From a virus, in the IMG/VR virus record IMGVR_UViG_3300044971_004534: a DNA stretch of 64,000 bases; one strand, written 5' to 3'. Positions 1 to 64,000 of the stretch are shown piece after piece. A program made the translations under genes and the position numbers. Under the pieces are notes generated by a model, which saw only the letters and a list, made by a program, of their open reading frames with translations, was not told the DNA's origin and made no database searches. Position 1 is the stretch's first letter, and every line of letters starts with the position of its first letter.

Positions 1-1
1 G

Positions 2-760
2 TATAAGCTGGCTCAAAATAGGTCTTTTTCTTGGGCCAATGTAGAGGGTATTTTATACACACCAGAGGCCATGAGAGACTTGAAAGATTTTAAGAAGTCT
101 CAGGAAGGAAGAAGTGCTAAGGAAATTAGCATGCTTATTAAAGACGTTATTGATAGAAGACAAATTAATTTACGGAATGTAGAATCCAGGTCTGCTGCAA
201 ATCCTTACATTCCAAACGGACCAAAAGAAAAAATAAAGATTCACGTATTTGAGCCAAGAGGTGTTGGACTCGCTGAAGGTCCCGGAAAGGCTTACAGAAT
301 AGGAGCACAACTATGTTCTTTAGGAGGAGAAACTTCAGAATCATCAGACAAATACATTCGAGAGCAAGAATTTGAAAGAACTGGACGTAAATTTTTAATT
401 ATCAAGAGAGTATTTGAAAATCATGATGAAGATTATTTGCCATGGATTAGTCTATATAATTCTTCTCACGTAGATGATTGTCCAAAATACACATTTCAAA
501 TTCAAAGAAAAGAAAACCAAGAAAAAATAGTAGATCTCAATCCTCAAAACCCTTTTGACTGGTTAGTAAATTCTGTAAAGATGATACGCGATAGAAATAT
601 TGAAGGCATCAGCATTCATAAAAGAATGCTTGAAGGAAAATCAGAAGAAGAAATTTTTAGTATTTTAGAATTTATGACAAAAAATCAGGCTAGATTCCCA
701 TCTAATATATTAAAAGATATAGGCAGGTGGATCGAGGAATACGTGGACAGAACAGGGTAA
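2..760 (+). CDS. hypothetical protein, 5' end cut by window edge; begins with (W)YKLAQ tag
   Basis: The frame of listed ORF 71..760 stays open back to nt 2 (YKLAQNRSFSWANVEG...). The first readable codons match the WYK[LIF][AS]Q N-terminal motif seen at 5891, 23590 and 30111. Confidence 0.6.
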   Translation, partial: YKLAQNRSFSWANVEGILYTPEAMRDLKDFKKSQEGRSAKEISMLIKDVIDRRQINLRNVESRSAANPYIPNGPKEKIKIHVFEPRGVGLAEGPGKAYRIGAQLCSLGGETSESSDKYIREQEFERTGRKFLIIKRVFENHDEDYLPWISLYNSSHVDDCPKYTFQIQRKENQEKIVDLNPQNPFDWLVNSVKMIRDRNIEGISIHKRMLEGKSEEEIFSILEFMTKNQARFPSNILKDIGRWIEEYVDRTG

Positions 761-780
761 TACATCTTTGGAAAACACAC

Positions 781-1236
781 ATGAACTATTCTGAATTTTA
801 TGGAACTGGAGATGACGCAAAAAGGCTTAAGCTTATTCTTATGTCTTACGATGAAGAGTATGCACGTCAAATGAAAACATATCCAGAGCAAAAAAATGCT
901 TTAACAACTCAGTTTAAGTCATATTCAAATCTAGTTATTAATCAACTTAATAGCTACACAGAATCAGGAGAAAGCGCTCCAAGTGGAGTCAGAATGCTTG
1001 GAATTGTTTTCAAAAAGAATTTAAATGTTGCCGCTAAGTACGAGCTTATTAATCCTGTAGAATTTTCTACATATACTGACGCAGCAAAATCTTTCTATGT
1101 CAGTCAAAACTTAGACGTAAGTGAATACTTTGATAATTCAGAAAATTCAACAGAACTGTTTAATAGAATTAATACTAGTCAGGATAATCCTACAGGTATA
1201 ACATACTTAGATTCATCAGGTTCATTAGTGAGGTAA
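781..1236 (+). CDS. hypothetical protein
   Basis: Listed ORF 727..1236 starts at a GTG inside the upstream gene. The first ATG (MNYSEFYGTGDD) at 781 follows the upstream stop at 760. Confidence 0.55.
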   Translation: MNYSEFYGTGDDAKRLKLILMSYDEEYARQMKTYPEQKNALTTQFKSYSNLVINQLNSYTESGESAPSGVRMLGIVFKKNLNVAAKYELINPVEFSTYTDAAKSFYVSQNLDVSEYFDNSENSTELFNRINTSQDNPTGITYLDSSGSLVR

Positions 1237-1241
1237 TAAAG

Positions 1242-1520
1242 ATGTCTTTTAGAGAAAAAATCGGATTTGAAAAACAAGGCGACCAATGGGTTCGCACCCA
1301 GGCAGCGCTAAACGCTGCTGCTCCTAAAGCTATAAGTAGAATTGAAAAACTTATATATTCTGCTGATACTGCTGCAGGTATTGGAGACATGAACGGAGCT
1401 GCGTTTCATGCGAATTGGGCCAGAATTGTCATACAGAGTGCACTAGACAATGGTTTTATTACTCAAAATCAGCACTCAACATACATGTCTCAAATTAACG
1501 CTATTTCTCCGCCAGAATAA
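1242..1520 (+). CDS. hypothetical protein
   Basis: 92-aa ORF with a GAGG Shine-Dalgarno site 8 nt upstream of the ATG. A strong terminator hairpin follows it. Confidence 0.65.
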   Translation: MSFREKIGFEKQGDQWVRTQAALNAAAPKAISRIEKLIYSADTAAGIGDMNGAAFHANWARIVIQSALDNGFITQNQHSTYMSQINAISPPE

Positions 1521-1532
1521 TAGAGATATTAG

Positions 1533-1571
1533 ATACAACAAAGGGGAGCTTTTGGCTCCCCTTTGTTGTAT
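1533..1571. terminator. bidirectional rho-independent terminator
   Basis: Perfect 17-bp stem atacaacaaaggggagc / gctcccctttgttgtat with a 5-nt loop. It sits between convergent genes 1242..1520 (+) and 1590..2228 (-). Confidence 0.8.
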
Positions 1572-1589
1572 TATAAAATGTAAAAATAA

Positions 1590-2228
1590 TTATTTACGCT
1601 TACGTTGACTAAAGCTGCAAAGACCTGCAATACCAATAAGAGATACTGCTCCTGGTGCAGGAATTGCGTTTACTCCAAAGCCACAGTAGTCAATAAAGTT
1701 TCCCTGAGTAGATCCGCCTGTGGCGCTAACTGCCTGAAATGCGAATCTTGTCAGATTTCCTATACTAACTATAGATCCTGAATGAAATTGCCAAGCAGTT
1801 TCATCTGCAGTAAAGTTGCCCTGATACAGAACAGTGTCATCTCCGTTGCCATACAGCTGATCTGCGCCAAGATCAATTATTGAAAGCTGCATGACATCAA
1901 CTCCGTATCTGCCTCTGTGAGCAAAATGCCAATTAATTGTATTGAAATCTCCTAAGCCATTGACGTGCTGATACAAAGTAGAATCGTAGTTTGCATTGAG
2001 TTCAGCGAATGAACTTCCCTCATATGCAGGCACTCCAAGAAATCCATCTGACCAAATCTCCAAATTGTTGTCTGGTGCTGTGGTTGCCCAGTTCAAAGTT
2101 GGGTCAGAACCAGAAAAGAAACCATAACCCCAGGTCTGAAAATCTTCAAAACCACCGTTTACAAGATCTGCCATACAACTTGTAGAAATAACTAAAGTAG
2201 ACAAAAATGCACAAGCGTATTTAACCAT
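1590..2228 (-). CDS. secreted protein with N-terminal signal peptide and PEP-CTERM-like C-terminal sorting signal
   Basis: N-terminus MVKYACAFLSTLVISTSCMA then DLVNGGFEDF, a start typical of lectin/CBM-like domains. C-terminus IPAPGAVSLIGIAGLCSFSQRKRK has a P-x-P motif, a TM helix and a basic cluster. Sampled GC is ~48%, above neighbouring genes. Confidence 0.75.
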   Translation of the reverse strand: MVKYACAFLSTLVISTSCMADLVNGGFEDFQTWGYGFFSGSDPTLNWATTAPDNNLEIWSDGFLGVPAYEGSSFAELNANYDSTLYQHVNGLGDFNTINWHFAHRGRYGVDVMQLSIIDLGADQLYGNGDDTVLYQGNFTADETAWQFHSGSIVSIGNLTRFAFQAVSATGGSTQGNFIDYCGFGVNAIPAPGAVSLIGIAGLCSFSQRKRK

Positions 2229-2269
2229 TTAATAAACCCTCCTTATTAAAATTGGTAATGGTGTAAAAA

Positions 2270-3064
2270 TTATATTCTTTTACGATTATGAAAAAATTGA
2301 CTAAAAGCAACTACAGTAAAAGCTCCAGGTGATGGAACGGACGGTGGCACATAGTATCCACCAGTGTCTATACCATAGTACTCTCCAAATCCATAGTTAG
2401 TTCCAAGAGCAAGTGTAGTGCTATAGACATCAAATGGCAGCAAACTAGGAGTAAAAAAGGCTGCGTATGGATCTGCAAATCCTGTTTGAGCTGCCAAAGA
2501 GGTAACCGGGGCTAAATTAATATCTGTCGCCAAAGCTGCCTGCACAATTTGCTTTGTCAATTTATTTTGCTCATTAGTAACAACAAGTGGAGCTTCAACT
2601 GGCTTATCTCCACCAATTTTATTTTCTTTGGGAAATCTAGCAAGTTCATCTGAGATCTGATAGCCACGAGTCTGTTCTTTGTTGTCAATTTTGAATGGTT
2701 TCTGCCAGTGCCCTTGATAAGGTTGGCCAAACAAAGCGGAATTTGACTGCTTATTACTATTATTGTCTTTTTGTTCTTGATTTTTTGGAGCGTCTGCTTT
2801 CCCAATATCAGAAGCTGCAGTTATGGCAGAATTCATGCCATTAATCGCTGACATAAGAGACTGTACTCCACGTTCACCAAGCAATGTGATTGCAGAAGTA
2901 CATACGATGGTCATAACGTAAACTTTTTTCTCTAAGCTTTTAACCTTAGATTTTGCTTCTTCACACATTCTGGCACATGAAGAGCATCCCCCAGAAATGC
3001 TCTCAACATGCGAGTGTGAAACTGGCGTAGGCGCAGGCTGCTGAATGTCTTTTTTAATCCCCAT
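2270..3064 (-). CDS. envelope protein with hydrophobic signal/anchor and PEP-CTERM-like C-terminal tail
   Basis: C-terminus VPSPGAFTVVAFSQFFHNRKRI shares the P[AS]PGA-hydrophobic-SQ..RKR pattern with the gene downstream. Hydrophobic segment VYVMTIVCTSAITLL lies near the N-terminus, so the true start may be an internal Met. Confidence 0.65.
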   Translation of the reverse strand: MGIKKDIQQPAPTPVSHSHVESISGGCSSCARMCEEAKSKVKSLEKKVYVMTIVCTSAITLLGERGVQSLMSAINGMNSAITAASDIGKADAPKNQEQKDNNSNKQSNSALFGQPYQGHWQKPFKIDNKEQTRGYQISDELARFPKENKIGGDKPVEAPLVVTNEQNKLTKQIVQAALATDINLAPVTSLAAQTGFADPYAAFFTPSLLPFDVYSTTLALGTNYGFGEYYGIDTGGYYVPPSVPSPGAFTVVAFSQFFHNRKRI

Positions 3065-3204
3065 TTGTACCCCCCGATACTTTGAAGTTGCGAATATACT
3101 TAATTTAAAAATACGATATATTATTTCATTTTCCTTTTGTAATAAGCACTCATCTTATTTGATAATAGTCAGAAAGGTAATGGATTTATTTTTAGTAATA
3201 TTTT

Positions 3205-5904
3205 ATGTATTTAAAGTATTTTATGAATATAGAAAAAACTGCACAACTTAATTGGTTTCGAGGAATAAGGGATCGCATTCGTGGCAACAAGCCAGATGAA
3301 AGCGGTCAAGAATTGTCATTTAATGAACAAGAACTGCGTGGGCTTGAAGAAATAGAAAGAAGAAAGACTGAAGAAGAAAGAAAAAGAGTTGATAAGCTGG
3401 TCCAAGAATCAAAAGAAAGAGCTGAAAGCTTTGGTAGACCTGACAATATTCCCGGAAAATTTGAATTAAGTAGATCTAGTATTCAAAATATATTGTCTAT
3501 GGACAGAGATACTTTATGGCATAAGCTTTGTGCATCTTTTGAGAATTGTTCTCCTTATGTTTCTGAAACTACGGCACAAAGGGGAAGAATAATAAGATAT
3601 CTTGTAGACACTAGGCAAGGCGATTATCGAGGTGGCTGGGGAAGTGTGCTTAGGAGCATAGATTTTCTACTGCAAGGATTAGAATTAGATATACGTAATG
3701 CAGGCAATAATAGTAAAGCGGCAATATCTCATAATAATATGCAAGAAATTTTTACCAATAGAGATTGGCTCATGGCAAATAAAGATGGAATTCAACGAGC
3801 CTATGCACAAGCATCTCCAGACTCTATTAATAAAGAAGTTTTAAATAAATTTTTAACAAATAAACAATCGTATTATGCTCGACGTGATGCAGCTATAGAA
3901 GTATGGGCATCATTTTTAAAAAATAAATATCAATATTACTATGGAAATACATTAAGTGATCAGTATTTTTATAATATTCATCTGTATGCGGATAGGTTAT
4001 GGGAAGATTTTAAATTATATTTTCGATTGATGTCAGGTAATCTATTCCACAACATAGGCATTCAATTAGGTAAAAAATACTTACCAGAAGATATGCAATC
4101 AATTTCTGATGGTGTTCATGCAATAGATGTAAGTATGTTCGACATAGCAAAGCCAGCTAATTTAATGCAATCACGCAGTAATGCAAGGGGTGAAAATGAT
4201 ATCTTTTATAATTGGACCGTGAATAAATGGAAAGAATTTGTAGAAGATACACATTTAATGCTAAGCGTCTTTGGATTTAATTTAAAAGGTGTGTCAAATA
4301 TTAATAATATAAATGGAGAAAATTTATATTACAATATGATGCAAAAAATAATTATGATAGAAAATATTGTTAATAGAGATCCTTTTATAAGTCATATTTT
4401 TAATAACAGTAGATTAGATTTAGGAGATAGCTATTATATATATGCACAAATTAAAGACAAAATGAGTGCTGATCATAATCCAAATAGAGAAGAATATTTA
4501 GTTTCTATATTAAATCAAATTTATGTTAATCAGCATGGAGGGTACTCAAGAGCAATATCTGAAGCTTCAGATGAAAGTTTGAGATCGGCGGCAGATAGGG
4601 TGCCATTTGCAGTAGAACATATTTTATTGCATTTAGAATTTGGTGAAAATATGTATAATGTTATTAATAATTTTGACCAATATCAATCTGCTCTAAATTC
4701 ATACAGAGAAAAACAGCATTCAGCATTAAAAAAAGTAAGAAACGTTCTAGCCAATCCTGATTTAACACAGATGTCTCCCGAAGAGGCAAGACAGTATTTT
4801 GTAGAAAAACTTAATAGACTAGCGAATAGGGAGTTTGAAGGTAGCAATATCGAAAAGGCAAAGCAAGAGCAAATTCTTGATTCTCCATTTGAGCACACAT
4901 CAGTGATAAGACCGTCTACCTTTCCTGGTCAAGCAGCATTTAATAGCAACTCCTTGCCTGAATTGCAAGGAACTCCAATTTCTTTTAATATAGCAATTTA
5001 TCCAAAAAAGAAAGAAAATGACCCGGAAAACTTTGCACAAGTTCTTGCTCCAGGTGGGCACGCACAAGATGGACTAAACTTTCATCATCAGAATATTCCG
5101 TCATTAGAAAATAAGAAATATTATAGTCATATACTTGGCTGGATAGGTGGATGGGTTGACGTAGTAGGCTCGAACATGTATATAGCAGAAATTCAAAGCG
5201 ACGTTATGCAACATACGTCTTACATGAAAGATCCAGAAAAGTCAAAAACAAAATTGAACGAAGAACTTAAAAAGCAAATGCAAGAATTGCAAAAAGAAAA
5301 AGACAATCTTGCTAAACAATCTACAGAAGGTATAGAAAAATTCTATGATAAAAGAATTGAAGAGTTAGAAAAAAAGAGAGATAGCGCAAATAATGAGGCA
5401 ATGAAGCAGCAAATGGATACTGCAATAAAAAAATTAACAGAACAAAAAAACGCTAAAGAAGATCCGTGGGTTAAACTAAGAAAAAAAATAAAAGACATAG
5501 AAAATGTTATTGTTGAAATTAAAAATCAAATTCAAGAGCTTATTGATTATGAAAGAAACACTAACGATCAATGGAGAAAAAGGCCGCAGTTTGCTGATGT
5601 AAAGTCAAAAATAGAAAATAGATTTTCTGAATATGTCGATGTTTTTTATAATGAAGCAATTTACTATTGTGCTCAACTCAAAATTAAAGGTTTATGGATA
5701 GTGCATTCAGATCTTTTAGCTGCAGTCTGGCGACATTTTGCAACGGCTGATACCGTAGAAATGTATAAGAAAATATACGACAAACGAGCGATGGAGATGG
5801 GAGCAGAAAAGAAGGGCAACTGGTGGCACTTAGATCTTACCAAGAAAATGCCTAAGTATGCAAGCACAAATTGGTATCAAAGGACTAAAAATGGGATGGT
5901 ATAA
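3205..5904 (+). CDS. large protein, paralog 1 of a tandem pair (unknown function)
   Basis: 899-aa ORF; the start may be the ATG at 3223 (MNIEKTAQLNWFRG). The C-terminal ~330 aa align with 5891..8986: FEHTS, FNIAIYPKK, GLNFH, GWIGGWVD, YIAEIQSDVMQ, ENRFSEYVDVFYNE, MYKKIYD, WWHLDL, MPKYAS, NWYQ. Confidence 0.85.
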   Translation: MYLKYFMNIEKTAQLNWFRGIRDRIRGNKPDESGQELSFNEQELRGLEEIERRKTEEERKRVDKLVQESKERAESFGRPDNIPGKFELSRSSIQNILSMDRDTLWHKLCASFENCSPYVSETTAQRGRIIRYLVDTRQGDYRGGWGSVLRSIDFLLQGLELDIRNAGNNSKAAISHNNMQEIFTNRDWLMANKDGIQRAYAQASPDSINKEVLNKFLTNKQSYYARRDAAIEVWASFLKNKYQYYYGNTLSDQYFYNIHLYADRLWEDFKLYFRLMSGNLFHNIGIQLGKKYLPEDMQSISDGVHAIDVSMFDIAKPANLMQSRSNARGENDIFYNWTVNKWKEFVEDTHLMLSVFGFNLKGVSNINNINGENLYYNMMQKIIMIENIVNRDPFISHIFNNSRLDLGDSYYIYAQIKDKMSADHNPNREEYLVSILNQIYVNQHGGYSRAISEASDESLRSAADRVPFAVEHILLHLEFGENMYNVINNFDQYQSALNSYREKQHSALKKVRNVLANPDLTQMSPEEARQYFVEKLNRLANREFEGSNIEKAKQEQILDSPFEHTSVIRPSTFPGQAAFNSNSLPELQGTPISFNIAIYPKKKENDPENFAQVLAPGGHAQDGLNFHHQNIPSLENKKYYSHILGWIGGWVDVVGSNMYIAEIQSDVMQHTSYMKDPEKSKTKLNEELKKQMQELQKEKDNLAKQSTEGIEKFYDKRIEELEKKRDSANNEAMKQQMDTAIKKLTEQKNAKEDPWVKLRKKIKDIENVIVEIKNQIQELIDYERNTNDQWRKRPQFADVKSKIENRFSEYVDVFYNEAIYYCAQLKIKGLWIVHSDLLAAVWRHFATADTVEMYKKIYDKRAMEMGAEKKGNWWHLDLTKKMPKYASTNWYQRTKNGMV

Positions 5905-8900
5905 GTTTGCACAACTTCATGCAATGAAGTGCTCTCCAGTAAACTTGAAAAAGTTACTGCAATTTGCACACACTCCAGGACAGGCTTATTTGTTCGAGAT
6001 GGGCGAAGAACATTCTGCTATGCAAAAACACATAGAAAGACTTGGCGGAAAAAGATATAAAATTCAATTTTTACTCAACACGTTTGATGCAATGCTTACC
6101 GATCTAGATAACACAAAATTAGATTTTGAAGTAGATCAAGATAGGATTGCAAATCGCATAGATTCCGACTATGTAGAAGAATCATATGGTTATATTTTTG
6201 ATGAAGATGACACTAAGTTTTGGGAAAACATAGATGGCATAAATGATCAAGTTTTAGAATTTATTGAAGAATCTTGGGATGTTTCTGAAGATGACTTTGA
6301 GAGTCGCTTATTTCATTATCCAGTAAGTAGTCGTGAACCAAATAATTCAAAAGAACTCGTTAGTCTCAAAGACATTTCAGAAGAACTGTCTAGTTTTGCG
6401 TATTTTGGAGATATGATTTCTTGCATAGGCAATTTGAAACATGATAAATATGTAGCTCGTGATATCATGAGAGAAATAGCGGATATAGATATTGATTTAA
6501 GGTCAATGGGAGAATCAGCAACCGGCATTCATGTTCATACGTGGGCTAAAAATAAAGGCATTGATCTGACGCTTGCTGTGGTTCAAAAAGCAGCAGGTGG
6601 AGAACAAAATGTTGAGATCGCAAAATACGATCCAGATTCAGCAAAACAAATAGCACAAAAAGCTTACTCTAATGTTGCAAATTCTTGGGTTGACAGTATA
6701 GAAAAATTACCACATTCTAAAACAGATTTAGAAGAAGCAATTGAAGAAGCATTCAGAGATCAGGTAAAAGAATCATGGTGGGAGTCTAACAAACAACGCT
6801 TTATGGAAGATGCAGTTGATAATGAAATTGAAAGTACTGCGGATTCATTTAATTATGATGATAGAAGATGGGCTAAAAACACATTGCCCGCAGAATCAGT
6901 AGACCCAAACGTCAGACATCATGTAAGTAAAACTTTTACGGAAGCATTAAAGGAGCACAGCTGGCTAGATAGAGACGAAGATTCTGGTCATGTACAGGTT
7001 GAAGCTAGTAGCTATTTTGCAAACTTAGGAGTTAAAGATTGGAGTAAAATAGCGGATGATATACAGGAAATGGCGGATGACCACGCAATGACTGGTTACG
7101 AAGATTATGTAAAAGAAATAAGATCATATACATCTATGATTAATTGGATTGTAGCAAGTGATCCAGACTTGTCTGCAATCTTTTCTGATGAAGACGCAGA
7201 CCCGACAACACTTACGCAGACTGCTACGGATTTGGGGCAAATAGTTAAAACTTCATATGAGGTTATATCTCTTATGCCTCAGGACGATGCAAGACGCATG
7301 GAGCAAAGCATAACTGCAGAAAATCCAGAGATTGAAGACTGGATTAAAGCCTTAAGAGAAAGAGAAGAAGTAGAAAGACAGGCGAGAGAAACTCAAGCTG
7401 CCATGCTTGCGGAAGAAGAGGCAAGAAAAGCTATACAAAGATCAAATAGAGAAAGAATTGAAAAAGAAGTTTCTGAAGAGTCTAAAAAAATTAATGATCC
7501 AAATATCGGCTCAAGGTCTTTCACAGAAGAGCAAAAGCAGCAGGCAAAAACTCAAAACATTATTGGTAAACCATTTGAGCACATGTCAACATTGCGGGTT
7601 GATCAAAAATACCCTGGAGTGAGCGCCTTTGTGTTAAAGCCAGTACCTATGGAAAGTGAAGTTCCTTATAAGACTTTCCATATTGCTATATATCCAAAAA
7701 AGGAGCAAAGCGATCCGACAAGACTGCATGATGTCTTTGATAGAAGTGCGGGTTTAAATTTTCATGGATTTAGTTTTCCTGAACATGTGAATGAAAATTA
7801 TTACGATCTTATTGGATGGGTTGGCGGCACTATTGACCTTTATAATAAGATAATGTACGTCACAGAAATACAAAGTGATGTAATGCAAAATACCCCTCGC
7901 ATGAAAGATGTTTCCAAGAGCATTGTTGCTTTGAACGAGGGAAAAAATAGCTTATTAGCTGAAGCTGAAAAAATAAAAACATATATTACCACAAATGATA
8001 TCAATGCATATTATGACAAGAGAATACAAGATTTAAAATTAAAAATTCAATCCATGAGTGACAGTCCTGCTGCAATGCAAATGCAGCAAGCTGTTTTAAA
8101 ATTAGAAGAGTTAAAGAATAAGGGTGTAGACCCTTTTGAAAAAGAAAGACAAAAACTACACGATATTGACAATAAACTTAAAGAGATTAATAGGCAAATA
8201 AATGATATAGAAGAATTTGATAAGAAACCTTCTGCCAAACTAAATAAACCTCATCTTTCAGAATTAAGATCTCGAATAGAAAATAGATTTACTGATTGGG
8301 TAGATACCTTCTATAATGAAATATTTATGTATTGTTCTCGCTTAGGAATAAAACATTTATATATAGCAGCTTCTTCTTATTTGTATCTAACATGGAGACA
8401 GTATGCCAAGGCATCTACACTAGAATTGTATAAAAAGATATATGATACAAAGGCTGAGAAGTACGGAATGCGTAAAGTACATTATAAGGGTGTCACGTAT
8501 TGGCATTTAGATCTATCAGAAAACATGCCAAAGTTTGCGAGCAAAGAAAGGTTACAAATGTCTAAAAATAATTGGTATAGGCAAATTAAAACTGCAATGG
8601 ATTTTAGCAGTATTTACATTGATGATATAAAAAGAAAATTTTCTAATGGAGAGATTACGGAAGAGCAAATGCAAGCGCAGATACGTGAAAGATATATGGA
8701 ACACACACAAGATCCAACTACTCGTGACCCAAAACTGTTTATTATAGAAGCAAAAACTTTCTTTGATACGATTAAGCATATTGAAGGCAGAGAAAGGGGT
8801 GGAGAAGATTCTGAGTTTTCAAAAGCTCAATTTATGAGGGAAGCATTGGGTCAGTTTTTAGAATTTAATGGTAAGAAATATACAGACAGAGACGGCAAGC

Positions 8901-8986
8901 TAGAAGAGCCATTTAAATCAATACTTCAAAGATTGCTTATACAGAAATTTAATTACGACATGGATTTAGATGAAATGGTAGAGTGA
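5891..8986 (+). CDS. large protein, paralog 2 of a tandem pair; N-terminal MGWYKFAQ tag
   Basis: Listed ORF 5858..8986. The ATG at 5891 gives MGWYKFAQ and a 14-nt overlap with the upstream stop. It shares FEHMS, FHIAIYPKK, GLNFH, GWVGGTID, YVTEIQSDVMQ, ENRFTDWVDTFYNE, LYKKIYD, YWHLDL, MPKFAS and NNWYRQ with paralog 1. Confidence 0.85.
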   Translation: MGWYKFAQLHAMKCSPVNLKKLLQFAHTPGQAYLFEMGEEHSAMQKHIERLGGKRYKIQFLLNTFDAMLTDLDNTKLDFEVDQDRIANRIDSDYVEESYGYIFDEDDTKFWENIDGINDQVLEFIEESWDVSEDDFESRLFHYPVSSREPNNSKELVSLKDISEELSSFAYFGDMISCIGNLKHDKYVARDIMREIADIDIDLRSMGESATGIHVHTWAKNKGIDLTLAVVQKAAGGEQNVEIAKYDPDSAKQIAQKAYSNVANSWVDSIEKLPHSKTDLEEAIEEAFRDQVKESWWESNKQRFMEDAVDNEIESTADSFNYDDRRWAKNTLPAESVDPNVRHHVSKTFTEALKEHSWLDRDEDSGHVQVEASSYFANLGVKDWSKIADDIQEMADDHAMTGYEDYVKEIRSYTSMINWIVASDPDLSAIFSDEDADPTTLTQTATDLGQIVKTSYEVISLMPQDDARRMEQSITAENPEIEDWIKALREREEVERQARETQAAMLAEEEARKAIQRSNRERIEKEVSEESKKINDPNIGSRSFTEEQKQQAKTQNIIGKPFEHMSTLRVDQKYPGVSAFVLKPVPMESEVPYKTFHIAIYPKKEQSDPTRLHDVFDRSAGLNFHGFSFPEHVNENYYDLIGWVGGTIDLYNKIMYVTEIQSDVMQNTPRMKDVSKSIVALNEGKNSLLAEAEKIKTYITTNDINAYYDKRIQDLKLKIQSMSDSPAAMQMQQAVLKLEELKNKGVDPFEKERQKLHDIDNKLKEINRQINDIEEFDKKPSAKLNKPHLSELRSRIENRFTDWVDTFYNEIFMYCSRLGIKHLYIAASSYLYLTWRQYAKASTLELYKKIYDTKAEKYGMRKVHYKGVTYWHLDLSENMPKFASKERLQMSKNNWYRQIKTAMDFSSIYIDDIKRKFSNGEITEEQMQAQIRERYMEHTQDPTTRDPKLFIIEAKTFFDTIKHIEGRERGGEDSEFSKAQFMREALGQFLEFNGKKYTDRDGKLEEPFKSILQRLLIQKFNYDMDLDEMVE

Positions 8987-9030
8987 TTTCTACGACAAAT
9001 AAGTAAAAGCTCTATCATAGGAGAACTTAC

Positions 9031-9174
9031 ATGGGAAAAAATGTTAGAAATAATTACAGCGACAATGGCATGACTAGAAGAAACTGGAAGGCAAAAATGA
9101 TGAAGAAAAAGCATGACCGAATAAGAAATCTTGAAGGCTGCAATGCAAGAAAGCAAGCCGAAAACCCTCAGTAA
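9031..9174 (+). CDS. small basic protein (47 aa), below the ORF-track cutoff
   Basis: MGKNVRNNYSDNGMTRRNWKAKMMKKKHDRIRNLEGCNARKQAENPQ. AGGAGAA lies 6 nt upstream of the ATG, and a terminator hairpin overlaps the stop. Confidence 0.4.
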   Translation: MGKNVRNNYSDNGMTRRNWKAKMMKKKHDRIRNLEGCNARKQAENPQ

Positions 9175-9186
9175 TGAGGGTTTTTT
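9161..9186 (+). terminator. rho-independent terminator
   Basis: aaaaccctca gtaa tgagggtttt forms a 10-bp stem followed by a T run. Confidence 0.75.
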
Positions 9187-9209
9187 AATTAAAGCTTGTA
9201 ATATATTAC

Positions 9210-9662
9210 ATGTTTAAAGTAAATGATATTAAAATATCAAAATATGACTGGATCAATATCGGCATACATGCTGGTTGGATCAAGACATCTCATATGGGGC
9301 ACGCTCCAAATGTCTACGATATGACTGCGCATATGTTGCATTACAGAAGCTTGTACGAAGAACACATCAGTCCTGTTATAAAAAAATTGGCAGTTCATTT
9401 GCAAAAAGGTCTTTTTAATAAAGAAATGGCTTTGGCTTCTTTTGAAAGAATTGCTCATAAAGGAATAGAAATGTATATTAAGGAGCATGGTGAAATAGAC
9501 GTGACTCCAATGATTGTAAGATCTATAGCTGAAAACTTATTAGACAACTACATGGAAGAGATAACAGATGAGCTTTTGACTATAAGTGACGAAAATATTG
9601 TGTCGAAAAATAAGGATGAGAAGAAAAAAGCTCCCAATAAACGCAGAGACCGTAATCCATAG
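9210..9662 (+). CDS. hypothetical protein with N-terminal W-x3-G-x3-GW tag
   Basis: N-terminus MFKVNDIKISKYDWINIGIHAGWIKTSHMG matches the K[ILM]S..[DE]W...G...GW motif shared with 20639, 21839, 28060, 47729, 48968 and 49758. Confidence 0.7.
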   Translation: MFKVNDIKISKYDWINIGIHAGWIKTSHMGHAPNVYDMTAHMLHYRSLYEEHISPVIKKLAVHLQKGLFNKEMALASFERIAHKGIEMYIKEHGEIDVTPMIVRSIAENLLDNYMEEITDELLTISDENIVSKNKDEKKKAPNKRRDRNP

Positions 9663-9930
9663 CAGATACGGTCAACCTAGATACATAACAAGAGTTTCTA
9701 AAAAAGAATACCTCATACGTGGGGTGTCTAGTTTTATTAGAATGGGATACTCTGATGACTTAAAAGCTGAGTATGAATTTGTGGACTTTGACGGCGGACC
9801 TTTCCTTCAGGTTGGCGACATACTGCTTATGAATGTGCAGTATCAAGAAAATAAAAAAATAGTATCGCTTAAGCCAAGTGATAGCCCTCAAGAAGGCGAT
9901 ATGACTGCTGTACTTGTGGAGGTAGAATGA
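9616..9930 (+). CDS. hypothetical protein (start uncertain)
   Basis: Listed ORF 9586..9930 starts at a GTG. The first ATG at 9616 overlaps the upstream gene by 47 nt in the +1 frame. The 3' end is coupled (ATGA) to the next gene. Confidence 0.5.
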   Translation: MRRKKLPINAETVIHSRYGQPRYITRVSKKEYLIRGVSSFIRMGYSDDLKAEYEFVDFDGGPFLQVGDILLMNVQYQENKKIVSLKPSDSPQEGDMTAVLVEVE

Positions 9931-10229
9931 AAAATTACAATTTTTTTGATCAGTTTACTGATGAAGAAGTGACTGATTGGCTAAAAGATCAATTCTATCG
10001 TATCTCTGAAGATGTTTGGATGGCTAGCTGGATAGTTGGACTAGAGCGTAAGTTATGGGACTTAGTCCACAGTTCAGATGATCACTTAGGTCACATAGAC
10101 AGGGCGCTGATACTTCAGGCAAGTGAGAAAATTGGGGGGTGGATAAAATGGGACAACTTAAACCAGGGTCCAGTCTTCATTACAAAAGAAAAATGGCTGC
10201 TTGAGTGTATGTCTCACGATAAGGATTAA
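9927..10229 (+). CDS. hypothetical protein
   Basis: 100-aa ORF with an ATGA overlap to the upstream stop. Confidence 0.65.
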   Translation: MKNYNFFDQFTDEEVTDWLKDQFYRISEDVWMASWIVGLERKLWDLVHSSDDHLGHIDRALILQASEKIGGWIKWDNLNQGPVFITKEKWLLECMSHDKD

Positions 10230-10232
10230 AAA

Positions 10233-10634
10233 ATGGACATTAGCATAGAAAAAGAGATTGTGCTGCGATCTTGGTCATTATTTTATGAAAAAGAACCAGA
10301 GACTACAGATGTAGGTTTTGAAATGTCATGTGATAATGGATGGAAAGATATTATTATGACAGCATGTATAGAAATGCATCACTATAATATTAGAAAACAA
10401 GCACATGATCTTGCTTATACCCCAGTTAGAATTGAACAGATTAAAGAAAAGTTTGGATCATTAAGGATATACACTACTGGTGGAGACAATTGGACAAACG
10501 GAGTTATAGACATGGCTGAATCAATGTCTAAACTAGTTTGTGAAGTTAGTGGAGATAGGGGGCATCACTGTAGAAAAGGTTCTAATTTAAAAACTTTAAG
10601 TAAAAAAATTGCTGACCAACACGGCTATACTTAA
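10233..10634 (+). CDS. conserved phage protein (IKEKFG-LR-Y motif)
   Basis: Contains IEQIKEKFGSLRIYTTG. I recall this motif from small phage proteins of unknown function but have not verified it. Confidence 0.6.
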   Translation: MDISIEKEIVLRSWSLFYEKEPETTDVGFEMSCDNGWKDIIMTACIEMHHYNIRKQAHDLAYTPVRIEQIKEKFGSLRIYTTGGDNWTNGVIDMAESMSKLVCEVSGDRGHHCRKGSNLKTLSKKIADQHGYT

Positions 10635-10662
10635 TGTTAACAGAAGGATGTGGAATAGCATT

Positions 10663-10672
10663 TTAGTATAAA
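10663..10672 (+). promoter_or_regulatory. candidate -10-like promoter element ttaGTATAAA
   Basis: One of four intergenic copies of [AT]T[AT]GTATAAA. Three of them lie ~40-47 nt upstream of + strand start codons; this one is upstream of 10705. Confidence 0.25.
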
Positions 10673-10704
10673 AATATACAGCTATTTACATTAAAGGATA
10701 AAAT

Positions 10705-11241
10705 ATGAACAAATTTTCATGGACATTAAATGACACCGGATGGAGTATACAAAAGGTGGCTCAAGCTCCAACTGCAGAGCAAATGCAAGAAGTGGTAAGA
10801 AAGGCTAAGGATCAGAAAGAACAAGAAGCAAGCAAGGCTATGCAGGCAGTAACAGGAAAACCCCTAGCTTCAACGCTAGAGGGTCAGCGGCAACAAATGG
10901 CCAACATTGGCCAGGATGCAGCAATCAACATGGCAAATAAAGCCGGTTTAAAGGGCTCAAATGTAAAAGATATGATTGGCAACACTATATCTAGCCATCC
11001 TGGGTTCAGTGCTGTGATGAGTGCATTGAGTCCAAGCAGAGAACAAGCTATAAGTCAATTGTCAGATCCAGCTTGGCGTAAAAGCACTTTGCAAAATCTA
11101 CAAGCCAAGTTGGACAAGAGGATGGGTAATCCAAAAGCAGATCAACAAGTTATATCAATTTTGAAGTCACATATTGACCTAATTAATGCTGTTGAATCTG
11201 GAAAAATGACACCTGAACAGGCTTACGCTCAAGGTAAATAA
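10705..11241 (+). CDS. hypothetical protein, distant tag-like N-terminus (KFSWTLNDTGWSIQKVAQ)
   Basis: 178-aa ORF with AAAGGATAAAAT before the ATG. Alanine/glutamine-rich helical sequence. Confidence 0.65.
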   Translation: MNKFSWTLNDTGWSIQKVAQAPTAEQMQEVVRKAKDQKEQEASKAMQAVTGKPLASTLEGQRQQMANIGQDAAINMANKAGLKGSNVKDMIGNTISSHPGFSAVMSALSPSREQAISQLSDPAWRKSTLQNLQAKLDKRMGNPKADQQVISILKSHIDLINAVESGKMTPEQAYAQGK

Positions 11242-11269
11242 ATCAAAACTGCACGCAAAGTACATTAAA

Positions 11270-11386
11270 ATGATTTATATTAAAACAGCTAAATGGTCTG
11301 AAAAGTACAAAAGATCTATCAATTGTTCAAGGCCAAAAGGCTTTAGTCAAAAAGCTCATTGTGCTGGAAGAAAAAAGAAAAAGTAG
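11270..11386 (+). CDS. small basic Cys-containing protein (38 aa), below the ORF-track cutoff
   Basis: MIYIKTAKWSEKYKRSINCSRPKGFSQKAHCAGRKKKK. I recall the SEKYK.SI.C..PKGFSQ.AHC.GRKK pattern from small phage/virus proteins. A terminator follows. Confidence 0.5.
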   Translation: MIYIKTAKWSEKYKRSINCSRPKGFSQKAHCAGRKKKK

Positions 11387-11391
11387 CAAAT

Positions 11392-11424
11392 AGATAAGGG
11401 GCAGGTAAGACCTGCCCCTTATCT
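11392..11424. terminator. bidirectional rho-independent terminator
   Basis: Perfect 14-bp stem agataaggggcagg / cctgccccttatct with loop taaga. It lies between convergent 11270..11386 (+) and 11443..11610 (-). Confidence 0.8.
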
Positions 11425-11442
11425 ATTTATGTAATATAAAAA

Positions 11443-11610
11443 TTAGTTGCCAGCAACGGTGTTGACTAACTTGCCAACCCATGTGCCAATAAGACCAACA
11501 CCCTTGACGGTGAATGGAAGTACGGCGAGGAAAAGTACCCAGTGAACTGGGCTCTTCCAGCAGAAACCGCCCATGATTGGGCACTTTGAGCACTGATTAG
11601 ATGAATCCAT
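11443..11610 (-). CDS. small Cys-containing membrane protein (55 aa), below the ORF-track cutoff
   Basis: MDSSNQCSKCPIMGGFCWKSPVHWVLFLAVLPFTVKGVGLIGTWVGKLVNTVAGN. AAAGGAGAA lies 8 nt upstream. It starts 19 nt after the beta-barrel gene stop and shares that gene's elevated GC. Confidence 0.55.
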   Translation of the reverse strand: MDSSNQCSKCPIMGGFCWKSPVHWVLFLAVLPFTVKGVGLIGTWVGKLVNTVAGN

Positions 11611-11629
11611 AATATTGTTCTCCTTTCAA

Positions 11630-12397
11630 TTAGAACTTGACTGAACCACCAAAGCGAACGATAAGATCAAGCGGCGAACCCGTGTATTGAGCGAATGGGA
11701 CATCAACTCCGAAGTTGAGGTCTGCATTGGGGCAAACGCTCCAGTTGAGTGCTGGACCGATTGTGCTCAAGCTGTCTCCGCTATCAAGATACCAGAAATT
11801 ATAATTAACTGCCAAATCAAGCTTATCAACAAGCTCATAAGCAAGATCTGCATTAACATTCATGATGTCTTCTGTAGTAAAGCCGCCAAAAACTGGGATA
11901 TAGTCACCATTAGTGTTAAATTCCCAATTCATGCCAGCACCCCAGGTCAACTTGTCAACAAAGGTAGTTCCCTCTGTGGCAAGGCCAAGGACTACGTTTA
12001 CGCTGTTACCACCGTAGCCAGCAGAGCTGGTTGGGAGCTTAACATCAACCGACAGGTCAGCCTTATCCATAAAGCTCAGGGGCTTGTGGACGAACGTCCA
12101 ATCTGCGCCCAAGTCAAGCATGCCTGCACCGGTGACTCCGTCAGTATAAACTGGCAAGGTCAGGTGGGTAGTAAGATCCTTAATTGGGGTCTGCCAGTTA
12201 AGCTGCTGAACAAACTGGGTAACGTTGCCAGTGTCCAGGTTGTAGAAATTGATCTTTTCATCAAAGCTAAAGTCGTTTAGCTTGAAGAAAGATGCAAATC
12301 CACTGTCGTTTGTCGCAACAGCAGGCTGAGCTGTCTGAGCCAAGGCTGAGACACTAAGTACTGATGCTCCGACGATTCCAATGATCGTTTCCTTCAT
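11630..12397 (-). CDS. outer-membrane beta-barrel (porin-like) protein
   Basis: Signal peptide MKETIIGIVGASVLSVSALAQTA. Alternating amphipathic strands (DLAVNYNFWYL, DLNFGVDVPF). The C-terminal RFGGSVKF ends in Phe, as OMP barrels do. Two sampled 60-nt lines are 52-57% GC versus ~25-35% in flanking genes. Confidence 0.75.
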   Translation of the reverse strand: MKETIIGIVGASVLSVSALAQTAQPAVATNDSGFASFFKLNDFSFDEKINFYNLDTGNVTQFVQQLNWQTPIKDLTTHLTLPVYTDGVTGAGMLDLGADWTFVHKPLSFMDKADLSVDVKLPTSSAGYGGNSVNVVLGLATEGTTFVDKLTWGAGMNWEFNTNGDYIPVFGGFTTEDIMNVNADLAYELVDKLDLAVNYNFWYLDSGDSLSTIGPALNWSVCPNADLNFGVDVPFAQYTGSPLDLIVRFGGSVKF

Positions 12398-12500
12398 AAA
12401 GTCTCCTTTTTCAAAAGGTGTGAACTATTCTTTTCGGCAAAAACGAGGAACTTCCTCTGCCTACCCCTATCTATATCCTTGCAGAGGGACGGGACTGTAA
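12398..12500 (-). promoter_or_regulatory. possible structured 5' leader of the beta-barrel gene
   Basis: About 100 nt upstream of the ATG at 12397. cctctgc (12454-12460) can pair with gcagagg (12481-12487). The same cctc can alternatively pair with gagg in the near-palindrome gaggaacttcctc (12445-12457). These are mutually exclusive helices. Confidence 0.25.
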
Positions 12501-12594
12501 GAAATTAAAATTAAAAAATTGTATAACCATATTGTTACTCATTAAAAAGGTAAAGAGTATTTTTTAAGTAAATATATGTTATATAGGGATATTT

Positions 12595-13212
12595 ATGGCT
12601 AATTCAAAAACACTTTATATCATGAGAGGACTGCCTGGCAGTGGCAAAAGTGCCGTTGCAGAAGTTTTAGCTCCAGGAAACGTATATGCTGCTGACGACT
12701 TTCCTGGTTTGTATGGAAAAGATATGAGCTTTAATCCATCTCTGCTAGGAAAGGCGCATGCAGCAACGCAAAGCAAAGTAATTGAGGCTATGGATCGCGG
12801 TGAGCCCAAGATAGCATTGGCCAATACCAACACCCAACACTGGGAGATGGCTCCTTATGTGAAAGCAGCACAAGAAAAAGGCTATTATGTAACTTTTGTG
12901 CATGTTGAGGGAACGGTTGCACCTACTGGAAGTAGTACAAAAAACATTCATGGAGTACCAGATGAAGCTCTTTCAAGAATGAAGGCTCGTTTTGAGCCAT
13001 TTGACCCAGCTAGGCGTCTTGAAGAAAGATCTCCGATGCCACCCAAGAAAGAAAGTCAGGAACATATGAGTTGGTACAAAGAAGCTAAGAAGAAAAAAGA
13101 ATATAATCCTAACCCATGGGCTGTTTGCACAGAATCTGTTGGTAGAGAAGATAAGAAGAAGTATGAAAGTTGCGTAATGCAGGTAAAAAAGAAACAGGGT
13201 AAAAAGAAATGA
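12595..13212 (+). CDS. P-loop kinase (AAA_33 / polynucleotide-kinase-like) fused in frame to a small basic WYK/NPWAVC module
   Basis: Walker A in YIMRGLPGSGKSAVAE, and ALANTNTQHW typical of predicted kinases. The C-terminal 48 aa are MSWYKEAKKKKEYNPNPWAVCTESVGREDKKKYESCVMQVKKKQGKKK. Confidence 0.7.
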   Translation: MANSKTLYIMRGLPGSGKSAVAEVLAPGNVYAADDFPGLYGKDMSFNPSLLGKAHAATQSKVIEAMDRGEPKIALANTNTQHWEMAPYVKAAQEKGYYVTFVHVEGTVAPTGSSTKNIHGVPDEALSRMKARFEPFDPARRLEERSPMPPKKESQEHMSWYKEAKKKKEYNPNPWAVCTESVGREDKKKYESCVMQVKKKQGKKK

Positions 13213-13424
13213 AAAAGAACTTATTTAAGTTAGCTTCAGAGCAAGCGCATGGCATGACAAAAGAAAAAATAAAGCAAATTGTTCTTTTAGCACACGTTTT
13301 AGACAAACATATAGATGATGTTCCAGTTGAAGGATGGGTTCTTGAACACATCACAACGGCCCATGATGACCTGCTGGAAGTTGCTAGCTATTTTAGACAA
13401 CTAGCTGATTCTAAAAAGTCCTAA
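13209..13424 (+). CDS. hypothetical protein
   Basis: 71-aa ORF with an ATGA overlap to the upstream gene. Two hairpins follow it. Confidence 0.6.
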   Translation: MKKNLFKLASEQAHGMTKEKIKQIVLLAHVLDKHIDDVPVEGWVLEHITTAHDDLLEVASYFRQLADSKKS

Positions 13425-13434
13425 TAAAAAAAGT

Positions 13435-13500
13435 CCCACCCTCAAGGGGTGAGGGTGGGGGCTCTGGGAACTTGCGCTCAACCTTACGGGAGCGCGCAAG
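13435..13500 (+). terminator. tandem GC-rich hairpins (terminator, possibly more)
   Basis: Hairpin 1: cccaccctca agggg tgagggtggg (13435-13459). Hairpin 2: cttgcgc(tc)...(gag)cgcgcaag (13471-13500), followed by T-rich sequence. Confidence 0.6.
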
Positions 13501-13599
13501 TGATGTGTTGTTTATATTTTTACTAATACTTTTTACATAATACCTTTGAGGTTTTTTGTATATTTGTTTGTAATCAATATTGTTATTTAGGAGAAAACT

Positions 13600-14589
13600 A
13601 TGGCAAAAAATATACCGTCCTTAATTAGCTGGAACAAGCTTGCAGAGAACATTGTAAAAAGAGAAGATTTAATCAAAACAGCTGCAAAAAAAGAAAAAGA
13701 TTCAGACTACGACGATAAGGGCAACAAAAAAATTGTTACAGACTCTGGCGGAAGAGAATTTGGGCCCAGAAAAGGACTTGAAGGACCATTTAAAGCCACA
13801 AGTGGACATAAAGGCGTATATTACTATGATCCAAAAGAAGGCAAGTACTATTGTCCATATACGGACATGTATCTTGAAGAGAAGCCAGGATCAGAGACTG
13901 TCAAGGAATCATCAGCAATATACGACGTAATCTGCAGAGATGGATCGATCAATAAAACCGTGTCAGTCATAGCAGAATCTGCATCTGAAGCTTTTAGCAA
14001 GGCTGCATCTATGTCAGATAAATACAACATTAATTGGAATAATTCAAATGTCGAAGTTGAAGCATCGTTCGAACCTTGGACAGAGATATTAAAAATTGCT
14101 AGGCACAGACATGAAAAAATGTCACTAGAAGCAGCTGTTGAAAAACTAGTGGATTCACATCTTTCGAAAGAAAACTCAGATCTACCAGAAGATGAAGATT
14201 CTAATAAGCTTTCGGTATACCTTGGCCAAGTCCACGTTATGCTCGATGTTATGGAGCGAGTCACTGGGCATGAGGTTGAAAGAGAGCAGTTGCTTAATGC
14301 AATTGCTAAAGAAGCTGCAAAGCGCAACGTGGATTTAGAGATTGGAGGACATCCAGAGGAAGCTTATCTTTTGCTTGACAAGCCAGTGATGGAGGAAATG
14401 AAGACTGCCGCAAAAAAGAAAAAATCTAAAGCAGGCAAAAATAAGCCGACCAATCCATCTTTGTGGGCAAGAGCTAAAGCAGCTGCAAAGGCAAAGTTTG
14501 ACGTATATCCTAGTGCATATGCAAACGGCTGGGCTGTTCAGTGGTATAAAAAGCGCGGTGGAGGATGGCGAAAGGGTAAAAAGAAGTAA
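13600..14589 (+). CDS. hypothetical protein with conserved basic C-terminal PSAYANGW..WYKKRGG motif
   Basis: AGGAGAAAACT lies before the ATG. The C-terminus NPSLWARAKAAAKAKFDVYPSAYANGWAVQWYKKRGGGWRKGKKK is a motif I recall from phage and giant-virus proteins. The N-terminus SLISWNKLAEN resembles the tag. Confidence 0.7.
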   Translation: MAKNIPSLISWNKLAENIVKREDLIKTAAKKEKDSDYDDKGNKKIVTDSGGREFGPRKGLEGPFKATSGHKGVYYYDPKEGKYYCPYTDMYLEEKPGSETVKESSAIYDVICRDGSINKTVSVIAESASEAFSKAASMSDKYNINWNNSNVEVEASFEPWTEILKIARHRHEKMSLEAAVEKLVDSHLSKENSDLPEDEDSNKLSVYLGQVHVMLDVMERVTGHEVEREQLLNAIAKEAAKRNVDLEIGGHPEEAYLLLDKPVMEEMKTAAKKKKSKAGKNKPTNPSLWARAKAAAKAKFDVYPSAYANGWAVQWYKKRGGGWRKGKKK

Positions 14590-15362
14590 TGTCTAGAGAT
14601 AGACAAATATTTTCGCTAGCACAGTTGTTGACAGAATCAAATGGAGGTTTTGTTAGTCAATTTGACCGCACAATATCTTATTTGCAAAATAAAAATAAGA
14701 TACTTTTTGTTACCACCTCTAATAGATTTCAGATGAAAAAAGTGCCAATTGACATTCCTAAATCAACAAAAATAGCTTTAGCTATGGCTTCTAAATTGGA
14801 TGAAAAAGTTACGATTGTTGATGCCGCAAAATTGAAAATTGACATATGCGAAGGAAATGTATCGAGAATGGACGGCAACAGCTGTGGTACAAAAGAAAGT
14901 TTACTAAAAGACAAAGAAAAAAATCCATCAGGCTATCATAGATGCTGGGCGTCTTTAAATAACCCAAATGATGAACTTTGGAAAATAACAAAACCACTTT
15001 TTGAAAGTGATGCTGTTGTTTTTTTTGGATCTATAAGATGGGGTCAGGCTAATAGTATATATCAGAAGGTAATTGAAAGATTATCTTGGATTGAAAACAG
15101 ACATTCAAACTTGGGTGAAGAAAATGTTGTTGCAAAAATAGATGCTGGATGTATATTTACTGGTCATAATTTTAATGGCAATAATGCAATTGAATTACAA
15201 AAGAAAAATATGGAGTTTTTTGGATTTAATACGCCAGATGACTTGTTTTGGAACTGGCAATGGACTGAAGATGAGACAGATGAAAGTCAAAAAGGATATA
15301 AAGAAGATGCAAAAGATTTCAACAGAATTATAAAACTTACCATTAAGGGCAAAGAAACATGA
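14589..15362 (+). CDS. flavodoxin-fold protein (NAD(P)H-dependent FMN reductase / iron-sulfur flavoprotein-like), putative
   Basis: Pattern KILFVTTSNR ... KIDICEGNVS..DGNSCG ... SDAVVFFGSIRWGQANSIYQKVIERL resembles the Isf/FMN_red layout. This is motif level only. Confidence 0.4.
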   Translation: MSRDRQIFSLAQLLTESNGGFVSQFDRTISYLQNKNKILFVTTSNRFQMKKVPIDIPKSTKIALAMASKLDEKVTIVDAAKLKIDICEGNVSRMDGNSCGTKESLLKDKEKNPSGYHRCWASLNNPNDELWKITKPLFESDAVVFFGSIRWGQANSIYQKVIERLSWIENRHSNLGEENVVAKIDAGCIFTGHNFNGNNAIELQKKNMEFFGFNTPDDLFWNWQWTEDETDESQKGYKEDAKDFNRIIKLTIKGKET

Positions 15363-15637
15363 ATGGATGGACTCATAAAAATAACAAAATAAGCAAGGTT
15401 TATCACACGAGGAACTGGGGCTCTAGCTCTAGTTTTTTTTATTTTATATCTAAATTGTCAGAACTTTGCAATCACCATCCTTCTATTGAGATAAAATATG
15501 ATTCTGTAAAAATAGAACTTGGCAGTCACGAATTAGGTAAGGTGACAAAAATTGATACAGAAATGGCAAAATACATTGATCAGTATTTTGAAAAGCATAA
15601 AGAAAGTTTGGGCAAAAATGAAAAAGAGAAAGAATAA
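15359..15637 (+). CDS. phhB: pterin-4a-carbinolamine dehydratase (PCD/DCoH family)
   Basis: CNHHPSIEIKYDSVKIELGSHELGKVTKIDTEMAKYID matches the PCD signature HHP.i...y..v.i.l.tH..g.vt..D...A..id. The 92-aa size is typical. ATGA-coupled to the upstream gene. Confidence 0.75.
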   Translation: MNGWTHKNNKISKVYHTRNWGSSSSFFYFISKLSELCNHHPSIEIKYDSVKIELGSHELGKVTKIDTEMAKYIDQYFEKHKESLGKNEKEKE

Positions 15638-15881
15638 AAACAAAAAAGGAAGACAGGCAGAAAACTATATTTACATACCTGCGCTAGACGATAATGGATG
15701 CGTTATTAAGTTGTTATTAACAGAAAGAGAGTATGCAGCAGCAGTAAAGCGTGCTTCTTCCAATCCTGAAGATACTTTTGGAGATGTTATAGCTTTTCAA
15801 GTTATAAACAACCAGATAAGTCAATTAATTGGTACAGTTGAACAGAATAATTTTAATCAATCTGGACAGTCAATAGGATAG
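15618..15881 (+). CDS. hypothetical basic protein
   Basis: The internal ATG of listed ORF 15552..15881 gives MKKRKNKNKKGRQAENYIYIP and overlaps the PCD gene end by 20 nt. Confidence 0.5.
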   Translation: MKKRKNKNKKGRQAENYIYIPALDDNGCVIKLLLTEREYAAAVKRASSNPEDTFGDVIAFQVINNQISQLIGTVEQNNFNQSGQSIG

Positions 15882-16069
15882 TCTTCTACGTAAGGATCTG
15901 GTGGCATGTCGTCGTAACCTAAAAGATCATCAGCAGTTTCAAAGTATCGCATTTGCTTAATATAAAAAAAGCTTCTTTTTGCAGAATTAAAATCAGCCCA
16001 ACAACCAGATGGTATTGAGCTGATTTTTTGATTAAAACAATAAGACCTAAAACCGTTAGACCATATCAT
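15857..16069 (-). CDS. small Cys-containing protein, last gene of a 3-gene membrane cassette
   Basis: 70-aa ORF whose start overlaps the upstream stop (TAATG). Confidence 0.5.
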   Translation of the reverse strand: MIWSNGFRSYCFNQKISSIPSGCWADFNSAKRSFFYIKQMRYFETADDLLGYDDMPPDPYVEDYPIDCPD

Positions 16070-16389
16070 TAGTTTTGTGTGGTGCCTGTTCCACTTGGCT
16101 TGTCTGCAATCCCATCTCCATCTCTATCTTTTTCGTCTTTGATTAAACCGTCGTCACATATCATGGGCTTTCTGATAAACTCACGATATGCCCACATGAA
16201 GGCAATAATGACAACAGGAAAGTACCAAAGAGTCCAGCCATAAGATGGCTTCGCAGAACCCTCCTGAGCAATCTGGTCTTTCAACTGCATCATCACAACA
16301 TTGTCACTAGTGTTGTCAGGAACAATAGTGGGTGTAGTATCACACGCTGTCAAGACGAGAATGATTATGCATAAATATATGTATTTCAT
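16069..16389 (-). CDS. lipoprotein with an additional transmembrane helix (spanin-like architecture)
   Basis: The ATG at 16389 has AAGGAG 7 nt upstream. MKYIYLCIIILVLTAC contains a lipobox (LTAC). A second hydrophobic helix is WTLWYFPVVIIAFMWAY, followed by an acidic tail DKDRDGDGIAD. Confidence 0.7.
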   Translation of the reverse strand: MKYIYLCIIILVLTACDTTPTIVPDNTSDNVVMMQLKDQIAQEGSAKPSYGWTLWYFPVVIIAFMWAYREFIRKPMICDDGLIKDEKDRDGDGIADKPSGTGTTQN

Positions 16390-16399
16390 GTGATACTCC

Positions 16400-16837
16400 T
16401 TATGATTTATTATTAGCTGCTGCAGATCCAAAGTAGAATCCGACTATGCTTAAGAGAACTTCTCTGTTTTCTGATGTCCAAAAGAATCCATTAATTTCTA
16501 CGAATGCTTTCCTTCCAGTTGCTGGAATTAATCCAAATAATCCCTCTGGGTTTTTAACGTCTACTTCAACAAATGTTGGTACTCCAAAGAAAGGAAGTAT
16601 GAACGGAGCAGCGAATGCTCCAAACAGTACGGTGAGAACTATGACTTGACGCACAGCTCTTCCGGCGTCTATGGATACTCTTTGAGCAGCCTTGTCTTGA
16701 TTTTCTGTAGTTTGTTTATTTGCAGTGATCAAACGTTCGAACATTTCTTTTTGATCTTGGCTTTTTTGTGCCATGAATCGGAAAAGAAACCCGGTCGCTC
16801 CGCCACCGATCATACTAATTAATTCTGGTGAAATCAT
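16400..16837 (-). CDS. multi-pass membrane protein (holin candidate)
   Basis: The ATG at 16837 has GAGG 6 nt upstream; the listed TTG start at 16849 is less likely. Hydrophobic segments: LISMIGGGATGFLFRFM, VIVLTVLFGAFAAPFILPFFGV, VLLSIVGFYFGSAA. Confidence 0.6.
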   Translation of the reverse strand: MISPELISMIGGGATGFLFRFMAQKSQDQKEMFERLITANKQTTENQDKAAQRVSIDAGRAVRQVIVLTVLFGAFAAPFILPFFGVPTFVEVDVKNPEGLFGLIPATGRKAFVEINGFFWTSENREVLLSIVGFYFGSAAANNKS

Positions 16838-16963
16838 ATTGTACCTCAATTCTTTCTGACATTCATGTTGTGATCACAAACATCAATTTTTGCTATCCAT
16901 ATATTATTTTGCCACAAAAGAAGTTTATCCTGCTAGGAGATAGGATGACATATTTTGATTAAA

Positions 16964-19900
16964 TTAAATGTTTTTAACAAAATTATACCATCTATTGTAG
17001 CTTGCTCTCTTTCTTCGTGGGCTAAGTCCTCCAATAAGCTTCTTTCCAAACTCTATTTCTGTTTTTGATTGTTCTGCATCAAGGGCCTTAAGCCTTATTT
17101 CTCTTTCTCTTATTTCATTCAATATTTTAATTCTAAGTTCGGATCTAGAATGACCATCCAAAACGTATTGATTTTCAATATCTCTAAGTTTTGATATTTC
17201 CTCAGCAATAGCTAGTTTTTGCTGCAATATGTCATAAAGTCTTTCATCTTCTTCCGTGTCAAGAAGCATATAGTTTACATGATTGTCAGTTAAACTGTTA
17301 ATCCTATAAAATCTACCTTTTGCCTGAGTATCGGAAACTGGAGTCTGAGGCAAATCATTAAAGATTACAAAATCTGCAGTATTTTCTAAACTTAAGCCTG
17401 TACCTCCAGCACTGAAAGAAATGATTATGGCCGCATATTGAGATTGGTCGTAATTTTTCATAAACTCGTCAACATGCATCATTCTATGAGATGGGTTTTC
17501 TTCACCATGCAAAAAGTATACATACTTATTTTTAAATGGCGAATTTTCCGGGAATTGCTTTAATGCATTTTCAATCATTTGCTTCATTGCCTGTCCAGCT
17601 TCGATATTGTCTGTAAAAATACCAACTCTTTTACCACTCATTAACTTTTCTATGGCCTGCCTTGCGCTCAATGGAGCTTTTGCTCTTGCAAGAGATCTTC
17701 TGATAATGCCATAGGCAACAAGTGGATGCTCTAAAGTTCCTCGCATCATTGCTGATTCAAATTCTGCATTTCTAATTTCCATAAAAGAAGAAAGAACATT
17801 TGGGTCATTACTGACAGAATCTTTCACAATTTGTTTTGGAAGCGCTGGCCTAGACGGATCAGAGTCGCGCATGTCTTCTACAATGTCATGCTTAGATCTT
17901 TGCATGTATATCTTAGACTGAACAATAGCGTCACGAATAGCTGTTCCGGTAGATGCTGAGCCTCCACTTGATACAGCAGATGCGAGCTGTGTTACGAAAG
18001 AACCATAATCCAGATCTCCAAGTGGACTATTTATTGCGCGCAATTGATTATATAAATCTTGCTCTTTATTGGCAACGATAGTAGCAGAAGCACCCCAAAC
18101 ATTGCTTGCACCATTTGTGACTATTTGTGTATTAAATGTAGTGAAGTTTGCTTCGTGTTCATCATCCAGCGTTTCGGCTTTATCATCTGGGTCTCCATTT
18201 TTTACAGTGTGTACTTCGTCAAGTATAACTACATCTAACACACCCAGTTTAGAAAGTGCATTGAAATATGCTGTGAGTATGTTTCTTTTTCCCTCTTCTC
18301 CGTACTGTAGTGCTCCAGACCTACCGCCCTTAGTCCCTTCAAGTTCTAATTTTTTTGATTCAAGATTTGATTTTTCTTCAACTGAAATATTCGGGTCTTG
18401 CAATTTATACATAATTTCATCAAGAGTGCTTGTTTTTTGTAGTCTCTCTTCCTGCCTTGCTATAAAGGACTGGTAAAAATTAACTTTGGAATCAACAGCA
18501 TCTCTTATCAAGGAACGAACTTTTTGCATTGCATCTGCCACATTTGTCAAATTCTTGGGATTTTCAAATGCAACCTTAACAACCTCAACCGCTGTTGATT
18601 TTGCTAAGCTTTCTGCATCTTTATCAATTTCTTTTTCTTTGAACCAAGACGAATCTCGGCTATTAAGGTACAAGCTTGGGTGTTTAGAGCTAATCTTAAC
18701 ATTGGTGTTTAAATAAGCTTGAACTGCATCCTTAATAGCTTTATTTTTATCCAGTCCCATATTATTAGCATTAATTACATTACTAATAGAAGCAAACATA
18801 TCTTGTACAATTTGTTCAGCATAGGAAAGAGATCTATTCATAATCATTTGATAAGCTGAAGATATGCTTTGTCTTCTTGCAATCAAGCTTCTTAGAATTT
18901 GCGGTCTTGGAGGTATGGCAAATTTTTCGTAGTTCAAAACACACCACTTCCAGTTGGGAACTGGTATTTTAGCATTTTGATTTTCATCAAATATTTTTGT
19001 GGGATGATCAAACTGCTTTAAATATTCAAATAACTCATCACCAGTCCATATCTGTTCTGGAGAAACTCCAGTATAATATTCTATTTCTTTTTTAAACTGC
19101 GGAACAACAGCAGACTTTGTTAAAACAACTGCCTTCATGTCTTTGTTCAACTTCTTTGCATCTGTTTTAAGTCTTAGGTGACCCGCAACAATAGCTTGAA
19201 GAGTTTTGCCAACTCCCGTTTCATCCCCAAGTATCGCATGAGTTCTTGAATATAAAAACTTTATGCCTTCAATTTGTTTTGGATATATTTGCACATTGTC
19301 TATATTAGCTTGCGGATTACGAGAAAGAGCCTTTTTCTGCAACCCACTGTTGGCTACTGCTTTTACTGCTTGTTCAAAATCCCCTTCAGATTTATAGCCA
19401 TCGCCATCAATAATGCCTTCAAATCTTGCAGTTTTTGGATCAACGTAAGACTTTTTGCGAGGATCGTAAAAAAGTCCACTATTGAAGTCTTTGAATACAA
19501 GAGCAACAAGTTTGTCAACTTTAACACCTCTAGTTCCGCAAATAGTAATGAATCTTTGGAAATCGCTTGGATCTCCTCTTACATACCAACCTTTCGCCGT
19601 AGCCTGTATGTCTGTTGTTTTATGTATGCGGCACAATCTTTTTCTTGGGATAGACCTGCCTCCTTCATCAAAAAGCTCTCTTGAGTAATTGGGATCGTCT
19701 GTAACTCCTGTAAATGCAAATGTTAAGCACTCAACGATATCTAACTGCCTTGGATACGGCACATTGACAATATTTGGGATGCTAATTCTGTACATCCAAT
19801 TTTTATTGGTTTCTTCAAAAATAGATTTAGCTTCTACCTCTGCAAAATTTCTTATGTCTGTAGACTCTTTAATATTTAAAAGATGGGAATCTGCATTGTC

Positions 19901-20569
19901 AACAGTGTCTATATCCCATCCATTTTCTACTAATTCTTGCAAAAGATGACTGTACTGCTCCGAAGTAATTACCTCAACAACATTAGTTGGCTTAGTAAGT
20001 CTGTCTCTCACTGTAGAAACAATTCCTACTTCCGTAAAAATTCTTAATAAGTCCATATTGTCAGTTGCAATTTTGGGTGCAATTATAAGATTTTTCCAGT
20101 TTTTGTCATCGTTTTTATTTAAAAATTCAAATTTATCAAATTTTTTAGATTTAGGAGCTGCTTTCTTTTTTCCAGGTTTCTTTGTTTTTTGCACCGAAGG
20201 TGACAGATTTGCTGGAGTAATTGTGGAAGATGGCTCAACTGCAGTAGCCTCTGAAACTGGCTGTGAAACAGCTGATATAAACTCGTCTTGAATTTCACCT
20301 TTTCCAAACTTACTAGCATGTTCTATTAATAACTGCATGTCTCCAGGCCGAGCAGCTGGAGGTAAACCTAAAAATAAAGACAGGTCAAGGGCGTTGATGG
20401 TCCTAAGTGATTTATTTGATATGTCTTTTAATCTCTTAATTTTTTTGTCATCTAGACCCATGTTTTTAAGGTCAGATTCAGGTCTACTCAACAAATCTTT
20501 AGTAAATGTTATGATGTTTCTTCCAGACTGAAGTGTCTGAGAGGTTTTAATAATATCAAAAAGTCTCAA
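16964..20569 (-). CDS. SNF2/Rad54-family helicase with ~430-aa N-terminal extension
   Basis: Motif I ILGDETGVGKTLQAI, motif II VILDEVHTVKNG, motif III WGASATIVANK, motif V FSAGGTGLSLE, motif VI SDTQAKGRFYRINS. N-terminus MRLFDIIKTSQ and C-terminus NRWYNFVKNI are tag-like. Confidence 0.9.
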   Translation of the reverse strand: MRLFDIIKTSQTLQSGRNIITFTKDLLSRPESDLKNMGLDDKKIKRLKDISNKSLRTINALDLSLFLGLPPAARPGDMQLLIEHASKFGKGEIQDEFISAVSQPVSEATAVEPSSTITPANLSPSVQKTKKPGKKKAAPKSKKFDKFEFLNKNDDKNWKNLIIAPKIATDNMDLLRIFTEVGIVSTVRDRLTKPTNVVEVITSEQYSHLLQELVENGWDIDTVDNADSHLLNIKESTDIRNFAEVEAKSIFEETNKNWMYRISIPNIVNVPYPRQLDIVECLTFAFTGVTDDPNYSRELFDEGGRSIPRKRLCRIHKTTDIQATAKGWYVRGDPSDFQRFITICGTRGVKVDKLVALVFKDFNSGLFYDPRKKSYVDPKTARFEGIIDGDGYKSEGDFEQAVKAVANSGLQKKALSRNPQANIDNVQIYPKQIEGIKFLYSRTHAILGDETGVGKTLQAIVAGHLRLKTDAKKLNKDMKAVVLTKSAVVPQFKKEIEYYTGVSPEQIWTGDELFEYLKQFDHPTKIFDENQNAKIPVPNWKWCVLNYEKFAIPPRPQILRSLIARRQSISSAYQMIMNRSLSYAEQIVQDMFASISNVINANNMGLDKNKAIKDAVQAYLNTNVKISSKHPSLYLNSRDSSWFKEKEIDKDAESLAKSTAVEVVKVAFENPKNLTNVADAMQKVRSLIRDAVDSKVNFYQSFIARQEERLQKTSTLDEIMYKLQDPNISVEEKSNLESKKLELEGTKGGRSGALQYGEEGKRNILTAYFNALSKLGVLDVVILDEVHTVKNGDPDDKAETLDDEHEANFTTFNTQIVTNGASNVWGASATIVANKEQDLYNQLRAINSPLGDLDYGSFVTQLASAVSSGGSASTGTAIRDAIVQSKIYMQRSKHDIVEDMRDSDPSRPALPKQIVKDSVSNDPNVLSSFMEIRNAEFESAMMRGTLEHPLVAYGIIRRSLARAKAPLSARQAIEKLMSGKRVGIFTDNIEAGQAMKQMIENALKQFPENSPFKNKYVYFLHGEENPSHRMMHVDEFMKNYDQSQYAAIIISFSAGGTGLSLENTADFVIFNDLPQTPVSDTQAKGRFYRINSLTDNHVNYMLLDTEEDERLYDILQQKLAIAEEISKLRDIENQYVLDGHSRSELRIKILNEIREREIRLKALDAEQSKTEIEFGKKLIGGLSPRRKRASYNRWYNFVKNI

Positions 20570-20587
20570 AGGGATCTCCTTGCTAGC

Positions 20588-20597
20588 ATAGTATAAA
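20588..20597 (+). promoter_or_regulatory. candidate -10-like promoter element ataGTATAAA
   Basis: gctagcatagtataaattactac lies 42 nt upstream of the ATG at 20639. It shares GTATAAA..TACTAC with the 23547 copy and TAGCAT..AGTATAAA with the 10663 copy. Confidence 0.3.
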
Positions 20598-20638
20598 TTA
20601 CTACTTATTTTTTTTGTTTCTACCTTGGAGTCTTACTC

Positions 20639-21820
20639 ATGGCAATTATAAAAACAAGTTCTACAACTGGTAAAAAAACCGTCATACTAAACGACCAAGA
20701 ATGGGTCGCTCAAGGGATTATTAACGGATGGTTCACTAATGATGAATTAAAAGAAATCACATCATTTGCATCCTCATTAGCAACTGATGCAAGAATCAAA
20801 GATCAACTATTGACAAAAATAGCATATATAGATGACTACACTCAGGCAGAACAAATGCGTAGATCAGAAGCTGCTCGCAAAGGAGCAGAAACAAGGCGCA
20901 GGAATAGAGCTGCCCAGCAAGCTCCAGCAGCAGCTCCAGCAGTAGCTCCAGTAGCAGCTCCAGTAGTAGCCCCAGCGGTAGCAGCGCAAATAAGAGATCC
21001 ACGCACTGGAATGATAGTGAGACAGACTCCAGAACAGATGATTGGAAGTATGCAAAGAAACAGGTTTGGAGATGCTGCCAGAGCAAACTATCAAAGATTG
21101 CAAAGCATGCCACCAGCTCAAAGAGAAGCTTTTATGAGTCAATTGCAGCAAACTCCACAAGGTAGACAGGCATTGACTCAAATAGCTCAATTTGAAAAAA
21201 ATGTTGCACCAGGAATGTCTGGATTTGTTCAGAGAATTGACCCAAAAACAGGAAAACCTATATCTCAATTAGCAGGCTTAGGACAGGATGTAGCTGCAAA
21301 AACAAGAGCTATTGGACAAGCAGTAAAGGGTACGCCGGGGCAAATTGCCAGAGTTGCTCCTCAGACGGCGCAAAACCTGAGCACGTTGGGAAGAGGGGTA
21401 CAGACTGTTGGTTCAGGAGCTGCAAATGTTGGAAGAATGGGGCTTCAGGGACTTGGGGCTGGTCCTCAAATAATGGGGGGTGTTGGCATTGGTGGTTTGC
21501 TAATGGGTGCGGGCGGCGCATATTTAGGAGCAAAAGGATACCAATATCTAAGAGACAGATCTATAAATAATCAAGTTATTAATAAGGAATTTTTAACTAA
21601 CCCACAAAAAGTTAATTCAGCTCTTGTAGCTAGCTCTCAGCTTAAATCTTTACAGGGAGCGAAGGGTGCTACAAATGCTATAGATGACGCCATTGAAAGA
21701 TTAAATGCAACAGTACTTGCAGCAATCAATAAAATGAATGAGCAGTCACCGCTTGCTCAACAAGTGGTTCAACAAACGCTGCAAGGCATGCAGCAACAAA
21801 GACCTCAACAACAGGCTTAA
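20639..21820 (+). CDS. tag / glycine-zipper / helix family protein (member A), AP- and Q-rich
   Basis: VILNDQEWVAQGIINGWF tag; APAAAPAVAPVAAPVVAPAVAA linker; glycine zipper IMGGVGIGGLLMGAGGAYLGAKGYQYLRD; Q-rich C-terminus. Confidence 0.8.
   Translation: MAIIKTSSTTGKKTVILNDQEWVAQGIINGWFTNDELKEITSFASSLATDARIKDQLLTKIAYIDDYTQAEQMRRSEAARKGAETRRRNRAAQQAPAAAPAVAPVAAPVVAPAVAAQIRDPRTGMIVRQTPEQMIGSMQRNRFGDAARANYQRLQSMPPAQREAFMSQLQQTPQGRQALTQIAQFEKNVAPGMSGFVQRIDPKTGKPISQLAGLGQDVAAKTRAIGQAVKGTPGQIARVAPQTAQNLSTLGRGVQTVGSGAANVGRMGLQGLGAGPQIMGGVGIGGLLMGAGGAYLGAKGYQYLRDRSINNQVINKEFLTNPQKVNSALVASSQLKSLQGAKGATNAIDDAIERLNATVLAAINKMNEQSPLAQQVVQQTLQGMQQQRPQQQA
20921..20986 (+). repeat. imperfect 12-nt tandem repeat (gctccagyagya) encoding an Ala-Pro-Val linker
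   Basis: gctccagcagca gctccagcagta gctccagtagca gctccagtagta gccccagcggta, read directly from the sequence. Confidence 0.8.
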
Positions 21821-21838
21821 TATTTTACAGGCATAAAT

Positions 21839-22402
21839 ATGGAAAACAAAAAATTTAAACTTACAAAAGAAGCTTGGCAAAATGCCGGTGTTAAAAAGGG
21901 CTATTTTAAAAGTGCAGAAGAAAAAGATAGACTGCAAAAAGAAGCATTTGCTCCGTTAGTGACAGGGCTACTGGGGGGAGTTGCTGGTATGGCTGGCAAT
22001 TATCTTTATGATAAATATAAGTCTGGAGACTGGAAAGAAAGACTTTTTGGCTACGGAATACCTCAAGAAAAGATTAATCAAATAAAGCAAGTTTTACAGC
22101 AGTCTGAGGCTACGTTTGCAAATATAGCTGGAATGTCTCCACAGGTTGATGAGGCAATCAAGAATTTTAAAGAGCAGACCCAAGCTTCTTTGCAAAGAGC
22201 AGAAGCTGAAAATGCAGCTGCAGGAAAGGGCAATGCTCAATTGGCCGCAGATCAACTCGCCAAGCAGCAACAGCAAGGCCAAGCTCAGTCAGGACAAACT
22301 CCACAGCAGGGAGCACAGCCTGGTCAAGCTCAGCAGGGGGCTCAATCTGAGCAGGGGCAGCAGACAGGAAAGCCGCCTGAACTATTGGAAAAACCAGAAT
22401 AA
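21839..22402 (+). CDS. tag / glycine-zipper / helix family protein (member B), Q-rich tail
   Basis: KFKLTKEAWQNAGVKKGYF tag; LLGGVAGMAGNYLYDKYK zipper; ANIAGMSPQVDEAIKNF helix; C-terminal QQQGQAQSGQTPQQGAQPGQAQQGAQSEQGQQ. Confidence 0.8.
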   Translation: MENKKFKLTKEAWQNAGVKKGYFKSAEEKDRLQKEAFAPLVTGLLGGVAGMAGNYLYDKYKSGDWKERLFGYGIPQEKINQIKQVLQQSEATFANIAGMSPQVDEAIKNFKEQTQASLQRAEAENAAAGKGNAQLAADQLAKQQQQGQAQSGQTPQQGAQPGQAQQGAQSEQGQQTGKPPELLEKPE

Positions 22403-22423
22403 ATAATTATTAAATTAAAAGCT

Positions 22424-22460
22424 AAAGACTACTTCCATCCAGTGGAGTAGTCTTTTTCTT
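22424..22460 (+). terminator. rho-independent terminator for 21839..22402, embedded in the 3' end of the convergent gene
   Basis: aaagactact / agtagtcttt forms a 10-bp stem with a 12-nt loop, followed by ttttctt. Confidence 0.5.
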
Positions 22461-22809
22461 CTACAATCAAACTGCCTAGTTCTTTGTTTATGAGTTTCTT
22501 TTTTTCAGATCTTTCAGCGTTGTAAAAATACACATTTCTTGCAAGAGAAATAAACTCTTCATCAAACTGTTTGTTAAATTCTTTTTTCCTAATTGCCTCT
22601 TCTATGTCCCACAATGTTTGATTGACTTCCATCATAGACAGTATGCATTGCTCTATGATTGCTTGATCAAATCTAGTAGAAGCCACAGACATTAATTTTT
22701 CAAACTCTTTGTTTACATTTAATAGCTTAACTGGATCTGAGAATTTAATAGACTTAATTTTTAATATTGATATTTTATCAAAAAGTTCACCGAATGAAAC
22801 TGGTATCAT
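22429..22809 (-). CDS. conserved small protein often found next to glycosyltransferases (DUF6165-like, from memory)
   Basis: A start at MIPVSFGELFDKISILKIK (22809) gives a TAATG overlap with the upstream stop. I recall the pattern IGEL.DKI.IL.IK...LW.IE..IR from this family. Confidence 0.55.
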   Translation of the reverse strand: MIPVSFGELFDKISILKIKSIKFSDPVKLLNVNKEFEKLMSVASTRFDQAIIEQCILSMMEVNQTLWDIEEAIRKKEFNKQFDEEFISLARNVYFYNAERSEKKKLINKELGSLIVEEKDYSTGWK

Positions 22810-23528
22810 TAAAGCATTGTCTTCCATGGCAGTCTTTCCTTTGAAATCTTATATCCAATATATCCACATTTTTTTCTTACTTCATCATATCGAAAAAGTT
22901 TGTCTGATTTTAAATTAAGATGTTCACATAAGTTTTTTATACTACTTTCCATCAGGTGTATCTCTTCAGCATTTTCTAATGCAGAACAAAGATGAAATAA
23001 ATTTATCGACTTATCATTCCTAATTTGTTTTAAAGATGTTTTTGGCTCAAGAACAAATCCTTTATCTGGATCATCATGAATAAATGCATATGCTCCATAT
23101 GCTCCAAGTTTTTCTAGCACTTTTTTTTCTTCTTCAAGATCTCTTTGTATGTAAAAACTTTTATAACGATTTTCATAAGGGACTTTTGCAATTTCATAGA
23201 TCACTTCATCAAATTTTTTATATTTTTTAAATATTTTATTATAATTATTTATAGCGGTACTACCGGCAAAAATAACTCGTGAATGTAGATTTGCTGCTAC
23301 TTTGGTGCAATAATCATATGCACCTACCCGTGATGCATTTATTGGAATAACTGTAATCGCAGGGTTATCCCGATACATCCATTTAACAAGATTGGTATAT
23401 ATTTTTGGGATATAAACATAAACTTTATCTACTGCATGCTGATTAGCATAATATCTACAAAGCCCATTACATATGATAGCGTCTCCTAAACCTTGAGGAT
23501 GCAGAATGCTTATACGTTCTTTTTTCAT
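22809..23528 (-). CDS. putative glycosyltransferase-like protein
   Basis: N-terminus ISILHPQGLGDAIICNG resembles the GT9 (heptosyltransferase) N-terminal GLGD motif. The protein is short (239 aa), so the assignment is weak. Confidence 0.35.
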   Translation of the reverse strand: MKKERISILHPQGLGDAIICNGLCRYYANQHAVDKVYVYIPKIYTNLVKWMYRDNPAITVIPINASRVGAYDYCTKVAANLHSRVIFAGSTAINNYNKIFKKYKKFDEVIYEIAKVPYENRYKSFYIQRDLEEEKKVLEKLGAYGAYAFIHDDPDKGFVLEPKTSLKQIRNDKSINLFHLCSALENAEEIHLMESSIKNLCEHLNLKSDKLFRYDEVRKKCGYIGYKISKERLPWKTML

Positions 23529-23546
23529 AGGTATTTTAGTAATTGA

Positions 23547-23556
23547 ATTGTATAAA
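23547..23556 (+). promoter_or_regulatory. candidate -10-like promoter element attGTATAAA
   Basis: gaattgtataaaagtactactg lies 34 nt upstream of the ATG at 23590, in the divergent intergenic region. Confidence 0.3.
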
Positions 23557-23589
23557 AGTACTACTGTTATTTACAAAATGGAACAAAAT

Positions 23590-24354
23590 ATGACCTGGTA
23601 TAAATTATCACAGCAATTCTCTGGCAGTACGTATACGGTTGTAGAAGGGGATAGTCTATCTGGCATAGCAAAAAAAATGCTGCATGATATTAATCGATGG
23701 CCAGAAATACAAAAACTTAATAATATTGATGACCCAAATAAGATACAGCCTGGTCAAGTTATAAAATTACCAGAAAAAAAAATACAGACAGATCAAGATA
23801 ATAAAAAAACAAAAATTCAGAATACAGCAAATAATGTTGACGTTTTTGAAGAGCTAAAAAAAGAAATCTCAAGTGGAGAGGGCAACTACTACTCATACAA
23901 TAGGGGGGTAGCTGGCGATACTCCAAAACCAAAAATAGATATTACCAAATTAACAGTGGGACAGATTATTAAAATGCAAAATACTAGTGGTTCAGACAAA
24001 AAAAAGCTTCTTTTTGCTGTTGGAAAATATCAAATGACACCAGCTACACTTGCAGAATCAATAAGGCATCCTAAAGTTGGAGTAAGCTTAAATGATTTAT
24101 TTACTCCAGATGTACAAGAAAAACTATTTATGTATTTACTATATAAAAGAGCCAACTTAATGGCCTATATAGAAGGTAGAAGTGACAACATAGATGCTGC
24201 CGTCAATGACTTGGCCGCTGAATTTGCGTCTTTACCAACAACTTCCGGCAAAGGCAGATACGATAAAGACAAGGCAGGAAATATGGCAAGTGGTGGACTT
24301 GCTAGAGTAGAAAGAATAAAGTCAATACTTTTAAATATAAAAAATAATCGTTAA
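23590..24354 (+). CDS. LysM-domain peptidoglycan hydrolase (lysozyme/transglycosylase-like) with N-terminal MTWYKLSQ tag
   Basis: LysM: YTVVEGDSLSGIAKKML...INRWPEIQKLNNIDDPNKIQPGQVIKLP. The C-terminal EISSGEGNYYSYN...AVGKYQMTPATL resembles the E-S-x-G ... G-x-YQ motif of lysozyme-like transglycosylases. Confidence 0.7.
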   Translation: MTWYKLSQQFSGSTYTVVEGDSLSGIAKKMLHDINRWPEIQKLNNIDDPNKIQPGQVIKLPEKKIQTDQDNKKTKIQNTANNVDVFEELKKEISSGEGNYYSYNRGVAGDTPKPKIDITKLTVGQIIKMQNTSGSDKKKLLFAVGKYQMTPATLAESIRHPKVGVSLNDLFTPDVQEKLFMYLLYKRANLMAYIEGRSDNIDAAVNDLAAEFASLPTTSGKGRYDKDKAGNMASGGLARVERIKSILLNIKNNR

Positions 24355-24358
24355 TTAT

Positions 24359-25540
24359 ATGAGTAACAATATACAAAGAAGCGATTATTCGTTATATGAT
24401 TTTACCATTTGCACTCTTGCTTGCACAAAACAAAAAAAATATGCTGATCGCCTAAAAGACTATATAGATTTTTATGGTTTTAGATTCAATAATAAATCTT
24501 TAAAAATAAAATTTGTTTTTTTAGTGGAAGATGAAATCAGACCAGATTTTCTTCATAAAGAACATATTTGGTATAACTGCCCTGGACTTCCAATGTCTAT
24601 GAGATGGGCAAAGTACTTGAAAGATGAACATGTTGATTCTAAATGGATTATGCAAGTAGATGATGATTCAAGCACAGATATAGATAAAACAGTAGAAATT
24701 CTAAATCAGTACTATGATCATCAAGATAGCATGCTGTTAATGGGTGGGAGAAATACCGACTTAGAGCTTGGTCAACAAAACATATTAAAATCAATGAAAA
24801 TTGAAAATATATTTTTTGAATCAAACGATATCAGTAAATTTGAAGGCATTCCCTATTTTGTTCACGCATGGGAGCCTTCAATAATCTCTTACAGTGGTAT
24901 GCACAAAATGAAAAAATGGGATCGCTTGAATGAGTATTTTTCTTTATGCAAAAACATAAGACCTACATTTGGAGATCAAACTCCTTACGTAATTGCAAAG
25001 CTGTCAAAGATTCCCATAGTAGAAGCTTCTTTTTTATGCCCTTTTAATTGGGCTAATATGTATAGTGCAATAAATAAACAAGGTAGATATTCTCACATAC
25101 ATTATGTTACAGACAAGTGGAATTTTTTTACTAACTTTAAAATAGCTATGAAAAATAATTTGACTTTTGAAAATGAAAAAGAAACAAAAAAATATTTATC
25201 AAATCACATAAAAAGTAATGCTATTTTAGACAAAAACATAAGGTCAATACGTGATGAGCAAAAACATATTTTAGACAAAGACGTAAAATTAAAGCTAACA
25301 AACAAGATAAATAGCAAAAATGTTATGATAGTAAATATCATGAGAAATGGATCTATTGTTGTGGACAATAAGGACATGATTTGGCAACATAATGGAAAAG
25401 ATAGGTTGTCTATATTTAATAAAAAAACTAAGATAAAAGTTGGAGAGATTTTAAAAAACGCACATACAAAAGAATATTTTGCGACTCTTGACATGAACGG
25501 AAAAACTAGCGCTACAGCATGGGTAGGCAAAGAAGTTTGA
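24359..25540 (+). CDS. hypothetical protein, possible GT-A glycosyltransferase (DXD)
   Basis: WIMQVDDDSSTDIDK provides a DXD-like motif. The gene lies in the glycan cluster. No stronger evidence. Confidence 0.3.
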   Translation: MSNNIQRSDYSLYDFTICTLACTKQKKYADRLKDYIDFYGFRFNNKSLKIKFVFLVEDEIRPDFLHKEHIWYNCPGLPMSMRWAKYLKDEHVDSKWIMQVDDDSSTDIDKTVEILNQYYDHQDSMLLMGGRNTDLELGQQNILKSMKIENIFFESNDISKFEGIPYFVHAWEPSIISYSGMHKMKKWDRLNEYFSLCKNIRPTFGDQTPYVIAKLSKIPIVEASFLCPFNWANMYSAINKQGRYSHIHYVTDKWNFFTNFKIAMKNNLTFENEKETKKYLSNHIKSNAILDKNIRSIRDEQKHILDKDVKLKLTNKINSKNVMIVNIMRNGSIVVDNKDMIWQHNGKDRLSIFNKKTKIKVGEILKNAHTKEYFATLDMNGKTSATAWVGKEV

Positions 25541-25553
25541 AAGGAAATTATAC

Positions 25554-26648
25554 GTGTATGATTATGTAATCGTTGGATCTGGAATATTCGGAGCTGTTTG
25601 TGCAAGAGAGCTAACAGATAGTGGTAAAAAATGTCTTGTAATAGACAAGAGGAATCATATTGGCGGAAACTGTTATACTGAAAATTATAATGGCATAAAT
25701 GTTCACAAATATGGTCCACATATTTTTCATACCAATAGTGATTATGTTTGGAATTATGTAGGCAAATATTGTGCATTTCATAAATACTCTCATCGTGTCA
25801 AGGTTATTTACAAAGATAATATTTATTCTTTTCCAATAAATCTAATGACTCTTTATCAAGTGTGGGGGGTCAAAAGTCCACATGAAGCAGAAGAAAAATT
25901 AAAGTCTATTAGAAAAAATATAAAAAACCCAAAAAACATGGAAGAATGGGCTGTTTCTCAAATAGGAGAAGAACTTTATACTATATTTATACGTGATTAT
26001 ACAAAAAAACAGTGGGGAAAAGATCCTTCAGAATTACCAGCTGGCATCTTAAAAAGATTGCCAATTAGAATGAATTTTAATGATGATTATTTTGAAGACA
26101 AATATTGCGGTATACCTGTTGGGGGATACACTGGTATATTTGAAAAAATGCTTGACGGTATAGAAGTGCATTTGTCAACTGATTATTTTTCAGATAAAAA
26201 TACATTTGCAAGACTAGGTTCAAAAATAATATATACAGGGGGATTAGATGAATTTTTTGATTATGATCTTGGGAAACTTGAATGGAGAAGTTTAAAATTT
26301 GATCATTTACATCTAAATGTCAAAGACTTTCAAGGATGCTCAATTGTAAATTATCCAGAAATAAACATTCCGTATACACGTATTTGTGAGCACAAACATT
26401 TTGAAAATGGCAATCAAAGCCATACTGTAATAACAAAAGAATATCCAGACGCATGGGAAGTGGGAAAAGAAAAATACTATCCAGTAAATGATGAAAAAAA
26501 TAATATACTTTCAAAAAAGTACAAAAACAGAATAGACAACAGTAAATACATATTAGGTGGAAGGCTTGCAGACTATATGTATTATGATATGCATCAAGTT
26601 TTTGCATCAGCACTTGCTGCAGTAAAATCGGAGTTAAACAATGCATAA
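25554..26648 (+). CDS. glf: UDP-galactopyranose mutase
   Basis: GTG start preceded by AAAGGAAA. (M)YDYVIVGSGIFGAVCARELTDSGKKCLVIDKRNHIGGNCYTE...HKYGPHIFHTN...YTKKQWG...GIPVGGYT...YRSLKF...YTRICEHKHF...YYPVND...GGRLADYMYYDMHQV tracks E. coli Glf as I recall it, nearly end to end. Confidence 0.9.
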   Translation: MYDYVIVGSGIFGAVCARELTDSGKKCLVIDKRNHIGGNCYTENYNGINVHKYGPHIFHTNSDYVWNYVGKYCAFHKYSHRVKVIYKDNIYSFPINLMTLYQVWGVKSPHEAEEKLKSIRKNIKNPKNMEEWAVSQIGEELYTIFIRDYTKKQWGKDPSELPAGILKRLPIRMNFNDDYFEDKYCGIPVGGYTGIFEKMLDGIEVHLSTDYFSDKNTFARLGSKIIYTGGLDEFFDYDLGKLEWRSLKFDHLHLNVKDFQGCSIVNYPEINIPYTRICEHKHFENGNQSHTVITKEYPDAWEVGKEKYYPVNDEKNNILSKKYKNRIDNSKYILGGRLADYMYYDMHQVFASALAAVKSELNNA

Positions 26649-27336
26649 GCCACTTTTTTTGTTTATGTATCACAAAAATGATGTTGTCACAAGAAGTACT
26701 TACAATCAATTAGAAAAAACTGAAAGTAGACATAGCATAGTTCCTATCTGTGAATACAATTCTTATTTGCCAAATACATATAATTGTTCCACAGAGCCAT
26801 GGCAATTTCATCATCATGAAACATGGGTGCGCGCTGATAGTCTAATATATAAATATGTGCTTGAAAAAGCAAGATACGTAAGAAAGCATAGTGCTGTAGT
26901 TATATTAGAATGGGACGTTTGGTGGAATCCGGTCTCCACAGAATGGATTAATAGGACGCTTGCAGACGCTGATATGGCAGGTCCTGAAATAATGACCCAG
27001 CAGAGAGATCCAGGATGGGGATGGTTTAACGAGTCTTGTAATAATATGATAAAAAAGTATATGTTAGGTATAAGGCCATTTTCAGTCATTATTTGTAGAC
27101 CAGAAATATTAGTAAAAGCATCAAAATTTATTAGAGATAATAAATTTATGCATAATGTAAAAAATTGCGAAGTAAGATTTGCTACCGCTTTTAATGCTGT
27201 ACAGGGCAAAATAGGATTGCTGCCAGATAAATACGCAAAAACAATAAAATGGCATGAGTGGGATTTGAATTGTGGCAAGCAAGATGTTATTATACATCCA
27301 GTAAAAACAGAATCGCAACTATTGCGCGTAAGATAA
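26641..27336 (+). CDS. hypothetical protein (last gene of the glycan cluster)
   Basis: 231-aa ORF overlapping the glf stop by 8 nt. No recognisable motif. Confidence 0.55.
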   Translation: MHKPLFLFMYHKNDVVTRSTYNQLEKTESRHSIVPICEYNSYLPNTYNCSTEPWQFHHHETWVRADSLIYKYVLEKARYVRKHSAVVILEWDVWWNPVSTEWINRTLADADMAGPEIMTQQRDPGWGWFNESCNNMIKKYMLGIRPFSVIICRPEILVKASKFIRDNKFMHNVKNCEVRFATAFNAVQGKIGLLPDKYAKTIKWHEWDLNCGKQDVIIHPVKTESQLLRVR

Positions 27337-27401
27337 TATTTATATTAAAAGAAAAAACTAAAAATTGTAGAAATAATAAAAATGCTAACAGGTACATAAT
27401 T

Positions 27402-27692
27402 ATGATAAAAATAGAGTCTAATTATTTCAAAAAACAAGCAAATGTCCAGATGTCTATTGTTCACTTTGAGCAAGATGCAGACGGGTGGCACTATGTTGAT
27501 GAGTCTTATGTTGATCCAAGTAGAAATGAAGAGGATCAGATAAATTCTTTTATAGAAAATAGTATTAGCAAAAGCATGAACCTTAAAGAAGCTGGACAAA
27601 ATATTTTTGTTTCAGATCAAGATATGTTCAAATTAAAAAATAGTAATAAAAAATTCACAATTAAAAATGGAAAGGTAACCGTACATGTCTAG
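27402..27692 (+). CDS. hypothetical protein
   Basis: Internal ATG (MIKIESNYFKKQ) of listed ORF 27258..27692. The upstream part overlaps the previous gene. Confidence 0.5.
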   Translation: MIKIESNYFKKQANVQMSIVHFEQDADGWHYVDESYVDPSRNEEDQINSFIENSISKSMNLKEAGQNIFVSDQDMFKLKNSNKKFTIKNGKVTVHV

Positions 27693-28620
27693 CTCAAATA
27701 TTCCAGTTGAAGTGATTGAAGATGCAAGATCGTTGGCAGAACGCAACGGCACGACTATTGGTATTTGGGAAGCACAGCCAAATAAGGGAAACAGAGGCTT
27801 TGTTGTGATGCCTACAGAAAACATGCATAAGTTTACTGAAAGAATAGAGATAAAAGGTTTTACTACAAATCCCACCGGTGAAGAGATTATTCCTAATCCT
27901 ATAACAACTATTGATCCACCCGTCAAATACAGAAGAGGTACTGATCTTTATAGAAGGCAAAGATCTGGGTGGAGAAAGCAACCAAAAACTGAACAAGAAA
28001 TTGGAGTAAGAAATATTGAATTAACAGCTCCAGATTTGAGGCTTGTGGCTAAAGTAAAAATGAATAAAAACGAGTGGGTTAAAATTGGAGAGTCTCAAGG
28101 TTGGATTAAGTCTAAAGATGATCCGGCAAATATGAAAGTGGCTCTCCCTGTTCTTCCCTTGCTAGGAGTTGCTGCTAATTTAGCTTCTCCTTTTATTATA
28201 AATTGGATGATGAGCTCTGGAGAGCAACCATCGCAAGATCCACAGCAGTTTCAGGGACAGATGCAACAAATGAGTCAAGAAGTGAAACAGCAAGCAGATC
28301 AAGTGTTAAAGCCGACGATACAGGCGATACAGCAGCAGGCTGCTAGATTAAATGCATACTGTGCTAATGATACTCAGTCTCCACCATGCCCACCAGATGG
28401 AGAAGTAAAAGATATAAATAAATTCAAACAAAAATTAACTCAAATACAGCAAAAAATGAAAAGCACACAATTTAGCAACGATCCAATGTATGTGTGTCAG
28501 CTATATAGAGAAGCACTTGAATTAAATTCTTGTGCTGCATCTGTTATTGGCATGATTAATGAAGTTAAAAATAATATGCAGAATATGGAATTTAATCCTG
28601 CAGCGAATTTAAGACTGTGA
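27685..28620 (+). CDS. tag / hydrophobic-segment / Q-rich family protein (member C) with an extra N-terminal domain
   Basis: The tag KMNKNEWVKIGESQGWIKSKDD is internal (about residue 126). It is followed by ALPVLPLLGVAANLASPFIINWMM and the Q-rich QDPQQFQGQMQQMSQEVKQQADQ. Confidence 0.7.
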   Translation: MSSSNIPVEVIEDARSLAERNGTTIGIWEAQPNKGNRGFVVMPTENMHKFTERIEIKGFTTNPTGEEIIPNPITTIDPPVKYRRGTDLYRRQRSGWRKQPKTEQEIGVRNIELTAPDLRLVAKVKMNKNEWVKIGESQGWIKSKDDPANMKVALPVLPLLGVAANLASPFIINWMMSSGEQPSQDPQQFQGQMQQMSQEVKQQADQVLKPTIQAIQQQAARLNAYCANDTQSPPCPPDGEVKDINKFKQKLTQIQQKMKSTQFSNDPMYVCQLYREALELNSCAASVIGMINEVKNNMQNMEFNPAANLRL

Positions 28621-28629
28621 AATTATCTC

Positions 28630-30114
28630 ATGATTAAGAAGAGCATATCTGAAGAATTTTTGAGAAGCCAAGATCCAAGGCTACTTTCTCCTCTTATGTC
28701 TGGAGACAGCAAGTCTTATGCTACTGTAATGATGTATAAATCTTTAGATCAAATGGACGCAAGCGCAGAGATGAAACAAGCTTTAAGTAAGATTGTAGAA
28801 GATGCAAAAGTTAAATTTCCTGATTTTTCCTTTAATCAAGTCCCTTATTATTGGCTCATCAAAGCTTCTAAAGCAAAATATGCTGCTATTAATATACGCA
28901 GCTTTGATGGTAAAACAATTCCAATATTAATAATTCGCCAACATAAAGATAAGGGAGTTGTAATTGGTTATGATTATGTCAACTTAAATAGTGGTCAATT
29001 AGTGTATGCAAGATCTGCTGAATTAATCCAGCCAGTTACCGAAGCATTGCATGGCATGAAGTCGGAAAGTTTAAGTACACTAATTAAGCTCAATAGGGCT
29101 ACTCAGTTTCTTATTAGAGACAAAGAGTCTTGGGCTAGGAATGAAAGGCTTGCTGCTTATGAAAGGGGAGATGTTTCCAATCTTATCCCAGCCATATCTA
29201 TGTTGCAAAAGTGTGAAGAGATATTGACACTACGCATAGAGAGATTGAAAAACATAGTCATTTATTATCAAAATCAAAGTAACACAATTACCTCAGAAGG
29301 ACCACCATCTGTTTTTGAAGATGTGGCTAAGCTTATTGATGAAGAAATTCAGACAAAAGGCTCAAAGTTTATTAAAACAGAACAAGACGCAATACATGCA
29401 TTAGTCATGAGATACTTAGGTAAGTCTGGTGAATTTGAACAAAAAATAAAGTCTGGATCACTTTCAAATATCTTGCCAGATCCATCTGGAAAGCAAAGAC
29501 ACAATGTTAAAGATATACTAGAAGTTGCTTTTAAAATTGTTAAAGAAATTGATGCAGAGGCTGCAAGAAAAAGAGAATCTAGAAAAACATACACTAAAGA
29601 AAGAACTGAAGCTATAGAAAAACCTCAAGAGTTACCAGATACAGAATCTCACCCAATTTTTAAACAGATTACTGCTCCAATAACTGAGGAAAGTTTTAAA
29701 GATATTCTACCTGGAAACATCAAAGGATTTCAACATGCAGGCATGTGGATAGGTGAAAAATATGCAGTAGAGATTAATGAAACAAACTTAAAATTAAATG
29801 CCATGAATAAGATGCTATCAGCTGTTCAGTCAATAATAAAAGTTTTACAGTTAAAGAGAGATACGAAAAAACTTTCAGTAAGTAATTTTAGCAAACAAGA
29901 TCTTAGTGAACTAAGAGACGCTCTCGCTGCATGCATGACTCTTGTAAATTCTTATAAGCAAAGTGTGGTAACAAAAGAAAACAAACTTAATAAGAATATA
30001 GTTCATTCCATATTTGGAGATGCTGCAATGGACTTTTTTGTAGCAAGGTATATTGCAGTAATGATCAAATATATAGAGATGGTGTTCGTTAAATCATATA
30101 AAGAGGCAACATGA
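28630..30114 (+). CDS. hypothetical protein
   Basis: 494-aa ORF with no recognisable motif. ATGA-coupled to the next gene. Confidence 0.7.
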   Translation: MIKKSISEEFLRSQDPRLLSPLMSGDSKSYATVMMYKSLDQMDASAEMKQALSKIVEDAKVKFPDFSFNQVPYYWLIKASKAKYAAINIRSFDGKTIPILIIRQHKDKGVVIGYDYVNLNSGQLVYARSAELIQPVTEALHGMKSESLSTLIKLNRATQFLIRDKESWARNERLAAYERGDVSNLIPAISMLQKCEEILTLRIERLKNIVIYYQNQSNTITSEGPPSVFEDVAKLIDEEIQTKGSKFIKTEQDAIHALVMRYLGKSGEFEQKIKSGSLSNILPDPSGKQRHNVKDILEVAFKIVKEIDAEAARKRESRKTYTKERTEAIEKPQELPDTESHPIFKQITAPITEESFKDILPGNIKGFQHAGMWIGEKYAVEINETNLKLNAMNKMLSAVQSIIKVLQLKRDTKKLSVSNFSKQDLSELRDALAACMTLVNSYKQSVVTKENKLNKNIVHSIFGDAAMDFFVARYIAVMIKYIEMVFVKSYKEAT

Positions 30115-30575
30115 ATAATTGGTATAAAATTTCGCAAGCAAAAGGAGCTCCTCCCCCGCCGCCACCACCCCCGCCACCGCCGCCCGGAGTACCTCCGCCA
30201 CCTCCTGGAGGTGCTGCTCCTGCCGGTCCTTCTGAGCAGCGCGTAGGAACAGTTTCAGGAGTAGACGCAGAAGAAGTTAATGAGATTAAAAAAGATGATA
30301 AAAAATTGCTTAAAAAATTAAATAAGCATTTTAAAAACGCTATCGATTCTGGTCACGATATTGAATTGTCTGCAATTATGGCAATTATGGCAAATGGATC
30401 TACGTTAAGTCCTGGGCAGCTAGATATAGCAGAAACATTTGACCCTGATTTCCCCGAACAAGATCCTCCCTTCATAAGGTCAATCATAGGAATTCATTTG
30501 GGGACTAAGGCGCCAGGTCAGGCTACTCCTGATGGAGCCACAGGAGCTCCACCACCGCCTCCTCCAGGTCTATAA
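30111..30575 (+). CDS. polyproline protein with N-terminal MNNWYKISQ tag
   Basis: MNNWYKISQAKGA-P12-GVPPPPPGG ... GAPPPPPPGL. Proline tracts lie at both ends of a ~100-aa helical core. Confidence 0.75.
   Translation: MNNWYKISQAKGAPPPPPPPPPPPPGVPPPPPGGAAPAGPSEQRVGTVSGVDAEEVNEIKKDDKKLLKKLNKHFKNAIDSGHDIELSAIMAIMANGSTLSPGQLDIAETFDPDFPEQDPPFIRSIIGIHLGTKAPGQATPDGATGAPPPPPPGL
30150..30206 (+). repeat. GC-rich CCN run encoding P12-GV-P5
   Basis: cct ccc ccg ccg cca cca ccc ccg cca ccg ccg ccc gga gta cct ccg cca cct cct. This is a local GC island in an AT-rich genome. Confidence 0.9.
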
Positions 30576-30576
30576 A

Positions 30577-31209
30577 ATGGAAAAGTATCCATTTAGTTTA
30601 CCAGAACTTAAGTATGAATACAGTTTTCTCGAGCCGGAAATATCTCGAGAGACTATGAAGTTGCACCATAGTAAGCATCACAAGTCTTATGTTGAAAAAC
30701 TTAATGAATTTGTTAATGGTAACGATTTTTTAATGGAATTACCCATAGACCAATTAATAAGTAAAAAAACTTTAGATGAACTTGATGATGATTTAGCTCA
30801 AAAGATTAGAGACTTTGGTGGTGGTCACATGAACCATATCATGTACTTTAATATGTTTGAAGGCGGTCATAAAAAAGTAGGAAAAATGCTAGAATCTCTT
30901 ATTAAGAGAGACTTTGGAGATTTTAAAACTTTTGAAAAAGAGTTTAAGCAAAAATCTCAAGACCACTTTGGATCTGGATGGTGCTGGCTTATTTTAAACA
31001 AACATGGTCTTAAAATAAAGACAACAACCAATCAAGACAGTCCATTAAATACAGAAGTATGCAAAGTCATCATGGGTGTAGATCTGTGGGAGCACAGTTA
31101 CTATGTTGATTTTAGAAATAGAAAAAAGGAATATATAGACAAAATTTGGGAAAAGATAAATTGGAGAGACCTAGATAACATAATTTTGGAGGCAGAATAT
31201 GTCAAATGA
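30577..31209 (+). CDS. Fe/Mn superoxide dismutase
   Basis: The ATG at 30577 gives MEKYPFSLPELKYEYSFLEPEISRETMKLHHSKHHKSYVEKLN. The C-terminal metal-ligand motif is DLWEHSYY. Confidence 0.9.
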   Translation: MEKYPFSLPELKYEYSFLEPEISRETMKLHHSKHHKSYVEKLNEFVNGNDFLMELPIDQLISKKTLDELDDDLAQKIRDFGGGHMNHIMYFNMFEGGHKKVGKMLESLIKRDFGDFKTFEKEFKQKSQDHFGSGWCWLILNKHGLKIKTTTNQDSPLNTEVCKVIMGVDLWEHSYYVDFRNRKKEYIDKIWEKINWRDLDNIILEAEYVK

Positions 31210-31492
31210 AGATGATGCACAAAACTGGTACTTAAGATCTTTGCAGAATATTGCTGACAGCATAGGTCAAGCAAGAATGACAAAATCTGCTTCTCTCAAA
31301 AAAGCTATATCTGAATCATTTGATGTTTCTATATCAACTGATCAAGCAAAAGATATGATGAAACTTATGTCTGAAAATTACAAATCAAAAGACAGAGTAA
31401 GTTACATGTCTTCTAAGCTTGTAGAAATTCTTAAGATAGAAGAATCAGATTGCAAAAAAATTGCATCGTTTTTATCTAACTTCAAGAAGTAA
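31199..31492 (+). CDS. hypothetical protein
   Basis: 97-aa ORF overlapping the SOD gene end by 11 nt. Confidence 0.55.
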   Translation: MSNEDDAQNWYLRSLQNIADSIGQARMTKSASLKKAISESFDVSISTDQAKDMMKLMSENYKSKDRVSYMSSKLVEILKIEESDCKKIASFLSNFKK

Positions 31493-32480
31493 GTTTAGTC
31501 ACAAAAAAATAGGGAAATTGAATTAGACTTAACAACCTTAGGTCAACATTTGGCAATATTTCTTTGCCACAGTTAAAACATGGATCATCGCTATCATTAA
31601 AGGGGTGTCCAGGATACCCACCCTCTCCACCTACAGCATATAATATTGGATTGTATGTTTTAAATTCATATACAGTAGGTGTCGTAGTAATGTCTAATCT
31701 ATCAAAATTTGTAAAGTACATAGGATAATTGCTTATGTCAGTTGGCAATATATTAGCCACTGAAGAGTATCCGCTGTCTGATCCCTCAAACTCTCTAACT
31801 TTTCTGATGCTACCATCTATATTGGCGTTTATTCCCTCTTTGCAAGAAATGATAAGAATAAAAGAAAGAGACGACCATGGATGTTTCATTCCCTCAAATG
31901 TATTTTGTTGAGTAAGTATTAATCCACTATTGTAGCGTATTCTTCCGTCGCTTCCTACTTCATTTGGGTCGGGGGATAGCGAATAAACATTTTCGTCAAG
32001 ATATGTTATTGGGTTTACTTTACTTCCATCAACCAAGTAATACTTAACTCCTCCATATCTACGAAGCCAATATCCTTTAAGCTTTGAAGTACCGTCTAAA
32101 TTGTCATTAAAATACTTACTGTTAACTGCTAATTTAAGGCTAAAGCTGTCATCTACCAAATGTATTCTAGCACCACTGTAATAGTCTAAATCAATCGTAA
32201 ACTGCCAGTCTGCAATATTTATAAGATTGGGACTAGTACTATTTGGAAAACTTAAATCTCTTTTTATCAGAGATGATGAGCATCCATTGTGTATAAAGTT
32301 ATCTAAATAGCCTCTTCTAGAATTAATGCTTACTTTTGAATTAGATAGAGATATTCCAGTATCATAACCGTTTCCGTCACATATATTTCTTTCTGCTGAA
32401 GTTATACCACTGTTAGAGCCAGCTATATTCAGCACGGACTTATGTATTTCTGAAACTTTTTTGTTAGTTAAATTTGGCAT
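31482..32480 (-). CDS. hypothetical (structural?) protein sharing an N-terminal module with 32484..33749
   Basis: KSVLNIAGSNSGITSAERNICDGNGYDTGISLSNSKVSINS parallels YGDILVIGDLYNGLSATMEFVTDGLGNNTNIKCSKHSIDIN in the upstream gene. Confidence 0.65.
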   Translation of the reverse strand: MPNLTNKKVSEIHKSVLNIAGSNSGITSAERNICDGNGYDTGISLSNSKVSINSRRGYLDNFIHNGCSSSLIKRDLSFPNSTSPNLINIADWQFTIDLDYYSGARIHLVDDSFSLKLAVNSKYFNDNLDGTSKLKGYWLRRYGGVKYYLVDGSKVNPITYLDENVYSLSPDPNEVGSDGRIRYNSGLILTQQNTFEGMKHPWSSLSFILIISCKEGINANIDGSIRKVREFEGSDSGYSSVANILPTDISNYPMYFTNFDRLDITTTPTVYEFKTYNPILYAVGGEGGYPGHPFNDSDDPCFNCGKEILPNVDLRLLSLIQFPYFFVTKLTS

Positions 32481-32483
32481 ATG

Positions 32484-33749
32484 TTAATAGGCAAAAACTT
32501 CTTCTATAGATGTGTTATACAAAACAATATAATTGTTTATTGAATTAAATGTAGATAGTCCTGCAGTTATGATTTTTTCATTATAAATACTTTGACTATT
32601 TGTATTGATAAATCTAACGTTTAATTTAAAGTTACTTACAGTATCGTGTACTGTGCTAATTTTACAATTAAATACATTTGTTTCTAAAGAATTAGAGGCT
32701 TCTTGATAAGGAACATTTGATATATCAATATTGATATAAAAAGTTTTTACTTCAGCTGAAGAGGATGTATATTTTATTATGATGTGATCTTTAATGTTTT
32801 CTTTAATCGTATATGTATCATTAGAGTCGTTAATTGAAAGCAAAAAAGGAGATATAGATGAAGAACCAAAAATTCCATCATTTATGAATCCTCCATTTGA
32901 GCTTATACTCACTTCACTGTTGGAAAGACTTATAAGAGAATTATTACCAGCCCCATCTTGCAATTGTTCAAGTGCGGTATCAAGTCCCGAACCATTATTG
33001 TTCAAGTATAATAAGTCTCTGTACGACCCCCCAGGAGATGCTTTAGACAAGGGAACTGCAGACTTAGAAGATTTTCCCAGCCTTACGTAGTCTCCGTACA
33101 AGTTAGTTGAGTCCTCACATAAAGATTTTAGTCTTGTAAGGTCTGGTTGTCCACCAGATTTAAAAAAGTCTTCGCTTTCTAATGAAACAAAAAACTCTCC
33201 ACCTAGTCCTATATTTTCACTAAAAAACTCTACCTTAATAACAGAAACACTTTTATTTGTTTGTTTAAAATAAGAGGTCAGGCCATTAATCACATATCCA
33301 TCTGAAGATGTAAAAACAACATTAGAGTCTACTCCTGCGTTGCTATATAGTATTTTGGTTACTGCATAAATTGGTGATGAAGAGAATTTATCAACAAAAG
33401 AAGGGGGCAACAAGTTTACGGTTAACTCGTAATCTTCAGATACATATGGATCAGAATAATATGTAATTAAAGCAACTTCAGCTGGATTGCCAATACGAAT
33501 TGTATGATAGCCAGACCATGAAGATCTAATAAGATCAAATTTATAACATGCAGAATTAAACCTGTACGATGTAAGTTCTCCTCCGTTAAAATTTATATCA
33601 ATACTGTGTTTGGAACACTTGATATTCGTATTATTGCCAAGTCCATCAGTAACAAACTCCATAGTGGCTGAAAGGCCATTATAGAGATCTCCTATTACTA
33701 GGATATCACCATATGATTCTGATGGAGTTTTACCTTTTAATCCGCTCAT
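32484..33749 (-). CDS. hypothetical (structural?) protein with an internally duplicated module
   Basis: Two copies of SY.D[IL]L......G[LS]......DG.GN...I.[CL]S...[IV].I..NGG, at about residues 12-58 and 242-288. Confidence 0.65.
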   Translation of the reverse strand: MSGLKGKTPSESYGDILVIGDLYNGLSATMEFVTDGLGNNTNIKCSKHSIDINFNGGELTSYRFNSACYKFDLIRSSWSGYHTIRIGNPAEVALITYYSDPYVSEDYELTVNLLPPSFVDKFSSSPIYAVTKILYSNAGVDSNVVFTSSDGYVINGLTSYFKQTNKSVSVIKVEFFSENIGLGGEFFVSLESEDFFKSGGQPDLTRLKSLCEDSTNLYGDYVRLGKSSKSAVPLSKASPGGSYRDLLYLNNNGSGLDTALEQLQDGAGNNSLISLSNSEVSISSNGGFINDGIFGSSSISPFLLSINDSNDTYTIKENIKDHIIIKYTSSSAEVKTFYINIDISNVPYQEASNSLETNVFNCKISTVHDTVSNFKLNVRFINTNSQSIYNEKIITAGLSTFNSINNYIVLYNTSIEEVFAY

Positions 33750-34183
33750 ACATTCATTTCTGAACCAACAAACGATATGTTGCTGATGTCATTGACTCTG
33801 ATAAAATCTTCTGCCGGATTAAAAACTCCAGAAAAACCTAAATACAAGATTGTTTTCCATTCATGATTGATTAAAGAATCATCTGGACTAGAAGTAAGCA
33901 CCTGTTTTAAAAGAGCAAAGTGTTTAGGTATAGATGTGCAAGCTATTTTGGCTTTAGGCTTTATTCTAACTTTCACTGTATATTTAGACTTTGGATTTTC
34001 TTTGTATAGCTTAATAAAACCTGTTTTTTTAATTTGGTCTTCTGCTTGTTTAAAAAACTTATTTACGTTTCCAGATTCGGCATCAAAAGAGACGAAATAG
34101 ACCTTGTCCTGGTCTCTAGAAATGGTTCTACCAAGAGCATCTTTCACTATTTGCTTTGTTTGCTTATCATTTTGAGGTTCCAT
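33746..34183 (-). CDS. hypothetical protein
   Basis: 145-aa ORF, first gene of the minus-strand trio, with an ATGA overlap to the next gene. Confidence 0.6.
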   Translation of the reverse strand: MEPQNDKQTKQIVKDALGRTISRDQDKVYFVSFDAESGNVNKFFKQAEDQIKKTGFIKLYKENPKSKYTVKVRIKPKAKIACTSIPKHFALLKQVLTSSPDDSLINHEWKTILYLGFSGVFNPAEDFIRVNDISNISFVGSEMNV

Positions 34184-34228
34184 ATGGATATTTACCCAAT
34201 ACGTACTCTGTAACCTTTTGGAGGCATT

Positions 34229-35074
34229 ATGAATTCATCGACTAATAAATATGAAAGAAAAGTACTAGATCATGGTCTAGTTAGACTGGTAGATACCATG
34301 CCAAACGCAAGCGGAGACAGTCCGTTTGAGACTGCTGTTGTACAGATGGCTAGAGTAAGTTATGGAAGCGGCACAAAGTCTTTTAGAGAAGATCTTGGCC
34401 TGGTCAAGTATTTATTAGAAAACGACCATACCAGTCCTTTTGAGGGAGTAACACTTAAATTTCACATTAAGATGCCAATATTTGTTGCAAGACAGTGGAT
34501 TAGGCATCGAACTGCAAGTGTAAATGAGTATTCGGCTAGATATTCTGTTGTTGAAGATGTTTTTTACATTCCAGATCCAACCAGATTGACCACTCAAAGC
34601 TTATCCAATAAGCAAAGTTCTTCTGACACCATGATTGAAAATGCGGAGCAGGTATCTGCAAAAATTGCCGCACATTCAAAAGAATGCTATGAGCTTTACG
34701 AAAGTTTACTTTCTCAAGGACTATCAAGAGAACTTGCAAGAATGGTTATACCTGTAAACGTGTATACAGAAATGTATTGGGTAATGAATTTGCACAATTT
34801 GCTTAAGTTTTTGAGACTAAGAATGGATCATCACGCTCAGTATGAAATTCGTGTATTTGCAGACGCAATTTTTGATATTGTAAATGAAATAGCGCCCAAC
34901 ATTATGGAAGTATGGAAGTCTTCTCAACTAGAATCTGTAAGATTTACTGGGGAAGAACTAGAGGTTATTAAAAGCATAATTTCTGTTGGGTGTGAACCAG
35001 CGATTCCAGAATCATGGAGCAAAAGAAGAAAAGACGCTTTTACTGAAAAACTAAGCGTTTTTAGTCAAGAGTAG
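34229..35074 (+). CDS. thyX: flavin-dependent thymidylate synthase
   Basis: ThyX signature RHRTASVNEYSARY (RHR..S.....S.RY), plus HTSPFEGV and the typical ~280-aa length. Confidence 0.9.
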   Translation: MNSSTNKYERKVLDHGLVRLVDTMPNASGDSPFETAVVQMARVSYGSGTKSFREDLGLVKYLLENDHTSPFEGVTLKFHIKMPIFVARQWIRHRTASVNEYSARYSVVEDVFYIPDPTRLTTQSLSNKQSSSDTMIENAEQVSAKIAAHSKECYELYESLLSQGLSRELARMVIPVNVYTEMYWVMNLHNLLKFLRLRMDHHAQYEIRVFADAIFDIVNEIAPNIMEVWKSSQLESVRFTGEELEVIKSIISVGCEPAIPESWSKRRKDAFTEKLSVFSQE

Positions 35075-35117
35075 GATTTTTCTACAACTTGGCATAATAT
35101 ACCGGGAGAGGTATACT

Positions 35118-35453
35118 ATGTTCAATATAAATTCAGATGACAAAATGGACTTGCTACAAGAATCTGAAAAGATAGTTGATCAAATTACTGCAGCATGGCT
35201 TAATCCTAAAAAATCTATATCAGGAGATGCTGCTAGAATATGGGACGCCATGCAATCTTGGAATATAGACCAAGACGGCAAACTGATGAAAAAAGAAAAC
35301 AGAGGATACTTTATATCTTTGGTTGCCATGTTTTTGAATGTTGAAAAAGAAACTATAAAAATGTGCTTGAGCACCATTTCCAAAACAAACCGTAAAGGGT
35401 CTAAGTGGGAAAAAGTTGTCTCAAAGTTTTCGAAACCATCTTCCCAAATATAG
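35118..35453 (+). CDS. hypothetical protein
   Basis: 111-aa ORF with GGGAGAGG before the ATG. Confidence 0.6.
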   Translation: MFNINSDDKMDLLQESEKIVDQITAAWLNPKKSISGDAARIWDAMQSWNIDQDGKLMKKENRGYFISLVAMFLNVEKETIKMCLSTISKTNRKGSKWEKVVSKFSKPSSQI

Positions 35454-35662
35454 TTCAAAAGAGGGAAGTAATCTTTTACGGTGGCCTAGATAAAAAAGGC
35501 TATAATGTAAGCCACAAGCTTTACACACTAAAGATTAATCATCAATTCGTTCTTGATGAAGAACTAATTTACCTTCAAATAGTTGACTTAAAAACAATAA
35601 AAGGTTTTGATCCTATCGTTGACTATTTGGATAACTACCGATACTTTCTGGATATATATTAG
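35405..35662 (+). CDS. hypothetical protein (start uncertain, GTG in track)
   Basis: 85-aa ORF that overlaps the upstream gene by 49 nt, with no internal ATG. It fills the gap to 35664. Confidence 0.35.
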   Translation: MGKSCLKVFETIFPNIVQKREVIFYGGLDKKGYNVSHKLYTLKINHQFVLDEELIYLQIVDLKTIKGFDPIVDYLDNYRYFLDIY

Positions 35663-35663
35663 T

Positions 35664-35978
35664 ATGTTAGAACAATTTATTCTCTCCACTATAGGTGGTA
35701 TTGGAATGGCTACTCTAATTGTAGAAAAGGGCGATGACTTTCCAATTAAACCTTTTAAAAACATCGCTCACACAATAGTTAAAAAGTTGCTAGGCGACTC
35801 ATGGGCAAAGGTATTTGAATGCACTGTATGCATGTCTTTTTGGACGGCATTGCTATGTGAAGCTTTTTTGTTTATGTTTTCAAAGACTTTCACATGGCCA
35901 GTAAGCGGGTTTGCTGCTGCAGGTATTTCATTTTATCTAATTGATTTTTTGAACACCATAGACAATAGAAAAGGATGA
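35664..35978 (+). CDS. small membrane protein (DUF1360-like, from memory)
   Basis: The ATG at 35664 gives MLEQFILSTIGGIGMATLIV. The FECTVCMSFWTALLCEAFLF C..C.SFW motif and two further hydrophobic helices are present. Confidence 0.55.
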   Translation: MLEQFILSTIGGIGMATLIVEKGDDFPIKPFKNIAHTIVKKLLGDSWAKVFECTVCMSFWTALLCEAFLFMFSKTFTWPVSGFAAAGISFYLIDFLNTIDNRKG

Positions 35979-36808
35979 ACAACATGAAGAAAATTAAGAA
36001 AGAAAAAGTAAAAAAGCACAAGATAAAGCAAGATCCCGAGCTGTGGAAAAAACTTGATGATCTAAGAAATGCTGTTAAAGATTTTCACAACAGTGAGCCA
36101 TATAAGAGAGTAAGAGCTCAGCTAGCAGAGCTCAATTACCCAATAGTTATTAAGTTAGCTGATTTACTTCATCATAAGTATCCAGAAACTGATAGAGATG
36201 ATCTTCAGGGCTTTGGAAGCATAGGTCTTCTAGATGCCATAGATAAATTTGATCCATACAAAGATATTCAATTTGAAACATTTGCAACTTATCGCATATT
36301 TGGATCTATGTACGATGAAATGAGAAAACTTGATTGGGTTCCCAGATTAACTCGCCAGCGGCATTCTAAGGTTGAAAAAATACGTGACAAATTTATTGCA
36401 GAAAATGGAAGAGTGCCAACTAATGAGGAAATGATGGACATGGTTTCAGGAAGTTCTGTAACAGAAAAACAAAAAACTATAGACGACAGTATAATCAAGA
36501 TGTCCTACTCTATTAATAAGTTGCCGTTTGAAGATGAAGAAGATGATTTTTCTAGCATGCATGTTGATAAAAAACCTTGTCAAATAAAAGAGCTAGAAAG
36601 AAAAGAATTTTTTGCTAATAAAATTGCACCAGGATTAAACGATCTTGAAACAAGATTTGTGTACTTAGTGTATTACGAAGGAAGATCTTTAAAAGAGGCT
36701 GCACAAATACTACAAATTAAAGAAAGTAGAAGTTCTTCTGTTCACGAAGCTGCTCTGAAAAAGCTAAAGGAAATTTTTAAGGAAAAAGATGAATTGATTG
36801 TGAGATAA
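35975..36808 (+). CDS. sigma-70 family RNA polymerase sigma factor (group 3/FliA-like)
   Basis: Region 2: DDLQGFGSIGLLDAIDKFDPYKDIQFETFATYRIFGSMYDEMRKLDWVPR. Region 4 HTH: YYEGRSLKEAAQILQIKESRSSSVHEAALKKLK. Confidence 0.85.
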   Translation: MNNMKKIKKEKVKKHKIKQDPELWKKLDDLRNAVKDFHNSEPYKRVRAQLAELNYPIVIKLADLLHHKYPETDRDDLQGFGSIGLLDAIDKFDPYKDIQFETFATYRIFGSMYDEMRKLDWVPRLTRQRHSKVEKIRDKFIAENGRVPTNEEMMDMVSGSSVTEKQKTIDDSIIKMSYSINKLPFEDEEDDFSSMHVDKKPCQIKELERKEFFANKIAPGLNDLETRFVYLVYYEGRSLKEAAQILQIKESRSSSVHEAALKKLKEIFKEKDELIVR

Positions 36809-36810
36809 GT

Positions 36811-37386
36811 ATGGATTCTAGAATTTGCCTAGTTCTTAATAAACACTGGAAGCCTGTCAGCTTTTGTTCTGCATATCATGGAATTTCCAAGATGATGAAT
36901 GAAAGAGCTCTGATGATTGCCATGCCAGATTTCAGGCTTATAGACGGAAAAGAATGGATGGATATGGCAACTGATGACAGCAATGATGGCATTCTCACAA
37001 CAAGAGGATATCTTCCTGCTCCAGAAGTGATAGTCGCTAAATTTTTTGAAAAAGTGTTTTATAGACATCCATCATGTAATAGGAAGAACTTACTAAAAAG
37101 AGATGGGCTACGCTGTCAATACACGGGAAGACTACTTGAAAGACATGATGCTACCATAGATCATTTGCTGCCACGATCTCGTGGAGGAAAAACAGAATGG
37201 AATAATTGTGTTGTGACCAGTTTTAATTTTAATAATAAAAAAGGAGCTAGAACTCCAGAAGAAATTAATCACAAGCCAATATGCAATCCTTCAAAGCCAG
37301 TATGGGGACTTATTGATTATCTTCCAGAAAACATAGTCATTCCAGAGTCTTGGAAGCACTTTATAAAATTAAGAAATCATGAATAA
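36811..37386 (+). CDS. HNH endonuclease
   Basis: RCQYTGRLLERHDATIDHLLPRSRGGKTEWNNCVVTSFNFNNKKG has the H-N-H core with Cys-containing flanks. Confidence 0.85.
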   Translation: MDSRICLVLNKHWKPVSFCSAYHGISKMMNERALMIAMPDFRLIDGKEWMDMATDDSNDGILTTRGYLPAPEVIVAKFFEKVFYRHPSCNRKNLLKRDGLRCQYTGRLLERHDATIDHLLPRSRGGKTEWNNCVVTSFNFNNKKGARTPEEINHKPICNPSKPVWGLIDYLPENIVIPESWKHFIKLRNHE

Positions 37387-38017
37387 TAACTTGATTTCAA
37401 GATGGAAAGATAGACTTCAAGGTCATCCATGTTTTGTTGTTGGGAATAGTCCAACACTAAATCATGTAGATATAAACTCTATTAAGAATTTTTTCTCCAT
37501 AGGAATTAATAGAGCTTTTTTTAAATTTGATCCAACTATACTTTTTTGGCAAGACAAAGAATTATGGATGTCTGAAAAAAATAAATTGCTTTCGTCAAAA
37601 AGTATTAGAGTTTGTCATCCTAAGGGTGATCCCTTAAAAAGATTTCATCATTTTGATATAAAAGGTTCAGGATTTAAAAGAGCTGAAAAACCATCTGTTT
37701 TGCATGGAAGAGGAAGTTCTGGACCTCTTGCGGTTCAATTTGCTCATGCGCTAGGGTGCGCCCCTATATTTTTACTAGGCATGGATTGTAAAACCGATGG
37801 TATAAATACAGATTTTTTTGGAGTAAATAAAACTTGGAAACCTCATACTATTTCTTTATGTCAACATGGCTTAGATTGGATACTGTCAGAATATGGAAGA
37901 GAAGAAGTAATAAATATAAGTGGCTCACCTCAAGAAGTAAGTACTATTGCCGACAAATTTAGAATACAAGCAAAAGGTTTAGAATTTTATAAAAAGCTTC
38001 TTTTAGGTCAGAATTGA
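37379..38017 (+). CDS. DUF115/MptE-like or Maf/sialyltransferase-like protein (putative)
   Basis: CFVVGNSPTLNHVD...IGINRAF and GSSGPLAVQFAHALGCAPIFLLGMDC resemble the GNGPSL ... G.D pattern of DUF115 proteins. Motif level only. Confidence 0.4.
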   Translation: MNNNLISRWKDRLQGHPCFVVGNSPTLNHVDINSIKNFFSIGINRAFFKFDPTILFWQDKELWMSEKNKLLSSKSIRVCHPKGDPLKRFHHFDIKGSGFKRAEKPSVLHGRGSSGPLAVQFAHALGCAPIFLLGMDCKTDGINTDFFGVNKTWKPHTISLCQHGLDWILSEYGREEVINISGSPQEVSTIADKFRIQAKGLEFYKKLLLGQN

Positions 38018-38079
38018 CGTAGTAGGAAGTATCAAGTGTTCGTTGTAATTGTTAGAACAAATATCACAAGGAGAAGTAT

Positions 38080-40629
38080 ATGACCAAAATTGCACCAACT
38101 GTCTCAGAGACAGACATTGTAAGCGTTGTTAGTGAAATTAAGCAGGTAGTTTATACCTATGATGAGGCTATAGAAGCTAGCTCTAAATATTTTAATGGAG
38201 ATGAGCTTGCTGCTAAAGTGTTTGTAGACAAGTATGCCTTAAGAAATCAGAATCAGCAGATCGTTGAAAAAGATCCTGATGACATGCACAGAAGAATTGC
38301 AAGAGAATTCGCAAGAATAGAAAAAAGCAAATTCAAGAATCCGCTAACTGAAGATTTTATATATGAAACTTTAAAGAACTTTAGTAGAATTGTTGCTCAG
38401 GGGTCTCCAATGTATGGCATTGGCAATAAGCATCAATTTATATCTTTGAGCAACTGCTATGTTGTTGCCTCTCCCTTGGATGCTTACGGTTCAATCATGG
38501 AGGCTGATGAAAACTTAGTCCAAATTAGTAAGCGTCGCGGTGGTGTAGGAATTGACATATCTCATCTAAGACCTGCTGGAGCTCCAACAAAGAATGCAGC
38601 AAGAACAAGCACTGGCGTTGTCTCATTTGCAGAGCGTTATTCTAACTCTATTAGAGAAGTTGGGCAAGCAGGCCGTCGTGGTGCTCTCATGATTACTCTT
38701 GACGTGCACCATCCAGACATCTTAGAGTTCGCAAAGGTTAAAAGAGATTTATCAAAAGTAACTGGAGCAAATATATCTATTCGTCTCACAGATGAGTTTT
38801 TAAAGGCTGTTGACGCAGATCAAGATTATGAACAGCGTTGGCCAGTTGATTCAAAAAATCCATCTATTTCAAAGAAAATTAATGCAAGATCTGTTTGGCA
38901 GGTAATTGTTGAAAATGCCCATCACATGGCTGAGCCTGGACTGCTTTTTTGGGACAACATAATTAATGAAAGTCCAGCAGACTGCTATGCGGAGCTTGGG
39001 TTTAAGACTATAAGTACAAATCCATGTTCTGAGATTCCACTATCGGCTTTTGATAGTTGCAGACTTATGTTATTAAATGCATTTGGCTATGTTGAGAAGC
39101 CATTTACAAAACAAGCTACATTTAACTTTGATAAATTCAATGCTGATGCCGAAGTTTGTCAAAGACTAATGGATGATTTGGTAGACTTAGAAGTCGAGTG
39201 CATTGAAAGAATTCTTTCTAAGATCACAAGTGATCCCGAGAATAGCGAAGTTAAGGCAAGAGAAGTTAAGCTGTGGAATAATATTAAAATTGCTGCTATT
39301 AATGGTCGCAGAACCGGTACAGGAGCGACTGCTATTGGAGATGCTCTAGCAGCACTGGGGCTTGCTTACACAAGTGAAAAAGGCATAGAAATGACAGAAA
39401 AGATTTACAAAAATCTTAAGCTTTCTGCCTATAGAAGCAGTGTAAATATGGCAAAAGAAATTGGAGCATTCCCAATATGGAATCCTGATCTTGAAAAGAA
39501 CAATCCATTCTTGAATAGAATTAAAGATGAAGATCCAAAGCTTTATCAAGATATGCAAAAGTATGGTCGTAGAAATATTGCGTTACTAACTACTGCGCCA
39601 GCAGGATCAGTTTCCATACTAACCCAAACATCAAGCGGGATAGAGCCTCAATTTATGATTGAACCCTATGTCCGTCGCAAGAAGGGCAATCCTGGAGATA
39701 GTGGTTTTAGAAGTGACTTTGTAGATCAAAATGGTGATCACTGGATGGAATTTAAAGTTTATCCACCAAAGGTTAAAATGTGGATGGAAGTCACTGGAGA
39801 AAGCGATCTAAACAAGAGTCCATGGAAGGGCTCAACTGCTCCTGAACTTGACTGGAGAAAGCGCGTATATCTCCAATCTGCAGCGCAGAAGCATCTTGAC
39901 CACGCCATATCAAGTACACTGAACCTTCCAAATGATGTGTCTGTAGAGTCAGTGGATGAAATCTACAGAACTGCATGGAAGAGCGGATGTAAGGGCATTA
40001 CAATCTATCGTGACGGTTGCAGAACGGGTGTTCTTGTGGCAGAAACAAAGAAGAAAGACAATAATGATGAGATCGTTATCACAAAAGCACCAAAGCGACC
40101 AGAAACACTGGAGTGTGATGTTCATCACTGCTCTGTCAAGAATAGTCCATATTTCGTGATCGTAGGTAAACTAAAAGGGAAACCATATGAAGTTTTTGCA
40201 AGTATGAATCATATTTCTGAAAATGAAGATGATATGCTTATTACCAAGAATTTCAATGATGGAACTTTGACAAAAGAAGCCAGAGGGCACTATCGTGCAG
40301 ATCTACAGGATAAGCACGGCAATAAGATGACAATAAAGAAAATTGGAGATAAGCTCTCTGAAGAAGAAGCTGGTCTTACCAGAATGATATCAACTGCGCT
40401 AAGGCATGGAGCTGATGTTCAATTTATTGTTCATCAATTAGAAAAGGTTGAGGGATCTATGCATGGGTTTTCAAAGAGTGTATCTCGTGCTTTGAAAAAA
40501 TATATTGCAGATGGTACAGAAGTTTCTGGTGAAACATGTGGAAATTGCAAGACTCAGGAAAAAGCAGCGCTCGTAAGGCAAGAAGGCTGCATAACCTGCA
40601 AGTCTTGTGGATGGTCAAAGTGCGGATAA
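38080..40629 (+). CDS. nrdJ: class II (adenosylcobalamin-dependent) ribonucleotide reductase
   Basis: AAGGAGAAG RBS. KVFVDKYALRN, RRGGVGIDISHLRPAGA, thiyl-radical loop STNPCSEIPL, TTAPAGSVS, and a C-terminal Cys cluster CGNCK...CITCKSCGWSKCG. There is no adjacent NrdB-like gene. Confidence 0.9.
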   Translation: MTKIAPTVSETDIVSVVSEIKQVVYTYDEAIEASSKYFNGDELAAKVFVDKYALRNQNQQIVEKDPDDMHRRIAREFARIEKSKFKNPLTEDFIYETLKNFSRIVAQGSPMYGIGNKHQFISLSNCYVVASPLDAYGSIMEADENLVQISKRRGGVGIDISHLRPAGAPTKNAARTSTGVVSFAERYSNSIREVGQAGRRGALMITLDVHHPDILEFAKVKRDLSKVTGANISIRLTDEFLKAVDADQDYEQRWPVDSKNPSISKKINARSVWQVIVENAHHMAEPGLLFWDNIINESPADCYAELGFKTISTNPCSEIPLSAFDSCRLMLLNAFGYVEKPFTKQATFNFDKFNADAEVCQRLMDDLVDLEVECIERILSKITSDPENSEVKAREVKLWNNIKIAAINGRRTGTGATAIGDALAALGLAYTSEKGIEMTEKIYKNLKLSAYRSSVNMAKEIGAFPIWNPDLEKNNPFLNRIKDEDPKLYQDMQKYGRRNIALLTTAPAGSVSILTQTSSGIEPQFMIEPYVRRKKGNPGDSGFRSDFVDQNGDHWMEFKVYPPKVKMWMEVTGESDLNKSPWKGSTAPELDWRKRVYLQSAAQKHLDHAISSTLNLPNDVSVESVDEIYRTAWKSGCKGITIYRDGCRTGVLVAETKKKDNNDEIVITKAPKRPETLECDVHHCSVKNSPYFVIVGKLKGKPYEVFASMNHISENEDDMLITKNFNDGTLTKEARGHYRADLQDKHGNKMTIKKIGDKLSEEEAGLTRMISTALRHGADVQFIVHQLEKVEGSMHGFSKSVSRALKKYIADGTEVSGETCGNCKTQEKAALVRQEGCITCKSCGWSKCG

Positions 40630-40641
40630 GAAAGGAACAAT

Positions 40642-41115
40642 ATGGAAATAAAGTTTCAAACACTTAATAGCGATGCTAGGTCATTAAAAAAAGCAAACCA
40701 CAATGATTCTGGATGGGATCTTACTGCATCTTCTGAGCCTGTATTTGAAATTAGGACAATAGCAGGCAAGGACTATGTTGTAAATGTTATATACGATACT
40801 GGTGTAAGAGTGGAGTTTCCAGAAGGATACTGCGGCTTTGTATATCCAAGATCTAGCATTAAAAAATATGACTTATTTTTATCAAATTCAGTCGGTGTTA
40901 TAGATGAGGGATATAGAGGTTCAATTCAGGTTGCATTTAGACCTGTTGTAACAACTGAGGCAAAAGACGTAAACTCATTGAATCTTTATAAGAAAGGTGA
41001 TAGAATCGCTCAGCTCGTAATTACTAGAAGAGAAGATGTCCAAATGGTAGATGGTATTGTGGATACAAATACCGTCAGATCTACAGGAGGATTTGGATCT
41101 TCTGGAATTACATGA
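40642..41115 (+). CDS. dut: dUTP diphosphatase (trimeric dUTPase)
   Basis: Motifs GWDL, YPRSS, GVIDEGYRG, RIAQLVI and RSTGGFGSSG. Confidence 0.9.
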   Translation: MEIKFQTLNSDARSLKKANHNDSGWDLTASSEPVFEIRTIAGKDYVVNVIYDTGVRVEFPEGYCGFVYPRSSIKKYDLFLSNSVGVIDEGYRGSIQVAFRPVVTTEAKDVNSLNLYKKGDRIAQLVITRREDVQMVDGIVDTNTVRSTGGFGSSGIT

Positions 41116-42938
41116 GTTTAAAATCCAACAACATAATTTATGTGTACAATTCTGGCGATGAAGACAGTGTAAAACTGGCTGAAGAGTTTGCCTATATGAG
41201 ACAAGTACCGACCTCCAACATGTTGGGGGTCGATACTTTTACTACAAGTATACTTGAAAGTAGAGCGCAATTTGTAGATCAAATATTAAATCCACTTAAA
41301 GAAAAAATCGAATCACTTGGTGGCTTTGGCGAATTGGTTCAAGGCTGTGTTTTAGGGTATAGAATACCTGCGGGTTATAATTCAGAATATGGAGTTATAT
41401 CATCATGTTCTGCAGTATCTGCGATGTTTTTGTCTGATGGTGTTCCAATTTATAATCCAGCTTATAGACAGAACACAAAAACATCTAAAATGTATGATTT
41501 TAAAGTATTTCCAACTTGTCAGCAAGATATGCCAAACTTCAATCTAATGAAGAAAAAAATATCAGATTTTGCTCTTTTCAGAAATGGCATTACAGTAGAT
41601 GGGTCTTTCTATTTTGACAGATGGAGTTTAAAGGAAGATTTTGCATATGATGTATATGCTGCTGAATTACAAGATTTTGAAGAAAAGTTTATATCTAAAT
41701 ATGTTTCAAAATACTTTGTTACTTCAGAGCCAATAGATGACTTGAGGAGTGATTTTGGATTTGCCAATAATGATTCTTTCTTTTGGTCTGCAGGTTTGCA
41801 AAATTTAACGCAAAGCTATTTTAGAAACAACAACAGAGCAAATAGAGTTTTCTTTTTTAATGCAGATGAAGATTCTTTTGTAAGTTTTAGATCTAATAAT
41901 GAATTTGGTCCAGCAATAGCAGCGCTTAATGCAGGATATGTGGGAGCTGCTGGAATGATGAGTGGATTTGAATCTACAATAGATATTAATCCTTATTCTA
42001 CAGATCCATATGAAATGCAGCAAGAAACGTCGGTATCGTGCTGGATTAGACCAGAGCCTTTTTTTCAAGCAATATCTCAAGGTATCACACTGTTAGAGTC
42101 AATGTATTATGCATCGCCAATCCTATGTTGCCCTATGACATACTTTACTGACCCTATGATGACGGTGGATGTGACTGGTGCATTAGCCGTACCTGAAAAA
42201 ATATCTACAAGCGACGGGTGGCTAGAGATACACTACAAGCTTAGTGAGGCTGGCGCTTTGATTAACAATAGATCAATAGCATCAAGTAGGCTTATTAGTA
42301 GAGTTGGAACTCACAATGGGCTTGACGACAAGTTGTGGGCAATAAAAAATTACGGATCGGCATTGACGGGCAATAGCATAACAACTTTAAGATCTTTAAT
42401 AGATCCAGCTCTATCTGGTTGGAAAAAATATATTGAAGTTGCTTACTTTGATAAAATAACACAAACAATACCTAACTTTCTTAGATCTGTAAATGAAGTT
42501 GATTTTAAACTGACTAATGCATTTATTAATATAAATTTGAATAACGCACAGATATATGAAGAAATAGAATCAAGTAATATTGAAACAAAAGGAATGTTTA
42601 TTATTGATACCTATTTGCCGGAAAGAAATATTGGCACTGGATACTTTCAGGTAAAAGCAGAAGTATATGAAGATGTAGATGATGAAGAACCATTAATAAC
42701 ATCATACTCATACAATGACACTTTAAATTGGAGCTTTGAAGACTTTGACAAGTCTATGAAGCCATATCCAGTGCAAGGAATTTTTAGTTCTTTAAAAAAT
42801 AGAAAAATAAGATTTATAAACAGAAGATTTATACAGAATAAAAATATTGGAAATAAAGTATGGGTTGTATTTACATATATCCTGAATGATTCTGCGGAAA
42901 TAGTAAGTGACAGGAAAGAGGCGATGATAATATCATGA
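41112..42938 (+). CDS. hypothetical protein; N-terminus resembles the TIGR03790-type family (from memory)
   Basis: IIYVYNSGDEDSVKLAEEFAYMRQVP...VLGYRIPAGY...ISSCSAVSAMF parallels the vlVVyN..s..S..iA.yY...RgIP ... GvPl.. ... SvDSeLa pattern I recall from PVC-group bacteria. Unverified. Confidence 0.6.
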   Translation: MSLKSNNIIYVYNSGDEDSVKLAEEFAYMRQVPTSNMLGVDTFTTSILESRAQFVDQILNPLKEKIESLGGFGELVQGCVLGYRIPAGYNSEYGVISSCSAVSAMFLSDGVPIYNPAYRQNTKTSKMYDFKVFPTCQQDMPNFNLMKKKISDFALFRNGITVDGSFYFDRWSLKEDFAYDVYAAELQDFEEKFISKYVSKYFVTSEPIDDLRSDFGFANNDSFFWSAGLQNLTQSYFRNNNRANRVFFFNADEDSFVSFRSNNEFGPAIAALNAGYVGAAGMMSGFESTIDINPYSTDPYEMQQETSVSCWIRPEPFFQAISQGITLLESMYYASPILCCPMTYFTDPMMTVDVTGALAVPEKISTSDGWLEIHYKLSEAGALINNRSIASSRLISRVGTHNGLDDKLWAIKNYGSALTGNSITTLRSLIDPALSGWKKYIEVAYFDKITQTIPNFLRSVNEVDFKLTNAFININLNNAQIYEEIESSNIETKGMFIIDTYLPERNIGTGYFQVKAEVYEDVDDEEPLITSYSYNDTLNWSFEDFDKSMKPYPVQGIFSSLKNRKIRFINRRFIQNKNIGNKVWVVFTYILNDSAEIVSDRKEAMIIS

Positions 42939-43420
42939 TAAAACCTGGAGAATACAGATACACAATTGATCTGATCAACACAATACTTTACTCTTCAGAA
43001 AGAGTCGCATATGTATTAGAAGATTGCAAAGACATTATAAAAAATAAAATGACAGCGCAGGTTTCAGATTATCGTTATACAGAAATGCTTGGAGGAATGA
43101 AATTATCTCAAAAAAGTTTTTGGGATAGTGCTAACATGTACTCCATATTTACAATACAGTTACTTATTGAGATGTCGGAATATGTAAAAAAGCAATATGG
43201 AATTACTTTAGATCAATTTTTAGAAGAACAATACTTAGAGTTTGACTCATACATATATTCTAAAATACCAGAATTTACTAAAATAAATACAATAACGCAT
43301 TTAGGAAATAAGCGTGCAACATGGTCAGAAATAAATGATTATATAGATCAGATTGATACAGCTAAATACTCTGGCGTCAAAATGACCTGGGACTTTATTG
43401 GTGCAAAAAATGATGATTAA
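42935..43420 (+). CDS. hypothetical protein
   Basis: 161-aa ORF, ATGA-coupled to the upstream gene. Confidence 0.6.
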   Translation: MIKPGEYRYTIDLINTILYSSERVAYVLEDCKDIIKNKMTAQVSDYRYTEMLGGMKLSQKSFWDSANMYSIFTIQLLIEMSEYVKKQYGITLDQFLEEQYLEFDSYIYSKIPEFTKINTITHLGNKRATWSEINDYIDQIDTAKYSGVKMTWDFIGAKNDD

Positions 43421-43851
43421 GGTAGATTGTTAACCTTATCTTCAATACGTTTTACAACATCAGTATACTTATACCAGACATCTGGTTGACCACTATATTG
43501 TGTGATATTGGCAGCTATGATTTTCATTAAACCCATAGCTAATCTTATATCTTTAACTGTTTCAGCAATTTTGACAATATCACTATTGTCAACTATGTTG
43601 TTTATTTTGTGCATTATCACTTTGTCTTCTGGATAATGCTTCTTAATATCTACGTTTAGCTCATCTAAATTTTTCTTAATATGAGAAATTAAGATTTGAT
43701 TACGCATAATTTCGCTTTGTAATGCCTCATTTTTGACCAGGTATTGAGTGAGAAGAGAAATTGCCTGATTAGCATTTTCTAAACTTTTTAGAACAACTGC
43801 ATCTTGAGGCAAATTAATATTTGACTGACCCGATGGTTGCATTTCTTTCAT
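43417..43851 (-). CDS. hypothetical protein (coiled-coil)
   Basis: 144-aa ORF, convergent with 42935..43420 and sharing 4 nt with it. Confidence 0.6.
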   Translation of the reverse strand: MKEMQPSGQSNINLPQDAVVLKSLENANQAISLLTQYLVKNEALQSEIMRNQILISHIKKNLDELNVDIKKHYPEDKVIMHKINNIVDNSDIVKIAETVKDIRLAMGLMKIIAANITQYSGQPDVWYKYTDVVKRIEDKVNNLP

Positions 43852-43861
43852 AAAACACTCC

Positions 43862-44476
43862 TTATGTGCATATTCTATTATAGTCGCTATCTCTCTGGAA
43901 CTTACTTGCTAATTCTGCTAAAGTGACTGGAAGCCAAGAAGCAAATATCTTTTCTAATTTTTCGTCAAGCTTCTTGCCTTTTGCGGTTGGAGTTTCAAAA
44001 GCGGTTCCAGTATCTTCATAAACATCATGAAGTTCATTATAAACATATGGTATTCTTTTTATTTCTTGCATAATGCTACTAAAGTAAGGAGAGCCTGGGA
44101 ACAGACTGCCATTGCTCTTCTTGTACAGGCAAAGCATTGTTTGAATTTCTTCAGGTAAATCTTTAAAATTGTTTACATTTTCTGTAGCTTGCTTAAAACT
44201 ATCTTTCATTTCTTTAGAAGTTCTTTCCATAACATTAGAAGTGTCAAGGCCATGAACCTCTCCCATGCCACGTAAGCCCTTAGCAAGAGCCAAGGTTGAT
44301 GTTCCACCCATTAGGTGATTAACCAGCGGGCTGTCTGTAACGCCCCTTAAAAGCCCCCATAAGGGACTTCCAGGGCTTCTCTTGGTTTCTTCAGCTAGTT
44401 CCTTAGCCGTTTCTTTTAACGGACCTATGGCTTGTTTTTTCATATGTATAAAATTGTCGGTTTTAAGAATTATCAT
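43862..44476 (-). CDS. hypothetical protein
   Basis: 204-aa ORF with AAGGGA before the ATG. N-terminus MIILKTDNF. Confidence 0.6.
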   Translation of the reverse strand: MIILKTDNFIHMKKQAIGPLKETAKELAEETKRSPGSPLWGLLRGVTDSPLVNHLMGGTSTLALAKGLRGMGEVHGLDTSNVMERTSKEMKDSFKQATENVNNFKDLPEEIQTMLCLYKKSNGSLFPGSPYFSSIMQEIKRIPYVYNELHDVYEDTGTAFETPTAKGKKLDEKLEKIFASWLPVTLAELASKFQRDSDYNRICT

Positions 44477-44484
44477 ATTATCCC

Positions 44485-45069
44485 TTATCTTGAATATTCA
44501 CCAGTTATTACATAAAGTTGCTGTATATTCTTTCCTAATGGAGGAAATACAGGTCCTATTGAGCCAAAAAGATTTTCTTGTTCTATCCATCTGTGTATCT
44601 TTTTAGCCTGTTGCTTGAACTTGATTGGAACCTTTCCTATAACGTCTTGTATTTCATGTGGCATTACGGGGGGAAATGCACTCATGTCTAGTTTTCTTGT
44701 GCCTCGAATGTTGCACATTTGCTCTGGAGTCATGACTGTTCTTGCAATAGAGCTTCTAGATCTTTGATGCATAAGTTGAGTTGTTCTTGAACTTAAGAAA
44801 TTTAAACCATTGATAACGGACTCAATCAACCATACCATCTTTTGCATTTTTTCTAACTCAAATTTTTCTCTTGGAACAAGAGGTGGATTTTTTTCATCAT
44901 CTTCTTGAGCTTTTTTCTCTTCAGATATAATATAATTTAATTCTACTAATTCTGATTCTAAAAACCAAATACTGCTGTCTGCCAGCATTTGTTCTGTTGG
45001 TGTAAGTGTGTATTCTGTATTTGATTCTAATTTAGAATATAAATTAGTAAGGATATTCTTAAATGGCAT
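44485..45069 (-). CDS. hypothetical protein
   Basis: 194-aa ORF, first gene of the minus-strand trio 43417..45069. Confidence 0.6.
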   Translation of the reverse strand: MPFKNILTNLYSKLESNTEYTLTPTEQMLADSSIWFLESELVELNYIISEEKKAQEDDEKNPPLVPREKFELEKMQKMVWLIESVINGLNFLSSRTTQLMHQRSRSSIARTVMTPEQMCNIRGTRKLDMSAFPPVMPHEIQDVIGKVPIKFKQQAKKIHRWIEQENLFGSIGPVFPPLGKNIQQLYVITGEYSR

Positions 45070-45114
45070 GGTATAATATATTATATTTTCTAAAATTTTG
45101 AGGTTATTCCTATC

Positions 45115-45975
45115 ATGTATTCATCGAACAGTTTGCACTTTACAAGAAATAGTCAACTATTAGAAAAACTAGCACAAGCTACTCAGGGCAATCAGTATGT
45201 AGATATTAGTGGCAAGCCTTCTAAAACACCTGTTCTATATGATCACGGTGGAAGAAAATACTATTATATGTCAGACGGTAGAAGAATTGATCAACTATCA
45301 GGTACAGTAATAGATACAGATCAAAATGTAGCTCAAAAAGCAAAAGATTATGCCGCATCGACAGCTCAAGCAGCATCACAACAGCAAGCTCAAAAACCTG
45401 GAGTAAATCCAGCCGCAAAATTTATAGAAGTGAACGAAACAAGAAAAAAGTTTAATCTTCCTGAGTATAGATCTGTACAAGAGATGATTCAAAAAGAAAA
45501 AGATTTGAATGAAGACTATCAGGCAGCAATGCAAAATTATATAGAAAATTATGGATGGACAGCTGATCAATTTTACAAGCATTATCCAACTGTTTATGAT
45601 TTTGCAGTTGATTTGCAAAAACCAGATCTTTCATCTGGTGGTAGAAAAGATTTTAGTGATGAAAGAATATTGAAATCTATTCTTACTTTTAATGAAGATG
45701 AGTTAAACAAAATACCAACACAAGAAGCATTTAGAGTTTTAGATGCATTTATTGGTAGACTTCCAAATATTAATGTAAAAAATGAAACATTTGATCAGTA
45801 TGAAAGACGCTTAAGAATAGATCTACTCAAGTATCGTATGATAAATCCAAAAATGATGGAACACATCATAAAGCAAAAGATGGTGGATGCTCAACAGAGA
45901 CTAGGAAGACAAAATCCAGCCATAGCAGCAGCATATCAAGAAAGAGCTGCTCAAAGAAGTTACCGAAATAGATAA
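45115..45975 (+). CDS. hypothetical protein
   Basis: 286-aa ORF followed by a terminator. Contains LEKLAQATQG near the N-terminus and HGGRKYYYMSDGRRID. Confidence 0.65.
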   Translation: MYSSNSLHFTRNSQLLEKLAQATQGNQYVDISGKPSKTPVLYDHGGRKYYYMSDGRRIDQLSGTVIDTDQNVAQKAKDYAASTAQAASQQQAQKPGVNPAAKFIEVNETRKKFNLPEYRSVQEMIQKEKDLNEDYQAAMQNYIENYGWTADQFYKHYPTVYDFAVDLQKPDLSSGGRKDFSDERILKSILTFNEDELNKIPTQEAFRVLDAFIGRLPNINVKNETFDQYERRLRIDLLKYRMINPKMMEHIIKQKMVDAQQRLGRQNPAIAAAYQERAAQRSYRNR

Positions 45976-45997
45976 TTAATTTTTTTAATAATAAAAA

Positions 45998-46015
45998 ACA
46001 GGCATTTCTGCCTGT
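45998..46015. terminator. bidirectional rho-independent terminator
   Basis: acaggca tttc tgcctgt, flanked by an A run (5') and a T run (3'), between convergent genes. Confidence 0.65.
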
Positions 46016-46042
46016 ATTTTTATTTTATCATTTTTACTTTAA

Positions 46043-46975
46043 TTATCTATCTTCAAATTCACCCGTATAAGAATATCTCTTAGCACTCTTGTCAAATACA
46101 ACTTTAAAGTATCTTTTCTTGCCGTCTGGAGCAGCATAAGGTCCGTAGTAACCCTCTATATTTGCTTGCTTGCCATCTGGGAAGAAATAATTAGGCTGAC
46201 GAACATTAGATGCTGAAGAGCTAGCAGGTGGTAACTGAGTGTTACCGGGAGTTGCTGGAGTAGAGACACTAGCTTGTCCACCGCCGCCAGCTTGTCCACC
46301 GCCGCCAGCTTGTCCACCGCCGCCAGCTTGAGATGGAGGCGGCTTAGAAGCTACGTCATCTTTGCCACCTCCAGTTGAACCTGGAGTTGCTCCGGGTGCG
46401 GGTGCAGGTGCGGGCTTTTTACCTTCTGGTCCAGCTCCAAGTGGAACGTTGGGGTCATACGGGCTTCTTGCTTCTTGCTGTGGGCCTTGCGCCTTGGGAC
46501 TTCCTCCGCCGCCTTGAGAAGCTGCTGCTCCAGCTCCAGCTGCACCGCCAGCCTGTATCTTTGAGTTAATTCTACTAGCAAGTTTATCTAAAAATGCAAG
46601 GCGAGACTCAAATCCGCCTCTCATTCCAATTTCTTTTATACCTGCGGCTTCTTGTTGAGATATATCCCAAAGACCAATAAAATTCTTAGCAGCATCTTCA
46701 CGATTAGGACCTTTTGTAATTCTGTCTTTCCAGTAATTAATTACTTGAAGTTTTTCTGTAGGATCTAAGCTTTCAAAATATCCACTACCAGCTCCAGCAA
46801 CAGGAAGTCTATCAAAACGTCCTGCTTGCATAAAAGCAAGAGCTTTTTGCTTGTTCATTTGCTGCATAGATTCTTGTTGCATTTCTGCCAACTCAGATTG
46901 TTGAGCAATTTTCTTAAAATTACCAGAAGACTTTAGTAAAACTTTATTTGTAATTTTTTGTTTTCTGTTATTCAT
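46043..46975 (-). CDS. Gly/Ala/Pro-rich low-complexity protein
   Basis: N-terminus ...SSGNFKKIAQQSE. The central region is GGAAGAGAAASQGGGGSPKAQGPQQ...PAPAPAPGATPGSTGGG...(GGGQAG)x3. The C-terminus is a globular YFKVVFDKSAKRYSYTGEFEDR. Confidence 0.7.
   Translation of the reverse strand: MNNRKQKITNKVLLKSSGNFKKIAQQSELAEMQQESMQQMNKQKALAFMQAGRFDRLPVAGAGSGYFESLDPTEKLQVINYWKDRITKGPNREDAAKNFIGLWDISQQEAAGIKEIGMRGGFESRLAFLDKLASRINSKIQAGGAAGAGAAASQGGGGSPKAQGPQQEARSPYDPNVPLGAGPEGKKPAPAPAPGATPGSTGGGKDDVASKPPPSQAGGGGQAGGGGQAGGGGQASVSTPATPGNTQLPPASSSASNVRQPNYFFPDGKQANIEGYYGPYAAPDGKKRYFKVVFDKSAKRYSYTGEFEDR
46271..46328 (-). repeat. perfect 18-nt tandem repeat x3 (agcttgtccaccgccgcc) encoding GGGQAG units
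   Basis: Three identical 18-mers read directly at 46271-46324, plus a partial fourth. Confidence 0.9.
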
Positions 46976-46991
46976 GTGAATTATGTCCTTA

Positions 46992-47729
46992 TCAAATTTC
47001 GAATCTTTGCTTTAAAGCATCTGCTGTTCCTGTACCAGATGGCTTAGCTGCTGCTGCTGCTGCTGCTGGCGCTGACTGCTGTGGAGGAGCAGATGGGGTT
47101 GGTGCAGGAGGAGGTTGTGTGGAAGTTGGAGCTTGAGGAAGTTGCTGAGTATTTGTTTTACCAGTGAGTGCCTCATAATTAATAGGTTCCTTTCCTGTTG
47201 CAATCAGCATATCATTCATAAGTTCATCTTCTTCTAAAAGCTTCTTGCCAGCTTCAAAAGCAGGACCAATTCCTCTTTCAGTAAGTCTTTGAGATATTGT
47301 TGCAATTCTTTCACTTAATTTAGCATCAATATTTTTAAGATCATTATCTAGACGATCAGATATGCCGCCAAGTCTTGATTTCACTTCTTGTTGGAATCTT
47401 GCTTGTGCATCTTGAAGAGCTTTTAGCATTTCTGGAGTTTCTGAACCACCAGACCACCAGTCTTGAGCAGACTGTAGCAAGTTTGATTTACTGAATATAG
47501 ATGCTAAAGCTCCAACTGCACCGCCAGTTAATCCAGCTCTCAGAGCAGATCCGAATAGAGCGCTACCTGCTCTTCCAAGTGCTGGACCAACAGCCCTTCC
47601 AAGATTATAGGCTAACTGAGCTTCTTTATTGAGTGTGAATGTTCCATCAGCTTCAGCAGTAACGTATCCTTTTCTGATGCCTGAAGCAAGCCACTGTGTT
47701 TGAGATATTTTTATCATTTCTTTTTTCAT
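46992..47729 (-). CDS. tag / glycine-zipper / helix family protein (member D)
   Basis: MKKEMIKISQTQWLASGIRKGYV tag; GRAVGPALGRAGSALFGSALRAGLTGGAVGALASIF zipper; LGGISDRLD helix; C-terminal PPPAPTPSAPPQQSAPAAAAAAAKP. Confidence 0.8.
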   Translation of the reverse strand: MKKEMIKISQTQWLASGIRKGYVTAEADGTFTLNKEAQLAYNLGRAVGPALGRAGSALFGSALRAGLTGGAVGALASIFSKSNLLQSAQDWWSGGSETPEMLKALQDAQARFQQEVKSRLGGISDRLDNDLKNIDAKLSERIATISQRLTERGIGPAFEAGKKLLEEDELMNDMLIATGKEPINYEALTGKTNTQQLPQAPTSTQPPPAPTPSAPPQQSAPAAAAAAAKPSGTGTADALKQRFEI

Positions 47730-47738
47730 GTTAACCTC

Positions 47739-48968
47739 TTATTTTGGTAAATAATCTGGAGACTGTGGAGCAGAGGCTCCTGGTGCATATCTATTTCTTA
47801 AAGCTTCAGCTATCTGATCTTGCTTTTTCATAGCTGGACCACGTGAAGTTGGTTGAGTTTGCTGTATTTGTCTTTGTAAATCAGCAATTGTAGCCATTGT
47901 ATTTCTCATTTCCTTATCAAGCACTTTACTAATGCCTGCAATGGGCTGGAATACCATTTGTAGTGAAGCAATGCCTCGCTGGAAATCTTGAGGTCTGTAA
48001 TCTTTCATTTGATTATTACCTCTTGCTGCATCAAAAAGAGCATCAGCGCCATAATATCCGGCTAATCCACCACCAAGTGCTGCAGCACCACGGCCAAGCA
48101 TTTGTCTACCAGTTAATGCTGGAGTTGGATTTGGAGTTGGATTTGGAGTTGGATTTGGAGTTGGATTTGGAGTTGGATTTGGAGTTGGATTTGGAGTTGG
48201 ATTTGGAGTTGGATTTGGAGTTGGAGTTGGAGTTGGATTTGGAGTTGGATTTGGAGTTGGATTTGGAGTTGGATTTGGAGTTGGAGTTGGAGTTGGATTT
48301 GGAGTTGGATTTGTTCCACCGCCACCGCCAGAAGTGCCACCACCAACTAAGCCAACAGCAGCTCCTCCTTTGTATGGAACAGCGCTCTTAAATGCAGCTA
48401 CAAATTGTGCATTATCCATACCAGCACCCGCTGGATCAGTAACTCTTAAGTTACCCTTTCCTACCATTCTTTCAAGAAGATTTTTGTCTTGATTATATAA
48501 CTGAATCATTTGAGAATTTCCAGCAGGGTCTGTTACTTTTAATAAAGATCTTTCCAAACCTCCAGCACGTGATGCAATAACGTCAAACTTGAAATTTTGT
48601 CTTTGATCTGCAGGAATAGCCTGTATCGCAGAAATAGCACTGTCTCCTTGGAATCTTAAGGCTCCAAGTTGAGACATTCTACCTTCTCTAAATCTATTCC
48701 ATCGCTCTCTTAATTTTAATGCAGCTTCTGGATCTTGTGGATCTATTTTTGCTTGAGCGCGGCTACCAGAGTCACTTTGCAACCAATCTTCAAAAGACGG
48801 AAGTTGAGCAGCAATAGAAGGGTCATACAAAGATCCCTGCGCTACCTTCACTACGCCATCACCTTCTGTGTAAAATAAGCCTTTATCTAGGCCAACCTGA
48901 AGCCACTCACGGGAGCTCATTTTAATCATGGGTTTAGACGAATTTGCTGTTTTAATAAAACGTGCCAT
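47739..48968 (-). CDS. tag / PT-repeat / glycine-zipper / helix family protein (member E)
   Basis: [27 protein letters not shown] tag; [10 protein letters not shown] then about 66 aa of (N)PTP repeats; [15 protein letters not shown] zipper; [13 protein letters not shown] helix. Confidence 0.85.
48121..48312 (-). repeat. 12-nt tandem repeat (ggagttggattt; ~16 units with 6-nt variants) encoding NPTP repeats
   Basis: Read directly from the sequence. The coding-strand unit is AAT CCA ACT CCA. Occasional ggagttggagtt units give PTPTP. Confidence 0.95.
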
Positions 48969-49029
48969 TATGTAATTTCCTCCAAATGCTATATGTTATT
49001 CAAAATAATATAAATGTTTTCCTCTTCAT

Positions 49030-49758
49030 TTACTTATTTTTTGCTGCGTCTAACTGTCTAATTAAGTCTAAAACGGTTGCGACGCCTTCTGCCATACTCT
49101 TGTCAAGACTTTTAGATATTCCAGCTATATCTTTAGCAATCATAGTTAATTTAAGTGCGGCTCCTTTAAATTTAGGGATACTGCCTGCTTTTTGTTCTAT
49201 TACTGATGGAGATGCAACATTAAATCCTTTTCTTTGGTCTATAGTTGCATCAGCTATCCAGTCAGCAAGAAGGTATCCTCCAACCCCACCGGCACCAGCA
49301 GCAAGACCTCGACCAGCAACTGTTCTTGCCTTACTTGGACCCAGAATAGAACGGATTCTACTGGGTCTTGTTGTTGACTGAAGGGCTGCCACCTGTTCTG
49401 GAGATATAACTCCACTAGATCTTAAATATTCTCGCAATCTTGCTGGATCTGCAGCAATTGCGTTTATAACTGCAGGATCAACATTTTGCTGCCTACTTTG
49501 CATAATGCGTGAAACAAGCATTTGTGCACCAATGCTGCCAGCAACAACACCAAAAACAGAATTACCGTCTGATTGCTCCGATTCTCTTGAACGTTCTGGA
49601 GACTCATTACGTCTTGACGCTTCACCTGGATTTATAATGCCTCCAGAAGCAGAAGGAAATGGCATATTTGTAACATCAAAAGCAACTTTGCTTCGTGTTG
49701 AAACCCAGTTGTTTTCTATGCCTATTTTTAACCAATCTGCTGAAGACAGCTTAATCAT
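49030..49758 (-). CDS. tag / glycine-zipper / helix family protein (member F)
   Basis: A start at MIKLSSADWLKIGIENNWV (49758) gives an ATGA overlap with the upstream stop; the listed start is 49797. AGGVGGYLLADWIAD zipper and DIAGISKSLDKSM helix are close to member E. Confidence 0.8.
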   Translation of the reverse strand: MIKLSSADWLKIGIENNWVSTRSKVAFDVTNMPFPSASGGIINPGEASRRNESPERSRESEQSDGNSVFGVVAGSIGAQMLVSRIMQSRQQNVDPAVINAIAADPARLREYLRSSGVISPEQVAALQSTTRPSRIRSILGPSKARTVAGRGLAAGAGGVGGYLLADWIADATIDQRKGFNVASPSVIEQKAGSIPKFKGAALKLTMIAKDIAGISKSLDKSMAEGVATVLDLIRQLDAAKNK

Positions 49759-50090
49759 GGAAGCTTGGTATTCTTTCTCCAAGCTTTGCAACTCCAATAT
49801 CTGGCACTTGTTCTGTCTTTAGCCTGATCGCACTTATGTCTAGCTAAAAAGCTCTTCTGTCTACTTGGCTTATTTCTCTTAATTGACAGTGTTTTTTCAC
49901 CTTTTGCCTTGGCGCTTGAGCCACCATGACCAAAGTTAACCTTCTTTACATTTCCACTCTTTGGATCTTTGACATATACCTTAAATTTCTTTACATCGCC
50001 CTTCATGATCTTGCCTAGTGGAACATCTTTACCGCCATGCTTTGCGGCTTCTTTACGCATTTCGTAGTTATTTGAATTGAATTCGAGCAT
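49755..50090 (-). CDS. small basic conserved phage/virus protein
   Basis: KVNFGHGGSSAKAKGEKTLSIKRNKPSRQKSFLARHKCDQAKDRTSARYWSCKAW. I recall this pattern (F.ARH.C....D..SA.YWSC) from phage and giant-virus small proteins. Confidence 0.65.
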   Translation of the reverse strand: MLEFNSNNYEMRKEAAKHGGKDVPLGKIMKGDVKKFKVYVKDPKSGNVKKVNFGHGGSSAKAKGEKTLSIKRNKPSRQKSFLARHKCDQAKDRTSARYWSCKAWRKNTKLP

Positions 50091-50101
50091 AGAATTCTCC
50101 T

Positions 50102-50138
50102 AAAAAAAGAACAGTACGGTTTTTACTCCGTACTGTTC
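50102..50138 (-). terminator. rho-independent terminator (minus strand)
   Basis: gaacagtacgg / ccgtactgttc forms an 11-bp stem with an 8-nt loop. On the minus strand it is followed by TTTTTTT. It lies between 50178..50852 and 49755..50090. Confidence 0.75.
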
Positions 50139-50177
50139 CATACCCCTTTTTATTAAAATATAAATATATGTATGAAA

Positions 50178-50852
50178 TTATGATGCGGGGTATTGATTGG
50201 GGGTGTAATCTATCATTAAACTTACTGTTATATCGTAAAAATGTTTTCTCCAAGTGGCTGATGTTATCCACTTATAACGGATATCTTCATTTTTCTTTTT
50301 TTCAGCAATAATGTCATTTACGTCTCTACCAGTTTCTTCACATTCCTTCATGAGCTCTGCAGTCACTGGATGTGTTTGAACCCCTTGTGGGGCTTCCTTT
50401 TTCACGACAAGAACTCTGTCGTTCTCTGGTCGATTCGTAATATCAATATCGTACACCTTTATAATATTAAGAGGAAAAACGTCTTTGTTGTCTTCCCCAA
50501 AAACTAATTTTCTTACATTTGATCTAAATGCTTCATTGCACAAAGATGACAACTCATTTGATAAGCTTATTCTCCATTGTTCAAAAGTATCAATATCTTC
50601 TTTTGTTGGATCTTCAGCAATAGTAAGATAGTGAAGAACTTTTTTACATTCTACGAGATCATCCGAGTCGAACTGGAACTGAGTATTCCATGGTTTTGTT
50701 GATCGCATCTTTCCGTCTTTGATGTGAAAATCAACGTTGACTGCATCTTGAGAAAAGTTTGGATTAGAAATTGCGTTAAAAATCTCTTTAGCAACAGATT
50801 GCTTAAGTAATTCCGAAAAAAACTCTTGTAGCTTAACTGGAGTGTTGTTCAT
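50178..50852 (-). CDS. hypothetical protein, divergent partner of the ATPase
   Basis: 224-aa ORF whose ATG shares the tetranucleotide CATG (50850-50853) with the ATG of the divergent gene. Confidence 0.65.
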   Translation of the reverse strand: MNNTPVKLQEFFSELLKQSVAKEIFNAISNPNFSQDAVNVDFHIKDGKMRSTKPWNTQFQFDSDDLVECKKVLHYLTIAEDPTKEDIDTFEQWRISLSNELSSLCNEAFRSNVRKLVFGEDNKDVFPLNIIKVYDIDITNRPENDRVLVVKKEAPQGVQTHPVTAELMKECEETGRDVNDIIAEKKKNEDIRYKWITSATWRKHFYDITVSLMIDYTPNQYPAS

Positions 50853-51735
50853 GTATTATCTCAAAAGTATTGATTTTACAAATTTTTGTGGTTACAAAAA
50901 ATTGTCTTTAGATTTCTTCAAAGACAACAAGCCTTTGCCTCTTACTGTATTTTTCGGACCAAATGGAACTGGAAAAAGTACTGTATTGAGTGGAATAAGA
51001 ATGTTGTCAAATCCATATCAGTTTTTTGGAAGAGAGAATGATATGTATTTTAGAAAAATGGTGTTTCACGAAGACTACGACCCCACATACTCTGGCTTTA
51101 TTAAATCAGTCAGAGATCTTAACTTAACAGCTCACTTTATTGATACAGAAAATAAAACATATAAAGTTATTTTAGATCAAAACGGAATTATAGAATCAGA
51201 GTTACCAAGATATAATTCAGATCAAGAGGGATGGAGTGTTTTTACTGATGCAGATCATCCTATGAATATGAACAAATTTCAAATTAGAAAAGAAGCTGCA
51301 GAAAAATTTCTTGAAATAGCTTCATACGTATACGGGTTACCATTATCTTTAGGAAAAGAAATAACAACTTATGATCTTGAAGACAGTGCTACGTTTTATC
51401 AAGATTTAATCATTACAAAGAAAGAAGTTAAAGTACACTTCAAAAGAATGAGTGATGGAGAAAAGAAAATAGCAACTTTGCTCCGTCACATATGTAATGA
51501 ATCAGTTTTAAATCCTAGTAATATATATCTTATTGACAATGCAGAAATGCATATTTATTTCAAGAGACATCCAGGTTTAGTAAAAAGATTAATATCTTGT
51601 TTTCCTGATAAACAGTTCATAACTACTTCTCACAGTTCCAATTTTATTAATGCAGTAAAGTCACATGTGGGAGAAGAAGCATTATTTGATTTAGAAAAAG
51701 TACACGGGTTCGACTCTGTTAGTTATGACATGTGA
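50851..51735 (+). CDS. ABC/SMC-like P-loop ATPase (AAA_21/AAA_23-type)
   Basis: IDFTNFCGYKKLSLDF, Walker A FFGPNGTGKSTV, signature-like MSDGEKKIATLL, Walker B IYLIDNAEMH, H-loop TTSHS. Confidence 0.75.
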   Translation: MYYLKSIDFTNFCGYKKLSLDFFKDNKPLPLTVFFGPNGTGKSTVLSGIRMLSNPYQFFGRENDMYFRKMVFHEDYDPTYSGFIKSVRDLNLTAHFIDTENKTYKVILDQNGIIESELPRYNSDQEGWSVFTDADHPMNMNKFQIRKEAAEKFLEIASYVYGLPLSLGKEITTYDLEDSATFYQDLIITKKEVKVHFKRMSDGEKKIATLLRHICNESVLNPSNIYLIDNAEMHIYFKRHPGLVKRLISCFPDKQFITTSHSSNFINAVKSHVGEEALFDLEKVHGFDSVSYDM

Positions 51736-51882
51736 ACTTTCTACCACTGAACCCGAAGGGTTCTGTGCCGAGGGGCGAAGCCCCGAGGAATAATTAAAGT
51801 CAATGTCGCTTCGCTCCATTTGTCGATGTCACTCCAAAGTCGTGACATCGAACAGTAATTGATTGTATGTGCTTGGGTTTGT

Positions 51883-51895
51883 AATCCGTTTCTGT
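51883..51895. repeat. 13-nt direct repeat aatccgtttctgt (copy 1)
   Basis: An identical 13-mer recurs at 51992-52004, 109 nt away, inside the long non-coding region. Confidence 0.8.
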
Positions 51896-51991
51896 TCCCT
51901 GTGAAACAGGGAGATAGCCCCAGGTCAATCGCCACTTTATAATAATTCTGAAACTCTTTCATATAAAGGACACTCTCCCATCTGTTTTCAG

Positions 51992-52004
51992 AATCCGTTT
52001 CTGT
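51992..52004. repeat. 13-nt direct repeat aatccgtttctgt (copy 2)
   Basis: See copy 1. Confidence 0.8.
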
Positions 52005-52032
52005 AATTATTGTTTAATGTTATAATGATATT

Positions 52033-52042
52033 TTTGTATAAA
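52033..52042 (+). promoter_or_regulatory. candidate -10-like promoter element tttGTATAAA
   Basis: Fourth copy of the GTATAAA motif. It lies ~260 nt upstream of the first fibre-module gene, which would imply a long leader. Confidence 0.2.
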
Positions 52043-52304
52043 TTATTTGCAACAACGGTTAGTTGCCAGCAAGTTTTTACAGAACTTAATTTCGCTGTCC
52101 AATAGTTGAGTCAGTTCCGGTTCGACCTTGACGACCCTTCCACCGCATTTGGAAATGCGCTACCAGAGTTGTTTGGGACTGGTTACCGCTGGCCAATTGA
52201 ACTCTGTGCCAACTAACGACTAAATTTTTGTAGTAATGCTGTAACAAAACTACAAAATCTATATCGGCACAAAGACAAAATAAACTTTTTTAGTAATTAA
52301 TCTT

Positions 52305-52493
52305 ATGAGTTTATCCCTTTTTCCAAATGTTGTAAATAAAAAACTTTTTGTACAAGATACGGCTCCTGACTATGCTACTGCTGGTGATCAATGGTTTAAT
52401 ACCTTGAAAGGAATTTTACTTATATTTGTAAGAGACGACAAGGGTGTCGGTTATTGGATCGAAACTGGCTCATCTGTCAGTGATGGAGGTTAA
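52305..52493 (+). CDS. small tail-fibre-motif protein
   Basis: QDTAPDYATAGDQWFNTLKGILLIFV...GYWIETG is one copy of the P..(A)GD.W.NT..G..Y......W motif, which repeats in the 705-aa fibre protein. Confidence 0.6.
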   Translation: MSLSLFPNVVNKKLFVQDTAPDYATAGDQWFNTLKGILLIFVRDDKGVGYWIETGSSVSDGG

Positions 52494-52495
52494 TC

Positions 52496-52783
52496 ATGTT
52501 TCAATTCCCCAATCCCTCAGAAACTACAAGCTTTTTTATAAATGGCAAGGAATGGAGATGGGTTGGTTCTTATTGGGAATTAGTCAAAACAGCAGTGAGT
52601 GGTGGCGGTATTTCTTTTTATCAACAGGATGATGCACCTATTGAAGCTAAATTAGGAGATAGGTGGTTAAACACTCAGAATCTTACTGAATATATTTATG
52701 TTCAAATGTCTGCAAATCCAGACGTGTTTCAATGGATGGATTTAACTGGAGATTATCCCGGAGATACTTTTGTTGGAGATTAA
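52496..52783 (+). CDS. small tail-fibre-motif protein
   Basis: GGAGG RBS in the upstream gene end. FQFPNPSETTSFFINGKEWRWVGSYWE (FP..P....F.NG..W.W motif) plus APIEAKLGDRWLNTQNLTEYIYV. Confidence 0.65.
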   Translation: MFQFPNPSETTSFFINGKEWRWVGSYWELVKTAVSGGGISFYQQDDAPIEAKLGDRWLNTQNLTEYIYVQMSANPDVFQWMDLTGDYPGDTFVGD

Positions 52784-52787
52784 ATAA

Positions 52788-54905
52788 ATGGCAGTAAAAC
52801 CTTTAGGCTTTCCAAGCAATCCAACTGATGGTCAGCAGTATACATTCAATGGTAAAAAATGGATGTACAATTCTGACATTCCAGGATGGGAAGCTCTTCA
52901 GGTTACTGATGTTAAAACAATTAAGAAAGATACCACAAGTAGTCAAGTACTGTTTGGCAATGACGATACTATTGGAAGTTCGGCTTTTACATTAGGTGAT
53001 AACATCACCATGAATGCTGTAACTAAAACAATATCAGTAGCTGATGGTGCTGGTAGTGGTCTTGATGCTGACTTTTTACACTCAGTAAGTGGAAGTCGAT
53101 TCACTGAAAATTTGAAGTCAGGTATTTTGTATGGCGGATCACTTTCCGTTAATACATCTAATAATGCAAAGTTTGATGTTGCCGCTGGTTCAGGGATAAT
53201 AGTGTCAACTACTGGAGGTGGATACGGATCAACTGCAAGTCCATCCACTACAATTACTACAATTACTTGGTCTGCTCAGTCTTCAATAACAGTAAGCAAT
53301 ATAGGATCATATGACACTACTTGGATTTATGTTGATGAAGACGGAATTGTTCAACAACAAAACGGTGCATTTACTGATGAAAATTATAAACAGTATATAA
53401 TACTTGGAGCACTCGTTCATCCAAATAGGACAACGATAGCATTTGTTTCAAATCTTCCTACCGTTGTATATAATACATTAAATCAGTATGATGAATTTAT
53501 AAGAAAACTTGGTCCAGCAAAAATATCTGGTCACAGAATTTCTGCAAATGGTTCAAATCTTTTACTTGATAGAAGTTCTGGAGTTTCTTATATTATAGGC
53601 GGAAATTACGTTACAGATTCTTCTCATCCAAATGTTGTTAGTGATGCAGGGACTACTGCTGCAACAATTTATAGAATGTATTCTGACGGTGCTGGTGGCT
53701 ACACGACTGTGTCAAATACAGCAATTGATCCAAATTCATATGATAATGATTCTGGAACTTTGCAATCTGTGAGTTCTTCAGAATGGACAATACAGAGAGT
53801 TTATTATTTTCCAAAGAAAACAAACACACTTGCGATATATTATGGAAAAGTAAAATACAATTCTCTTGCAGAGGCCCTATCTGGAGTTGCAAATGAAGTG
53901 TGGACTGAATCTAATAACACAAAAGACAAAACTATATTTTGCGCGTATCTTATAGTTAAAGGAAACGCTTCTCAGCTAAACAACAGTTCAGATGCAAAAA
54001 TAATTCAAGGAAGTATATTTAGAGAAATCGTTTCATCTGGTAGTGGTGGTGGCGGTGCCGTAGAGTACATATCAGATCTTCTTGATGTTCAAACTTCTGC
54101 TCCAGTTATTGGAGAAGCTCTTATTTGGAACGGTTCAAATTGGGTAAATCAGCGTGCTATAACTTATATATCAGAGCTTGACGATGTGCAAACATCGTCT
54201 CCTACAAATGGACAGTTTCTTGTATGGAACGGTTCTAATTGGACAAATCAATCTCTCACCGGAAAAATATCTTATGTATCATCTCCCACTGCTCCAAGTA
54301 CTACTTTATACAACGCAGGAGATAGATGGTATAATACAACTACTGGTATTGAATATACATTAATAGATGATGGCAGTGATCTTTTTTGGGTCAATATATA
54401 TTTGAGTCCAAATGAAGACTACATTATGAGTGAACTCACTACTTTTATGAAGTACGTCAGTTCTAGTTCTACTCCAAGCGTTGCTTCTTATAAGGCTGGA
54501 GACAAATGGTTTAATACTTCTACCGGTGTTGAATATACGCTTGTAGATGATGGTAGTGACAAGCAGTGGGTAAACTTAAATACAAATTTTATTGCACACG
54601 TTCATCCGATCTATGAGATTACTTTTCCAACATCAACAGTTGCTTCATCTACATACTCCGTTCAAGATACAGATTATTATGTTGGAGTAAATTACGCTGG
54701 AATTGTGACTATAACACTTCCATCAGGATCTGCTGGTAAAATATTTGTAATCAAAGATGAATCTGGAAATGCAAGTTATTTAAATCGTTACATAAAAATA
54801 CAAGGATCTGGTGGTCAATTAGTAGACGGAAGTGCGTATGCTATTCTTAATATTAATTATGGATCTTTAACTTTGATTTATAGAAATGGCTGGAGAATCA
54901 TATGA
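52788..54905 (+). CDS. tail fibre / receptor-binding protein
   Basis: N-terminus LGFPSNPTDGQQYTFNGKKWMYN. Repeats EALIWNGSNWVNQ / QFLVWNGSNWTNQ and SPTAPSTTLYNAGDRWYNTTTGIEYTLIDDGSDLFWV / TPSVASYKAGDKWFNTSTGVEYTLVDDGSDKQWV. Confidence 0.8.
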   Translation: MAVKPLGFPSNPTDGQQYTFNGKKWMYNSDIPGWEALQVTDVKTIKKDTTSSQVLFGNDDTIGSSAFTLGDNITMNAVTKTISVADGAGSGLDADFLHSVSGSRFTENLKSGILYGGSLSVNTSNNAKFDVAAGSGIIVSTTGGGYGSTASPSTTITTITWSAQSSITVSNIGSYDTTWIYVDEDGIVQQQNGAFTDENYKQYIILGALVHPNRTTIAFVSNLPTVVYNTLNQYDEFIRKLGPAKISGHRISANGSNLLLDRSSGVSYIIGGNYVTDSSHPNVVSDAGTTAATIYRMYSDGAGGYTTVSNTAIDPNSYDNDSGTLQSVSSSEWTIQRVYYFPKKTNTLAIYYGKVKYNSLAEALSGVANEVWTESNNTKDKTIFCAYLIVKGNASQLNNSSDAKIIQGSIFREIVSSGSGGGGAVEYISDLLDVQTSAPVIGEALIWNGSNWVNQRAITYISELDDVQTSSPTNGQFLVWNGSNWTNQSLTGKISYVSSPTAPSTTLYNAGDRWYNTTTGIEYTLIDDGSDLFWVNIYLSPNEDYIMSELTTFMKYVSSSSTPSVASYKAGDKWFNTSTGVEYTLVDDGSDKQWVNLNTNFIAHVHPIYEITFPTSTVASSTYSVQDTDYYVGVNYAGIVTITLPSGSAGKIFVIKDESGNASYLNRYIKIQGSGGQLVDGSAYAILNINYGSLTLIYRNGWRII

Positions 54906-56122
54906 GTTTTTTATTCAACAATAGAGTTAGTTTTAATGGAGATGCAGTTGATGGATTTGGTAGATTAAAAGTCAGCCAGCCTTTTACTTTATTCGATTCT
55001 CAACATCGTTATCAGGAAAATGATAAATGGAACACTTTTACTACTACTGGAGGTTCTACTTTATTTAAGTTAAATGAAAGTGCTTTAGATCTTATTGTGA
55101 ATACAGTTTCAGGAGCAAAAGTCTATAGAGAAACAAACAGAGTTTTTCCATATCAACCTGGAAAGTCATTACTTGTTCTTAGCACATTTGTTCTGGCGAG
55201 TGGTCAATCAAATTTGCGTCAAAGAGTTGGTTATTTTGGAACACAAAATGGTGTATATTTAGAACAATATAATGGAATCAATTATCTTGTTCTTAGAACT
55301 TATGTAAGTGGGGCAGTTGATGACTCAACGTACAAAATTGCTCAAGCTGACTGGAATGGTGATAAATTTGATGGTAGTGGACCTAGTGGTAGAACTATAG
55401 ATTTTACAAAAGCAAACATACTTTGGTGTGATATTGAATGGCTTGGTGTCGGTGATGTTCGTTGTGGTTTTTACGTAGATGGTAGACCAGTAATAGCTCA
55501 CACTTTTCATAATGACAATCAAAATACAACTACATACATGACCACTGCTTCTCTTCCACTTAGAATGGAAATTGAGAATTTAGGTCCCACTTCAGTTTCT
55601 TCTACTGCAAAACAAATCTGCAATAGTGTAATGTCTGAGGCAGGATTTGAGGGATTTGCTCGTCGCTATAATGTAAGTAAGAGTGGTTCTACATTTACAA
55701 CTTTGACATCTGCCGGATATCAGTATCCTGCCATATCTTTGAGGATGAATTCTAGCAGACTCGATTCTGTTATTATTCCTTCTAATATAAGTGCTGTGCT
55801 TGATGAACAAGCTTCTAATAAGCCTGATGTGGTTCAATATAGAATATTATTAAATGCAACAATTTCTGGAGGTAGTTGGACAACTCACTATAATGGAAAT
55901 GTTGACTACAATATAACGGCGTCATCTGTTACTGGAGGAACTGATATTATTGGAGGTTATATTAGTAGTAGTGGATCTTTAGATATTTCTCAAATTAATG
56001 ATTTTAATTTTCAGCTTGGCAGAACTATGACAGGAGGAAGTGATACGTTTACTTTAACATTTACTGCAGTTAATTCTGGTGCTCAAATTTTATCAGATAT
56101 GTCTTGGTTTGAAATAATTTAA
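54902..56122 (+). CDS. virion structural protein in the fibre module (function unknown)
   Basis: 406-aa ORF, ATGA-coupled. DGFGRLKVSQPFTLFD ... YQPGKS ... WNGDKFDGSGPSGRTIDFTKANILWCDIEWLGVGDVRCGFYVDG is a conserved-looking beta-rich pattern. Confidence 0.6.
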   Translation: MSFLFNNRVSFNGDAVDGFGRLKVSQPFTLFDSQHRYQENDKWNTFTTTGGSTLFKLNESALDLIVNTVSGAKVYRETNRVFPYQPGKSLLVLSTFVLASGQSNLRQRVGYFGTQNGVYLEQYNGINYLVLRTYVSGAVDDSTYKIAQADWNGDKFDGSGPSGRTIDFTKANILWCDIEWLGVGDVRCGFYVDGRPVIAHTFHNDNQNTTTYMTTASLPLRMEIENLGPTSVSSTAKQICNSVMSEAGFEGFARRYNVSKSGSTFTTLTSAGYQYPAISLRMNSSRLDSVIIPSNISAVLDEQASNKPDVVQYRILLNATISGGSWTTHYNGNVDYNITASSVTGGTDIIGGYISSSGSLDISQINDFNFQLGRTMTGGSDTFTLTFTAVNSGAQILSDMSWFEII

Positions 56123-56163
56123 AAATAGGATTTTGATATATTTTATTATAATTATTAATTAAT

Positions 56164-57174
56164 ATGCCAACAATCAATTTTCCAACATCGCCGTATTCTG
56201 GACAATCTTATAATTTTAATGGCAGAACTTGGTACTGGAATGGTTACGCCTGGGATGTTTCTACATCAACTTCTGGTGGCGGAAGTGGCACTGCTGTTCA
56301 GTATCTTGACCAATTGGCTGATGTGACAATATATGATCCTTATGTTGGTCAGGCGCTTATATTCAATGGTAATGAGTGGGTCAATGATTATGTGGATGTT
56401 CCTGCGGATGCTGTTTGGGAGAATGCCGCCACTACAACGGCCACTGATATTAATGGAGTTCCAGCTGGTACTTCGTTAGCTGGATTAACCCCCATTCAAG
56501 TGCTAGAAGAAATATTATACGCATATCAGCCTGTGACTTTAAGTGCTTTCTCTATTGGATTGTCATCTACTTTTGAAATCGGGCAAACTGCTGGTGGTGG
56601 ATCTGCAACTGCAACTTGGTCTGCAACAAATAGTTCAAATATTGTTGCAAATGGAATGAGTATCACCTATTCAGGAGTTTCTTCAGGTACTCTTGTTACT
56701 GGGCAACCGTATTCGGCTGGATCAGGATTATCAATAGCTCATCCTTCATATTCTAGCTCAACAGTTGGTGCTACTTTAACCTTTACTCTTAATGCAGATC
56801 AGGAGCAGGGTGCTGATGCCACGCGCACAACATCTTCTAGATGGTGGAGTAGAATGCACTACGGAAAATCAACAAACGCATCGCTAACCACATTTATGGG
56901 TGGCACTTTATCTGGCGGTAGTAATTCTTTAATATCAAGCGCTTCTTTCCCGTCTTCATCTTTGAGTTTCAGTGCTGTTAATGGTTACGTTTATATTTTT
57001 GTTCATAATAATTATTCTATTACTTCATTTGCAATTGGTGCTACTGATGTTTCAAGTACATTTTCCATGGTTGGTACTCAAAGTATTACAAATGCCTACG
57101 GTGCAACAGCAACCTATAAGGTGTATAGATCAAACAATCAATTAAACGGAGATTTTACGCTAAGCGTATCATAA
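56164..57174 (+). CDS. tail fibre protein
   Basis: N-terminus MPTINFPTSPYSGQSYNFNGRTWYWNGYAWD and QALIFNGNEWVND. Both motifs are shared with 52496 and 52788. Confidence 0.75.
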   Translation: MPTINFPTSPYSGQSYNFNGRTWYWNGYAWDVSTSTSGGGSGTAVQYLDQLADVTIYDPYVGQALIFNGNEWVNDYVDVPADAVWENAATTTATDINGVPAGTSLAGLTPIQVLEEILYAYQPVTLSAFSIGLSSTFEIGQTAGGGSATATWSATNSSNIVANGMSITYSGVSSGTLVTGQPYSAGSGLSIAHPSYSSSTVGATLTFTLNADQEQGADATRTTSSRWWSRMHYGKSTNASLTTFMGGTLSGGSNSLISSASFPSSSLSFSAVNGYVYIFVHNNYSITSFAIGATDVSSTFSMVGTQSITNAYGATATYKVYRSNNQLNGDFTLSVS

Positions 57175-57178
57175 AAGT

Positions 57179-57580
57179 ATGCCAATATCAGGAACGGTTA
57201 CAGTATCTGGAGTTGTTGCTCCGACTTCAACGTCGGATACTTATCCTGTTACAGACCCCAAATACGGTCTTGGTGGATTGCGAAGTATCACTGGAGGGGC
57301 TGGAGACGCCCTTACTGACATTCCATCAGCAAGACGTGAAGAAGGCATGATGGTATATGTTTCTAATACAAGTAAATATTATAAATTGGTTGGCGGCATA
57401 GCTGACGTGAACTGGACTGAATTTGTTCTTTTGCCCGTAGACGCTCACGGTAATGTGTACATTAATGGAAACTTAAAAGTTTCAGGATGGATCGAAACTG
57501 ATACAGGAATACAGGGTAATCCCTATGATGCACCAGAATATCTCCAAGATATGAACCTGGATGGAGGAACTTATTCTTAA
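57179..57580 (+). CDS. small fibre-module structural protein
   Basis: 133-aa ORF. TYPVTDPKYGLGGLRSI...IPSARREEGMMVYV...YYKLVGG...NWTEF is a pattern I recall from phage fibre-associated proteins. Confidence 0.6.
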   Translation: MPISGTVTVSGVVAPTSTSDTYPVTDPKYGLGGLRSITGGAGDALTDIPSARREEGMMVYVSNTSKYYKLVGGIADVNWTEFVLLPVDAHGNVYINGNLKVSGWIETDTGIQGNPYDAPEYLQDMNLDGGTYS

Positions 57581-57630
57581 GTTCTGTATTAAATAAAACG
57601 TTTTACCATATAATAAGAGGAAATTTTTAA

Positions 57631-60600
57631 ATGGCAACAAACCCAACAATTCAATTTAAGAGAAAAACAAGTGCAGCAGGGGCTCCTGCATCTCTCAGTG
57701 CAGGTGAACCAGCATTCAATACTGTTGAAAATTTCCTATATGTTGGTAATGGCTCTGCAGTTAAGTGGGTTGGTGCCGAGATTCTTGACCACACAACGAC
57801 TGCATTTACAAGTACGACAAGTCTTGCTACTCGTAAGGCAATTGGTGATATTTTTGCTCCATTAAGAAGTCCAGTTTTTACTGGAACAATTACAGGAAAT
57901 AATGTAGTTCTTGCTGGAGATATAGCTGTTAATGGTGGTGACATCACTTCTACTTCCAGTACATTTAATTTGTTAGCAAGTAAAACTGATGGCTTTACTC
58001 TTAATATTGGTCCTAATACTGGATTTAGTAATACTACCACAATAAATATAGGAGCTACTTCTGTTGATGGAGCAACTACTGACATCAATATTGGCCATGG
58101 TTACTCAGGTACAAGAAACGGGAATATTACTATTAGTAGTAAAGCAGTTACCATTGGCGCTGGTGCAGGTATAACTATTGACACTTCCTCTATTGGCACT
58201 GATACAGCTACTACATTTAATTTACTAAATTCTACAGTTACAAATGCAAATATATTTGGTGCTGCTGCTACTTTTGTAGTTGGAGCAAGCGGATCTGGAA
58301 CCGCCAGTATACGAAACGCTACAACTAGATTTGGTGGAACTTCTGGTGGTGCAACTATTGCAACACAAACAACAAGCGGATTAAATCATCTTAGTATTAT
58401 TCCTTCAGGAAACTTAAGACTTTCAGCAACACGTTCAGATCTTTCTGGTCTTGGTACTCAGGGCACTATTACGATAGTGAACGGAAGCGGTGGAACTGCA
58501 ACAAGTGTCAGTGGAGCCCCGCTTTTGCTTGGCGATTATGCTGATTCATTTGGTAATCCTCAGCCTGGTGAACTTAGAATACTAGAATCAGGTGGTTCTA
58601 ATTATACTGGATTTAAAGCTCAGGCAATGAGTTCTGATTATATCTATACTCTGCCTTCCGCATTCCCTGGATCTTCTGGTTATGTGCTACAATCTGATAC
58701 TTCAGGCAATATGTCATGGGCAGCTCCTGCTTCATCTGCAAGCGTAGGGGTTACTGCAACAAGTGCAAGCACAAATTATAAAATGATATTTACAGATGTT
58801 AATGCTTCAAATACATCTGCATCATTGTTCATTGATACAACTTCTGGCATAGTATTTAATCCTTCTGCTAATAATCTTACTGTTGCTGGAAGTGTTTATG
58901 CAAATGCAAGCTTGTATCTAGGTGCAACATCTACTGGGCTCAATAAAATATATATTCCAGAAACTGATCCAACTGGTGGGTTTGCAATTAATGAATTAGC
59001 AAATGATATTGATCATATTTACATAGAAAAACAATTTCCAGGAGCAGCTGGTCCATTTAATAATGTTTATTATATGAAAGTCGGAGATGCTACAACGTAT
59101 GGAGGCTACGATGCTTTCCCTGTTGGTCAGCCTATTAATGTAACAGACTATGAGAGCAATGTTTCGTCGTTTGTCAATATAGGCGCTGGTGGATATCTCG
59201 CAGCAACCAATACGGGATATTCTTATTACAAAACTATAAACATTGGTCCAGATACAGGAACTGGCAAGACAACATACATTAATCTTGGAGCCGTCAATGG
59301 CACATCATCCAACTTGACCACAGTTTATGGTGCCATGTCTGTTACTGGCAATATTTCAACCAATCAAAATCTTGTTGTCAATGGTGGTACTGTAACCAGT
59401 ACTGCAACTACATTTAATCTTTTAAACACAACAGTCACAAATGCAAATGTTCTTGGAGACTTAAGAACATTGTCAATAGGCAATAATACGACTACTGGTC
59501 AAGTCGTGAATATGTTTACTAATGCAGCTGGTACGTCTACTTATAATTTTGCTACAGGTAATACTGCTAATGGTTCTACAAAAACTATAAATATCGGACA
59601 AAATAGTGGAGCTGGAGTAACAAATGTAAATATTGGTGGTGGCTTAAACGGTAAAACATTGATTGAATCTTCTATTATAGATCTAAATTCTGCAACTATT
59701 TCAAGTAACGCAACTGTTTTAAGTCTTTTTGCTACAAATCTTACAGTTCAAGCTTTTCATAATGCTCAAACTCTTTCATTAGGTGCCACTACAGGAAACG
59801 CAACTATTAGAAATGCTAACACAAACATTAATGGGACTCTGACCGTTACAGGTGCTACAGTGATTCAAGGAGCGCTTACGCTAAACAGCTCTCTTACTGT
59901 AACCGGGGCTACAACTTTTCAGGGTGCTCTTTCTACAAACAGTACTCTTTCAGTTACAAGTAATGCAACGTTTGGGTCTAATATCATAGTAAATGGTGGT
60001 AATATACAAACCACTTCTTCTACGTTTAATCTAGTTACCAATACTGCATCTGTAATTAATATTGGAACTACATCAGGTAGTTCTATAAATATAGGAAATG
60101 GTGGATCTACAACTCAATTTAATGGTAATATAGAAATTAAAGGCGCTTCTGATACTTCTACTGTTGGAGCTGGTTCTTCTACAAACGTTAATTTGTTTAA
60201 TACTACAGTAACTGGTTTGAATATCGGAGCTTCTGCAAATATTATCAATATAGGATCTTCAAATAGTACAACCTATTTTGCAGGTGGAGTAGATATTGCA
60301 AGTGCTAAATCATTTATGGTCAATGGCACAGCAGTTCTTAGCTCTTCCAGTTTAGGAACAACAGTTACGAATTCTAGCTTAACGAGAATAGACAGTTCCA
60401 ATCTTACTCTAACTGGAGACCTTGCTGTAAATGGCGGAGACGTAACATCTACGGCCACTACTTTCAATCTTCTGAATTCTACAGTTACTGGTCTTAATAT
60501 TGGTGGTGGTGCTAATACAGTTAATATAGGATCTACAACTGCTGTTATTAATCTTGGTACTGGCACCAACGGCGCTACAGTTAACGTTAAGGGTAACCTT

Positions 60601-61263
60601 GTTGTTGATGGCTCAACCACTACAGTAAATTCCACTACTGTCACCATTGATGATTTGAATATCGTTCTTGCAGATGGTCAGACAACTGCTGCAGGTGTCG
60701 ATGGTGCAGGTATAAGTCTTGGTACTTCTGGAATCACATGGAATTATGTACACGGTGGTGGTACTTTTGCCAACTGGACATCAACTGAAAATCTTGATTT
60801 AACAACTGGTAAGTCTTACAAGATTGGTAATCAATCAGTACTTTCTTCATCAACCCTTGGTCCATCAGTAGTCACTTCTTCGCTTACTCAGGTTGGTACG
60901 ATTGCCACTGGTACATGGAGAGGTTCTGTTATAGCTGCCAACTGGGGTGGTACAGGATTTGGAACATATACTGTTGGTCAGCTTCTGTATGCTGACACTA
61001 CAACAAGCTTGGCAAAATTGACAGCTGCTGCAACTCCTGGATCTCTTCTTGCAAGCAATGGTGCAGGTGTTGCTCCAGAATATAAATTTATATCTCTTAC
61101 AAACGGAACTGTTACGTCTTCTTCTGGAACTCTTACACTGGCTATACAAAATGCTGCTGCAGACGGTTCTACTAAGGGTCTTGCTTCGTTTAACTCAACT
61201 CAGTTTGACGATTCATCTGGCTTGATTACTCTTGATACAATTGATGGTGGAACTTACGCTTAA
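57631..61263 (+). CDS. giant beta-helical tail fibre (1210 aa)
   Basis: AAGAGGAAA RBS. N-terminus MATNPTIQFKRKTSAAGAPASLSAGEPAFNTVENFLYVGNG. At least six copies of the module (GD[IL]AVNGGD[IV]TST..TFNLLN[ST]TVT..NI.G). T/S/G/N-rich throughout. Confidence 0.85.
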   Translation: MATNPTIQFKRKTSAAGAPASLSAGEPAFNTVENFLYVGNGSAVKWVGAEILDHTTTAFTSTTSLATRKAIGDIFAPLRSPVFTGTITGNNVVLAGDIAVNGGDITSTSSTFNLLASKTDGFTLNIGPNTGFSNTTTINIGATSVDGATTDINIGHGYSGTRNGNITISSKAVTIGAGAGITIDTSSIGTDTATTFNLLNSTVTNANIFGAAATFVVGASGSGTASIRNATTRFGGTSGGATIATQTTSGLNHLSIIPSGNLRLSATRSDLSGLGTQGTITIVNGSGGTATSVSGAPLLLGDYADSFGNPQPGELRILESGGSNYTGFKAQAMSSDYIYTLPSAFPGSSGYVLQSDTSGNMSWAAPASSASVGVTATSASTNYKMIFTDVNASNTSASLFIDTTSGIVFNPSANNLTVAGSVYANASLYLGATSTGLNKIYIPETDPTGGFAINELANDIDHIYIEKQFPGAAGPFNNVYYMKVGDATTYGGYDAFPVGQPINVTDYESNVSSFVNIGAGGYLAATNTGYSYYKTINIGPDTGTGKTTYINLGAVNGTSSNLTTVYGAMSVTGNISTNQNLVVNGGTVTSTATTFNLLNTTVTNANVLGDLRTLSIGNNTTTGQVVNMFTNAAGTSTYNFATGNTANGSTKTINIGQNSGAGVTNVNIGGGLNGKTLIESSIIDLNSATISSNATVLSLFATNLTVQAFHNAQTLSLGATTGNATIRNANTNINGTLTVTGATVIQGALTLNSSLTVTGATTFQGALSTNSTLSVTSNATFGSNIIVNGGNIQTTSSTFNLVTNTASVINIGTTSGSSINIGNGGSTTQFNGNIEIKGASDTSTVGAGSSTNVNLFNTTVTGLNIGASANIINIGSSNSTTYFAGGVDIASAKSFMVNGTAVLSSSSLGTTVTNSSLTRIDSSNLTLTGDLAVNGGDVTSTATTFNLLNSTVTGLNIGGGANTVNIGSTTAVINLGTGTNGATVNVKGNLVVDGSTTTVNSTTVTIDDLNIVLADGQTTAAGVDGAGISLGTSGITWNYVHGGGTFANWTSTENLDLTTGKSYKIGNQSVLSSSTLGPSVVTSSLTQVGTIATGTWRGSVIAANWGGTGFGTYTVGQLLYADTTTSLAKLTAAATPGSLLASNGAGVAPEYKFISLTNGTVTSSSGTLTLAIQNAAADGSTKGLASFNSTQFDDSSGLITLDTIDGGTYA

Positions 61264-61283
61264 TACAAATTAATTAAGATAAT

Positions 61284-61313
61284 AAAAAGGGCGATGTTAA
61301 TATCGCCCTTTTT
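61284..61313 (+). terminator. rho-independent terminator
   Basis: aaaaagggcgat gttaat atcgcccttttt forms a 12-bp stem immediately after the fibre gene. Confidence 0.8.
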
Positions 61314-61344
61314 ATTATAATTCCGATAAATTTTTGGAGGTTTT

Positions 61345-61548
61345 ATGGAAGAAAAATTAGCTTTTTATGAAAATTATTACATTCCCTTATTAAAGAAGAG
61401 ACTGTCAGATATGAGTGCTTCTTTTCCAGAAGCGGAGGCAGCTTTGGTGTTTTTTAAAGAAAAATGTTCTAAACTGGAATCAGAAAATAAGCTTTTAAAA
61501 GATCATTTAAATAGTATTTCTTCTCCAAATAATTCTGATTACAAGTAG
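61345..61548 (+). CDS. small coiled-coil protein, paralog 1 (fibre chaperone/assembly candidate)
   Basis: GGAGG RBS. MEEKLAFYENYYIPLLKKRLSD...AEAALVFFKEKCSKLESENKLLK parallels the next gene. Confidence 0.65.
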   Translation: MEEKLAFYENYYIPLLKKRLSDMSASFPEAEAALVFFKEKCSKLESENKLLKDHLNSISSPNNSDYK

Positions 61549-61557
61549 GAGATATGA

Positions 61558-61794
61558 ATGGAAGAAATTTTTAAATTTTATGAATCTAATCTAATACCTT
61601 ATTTTAAAAGTAAACACGCTGATTTGGTTTTAAGGGTTGCAGAGCTAGAAGCTCTTGCTTTGTTTCAAGAATCAAAAATAAAAAATCTTGAAGAAAAAAT
61701 AAAACAAATGGAAAATGGTGCTTTTTTAAGTAATCAAGATACAGCTATCAATGCAGTAGCTAATGGTAAAAAATCAAAAAAGCAAAAATATTGA
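61558..61794 (+). CDS. small coiled-coil protein, paralog 2
   Basis: GGAGATATGA context. MEEIFKFYESNLIPYFKSKHAD...LEALALFQESKIKNLEEKIKQ. Confidence 0.65.
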   Translation: MEEIFKFYESNLIPYFKSKHADLVLRVAELEALALFQESKIKNLEEKIKQMENGAFLSNQDTAINAVANGKKSKKQKY

Positions 61795-61803
61795 GTTTTA
61801 TAA

Positions 61804-64000
61804 ATGGCAACAAATCCCACGATTAAACCTAGACGAGGTACATCAGCGCCTGGCGTTGGAGCTATTAATCAAAATGAATTAGCAGTTGATACAACTAATA
61901 AAAGAATTTATATTGGTGCAGCTGATGGATCTGGTACTTTAATTGGTTCTGCTCCTGGTGGTTCAAGTACTCAGGTCCAATTTAATGATGGAGGTAACGC
62001 AGGCGGCAGTGCTGGTTTAATTTTTAGTAAGACTTCTTTTGATCTTACTATTGGCGGAGATTTGGCAGTCAATGGTGGAGACATTACAAGTACTGCTACT
62101 ACATTTAATTTATTAAATACTACAGTTACGAATGCAAATATTCTTGGGGCAGCTGATACGATTGTGATAGGTTCAGCGAATGGAACGCTGACTATTAGAA
62201 ATGCTGGTACTAGAGTTAATGGGACTCTTACGGTTACTGGTGCTGGAGTCATTCAAGGTGCTTTTTCTGCAAATAGTACTTTAACAGTTACTGGTGCTTC
62301 CACGTTCCAGAGTGCAGTCATTGCCAACGGCGGAACAATTACAAGTTCTTCTACTACATTCAATCTACTAAATACAACAGTTACTAATGCCAATGTTCTT
62401 GGAGCAGCTGACACAATCATTATTGGATCATCTCTTGGCAGTGCCACTATAAGAAATGCAAACACCGCTATTAATGGAACGCTTTCAGTTACAGGAAATT
62501 CTACATTTGTTGGCGACATTTCTGTAAATGGAGGTGACATAAATAGTACAGGAGCATTGACTATTACTGCTGGTGGTAGCAATACGAATATCAATCTTGT
62601 ACCTAATGGTTCTGGAACTGTTGATGTTGCCTCAAAAAGAATAACAAATCTTTTTACTCCATCATCAGATGCTGACGCTGCAACAAAAAAATATGTTGAT
62701 GATATTGCTCAAGGCTTGCATATTCACTCAACTGTTAGAGCTACTACTACCTCTAAGCTATCAACTCTTGCTGGTGTTGCTGTAACCTATACATCTGCAA
62801 CTCAGGCAATTACTTGGTCTGGTGGCACTGCGCTCACAAGTACATTTACTGATGGAATCGCCTTTACTGTTTCTTCAACTGAATCAAATGCTGATAGAAT
62901 TCTGGTAAAAAATGAAGGTGATGCTGGAGGTCTTGGTGCTGCCTACAATGGTACTTATTATTGCTATGGCGCTAGAGAATTGCGCAGAACTTCTGATGGT
63001 AATACAGCAGCAGAATTTGTTGGTGGAGACTTTTGTTTCGTTTTAGAAGGAACTTTGTATAATGGTAGTGGGTGGGTTCAAACTGAAAAAGTAATAACCT
63101 TAGATACTACAAGTATATTGTGGGAGCAATTTTCTGGAGCTGGAACTTATACAGCTGACGAAGTTACTCTTACAAGATCTGGCACTCAATTTAGTATTAA
63201 AAATACTTATGTTGGCCAAACTAGTATAAATACTGTTGGCACTATATCCACTGGTACTTGGAGTGGCTCTGCAATAACTATTGGCTATGGAGGAACTGGA
63301 GTAACTACTTATACTGCCGGAGACATCCTGTATTATGTGTCTGGTACTGCTTTGTCAAAACTTCCAATTGGGTCAAACACTACAATACTTGAATCTACTG
63401 GTTCTGCGCCGTCTTGGGTGGCTAGCAGTGGTAATGGTGGAGTTGTCCGCACTATTAGTGCTACACTTACTGGTGTTACTCTGGTTAATCCAATATTAAC
63501 AACTGTTACTGCAACAGATTTAACTTTAAGTGGAGATATCGCAGTCAATGGTGGAGACATTACAAGTACTGCTACTACTTTCAATTTATTAAATGCTACA
63601 GTTACAAATGCAAATGTGCTTGGCGCTGCTAACATAGTTGTTCTGGGTGGTACAGGTGGTACTGCTACAATAAGAAATGCTGGAACCAATATCAACGGGA
63701 TTCTTACTGTTACAGGTGTCTCAGTGCATCAGGGTGCTGGTGTATTTAACAGCACTCTCACTGTAACTGGTGTTTCTACGCTACAGGGTGCATCGACATT
63801 ACAAGGCGCAGTAAATGCTAATAGCACTCTTACTGTTACGGGCGTAACAACATTGCAAGGCGCTTCTACACTACAGGGTGCTGTGAACATGAACAGTACT
63901 CTCACTGTCACTGGTGTCTCAGTACACCAAGGTGCTGGTGCCTTTAATAGTACTCTTTCAGTGACAGGAGCTGCTACATTTGTTGATGATATAGCAGTAA
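61804..64000 (+). CDS. second giant beta-helical tail fibre, 3' end cut by window edge (absent from the ORF track because there is no stop)
   Basis: The ATG at 61804 gives MATNPTIKPRRGTSAPGVGAINQNELAVDTTNKRIYIGAADG. The frame is open to nt 64000. It has the same TTFNLLNTTVTNAN[IV]LGAA modules as 57631..61263, plus NGSGTVDVASKRITNLFTPSSDADAATKKYVDD. Confidence 0.85.
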   Translation, partial: MATNPTIKPRRGTSAPGVGAINQNELAVDTTNKRIYIGAADGSGTLIGSAPGGSSTQVQFNDGGNAGGSAGLIFSKTSFDLTIGGDLAVNGGDITSTATTFNLLNTTVTNANILGAADTIVIGSANGTLTIRNAGTRVNGTLTVTGAGVIQGAFSANSTLTVTGASTFQSAVIANGGTITSSSTTFNLLNTTVTNANVLGAADTIIIGSSLGSATIRNANTAINGTLSVTGNSTFVGDISVNGGDINSTGALTITAGGSNTNINLVPNGSGTVDVASKRITNLFTPSSDADAATKKYVDDIAQGLHIHSTVRATTTSKLSTLAGVAVTYTSATQAITWSGGTALTSTFTDGIAFTVSSTESNADRILVKNEGDAGGLGAAYNGTYYCYGARELRRTSDGNTAAEFVGGDFCFVLEGTLYNGSGWVQTEKVITLDTTSILWEQFSGAGTYTADEVTLTRSGTQFSIKNTYVGQTSINTVGTISTGTWSGSAITIGYGGTGVTTYTAGDILYYVSGTALSKLPIGSNTTILESTGSAPSWVASSGNGGVVRTISATLTGVTLVNPILTTVTATDLTLSGDIAVNGGDITSTATTFNLLNATVTNANVLGAANIVVLGGTGGTATIRNAGTNINGILTVTGVSVHQGAGVFNSTLTVTGVSTLQGASTLQGAVNANSTLTVTGVTTLQGASTLQGAVNMNSTLTVTGVSVHQGAGAFNSTLSVTGAATFVDDIAV
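62056..62150 (+). repeat. intragenic near-identical direct repeat (copy 1) in the fibre gene
   Basis: gcagtcaatggtggagacattacaagtactgctactac is identical (38 nt) to 63541-63578. I estimate ~90% identity by eye over ~85 nt. Confidence 0.8.
63532..63626 (+). repeat. intragenic near-identical direct repeat (copy 2) in the fibre gene
   Basis: See copy 1. A third, more diverged copy lies at about 62320-62410. Confidence 0.8.

Follow-up and report, generated by a model that had tools for sequence, protein, structure and literature searches.

A portable tag on glycine-zipper proteins and unrelated proteins of uncultured phages, possibly a label for capsid loading

Results

In a 64-kb window (the whole stretch of viral DNA that was analysed, 64,000 nucleotides), two adjacent genes lie on the + strand: g20639 (20639..21820; 393 aa, ATG start) and g21839 (21839..22402; 187 aa, ATG start). 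Both ORFs, and every peptide that a preliminary description of the locus had quoted, were found as described. The pair belongs to an uncultured marine tailed phage. A divergent spacer of 69 bp (20570..20638) separates g20639 from a SNF2-like helicase gene on the − strand. About 25 kb away and also on the − strand lies a paralogous cluster (46992..49797), whose members F (49030-49797), E (47739-48968) and D (46992-47729) are transcribed in the order F, E, D. This gene order is kept in two other loci (L005/L006) and in a distant relative (L016). The long form g20639 is the counterpart of the long form E, and the short form g21839 is the counterpart of the short form D.

The g20639 protein starts with a full-length tag (residues 1-33, MAIIKTSSTTGKKTVILNDQEWVAQGIINGWFT; 20639..20737), which is nearly invariant among orthologs. 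Further downstream there is an Ala/Pro/Val low-complexity linker, read directly from the sequence (residues 91-117; 20909..20989), whose length and sequence differ between orthologs. It is followed by a central conserved module (residues 118-215; 20990..21283) with many invariant columns in a 13-sequence alignment and with two DP[RK]TG motifs. No Pfam, PHROG or PDB match was found for this module. The glycine-zipper segment (residues 278-301, IMGGVGIGGLLMGAGGAYLGAKGY; 21470..21541) can be aligned with the glycine-rich segments of all four remaining full members of the family described below, and G281, G283, G286, G290, G292, G293 and G297 are invariant across the orthologs. A C-terminal conserved helix (residues 342-369, KGATNAIDDAIERLNATVLAAINKMNEQ; 21662..21745) aligns with IAGISKxLDKxM of E and F, and a Q-rich tail runs from this helix up to the stop codon. 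The protein looks mostly disordered in the AF2 model (mean pLDDT 37.8). Only residues 111-180 reach a pLDDT of 50-70, as a beta hairpin and four helices, while the tag is modelled at low confidence as two strands (residues 3-6 and 13-16) and a helix (residues 19-28).

The g21839 protein has the same parts in a shorter format. Its tag (residues 4-24, KKFKLTKEAWQNAGVKKGYFK; 21848..21910) is kept in the orthologs of four related loci (L001, L004, L007 and L008). The glycine-rich, weakly hydrophobic segment (residues 37-56, FAPLVTGLLGGVAGMAGNYL; 21947..22006), which reads GLLGGVAGMAG and has a Kyte-Doolittle 19-residue maximum of 1.26, is conserved in orthologs and aligns with the zippers of the other members. 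In the family alignment, a conserved helix with the motif IAGMSPQVDEAIKNF follows (residues 93-124; 22115..22210), and downstream of it lies a Q/G/A-rich tail (22211-22399). The AF2 model is all-helical (mean pLDDT 49.7), with a helical hairpin at residues 76-149 (pLDDT 60-73).

A total of 29 metagenomic homologs were found for g20639 (43-96% identity; 0 of the 29 named) and 8 for g21839 (56-98% identity). The g20639 orthologs have conserved blocks joined by a linker that varies freely. Together with the conserved synteny, these results indicate that both are real, conserved protein-coding genes under constraint.

The preliminary description had regarded the pair as an independent transcription unit with a promoter and a terminator. 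The proposed promoter motif GTATAAATTACTAC lies at 20591-20604, inside the 69-bp spacer upstream of g20639. It does not recur: the window has one exact copy, and the 16 matches with up to 3 mismatches compare with 10 expected. No sigma-70-like site on the + strand was scored within the spacer either. The motif is at most a candidate promoter, suggested by its position. The terminator fared better. An intrinsic-terminator-like hairpin on the + strand, with a 12-bp stem and a T run, lies at 22424..22455 and overlaps the 3′ end of a convergent gene (22429-22827). The closest relative (L008) has kept a hairpin with a 14-bp stem after the g21839 ortholog, while L001 has none after the pair. In more distant relatives, a LysM gene comes after the pair on the same strand and no strong terminator intervenes, whereas in this window two inverted genes and the terminator lie between the pair and the LysM gene. 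The independent unit therefore holds for this phage and for L008, its close relative, in both of which the terminator follows the pair, but not for the more distant relatives, where the LysM gene follows.

How far does the tag extend in this genome? A six-frame scan of the window for the core pattern W-x3-G-x3-[GNK]-[WYFL] picked up exactly 7 ORFs; one further match was out of frame and contained stop codons. Both g20639 and g21839 also carry the stricter pattern of the window family, [KM]-phi-[ST]-x2-[DE]-W-x3-G-x3-[GN]-[WYL]. When a tag HMM was built from the other five members and run against 934 six-frame ORFs, g20639 (E = 0.003) and g21839 (E = 0.017) were the top matches outside the training set. 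A profile made from tags of unrelated IMG/VR contigs ranked the same 7 ORFs as its top 7 (E = 2e-7 to 0.15), with the eighth-ranked match at E = 3.2. By this independent profile, g20639 scored E = 0.004 (HMM positions 1-32) and g21839 E = 0.008. The g20639 tag aligns over its full length with the viral tag MK[IL][IV]KTASGK.TIK[IM]SK.EW..IGKKAGW. The similarity lies at the protein level, with third-position synonymous agreement at only 46 of 114 identical residues.

The preliminary description counted seven paralogs in the window. All of the further members that it listed (at 9210, 27685, 46992, 47739 and 49030) exist, and five proteins (20639, 21839, 46992, 47739 and 49030) indeed have the full layout, but g9210 and g27685 do not. 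The g9210 gene (9210..9662, + strand) gave the best match of the independent tag profile (E = 2e-7) and has the tag only, with no glycine zipper and no hydrophobic segment (Kyte-Doolittle maximum 0.51). The g27685 gene (27685..28620, + strand) has an internal tag (about residues 125-146), followed by a TM-like segment (Kyte-Doolittle maximum 1.85) and a different, Cys-containing C-terminal domain; the tag is likewise internal in its orthologs in L001, L004, L007 and L008. Since the tag occurs on many unrelated viral proteins, sharing it is by itself no proof of whole-protein paralogy.

The other five proteins have more than the tag in common. The pair had been assigned to the same family as D-F, and this assignment was made to depend on profile-profile similarity after masking. 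Pairwise BLASTP between the paralogs gave only short marginal segments, and profile methods were used instead. With low-complexity stretches masked, hhalign of ortholog profiles aligned g21839 with D (95.1%, E = 3.4e-8, residues 1-130 vs 1-154), g20639 with E (89.7%, E = 1.9e-6, residues 1-36 each) and, over the C-terminal helix, g20639 with F (29.5%, E = 5.7e-4), while reversed controls gave a probability of at most 0.7% and E of at least 0.086. Within the cluster, the values were 91% for D-E, 81.5% for D-F and 92% for E-F. The assignment was thus upheld. A profile of the D/E/F C-terminal module recovered g21839 (E = 6.8e-4) but not g20639, and a five-member profile retrieved two g20639 orthologs (P0008 and P0049) from a library of 1.84 billion proteins. 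In the alignment of this module, all five members are in register: a glycine-rich segment is followed, about 30-50 residues on, by a helix [IA][AG]G[IMA]S..[LVI]D, which looks amphipathic.

These alignments indicate that g20639, g21839, D, E and F are one lineage-restricted family of five members, with an architecture that reads as tag, variable low-complexity linker, glycine-zipper segment, and conserved helix with a Q/P/A-rich tail. An exhaustive search with the C-terminal module found that all full-length matches start with the tag, and the whole layout has 15 representatives among the 1.84 billion proteins; a metagenome scan for relatives of F gave a single near-identical locus. The long-to-short order of g20639 and g21839 mirrors that of E and D at 47-49 kb. 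This points to an ancient duplication that copied both genes together as a cassette. Both g20639 and g21839 have repeated GxxxG in a hydrophobic stretch with conserved glycines. No cysteine is present in any family member. With Kyte-Doolittle values of only 1.2-1.3, the glycine segments of the family are, by this measure, too weakly hydrophobic for constitutive TM helices, and the five glycine-rich proteins are probably membrane-active. Searches of Pfam and PHROGs with all seven tagged window proteins gave insignificant matches only (no Pfam Gly-zipper family at E ≤ 1), and PDB sequence searches with the profiles of both families gave nothing significant. For this window, five ORFan genes are thereby united in a family of defined modular architecture whose probable membrane-active role is testable.

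Three further proteins of the window, all encoded on the + strand, carry a shorter signature, WYKx[A/S]Q, at the N-terminus; the strict WYK motif was observed 3 times against 0.01 expected. A large ORF (5891..8986) begins with MGWYKFAQ. The LysM protein (23590..24354; LysM E = 1e-12), whose C-terminal region is endolysin-like and matches endolysin PHROGs, begins with MTWYKLSQ, and its orthologs begin with MTWYKMSQ or MNINWFKLSQ. A poly-proline protein (30111..30575) begins with MNNWYKISQ, and its orthologs with MALWYKIAQ or MIINWYKTAQ. A 1201-aa SNF2-type helicase has tag-like termini.

Is the tag common in other viruses? IMG/VR was searched with a 48-nt tag pattern, and a composition-matched pattern of 47 nt, whose last two codons are out of frame, served as the control. 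The control gave 9 hits against 58 stretches for the tag pattern, which gave 73 matches in all. Of these 73 matches, 44 are of the tag class, in about 20 unrelated contigs, and 35 of the 44 copies lie directly after a Met. A scan of a genome collection gave almost nothing but chance matches, with 2 genuine tags among 120. Among the tag-bearing contigs are one of 296 kb and one of 476 kb. Lysine is very frequent in the widespread full form (MKLIKTASGKQTIKISKKEWTDIGKKAGWMKKAQ), and the tags often occur in tandem arrays. On one contig, five genes, three of them adjacent, have tags that are 92% identical, while their cargoes are unrelated (E ≥ 0.5). Some cargoes match a DUF3293 / S-AdoMet-lyase-like domain (E = 1.5e-6 and 3.3e-4), and one weakly matches ArdC-N (E = 0.006); no toxin domains were recognised in the tagged cargoes. 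In the SAM-lyase-like protein of the relatives, the tag is internal or C-terminal. Over the tag region, no tagged protein matched Pfam or PHROGs, and no conserved protease cleavage site could be established after the tag. A double-glycine leader peptide and an N-terminal ClpX degron, both considered by eye, were dropped, since the tag is internal in some proteins and neither a peptidase nor a transporter was noticed as a partner.

From these matches, the tag is best described as a module of about 20-35 residues that is portable, independent and restricted to viruses and that, in other phages, heads dozens of unrelated proteins. It is predicted to take the form of a beta hairpin, a helix [ST]xx[DE]Wxx[IV]G and then a G[WY] strand, and it probably folds into a small domain. 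The tagged genes of other contigs sit amid small unknown genes and genes for a tRNA nucleotidyltransferase and ATPases. PHROG annotation of 92 ORFs around them showed no enriched functional module, with 1 major head protein and 1 terminase among them. A literature search for the tag motif strings and for glycine-zipper phage ejection proteins found nothing relevant.

Discussion

Since the tag is restricted to viruses, sits on dozens of unrelated proteins and is nearly identical within arrays, something specific seems to recognise it. By analogy with known systems, I tentatively favour the view that the tag is a label for trafficking or docking, with capsid loading as its most plausible purpose, and that membrane-active ejection proteins bear it here. 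The tag would bring differing cargoes to one shared partner, the likeliest being the assembling prohead (scaffold, portal or inner capsid surface). The tagged proteins would be packaged and then delivered along with the DNA, like proteins with the T4 capsid-targeting sequence (CTS) or P1 DarB. Within the head, the glycine-zipper proteins would be soluble or disordered. After ejection, they may oligomerise via their GxxxG faces, insert into the host envelope, and form or support a DNA conduit or depolarise the membrane. A soluble state before insertion suits the weak hydrophobicity (1.2-1.3) and the mostly disordered nature of these proteins. Other tagged cargoes might act on the wall or against host defences, namely the LysM wall-binding protein with its endolysin-like domain and the SAM-lyase-like enzyme of the relatives. 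Delivery at infection fits such cargo types (DUF3293 / S-AdoMet-lyase-like, ArdC-N, and LysM with an endolysin-like region).

The T4 internal proteins are diverse, and their common feature is the capsid-targeting sequence only (PMC3012670). In IPI, IPII, IPIII and Alt, a short N-terminal peptide is common to unrelated, fast-evolving proteins, some of them anti-restriction proteins; similarly, the tandem arrays found here combine 92% identical tags with unrelated cargo, one conserved terminal peptide recurring on unrelated proteins in variable arrays. The T4 CTS has a length of about 10 residues. In contrast, the present tag has 20-35 and may be internal or C-terminal. No homology to the T4 CTS or internal proteins was found (tblastn against 50,697 phage records; Pfam and PHROG), the phages carrying the tag are not T4-like, and the present lineage has no cultured relatives.

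For P1 DarB (250 kDa), the N-terminal 30 residues are sufficient for packaging; the protein is believed to enter the cell at infection, and its signal, which exceeds 9 residues, may depend on tertiary structure (PMC9024508). This signal is comparable in size to the tag. DarB is also a precedent for the packaging of a large enzyme, which bears on the 1201-aa helicase. The P1 Dar proteins have no common consensus tag (PMC9024508). In contrast, one tag recurs on many proteins here, and no Dar homology was detected. Polymorphic toxins, such as prophage MuF-domain proteins, join a conserved N-terminal trafficking module to hypervariable C-terminal effectors. The tagged proteins are alike in having a conserved module and variable cargo, but the tag is far smaller and its cargoes have no recognised toxin domain. 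As for the glycine zipper, glycine-zipper toxins appear in a review of T7SSb (PMC10765036). The present family resembles glycine-zipper membrane proteins in its GxxxG runs, weakly hydrophobic segment and glycines invariant among orthologs. It differs from known glycine-zipper families in having a single segment, long disordered flanks and a family-specific conserved helix, and in its lack of a Pfam Gly-zipper match.

Several observations speak against capsid loading. The neighbours of tagged genes (the 92 ORFs) show no enrichment of virion genes. The tag is internal or C-terminal in g27685 and the SAM-lyase-like protein, while the T4 and P1 signals are strictly N-terminal. The 1201-aa SNF2-type helicase could equally be a replication or transcription enzyme. 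Nor could a conserved cleavage site for a protease be established after the tag, and the tag resembles no sequence in the deposited phage collection.

A bolder form of the capsid-loading proposal, and a rather doubtful one, is that the tag of about 35 residues (MK-phi-phi-KTASGK-x-T-phi-K-phi-SK-x-EW-x2-IG-x3-GW-x-K-x-AQ), with its short form WYKx[A/S]Q, is an undescribed virion-loading label widely shared among uncultured phages, which would mark hypervariable arrays of proteins packaged in the head and co-injected with the DNA. The cargoes would then perhaps include glycine-zipper ejection proteins, wall-binding proteins, anti-restriction enzymes and a helicase. Phage proteins that enter with the DNA are the first weapons at the host, but they hardly show up in metagenomes, since they change quickly and have no family matches. 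A recognisable short tag on such proteins, present in many uncultured phages, would allow them to be found by sequence, and if the virion label is real, the injected proteome of uncultured phages could be read straight from sequence. The tag would also provide a portable signal for loading foreign proteins into capsids, a use that the T4 and P1 signals already serve. Even if its destination is not the capsid, a tag of this kind with no Pfam or PHROGs model is notable.

Alternatively, though I consider this unlikely, the tag may serve for docking or oligomerisation within the infected cell, gathering tagged proteins on a common hub, for example by beta-strand addition. The hub could be a membrane-associated assembly, a host protein or a phage chaperone, and the glycine-zipper family would then be interchangeable subunits of a membrane complex for takeover or superinfection exclusion. 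The variable position of the tag (internal or C-terminal in some proteins) is in line with such docking, as is the company of tagged genes elsewhere, which is small unknown genes, a tRNA nucleotidyltransferase and ATPases rather than head genes. The E-type members have three phi-phi-K-phi-[AS]-x strands, which suggest a small folded beta domain, and the short WYKx[AS]Q tag looks like one strand of it. However, T4 internal-protein genes are likewise found away from the head gene cluster, and gene neighbourhood therefore does not tell the capsid and hub readings apart. No intracellular hub system is known in which one tag heads unrelated cargoes in tandem. Near-identical tags on unrelated small cargoes in tandem are instead the layout of the T4 internal-protein locus (PMC3012670).

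It is improbable that the pair is a lysis or envelope-disruption cassette, in which holin-, spanin- or disruptin-like membrane proteins encoded by g21839, and perhaps by g20639, would act with the LysM protein at the end of infection. The relatives do have the g20639 ortholog, the g21839 ortholog and the LysM gene in this order on the same strand, and the LysM protein matches endolysin PHROGs. Moreover, g21839 resembles Rz-type i-spanins in its short N-terminus, single hydrophobic glycine-rich segment and helical hairpin of two long helices, and it weakly matches an Rz-like spanin PHROG (phrog_739). But this match (E = 0.012) is not significant, and the hydrophobic segments are under the usual TM threshold (1.26 in g21839). 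Thus, g21839 has neither a significant spanin match nor a true TM anchor. Five paralogs in two loci are unexpected for such a cassette, the family has no cysteine, and no lipoprotein partner was noticed in an unsystematic look. In this window, the terminator and two inverted genes lie between the pair and the LysM gene. A SAM-lyase-like enzyme and many unrelated proteins carry this tag too.

There is even less reason to expect that the tag binds nucleic acid as a small basic domain (an AbrB/MazE-like looped-hinge helix or a similar fold) and tethers its proteins to phage DNA. The lysine-rich full form and, by eye, a strand-helix-Gly-loop-strand spacing like the SpoVT/AbrB signature are compatible with it, but the tags of the window family are far less basic. 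A tag profile of 26 sequences found no AbrB, MazE or SpoVT in PDB at E ≤ 10 (the best match was Cks1, E = 1.8), and Pfam gave no SpoVT_AbrB (PF04014) at E ≤ 1 for the window proteins or at E ≤ 0.01 for the IMG/VR set.

Finally, one could deny a real family and see only low-complexity composition together with a preference for AU-rich codons at 5′ ends, which enriches K, I, S and N just behind the start codon. Next to nothing is left of this idea. Repeats of Q, A, P and G do abound in the proteins, and codon bias could inflate the count of a loose short motif whose pattern was written post hoc. But the idea is refuted by the masked hhalign similarity (lowest E 3e-8, with no reversed control below 0.086), by the external IMG/VR profile that picks exactly 7 window ORFs, and by the strict WYK count, and neither the W/G/GW core without AU-rich codons nor the internal tag of g27685, away from the 5′ end, agrees with it.

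No match came up in the phage collection for the locus, for g20639, for two large proteins from neighbouring genes or for a 34-aa tag when it was searched at the DNA level and by tblastn (50,697 phage records for tblastn of g20639 and the tag), and the collection contains no cultured relative of the lineage. One virion protein of the phage alone has relatives in the collection, among the cyanomyoviruses and HMO-2011.

The family of tagged glycine-zipper proteins

As the preliminary description had it, g20639 (20639-21820, + strand, 393 aa) and g21839 (21839-22402, + strand, 187 aa) are ORFs with ATG starts that contain every peptide quoted for them, and the other named members at 9210, 27685, 46992 (D), 47739 (E) and 49030 (F) all exist. 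In a six-frame scan of the window, W-x3-G-x3-[GNK]-[WYFL] matched exactly these seven ORFs and one out-of-frame string containing stop codons. The window is a tailed-phage fragment encoding an RNR large subunit, a dUTPase, an SNF2-type helicase, tail-fibre-like proteins, and one virion protein common to cyanomyoviruses and HMO-2011. DNA or protein relatives of the locus or of several large window proteins were not found among 50,697 deposited phage genomes.

Are the two genes related to D-F? Ortholog sets for each paralog were gathered from metagenomes and IMG/VR, and their profiles were compared by hhalign with low complexity masked, which also removed most of the glycine zipper, and with reversed alignments as controls. 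g21839 matched D at 95.1% (E = 3.4e-8; residues 1-130 vs 1-154), while g20639 matched E at 89.7% (E = 1.9e-6; residues 1-36 of each) and F at 29.5% (E = 5.7e-4; C-terminal helix). The D-E, D-F and E-F comparisons gave 81-92%, and all reversed controls ≤ 0.7% (E ≥ 0.086). Thus, the kinship of g20639 and g21839 with D-F survives masking. In leave-out searches, a tag HMM from the other five members had g20639 and g21839 as its best non-training matches (E = 0.003 and 0.017), and a profile of the D/E/F C-terminal module found g21839 (E = 6.8e-4) and did not find g20639. The paralog likeness is at the protein level, since synonymous third positions agree at just 46 of 114 identical residues. Transcription of the minus-strand cluster runs F, E, D, and the long-to-short order of g20639 and g21839 parallels that of E and D; thus, the two loci have the look of a two-gene cassette that was duplicated long ago. 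The F-E-D order is kept in relatives as well.

The proposed count of seven paralogs was an overstatement. Five genes (20639, 21839, 46992, 47739 and 49030) are full members, whose glycine-rich segments and [IA][AG]G[IMA]S..[LVI]D helices align in register, whereas g9210 and g27685 are other carriers of the tag: g9210 has the tag alone, and in g27685 an internal tag precedes a genuine TM-like segment and an unrelated domain with Cys. Orthologs of g20639 keep the tag, a central module (residues 118-215), the glycines of the zipper and the C-terminal helix, while the Ala/Pro linker is free to vary; g21839 orthologs show the same pattern of conservation. The linker of g47739 (E; 47739-48968, - strand) is highly plastic, since the long (NPTP)n repeat at residues ~220-290 is replaced by shorter poly-Gly or Pro-rich stretches in orthologs, which miss ~100 residues of the middle region. 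The glycine segments are weakly hydrophobic (Kyte-Doolittle 19-residue maxima of 1.2-1.3). AlphaFold2 models of low confidence (mean pLDDT 37.8 for g20639 and 49.7 for g21839) are mostly disordered or helical, with the tag as strand(s) and a helix. The C-terminal module defines a tiny family: when 1.84 billion cluster representatives were searched exhaustively by HMMER with a profile of the module from all five members, 15 proteins were found at E ≤ 0.001, and every full-length match begins with the tag.

The long tag in other viruses

How far does the tag itself extend? A 48-nt degenerate pattern for K-x-[ST]-x2-[DE]-W-x3-G-x3-G-W, checked beforehand on known tags, gave 73 matches in 58 stretches of IMG/VR, compared with 9 for a frame-broken 47-nt control of nearly the same composition. 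Tag-class matches number 44, on ~20 contigs of 31-61% GC and up to 476 kb, and in 35 of them the tag directly follows Met. Another 20 form a second class with the same core followed by GWCGPPVCYTHDG. The last 9, equal to the control count, fall under score or length cut-offs; L059 and L060 among them may be real tags. The full tag has ~35 residues (MK[IL][IV]KTASGK.TIK[IM]SK.EW..IGKKAGW.K.AQ), to which the N-termini of g20639 and g47739 align over the full length. In a search with a profile built from foreign tags only, the first seven places went to the seven ORFs of the window (E = 2e-7 to 0.15; next E = 3.2). Tagged proteins are 51 to 585 aa long, with unrelated C-terminal parts; on one contig, five tagged genes (three adjacent) have 92% tag identity and cargoes, the remainders of the proteins, without similarity. 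None of the tagged proteins scanned with Pfam and PHROGs had a match covering the tag. Bacterial and archaeal genomes gave 120 pattern matches, of which just two, on the MAG contigs L105 (Lentisphaerae, 183 kb) and L142 (Planctomycetaceae, 9.7 kb), are genuine tags. Either contig may be a prophage or a viral contig that was binned with a MAG, and the two tags could lead to hosts. As judged by sequence, the tag is a module in its own right, widespread and restricted to viruses.

The second class consists of ~100-aa viral ORFs (GC ~0.5) on 20 contigs, with the core KMTFDEW.KIG...GW, then CGPPVCYTHDGLP.SEEE and an acidic stretch (L026-L028, L039, L040, L042, L046, L048-L050, L052, L055, L058, L065, L066, L073-L077, L079, L080). 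The one example scanned had no Pfam or PHROGs match. In some tagged proteins (L033:~5500-6300, L034:~7960-8120), the tag is followed by CW.GYK..G.K..GK..VPNCVP, which matches several PHROGs of unknown function.

A short signature and other tag-like termini

In a six-frame count over the window, W[YF]K[ILFTMV][AS]Q was found 3 times; 0.01 were expected, and 300 shuffles gave ≤ 1. All three sites lie 2-3 residues past a plausible start Met, in the form M-x(1-2)-W-Y-K-x-[AS]-Q: MGWYKFAQ (5891-5914) in a 1042-aa ORF, MTWYKLSQ (23590-23613) in a LysM protein and MNNWYKISQ (30111-30137) in a poly-Pro protein. Orthologs of the LysM protein and of the poly-Pro protein keep the signature, which is similar to the final strand of the long tag (GW[IM]K.AQ). 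A looser motif is N-terminal in 9 of 10 matches against 0.4 expected; its pattern was written post hoc, and codon bias at 5′ ends could add to the enrichment.

In relatives, the long tag passes straight into the short motif in a DUF3293 / S-AdoMet-lyase-like protein (L036:~1090-1935, the same gene as L010:2-787, and L004:2-265; E = 1.5e-6 and 3.3e-4). Here the tag lies near the C-terminus, before a strongly acidic tail ending in ...RRRNFQKDHW. The gene, absent from the window, may encode a tagged anti-restriction enzyme. The SNF2-type helicase (16964-20569, - strand, 1201 aa) and its orthologs in L001, L004, L007, L008 and L010 have tag-like strings at both termini: N-terminal ..F.IIK[LTS][AS]Q, and C-terminal SWYKNA, NWYKYA or GWYKLAQ in relatives and RWYNFVKNI in the window.

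Possible roles of the tag

Systems in which diverse phage proteins carry a common address tag at one end are already known from T4 and P1. Literature searches turned up no description of the present tag, its wide occurrence in uncultured phages, the WYKx[A/S]Q form or the glycine-zipper family attached to it; the tag, the short form and the family were also without a match when Pfam, PHROGs, the PDB sequence set and the deposited phage collection were searched.

The tag is portable and near-identical on unrelated cargo; therefore, something specifically recognises it. I infer that it serves as a label for trafficking or docking. Among systems with such a logic, the T4 internal proteins and P1 DarB are best documented, and the first 30 residues of DarB are enough to load a reporter into the capsid (PMC9024508). 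The full reading, in which the label follows such capsid-loading logic and the cargoes serve on arrival, is offered tentatively; some targeting or docking module is considerably more likely. The recognisable cargoes, a LysM wall-binding protein with an endolysin-like region, a SAM-lyase-like enzyme and a weak ArdC-N-like protein, fit proteins needed on arrival. The weakly hydrophobic, disordered glycine-zipper proteins, which could be soluble in the head and insert into the envelope after ejection, fit this too. However, tagged proteins are placed in virions by analogy, head genes are not over-represented beside tagged genes, and the tag can sit internally.

An intracellular docking or oligomerisation hub is rather unlikely as an alternative. 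It is improbable that the pair forms a lysis cassette with the LysM protein, although the LysM gene adjoins the pair in relatives and an insignificant spanin match was seen. A small DNA-binding domain is more doubtful still; an AbrB/MazE match was not found. A compositional artefact was ruled out by the masked hhalign scores against reversed controls, the foreign-tag ranking and the excess of the short motif.

Gene order and transcription signals

In relatives, the order of helicase (- strand), g20639 ortholog, g21839 ortholog, LysM and GLF is kept, and farther along lie a g27685-like gene, a 494-aa gene, the poly-Pro gene and SOD. In the window, two inverted genes (22429-23528, - strand), encoding a DUF6165 protein (132 aa, E = 1.7e-9) and a 239-aa ORFan, separate g21839 from LysM, which looks like a local insertion or inversion; in more distant relatives (L001-L004), LysM follows the pair on the same strand. 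The poly-Pro protein (30111-30575, + strand, 154 aa) has proline runs of 12 and 6 at both ends, unusual in a phage protein, and is kept in relatives beside the g27685-like and 494-aa genes. Immediately downstream of D lies a 310-aa Gly/Ala/Pro-rich gene (46043-46975, - strand) with (GGGGQA)3 repeats and, at residues 19-26, NFKKIAQQ, similar to the short tag; a similarly sized gene (319-aa ORF) follows D in L016. A 329-aa protein (13600-14589) has a near-threshold DUF5872 C-terminus (E = 2e-5).

The terminator proposed after the pair is real (22424-22455) and is also kept after the ortholog in the closest relative; the hairpin is missing in a more distant relative, where LysM comes next on the same strand. 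The proposed promoter motif did not hold up, having one exact copy and no significant recurrence; judged only by its position, the 69-bp divergent spacer plausibly contains a promoter. Terminator-like hairpins were seen directly upstream of g9210 (9150-9210; aaaccctca-gtaa-tgagggtttttt) and of the gene preceding F (49755-50090; hairpin at 50090-50180, acagtacgg...ccgtactgt-tcttttttt), whose 111-aa product matches phrog_7595. These hairpins suggest that the tagged-gene units of g9210 and of 49755-50090/F also start right after terminators.

Follow-up and report, generated by a model that had tools for sequence, protein, structure and literature searches.

The ejection proteins of podoviruses (gp7/gp20/gp16 of P22 and gp14/gp15/gp16 of T7) are encoded by three consecutive genes. 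They are helical proteins without classical transmembrane (TM) helices, which stay soluble inside the capsid and assemble an envelope-spanning conduit upon ejection. The phiKZ-type families are multi-gene, low-complexity and head-internal, with N-terminal propeptides and the processing motif S/A/G-x-E. In phage T4, the capsid-targeting sequence (CTS), MKTYQEFIAE, spans about 10 aa and is cleaved by the gp21-type prohead protease at L/I-x-E. The internal proteins of T4 are diverse, and their common element is the CTS alone (PMC3012670). In P1, about 30 N-terminal residues of DarB suffice for capsid targeting, whether the cargo is a large enzyme or a reporter. According to the authors, a folded N-terminus or tertiary structure may be needed; the Dar proteins have no mutual consensus signal (PMC9024508). 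Paralog families of inner-body or ejection proteins are described for phiKZ, 201phi2-1 and SPN3US in two reports (PMC5694885, PMC7411985).

In this study, we analysed a 64,000-nt stretch of DNA (the window) from an uncultured, large aquatic phage. Three minus-strand ORFs, A, B and C, all present in the ORF listing of the window, resemble the podovirus ejection proteins in being consecutive genes for helical proteins without classical TM helices. However, there is no homology between the two groups, and the family described here, whose ejection is putative, has five members at two loci that are not linked to any head or tail module. The tight coupling claimed in the initial annotation was confirmed, with an ATGA overlap at the start of C and gaps of 61 nt from C to B and 9 nt from B to A. 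The C ORF is real, but the start assigned to it there, TTG 49797, is not; the real start is ATG 49758, because all orthologs begin with MIKLSS or MIKISS (MIKLSS in P0001-P0006). The starts of B (MARFIK, 48968) and A (MKKEM, 47729) are both backed by homologs. The hairpin at 50108..50139 is the upstream boundary or the 5' leader of a unit with the order 111aa-C-B-A-G4 (Table 1). We found this order in four distant uncultured relatives (L001, L010, L011, L012), and C is only 19-31% identical in distant relatives retaining the cassette.

Table 1. Location of the genes, tags, modules and DNA elements in the window
Feature	Coordinates	Strand	Description
Protein D, 150 aa	9210..9662	+	Tag DIKISKYDWINIGIHAGWIK joined to unrelated body
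Paralog F, 393 aa	20639..21820	+	Long-form tag MAIIKTSSTTGKKTVILNDQEWVAQGIINGW, Ala/Pro-rich linker, Gly-rich IMGGVGIGGLLMGAGGAYL, helix, Gln-rich tail
Paralog E, 187 aa	21839..22402	+	Tag, directly Gly-rich segment, NIAGMSPQVDEAI helix, Gln-rich tail
Protein I, 311 aa	27685..28620	+	Internal tag, aa 124-146 (DNA 28054-28140)
Bidirectional terminator-like hairpin	45998..46015	.	3' of G4; downstream boundary of unit
Gene G4, 310 aa	46043..46975	-	Closes unit; Gly/Ala/Pro-rich; N-terminal ..FKKIAQ; C-terminal ~50 aa conserved
Gene A, 245 aa	46992..47729	-	Tag, Gly/Ala-rich segment, helical region with LGGISDRLD, Pro/Ala/Gln-rich tail
Module of A	47271..47567	-	Left-out HMM 10.2 bits vs shuffle maximum 6.2, 0/500
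Tag of A, MKKEMIKISQTQWLASGIRKGYVTAEADGTFTLNKEAQ	47598..47729	-	Tag HMM 41.8 bits; BLASTP
Gene B, 409 aa	47739..48968	-	Long-form tag, ~170-aa variable region, Gly run, (NPTP)n linker, module, tail
Module of B	47853..48116	-	Left-out HMM 35.6 bits, 0/500 shuffles
12-nt tandem repeat, 16.2 copies, 97% matches	48120..48313	.	TRF; encodes NPTP linker of B
Long-form tag of B	48813..48968	-	AF2-predicted beta-beta-alpha-beta-beta
Gene C, 242 aa	49030..49758	-	Tag, Ser/Glu-rich linker, helical middle, Gly-rich segment, IAGISKSLDK helix
Module of C	49033..49329	-	Gly-rich segment to IAGIS helix; left-out HMM 28.4 bits, 0/500 shuffles
Tag of C, MIKLSSADWLKIGIENNWVSTRSKVAF	49678..49758	-	Tag HMM matches; BLASTP to A and B
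111-aa gene	49755..50090	-	Opens unit; stop overlaps C start as ATGA
Hairpin + T-run, strong	50108..50139	-	Between 224-aa gene and 111-aa gene; 12-bp stem, 6 GC pairs

A, B and C had been described as three tandem members of a modular family. The modular design, a conserved tag, a variable low-complexity linker and a conserved C-terminal module, is borne out by E-values for tag and module and by shuffles. The three tandem members are real, but the family has five, as E and F join it (F with a marginal module), and the motif examples given earlier had mixed the gene order between lists. The tag has 27-45 aa with the core h-K-h-S-x3-W-x3-G-x3-G-[WY], commonly ends in K-x-A-Q, and K-x-[AS]-Q recurs at this end. 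BLASTP linked the tags of A and B at E=2e-5, and those of A and C and of B and C both at E=4e-4; the tag of F scored 55.4 bits with the tag HMM. The prefix of the long-form tag of B aligns with MKIVKTASGKQT of tags from IMG/VR.

The module runs from a Gly-rich segment, over 35-45 aa, to a [IL][AG]G[IM]S..[LV]D helix and is collinear in A, B and C; in A, it comprises the zipper, about 40 aa and LGGISDRLD. We scored each module with leave-one-paralog-out HMMs against 500 composition-preserving shuffles. The shared modules of A, B and C withstood this comparison (0/500 each), as did that of E (20.2 bits, 0/500), and the F module was marginal (7.1 bits, 4/500, p about 0.01). The A module is the most divergent of the tandem trio, and only F scores lower. 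The B and C modules match over 74 aa (BLASTP, E=5e-8), and an HMM from B, C, E and F ranked A as the best non-member among 541 window ORFs (E=0.0016). Full-length MAFFT alignment placed GIS..LD in register across A-, B-, C- and E-type homologs. The collinear set of tag, Gly-rich segment and GIS..LD helix was found in A, B, C and E, and E is the minimal form of this tag-plus-module architecture. The Gly-rich segment has as its conserved element not a plain zipper but G-x-x-[AG]-G-[YW]-[YFL] with an acidic or amide residue after it. The helix was annotated as amphipathic; its moment is moderate (0.44-0.57) but not exceptional, being reached by 7-14% of shuffles.

In the alignment of C-type proteins (n=16), W9, G13, G161, F197 and G213-I-S..L218-D219 are invariant or nearly so. 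Orthologs of A (P0020, P0022, P0023, L011, L012) and E (P0015, L008) were also found. Those of B (P0009, P0021, L001, L011, L012) retain the tag and the module, with the middle and the repeat swapped; the repeat at the linker position is PVPPNPA in P0009, GGGGGGTTPAP in L001 and TPDPK in L011. The spacer of B is replaced even between close relatives.

It is hardly credible that this similarity is a chance or compositional likeness among Gly/Ala-rich low-complexity ORFs. The proteins are indeed low-complexity, the F module is marginal, and the helix amphipathicity is ordinary. However, the shuffle tests and E-values refute this explanation for A, B, C and E, and tag and module are conserved in orthologs with 19-31% overall identity. 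Moreover, an exhaustive profile search of 1.84e9 proteins gave 17 clusters, all of the A/B/C/E/F family and unannotated, and no generic Gly-rich proteins.

The annotation had placed the architecture in no described phage family, and our searches agree with it, as Pfam, PHROGs (a low-complexity repeat aside), the PDB profile and cultured phages were all without a match. Searches of Pfam and PHROGs with the family proteins returned a Pro/Thr repeat as the only hit of note, and no match turned up when 50,697 phage records were searched with tblastn. The HMM check for a characterised tape-measure or scaffold family gave no annotated match, the 17 clusters being all that it returned.

The tag reaches beyond this family. 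In the window, D and I carry the tag only, without the module, and phmmer with D retrieves tagged IMG/VR proteins via the tag. A DNA-pattern scan of IMG/VR gave 47 matches at 37 loci, about 40 of which look like the tag by eye. Nearly all are at ORF N-termini, on unrelated and mostly small bodies, and the contigs bearing them include ones of 161, 296 and 476 kb. Runs of 4-5 consecutive tagged genes occur at three loci (L022, L044, L020), with tagged proteins of 70-180 aa in the arrays of L022 and L044. One protein (L042) has the tag three times, and another (L039) has it at the C-terminus. The same pattern gave 64 singletons in 596 Gb of cellular genomes; only 2 look like tags, both on short MAG contigs, and the tag is absent from the cultured phages searched. 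This demonstrates that the tag is a phage-specific portable module present on many unrelated proteins of many uncultured phages. It is an undescribed small domain, and its reach moves the question from what the trio is to what the tag is for.

We found that the tags of L022 are identical at 28-32 of 34 aa (82-94%) and have 9-13 synonymous codon differences, with 30-45% of the identical residues encoded by different codons. The 45 nt upstream of these genes are unrelated (29-44% identity). The synonymous divergence shows that selection acts on the peptide; the tag is under purifying selection at the peptide level. The shared N-termini could also be a by-product at the DNA level, such as a mobile 5' regulatory or translation-initiation cassette or gene conversion between neighbours, with a functionless peptide. 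Mobile promoter cassettes occur in T4-type phages, tagged genes cluster in tandem, and two adjacent L020 genes open with near-identical M[SN]WYKWAQ. However, the codon differences and unrelated upstream DNA of L022 largely refute this explanation, which we consider very improbable. The tags in the window, mutually only 30-45% identical, yet retain W, G and G-[WY], and internal and C-terminal copies also argue against it.

The AF2 model of the B tag (24-sequence alignment, pLDDT 75.7) predicts strands at residues 3-5 and 14-16, a helix at 19-28, and strands at 32-34 and 40-42. Foldseek with this model found no structural relatives in the PDB (best E 1.3), and the A10 profile had 0 matches among PDB sequences at E<=10. 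The best local Foldseek matches, over 25 aa with an rmsd of 1.3-1.8 and E>1, were to the helix-plus-wing of the DtxR and AraR DNA-binding domains. These matches, the basic bodies and the very basic long-form IMG/VR tags (10 Lys and 2 acidic residues among 34 aa, counted by eye) would suit a small nucleic-acid-binding domain, a basic beta-hairpin plus helix with a wing-like form, on DNA/RNA regulators or genome-condensing proteins. We regard this as improbable: the charge is not conserved (only about +2 in the window tags by hand count), and the conserved features are W, G, G-W and hydrophobic positions. No significant sequence or fold match to DNA-binding families was found, and it would be unusual for one genome to encode a dozen regulators of this kind. 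The swapped-hairpin domain of SpoVT/AbrB (MazE) has the same beta-beta-alpha-beta-beta order over about 45 aa as predicted for the tag, and by our own reading the tag has a loosely similar h-K..G..h-I-[PS]..-helix-G pattern. This identity was dropped, as the PDB profile, Foldseek and Pfam were all without a match.

We tentatively propose, with a probability of about 0.35, that the tag is a protein-sorting or packaging module like the signals that direct T4 internal proteins and P1 DarB to the capsid, and that the family consists of internal or ejection proteins. The tag would serve as a common address or docking module, bringing diverse cargo to one phage-built destination, most likely the interior of the assembling capsid. 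A, B, C, E and F would be packaged internal or ejection proteins whose basic, helical, low-complexity bodies travel alongside the DNA. Their marginally hydrophobic Gly-rich segment and helix may engage the host envelope during genome delivery, and the K-x-A-Q end could form the final strand of the domain or serve as a site of maturation cleavage. Several observations fit packaged or ejected proteins: the basic low-complexity bodies (net charge +8 in B, +9 in C, +19 in F, and +12 in G4), a helical C modelled at low confidence, the sub-TM segments, the swapped B spacer, and the tail-fibre-like genes at 52.8-64 kb, which are untagged by the tag HMM. AF2 modelled one member at full length, C, as helical and disordered (pLDDT 45).

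As in IPI, IPII, IPIII and Alt of T4, a short conserved N-terminal element is found here on unrelated, fast-evolving, often basic small proteins. The genes are clustered and the group is defined by the tag alone, as in T4-type internal proteins, whose gene layout the tagged arrays of L022 and L044 closely resemble. Unlike the CTS, the tag, a putative packaging signal, has 27-45 aa, is predicted to fold, and can lie internally or at the C-terminus or be repeated; neither a gp21-type protease nor an L/I-x-E site is linked to it. The N-termini of the family (M-I-K-h-S-x3-W-x3-G...) show no resemblance to the CTS, and PHROG internal-protein families did not match the family. A simple cleavable leader at the N-terminus is hard to reconcile with the internal and C-terminal tags (L042, L039, I). 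The DarB signal matches the tag in size and logic, whereas here one consensus is common to many proteins and many phages. Like phiKZ, 201phi2-1 and SPN3US, the phage has a paralogous low-complexity protein family; however, PHROGs gave no sequence relation to the phiKZ-type families, whose genes sit among recognised head genes.

Other observations count against packaging. No prohead protease, major capsid protein or portal was recognised within the window, and its tagged genes are interspersed with genes for replication and metabolism. In L020, a bona fide glucose-6-phosphate dehydrogenase, which would be an unlikely capsid cargo, has a short W-Y-K-x-A-Q N-terminus, although we only infer that this stretch is homologous to the tag. 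The tags of E and I lie directly before the most hydrophobic segment, which fits a juxtamembrane cytoplasmic domain of an inner-membrane protein equally well.

The family could instead form a head-assembly core or scaffold, recruited by the tag to build or size the prohead and then lost by degradation or expulsion instead of being ejected into the host. The helical, low-complexity C folds poorly alone (AF2), the gene set is conserved and co-transcribed, and an acidic scaffold-like protein of L029 carries a tag-prefix-like KVVKTASANGKTKTV. However, no recognised capsid, portal or protease gene adjoins within the window, scaffolds are usually single and acidic whereas the family proteins are basic, and the hypervariable spacers suggest host-facing evolution. 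We consider a scaffold role quite unlikely.

The position of the tag in E and I also bears on an unlikely reading, in which the family proteins are membrane-anchored and act within the infected cell instead of the virion. As a juxtamembrane domain on the cytoplasmic side, the tag would mediate interactions, with the Gly-rich segment serving as a weak (SAR-like) anchor and the helical low-complexity C-terminal part extending into the periplasm. Such proteins might control lysis in the manner of a spanin, holin or antiholin, exclude superinfection, or anchor a replication or assembly site. In E, the tag directly precedes AFAPLVTGLLGGVAGMAGNYLY, with a Kyte-Doolittle value over 19 aa (KD19) of 1.26. 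In I (ortholog in L008), it is followed by KVAL, the TM-grade LPVLPLLGVAANLASPFII (KD19 1.85) and a Gln-rich region whose four Cys hint at an oxidising compartment. Pro/Thr-rich spacers like the (NPTP)16 of B are typical of envelope-spanning linkers, and A has a weak apolipoprotein-like match (Pfam, E=0.025).

The annotation had also read the Gly-rich segments as glycine zippers of a membrane-inserting or pore-forming kind. This was drawn from the GxxxG pattern alone, and it finds little support because the segments fall below TM hydrophobicity. The segments of A, B, C, E and F have a GxxxGxxxG motif, and their KD19 values of 1.1-1.5 fall short of the TM threshold, usually about 1.6. They include Asp, Lys, Ser and Thr. 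Only I exceeds the threshold, with a segment that is not a zipper. No Pfam Gly-zipper family matched A, B or C (hmmscan, E<=0.1). Gly-zipper_Omp, Gly-zipper_YMGG, Rick_17kDa_Anti and SAR-type anchors are likewise GxxxG(G)xxxG-like, Gly/Ala-rich and weakly hydrophobic, whereas the segments here lie below the TM range with charged and polar residues inside. In B, C and F, the segment (KD19 1.1-1.45) is 150-280 residues from the tag, and the region is even less hydrophobic in distant C-type homologs. Five paralogs would be many for lysis. Since most tagged IMG/VR proteins have no hydrophobic segment at all, membrane anchoring is not the general role of the tag.

The neighbouring G4 had been suggested to belong to the same functional unit. 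It shares their hairpin-bounded unit, and its syntenic orthologs in distant relatives (L001, L011, L012) retain the K-h-A-Q motif near residue 22, but it has no tag HMM match and no C-terminal module. The 111-aa gene matches phrog_7595, annotated as unknown function (PHROGs, E=5e-13), and is confined to the cassette clade among the loci compared. It is very conserved, with an identity of about 85-90% (judged by eye) in relatives whose C is only 19-31% identical. We also found an 18-nt repeat inside G4 at 46271-46330.

We found that A, B and C, three genes arranged head to tail on the minus strand with gaps of 61 nt and 9 nt as the initial annotation had described, belong to a modular family of five members. 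Each member begins with a small domain, the tag (core h-K-h-S-x3-W-x3-G-x3-G-[WY]), and has, towards its C-terminus, a module consisting of a Gly-rich segment, 35-45 aa and a helix of the form [IL][AG]G[IM]S..[LV]D. The tag shared by A, B and C was significant in every pair (E=2e-5, 4e-4, 4e-4), and B and C have 74 C-terminal residues in common (E=5e-8). The module of A is weaker yet collinear, with a Gly-rich segment, about 40 aa and then LGGISDRLD. We also read every N-terminus in the window and applied a tag HMM, and found two further paralogs, the tandem genes E and F. Thus, the family proposed by the initial annotation is real but is larger than the three members it had counted. E is the minimal form, in which the tag is followed at once by the Gly-rich segment, then by NIAGMSPQVDEAI and a Gln-rich tail.

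To evaluate the modules, leave-one-paralog-out HMMs were compared with 500 composition-preserving shuffles. The modules of A, B, C and E scored above every shuffle (10.2, 35.6, 28.4 and 20.2 bits, respectively), and that of F was marginal (7.1 bits, equalled or beaten by 4 of the 500). Since A, B, C and E exceeded all shuffles, the shared modules stand up to composition-matched sequences, a comparison on which the initial annotation had made the family depend. Pfam and PHROGs searches of the trio and its neighbours matched low-complexity repeat only, in agreement with the initial annotation, which could not place the architecture in a described phage protein family. Two more proteins, D and I, carry the tag without the module. 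A phmmer search with D independently recovered tagged proteins from IMG/VR. In protein I, a conserved N-terminal domain of ~120 aa is followed by the internal tag and a TM-grade segment (KD19, the Kyte-Doolittle value in a 19-residue window, 1.85), and its Gln-rich C-terminal region contains four Cys. This layout suggests a type II protein of the inner membrane that has a domain in the periplasm.

Coordinates of features in the window
Feature	Position	Strand	Remark
Gene A	46992-47729	-	245 aa
Gene B	47739-48968	-	409 aa
Gene C	start ATG at 49758	-	242 aa; start from orthologs, all MIKLSS or MIKISS
111-aa gene	49755-50090	-	phrog_7595, unknown function; Cys-containing ...ARHKC...YWSCKAW
Strong hairpin	50139-50108	-	one boundary of cassette unit
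Bidirectional terminator-like hairpin	45998-46015		other boundary of cassette unit
Gene F	20639-21820	+	full member, tandem with E
Gene E	21839-22402	+	full member, tandem with F
Gene D	9210-9662	+	tag on unrelated body
Gene I	27685-28620	+	internal tag directly before TM-grade hydrophobic segment
K-x-[AS]-Q carrier	3205-5904
K-x-[AS]-Q carrier, 1042-aa protein	5858-8986	+	W-Y-K-x-[AS]-Q; unknown function
K-x-[AS]-Q carrier	10705-11241
K-x-[AS]-Q carrier	23584-24354	+	W-Y-K-x-[AS]-Q
K-x-[AS]-Q carrier	30111-30575	+	W-Y-K-x-[AS]-Q
K-x-[AS]-Q carrier	45115-45975		divergent gene
K-x-[AS]-Q carrier, G4	46043-46975
UDP-galactopyranose mutase	25554-26648		auxiliary and metabolic gene
Fe/Mn superoxide dismutase	30532-31209		auxiliary and metabolic gene
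ThyX	34229-35074		auxiliary and metabolic gene
Sigma-70-family factor	35975-36808		auxiliary and metabolic gene
Class II ribonucleotide reductase with TSCPD domain	38080-40629		auxiliary and metabolic gene

The trio defines a cassette of five conserved genes (111-aa gene, C, B, A, G4) in a phage clade that has yet to be cultured. The start ATG of C overlaps the stop of the 111-aa gene as ATGA. A word-indexed protein search with C returned only six orthologs, one with the module alignment a single truncated ortholog of E, and one with a 41-aa tag alignment 20 candidates and no hit. When 1.84 billion representatives were searched exhaustively with a profile, 17 clusters came up, every one of A, B, C or E type. 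On their contigs the gene order was an AAA ATPase on the opposite strand, a gene of about 224 aa, the 111-aa gene, C, B, A and G4, and this cassette order holds even where the identity of C is 19-31%. In relatives with so divergent a C, the 111-aa protein encoded directly upstream and translationally coupled to it is about 85-90% identical (by eye), indicating that the downstream cassette genes evolve much faster. We rejected the idea that the 111-aa protein partners the tag in general, as, among the loci compared, it is present in the cassette clade only.

Even close relatives have a different central region and a different repeat in B. The NPTP linker in the window (x16, 48120-48313) is a 12-nt unit in 16.2 copies, and its place is taken by PVPPNPA in the homolog P0009, by GGGGGGTTPAP in relative L001 (9531-10430) and by TPDPK in relative L011 (6236-7192). 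The ~170 aa ahead of the repeat are unrelated between the window and L001; the tag and the module are nonetheless conserved.

To examine the spread of the tag, we scanned IMG/VR with the back-translated pattern I-K-h-S-x3-W-x3-G-x3-G-W. The scan gave 47 matches at 37 loci, of which about 40 matches were judged by eye to be tags, N-terminal in their ORFs nearly throughout, on contigs between about 50 kb and 476 kb in length. When bacterial and archaeal genomes totalling 596 Gb were scanned with this pattern, 64 singletons resulted; of these, no more than two looked like tags, each on a short MAG contig. This near absence from cellular genomes indicates that the tag is phage-specific. Distant C-type members have the full consensus [ML]-I-K-I-S-x3-W-x3-G-x3-G-W-h-x(1-3)-K-x-A-Q. 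There is a short form, MKIKLSKSQWEEMGKKAGWhK.AQ, and a long form, MKIVKTASGKQTIKISKKEWTDIGKKAGWMKKAQ, whose prefix explains a 13-letter N-terminal stretch of B and MAIIKTSSTTGKKT of F.

The bodies joined to the tag are unrelated to one another and mostly 60-270 aa long, and no Pfam or annotated PHROG family was found among them. On unrelated IMG/VR phage contigs the tag HMM revealed arrays of 4-5 small genes that have the same ~34-aa tag up front and then diverge completely: five consecutive genes in L022 (2-1716, -), four in L044 (4074-5955, +) and five within 5 kb in L020 (5896-11219, +). A 430-aa protein of L042 (9496-10812, -) has three long-form tags, with a Gly-rich segment resembling that of E behind the first, and a GHKL-ATPase-like protein of >790 aa in L039 (198-2756, +; assigned by eye from motifs) has the tag at its extreme C-terminus. 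Thus, the tag is a portable domain and not merely an N-terminal leader. Near the L022 array, at about 3.4 kb, lies a trypsin-like peptidase (5127-6191, -). The tag-rich 52.9-kb contig L029 (1493-4957 and 7444-10494, -) encodes an AAA ATPase with a Hint/LAGLIDADG intein and a 1143-aa protein ending in a DUF559/MTES_1575 endonuclease domain.

The tags of the L022 array are identical at 28-32 of 34 aa, yet 9-13 of their codons differ synonymously, and the 45-nt stretches that precede them are unrelated to one another. We therefore rejected both the recent spread of a DNA cassette and gene conversion; selection acts on the peptide. Taken together, these results show the tag to be an N-terminal domain that is portable, specific to phages and selected at the peptide level, and that is borne by diverse proteins. 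AF2 modelling of residues 1-52 of B with 24 homologs (pLDDT 75.7) predicted the order beta(3-5), beta(14-16), alpha(19-28), beta(32-34), beta(40-42). An AbrB/MazE-like swapped hairpin was considered for this fold and dropped, since a PDB-sequence profile search and Foldseek against PDB gave nothing significant. Foldseek of the tag model against BFVD gave nothing below E=0.2. Full-length C was predicted to be helical at low confidence (pLDDT 45).

We infer that the tag is an address or docking module. The otherwise diverse internal proteins of T4 have one capsid-targeting sequence (CTS) in common (PMC3012670), and P1 DarB carries a 30-residue N-terminal packaging signal (PMC9024508); these appear to be the closest functional analogues of the tag. 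By this analogy, A, B, C, E and F may be packaged internal or ejection proteins that the tag sorts capsid-ward, a reading to which we give a probability of roughly one in three. These proteins are basic and evolve fast, and their spacer repeats and marginally hydrophobic helices would suit them to engage the envelope at infection; C, the one member modelled in full, is helical.

Under the main rival, which is favoured by the tag followed by a hydrophobic segment in E and I, these proteins would be anchored in a membrane and do their work inside the infected cell. We consider this unlikely. The initial annotation had seen in the Gly-rich segments glycine zippers of a membrane-inserting or pore-forming kind, and had also described an amphipathic helix. 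We found that the segments have a KD19 of 1.1-1.45, under the usual TM range, that they carry Asp, Lys, Ser and Thr, most of all in distant homologs, and that none of the Pfam zipper families match. The hydrophobic moment of the GIS..LD helix (0.44-0.57) is moderate and not exceptional, as 7-14% of shuffles reach the same value. Thus, constitutive membrane insertion is not supported, whereas the segments may insert conditionally, in the manner of ejection proteins. Explanations by scaffolding alone, by nucleic-acid binding, by a DNA cassette or by chance rank lower.

Beyond the proposed packaging of these five proteins, we tentatively suggest that the tag might be a general phage protein-sorting domain of 27-45 aa with a beta-beta-alpha(-beta-beta) fold, which would route dozens of unrelated cargoes to one destination, the capsid interior or another phage-built compartment, in a wide variety of uncultured phages whose contigs span about 50 kb to 476 kb. 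The tag would then amount to a code for capsid targeting that is shared across lineages, and the packaged or ejected proteome, including the envelope-engaging A, B, C, E and F, could be read from sequence. Large phages package or localise many proteins, and the known transferable, sequence-readable signals come only from a few models (T4 CTS, P1 DarB), without generality. A sorting or packaging role would make ejected effectors and anti-defence proteins predictable from metagenomes, offer a handle to load foreign proteins into capsids, and account for tandem, fast-evolving sets such as A, B and C. Tag and module are absent from Pfam, annotated PHROGs, PDB and cultured-phage records, and our literature search found no described equivalent of either. 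If CTS-like, the tag would be a signal of a known kind in a new, folded form that crosses lineages; with another target it would stand further from what is known. Even with a different destination, such as a membrane site or an assembly factory, it is a new domain family.

We also observed a more widespread N-terminal signature, K-x-[AS]-Q. In window genes, 13 of 19 occurrences lie in the first 50 residues (expected share 16.5%, binomial P=6.6e-7, with some genes being paralogs and the counts not fully independent), and in relative L012 this holds for 5/5. Among the carriers are A, B, G4, the divergent gene beside the cassette, and the 899-aa and 1042-aa proteins within 3205-8986. The tag domain may end at K-x-[AS]-Q, or the motif may be a site of processing. 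Three window proteins have the motif as W-Y-K-x-[AS]-Q: a LysM/peptidoglycan-hydrolase-like protein with the N-terminus MTWYKLSQ, a protein that starts MNNWYKISQ and contains a run of 12 Pro (MNNWYKISQAKGAPPPPPPPPPPPP), and the 1042-aa protein, with ..MGWYKFAQ near its N-terminus. Judged from sequence, W-Y-K-x-A-Q would correspond to the C-terminal half of the tag (G-W-h-K-x-A-Q), and W-Y-K-x-[AS]-Q is possibly its minimal form. A strict M-x-N-W-Y-K-x-A-Q scan of IMG/VR gave 5 matches versus an estimated about 2 by chance, so this exact form is not common. In L020, two adjacent genes (11177-11647 and 11646-12971, +) both start M[SN]WYKWAQ. The first has a ParB-like DGRHR motif (by eye), and the second, starting MNWYKWAQ, is clearly a glucose-6-phosphate dehydrogenase, with Pfam matches to G6PD_N and G6PD_C (E as low as 6e-63), which calls for caution in equating the short form with capsid cargo.

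The window is low-GC (about 36%) and comes from a large uncultured aquatic phage. Neither blastn of the locus nor tblastn with C, the 1042-aa protein and several tag consensus strings matched cultured phages. A shared promoter motif that could date genes as early or late was sought in the intergenic regions, which are AT-rich and gave no clear motif. Besides the auxiliary and metabolic genes of the table, the window codes for a dUTPase/dCTP-deaminase-like protein, tail-fibre-like proteins, an SNF2 helicase and a phrog_1645 virion protein with about 44% identity to cyanomyophage and HMO-2011 proteins. The helicase (16964-20569, -) begins MRLFDIIKTSQTLQSGRNIITFTKDLL, loosely similar by eye to the long-form tag prefix (h-h-K-T-[AS]..G-[KR]-x-h-I), and its N-terminus gave no tag HMM match. 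Three genes past the downstream end of the cassette, beyond the opposite-strand gene 45115-45975 and gene 44485-45069, a 204-aa protein (43862-44476, -) begins MIILKTDNFIHMKKQAIG. It has a weak Pesticin/lysozyme-like Pfam match (E=6.5e-4, below the gathering threshold), and K-K-x-A-[QI] near its residue 13 is kept in orthologs.
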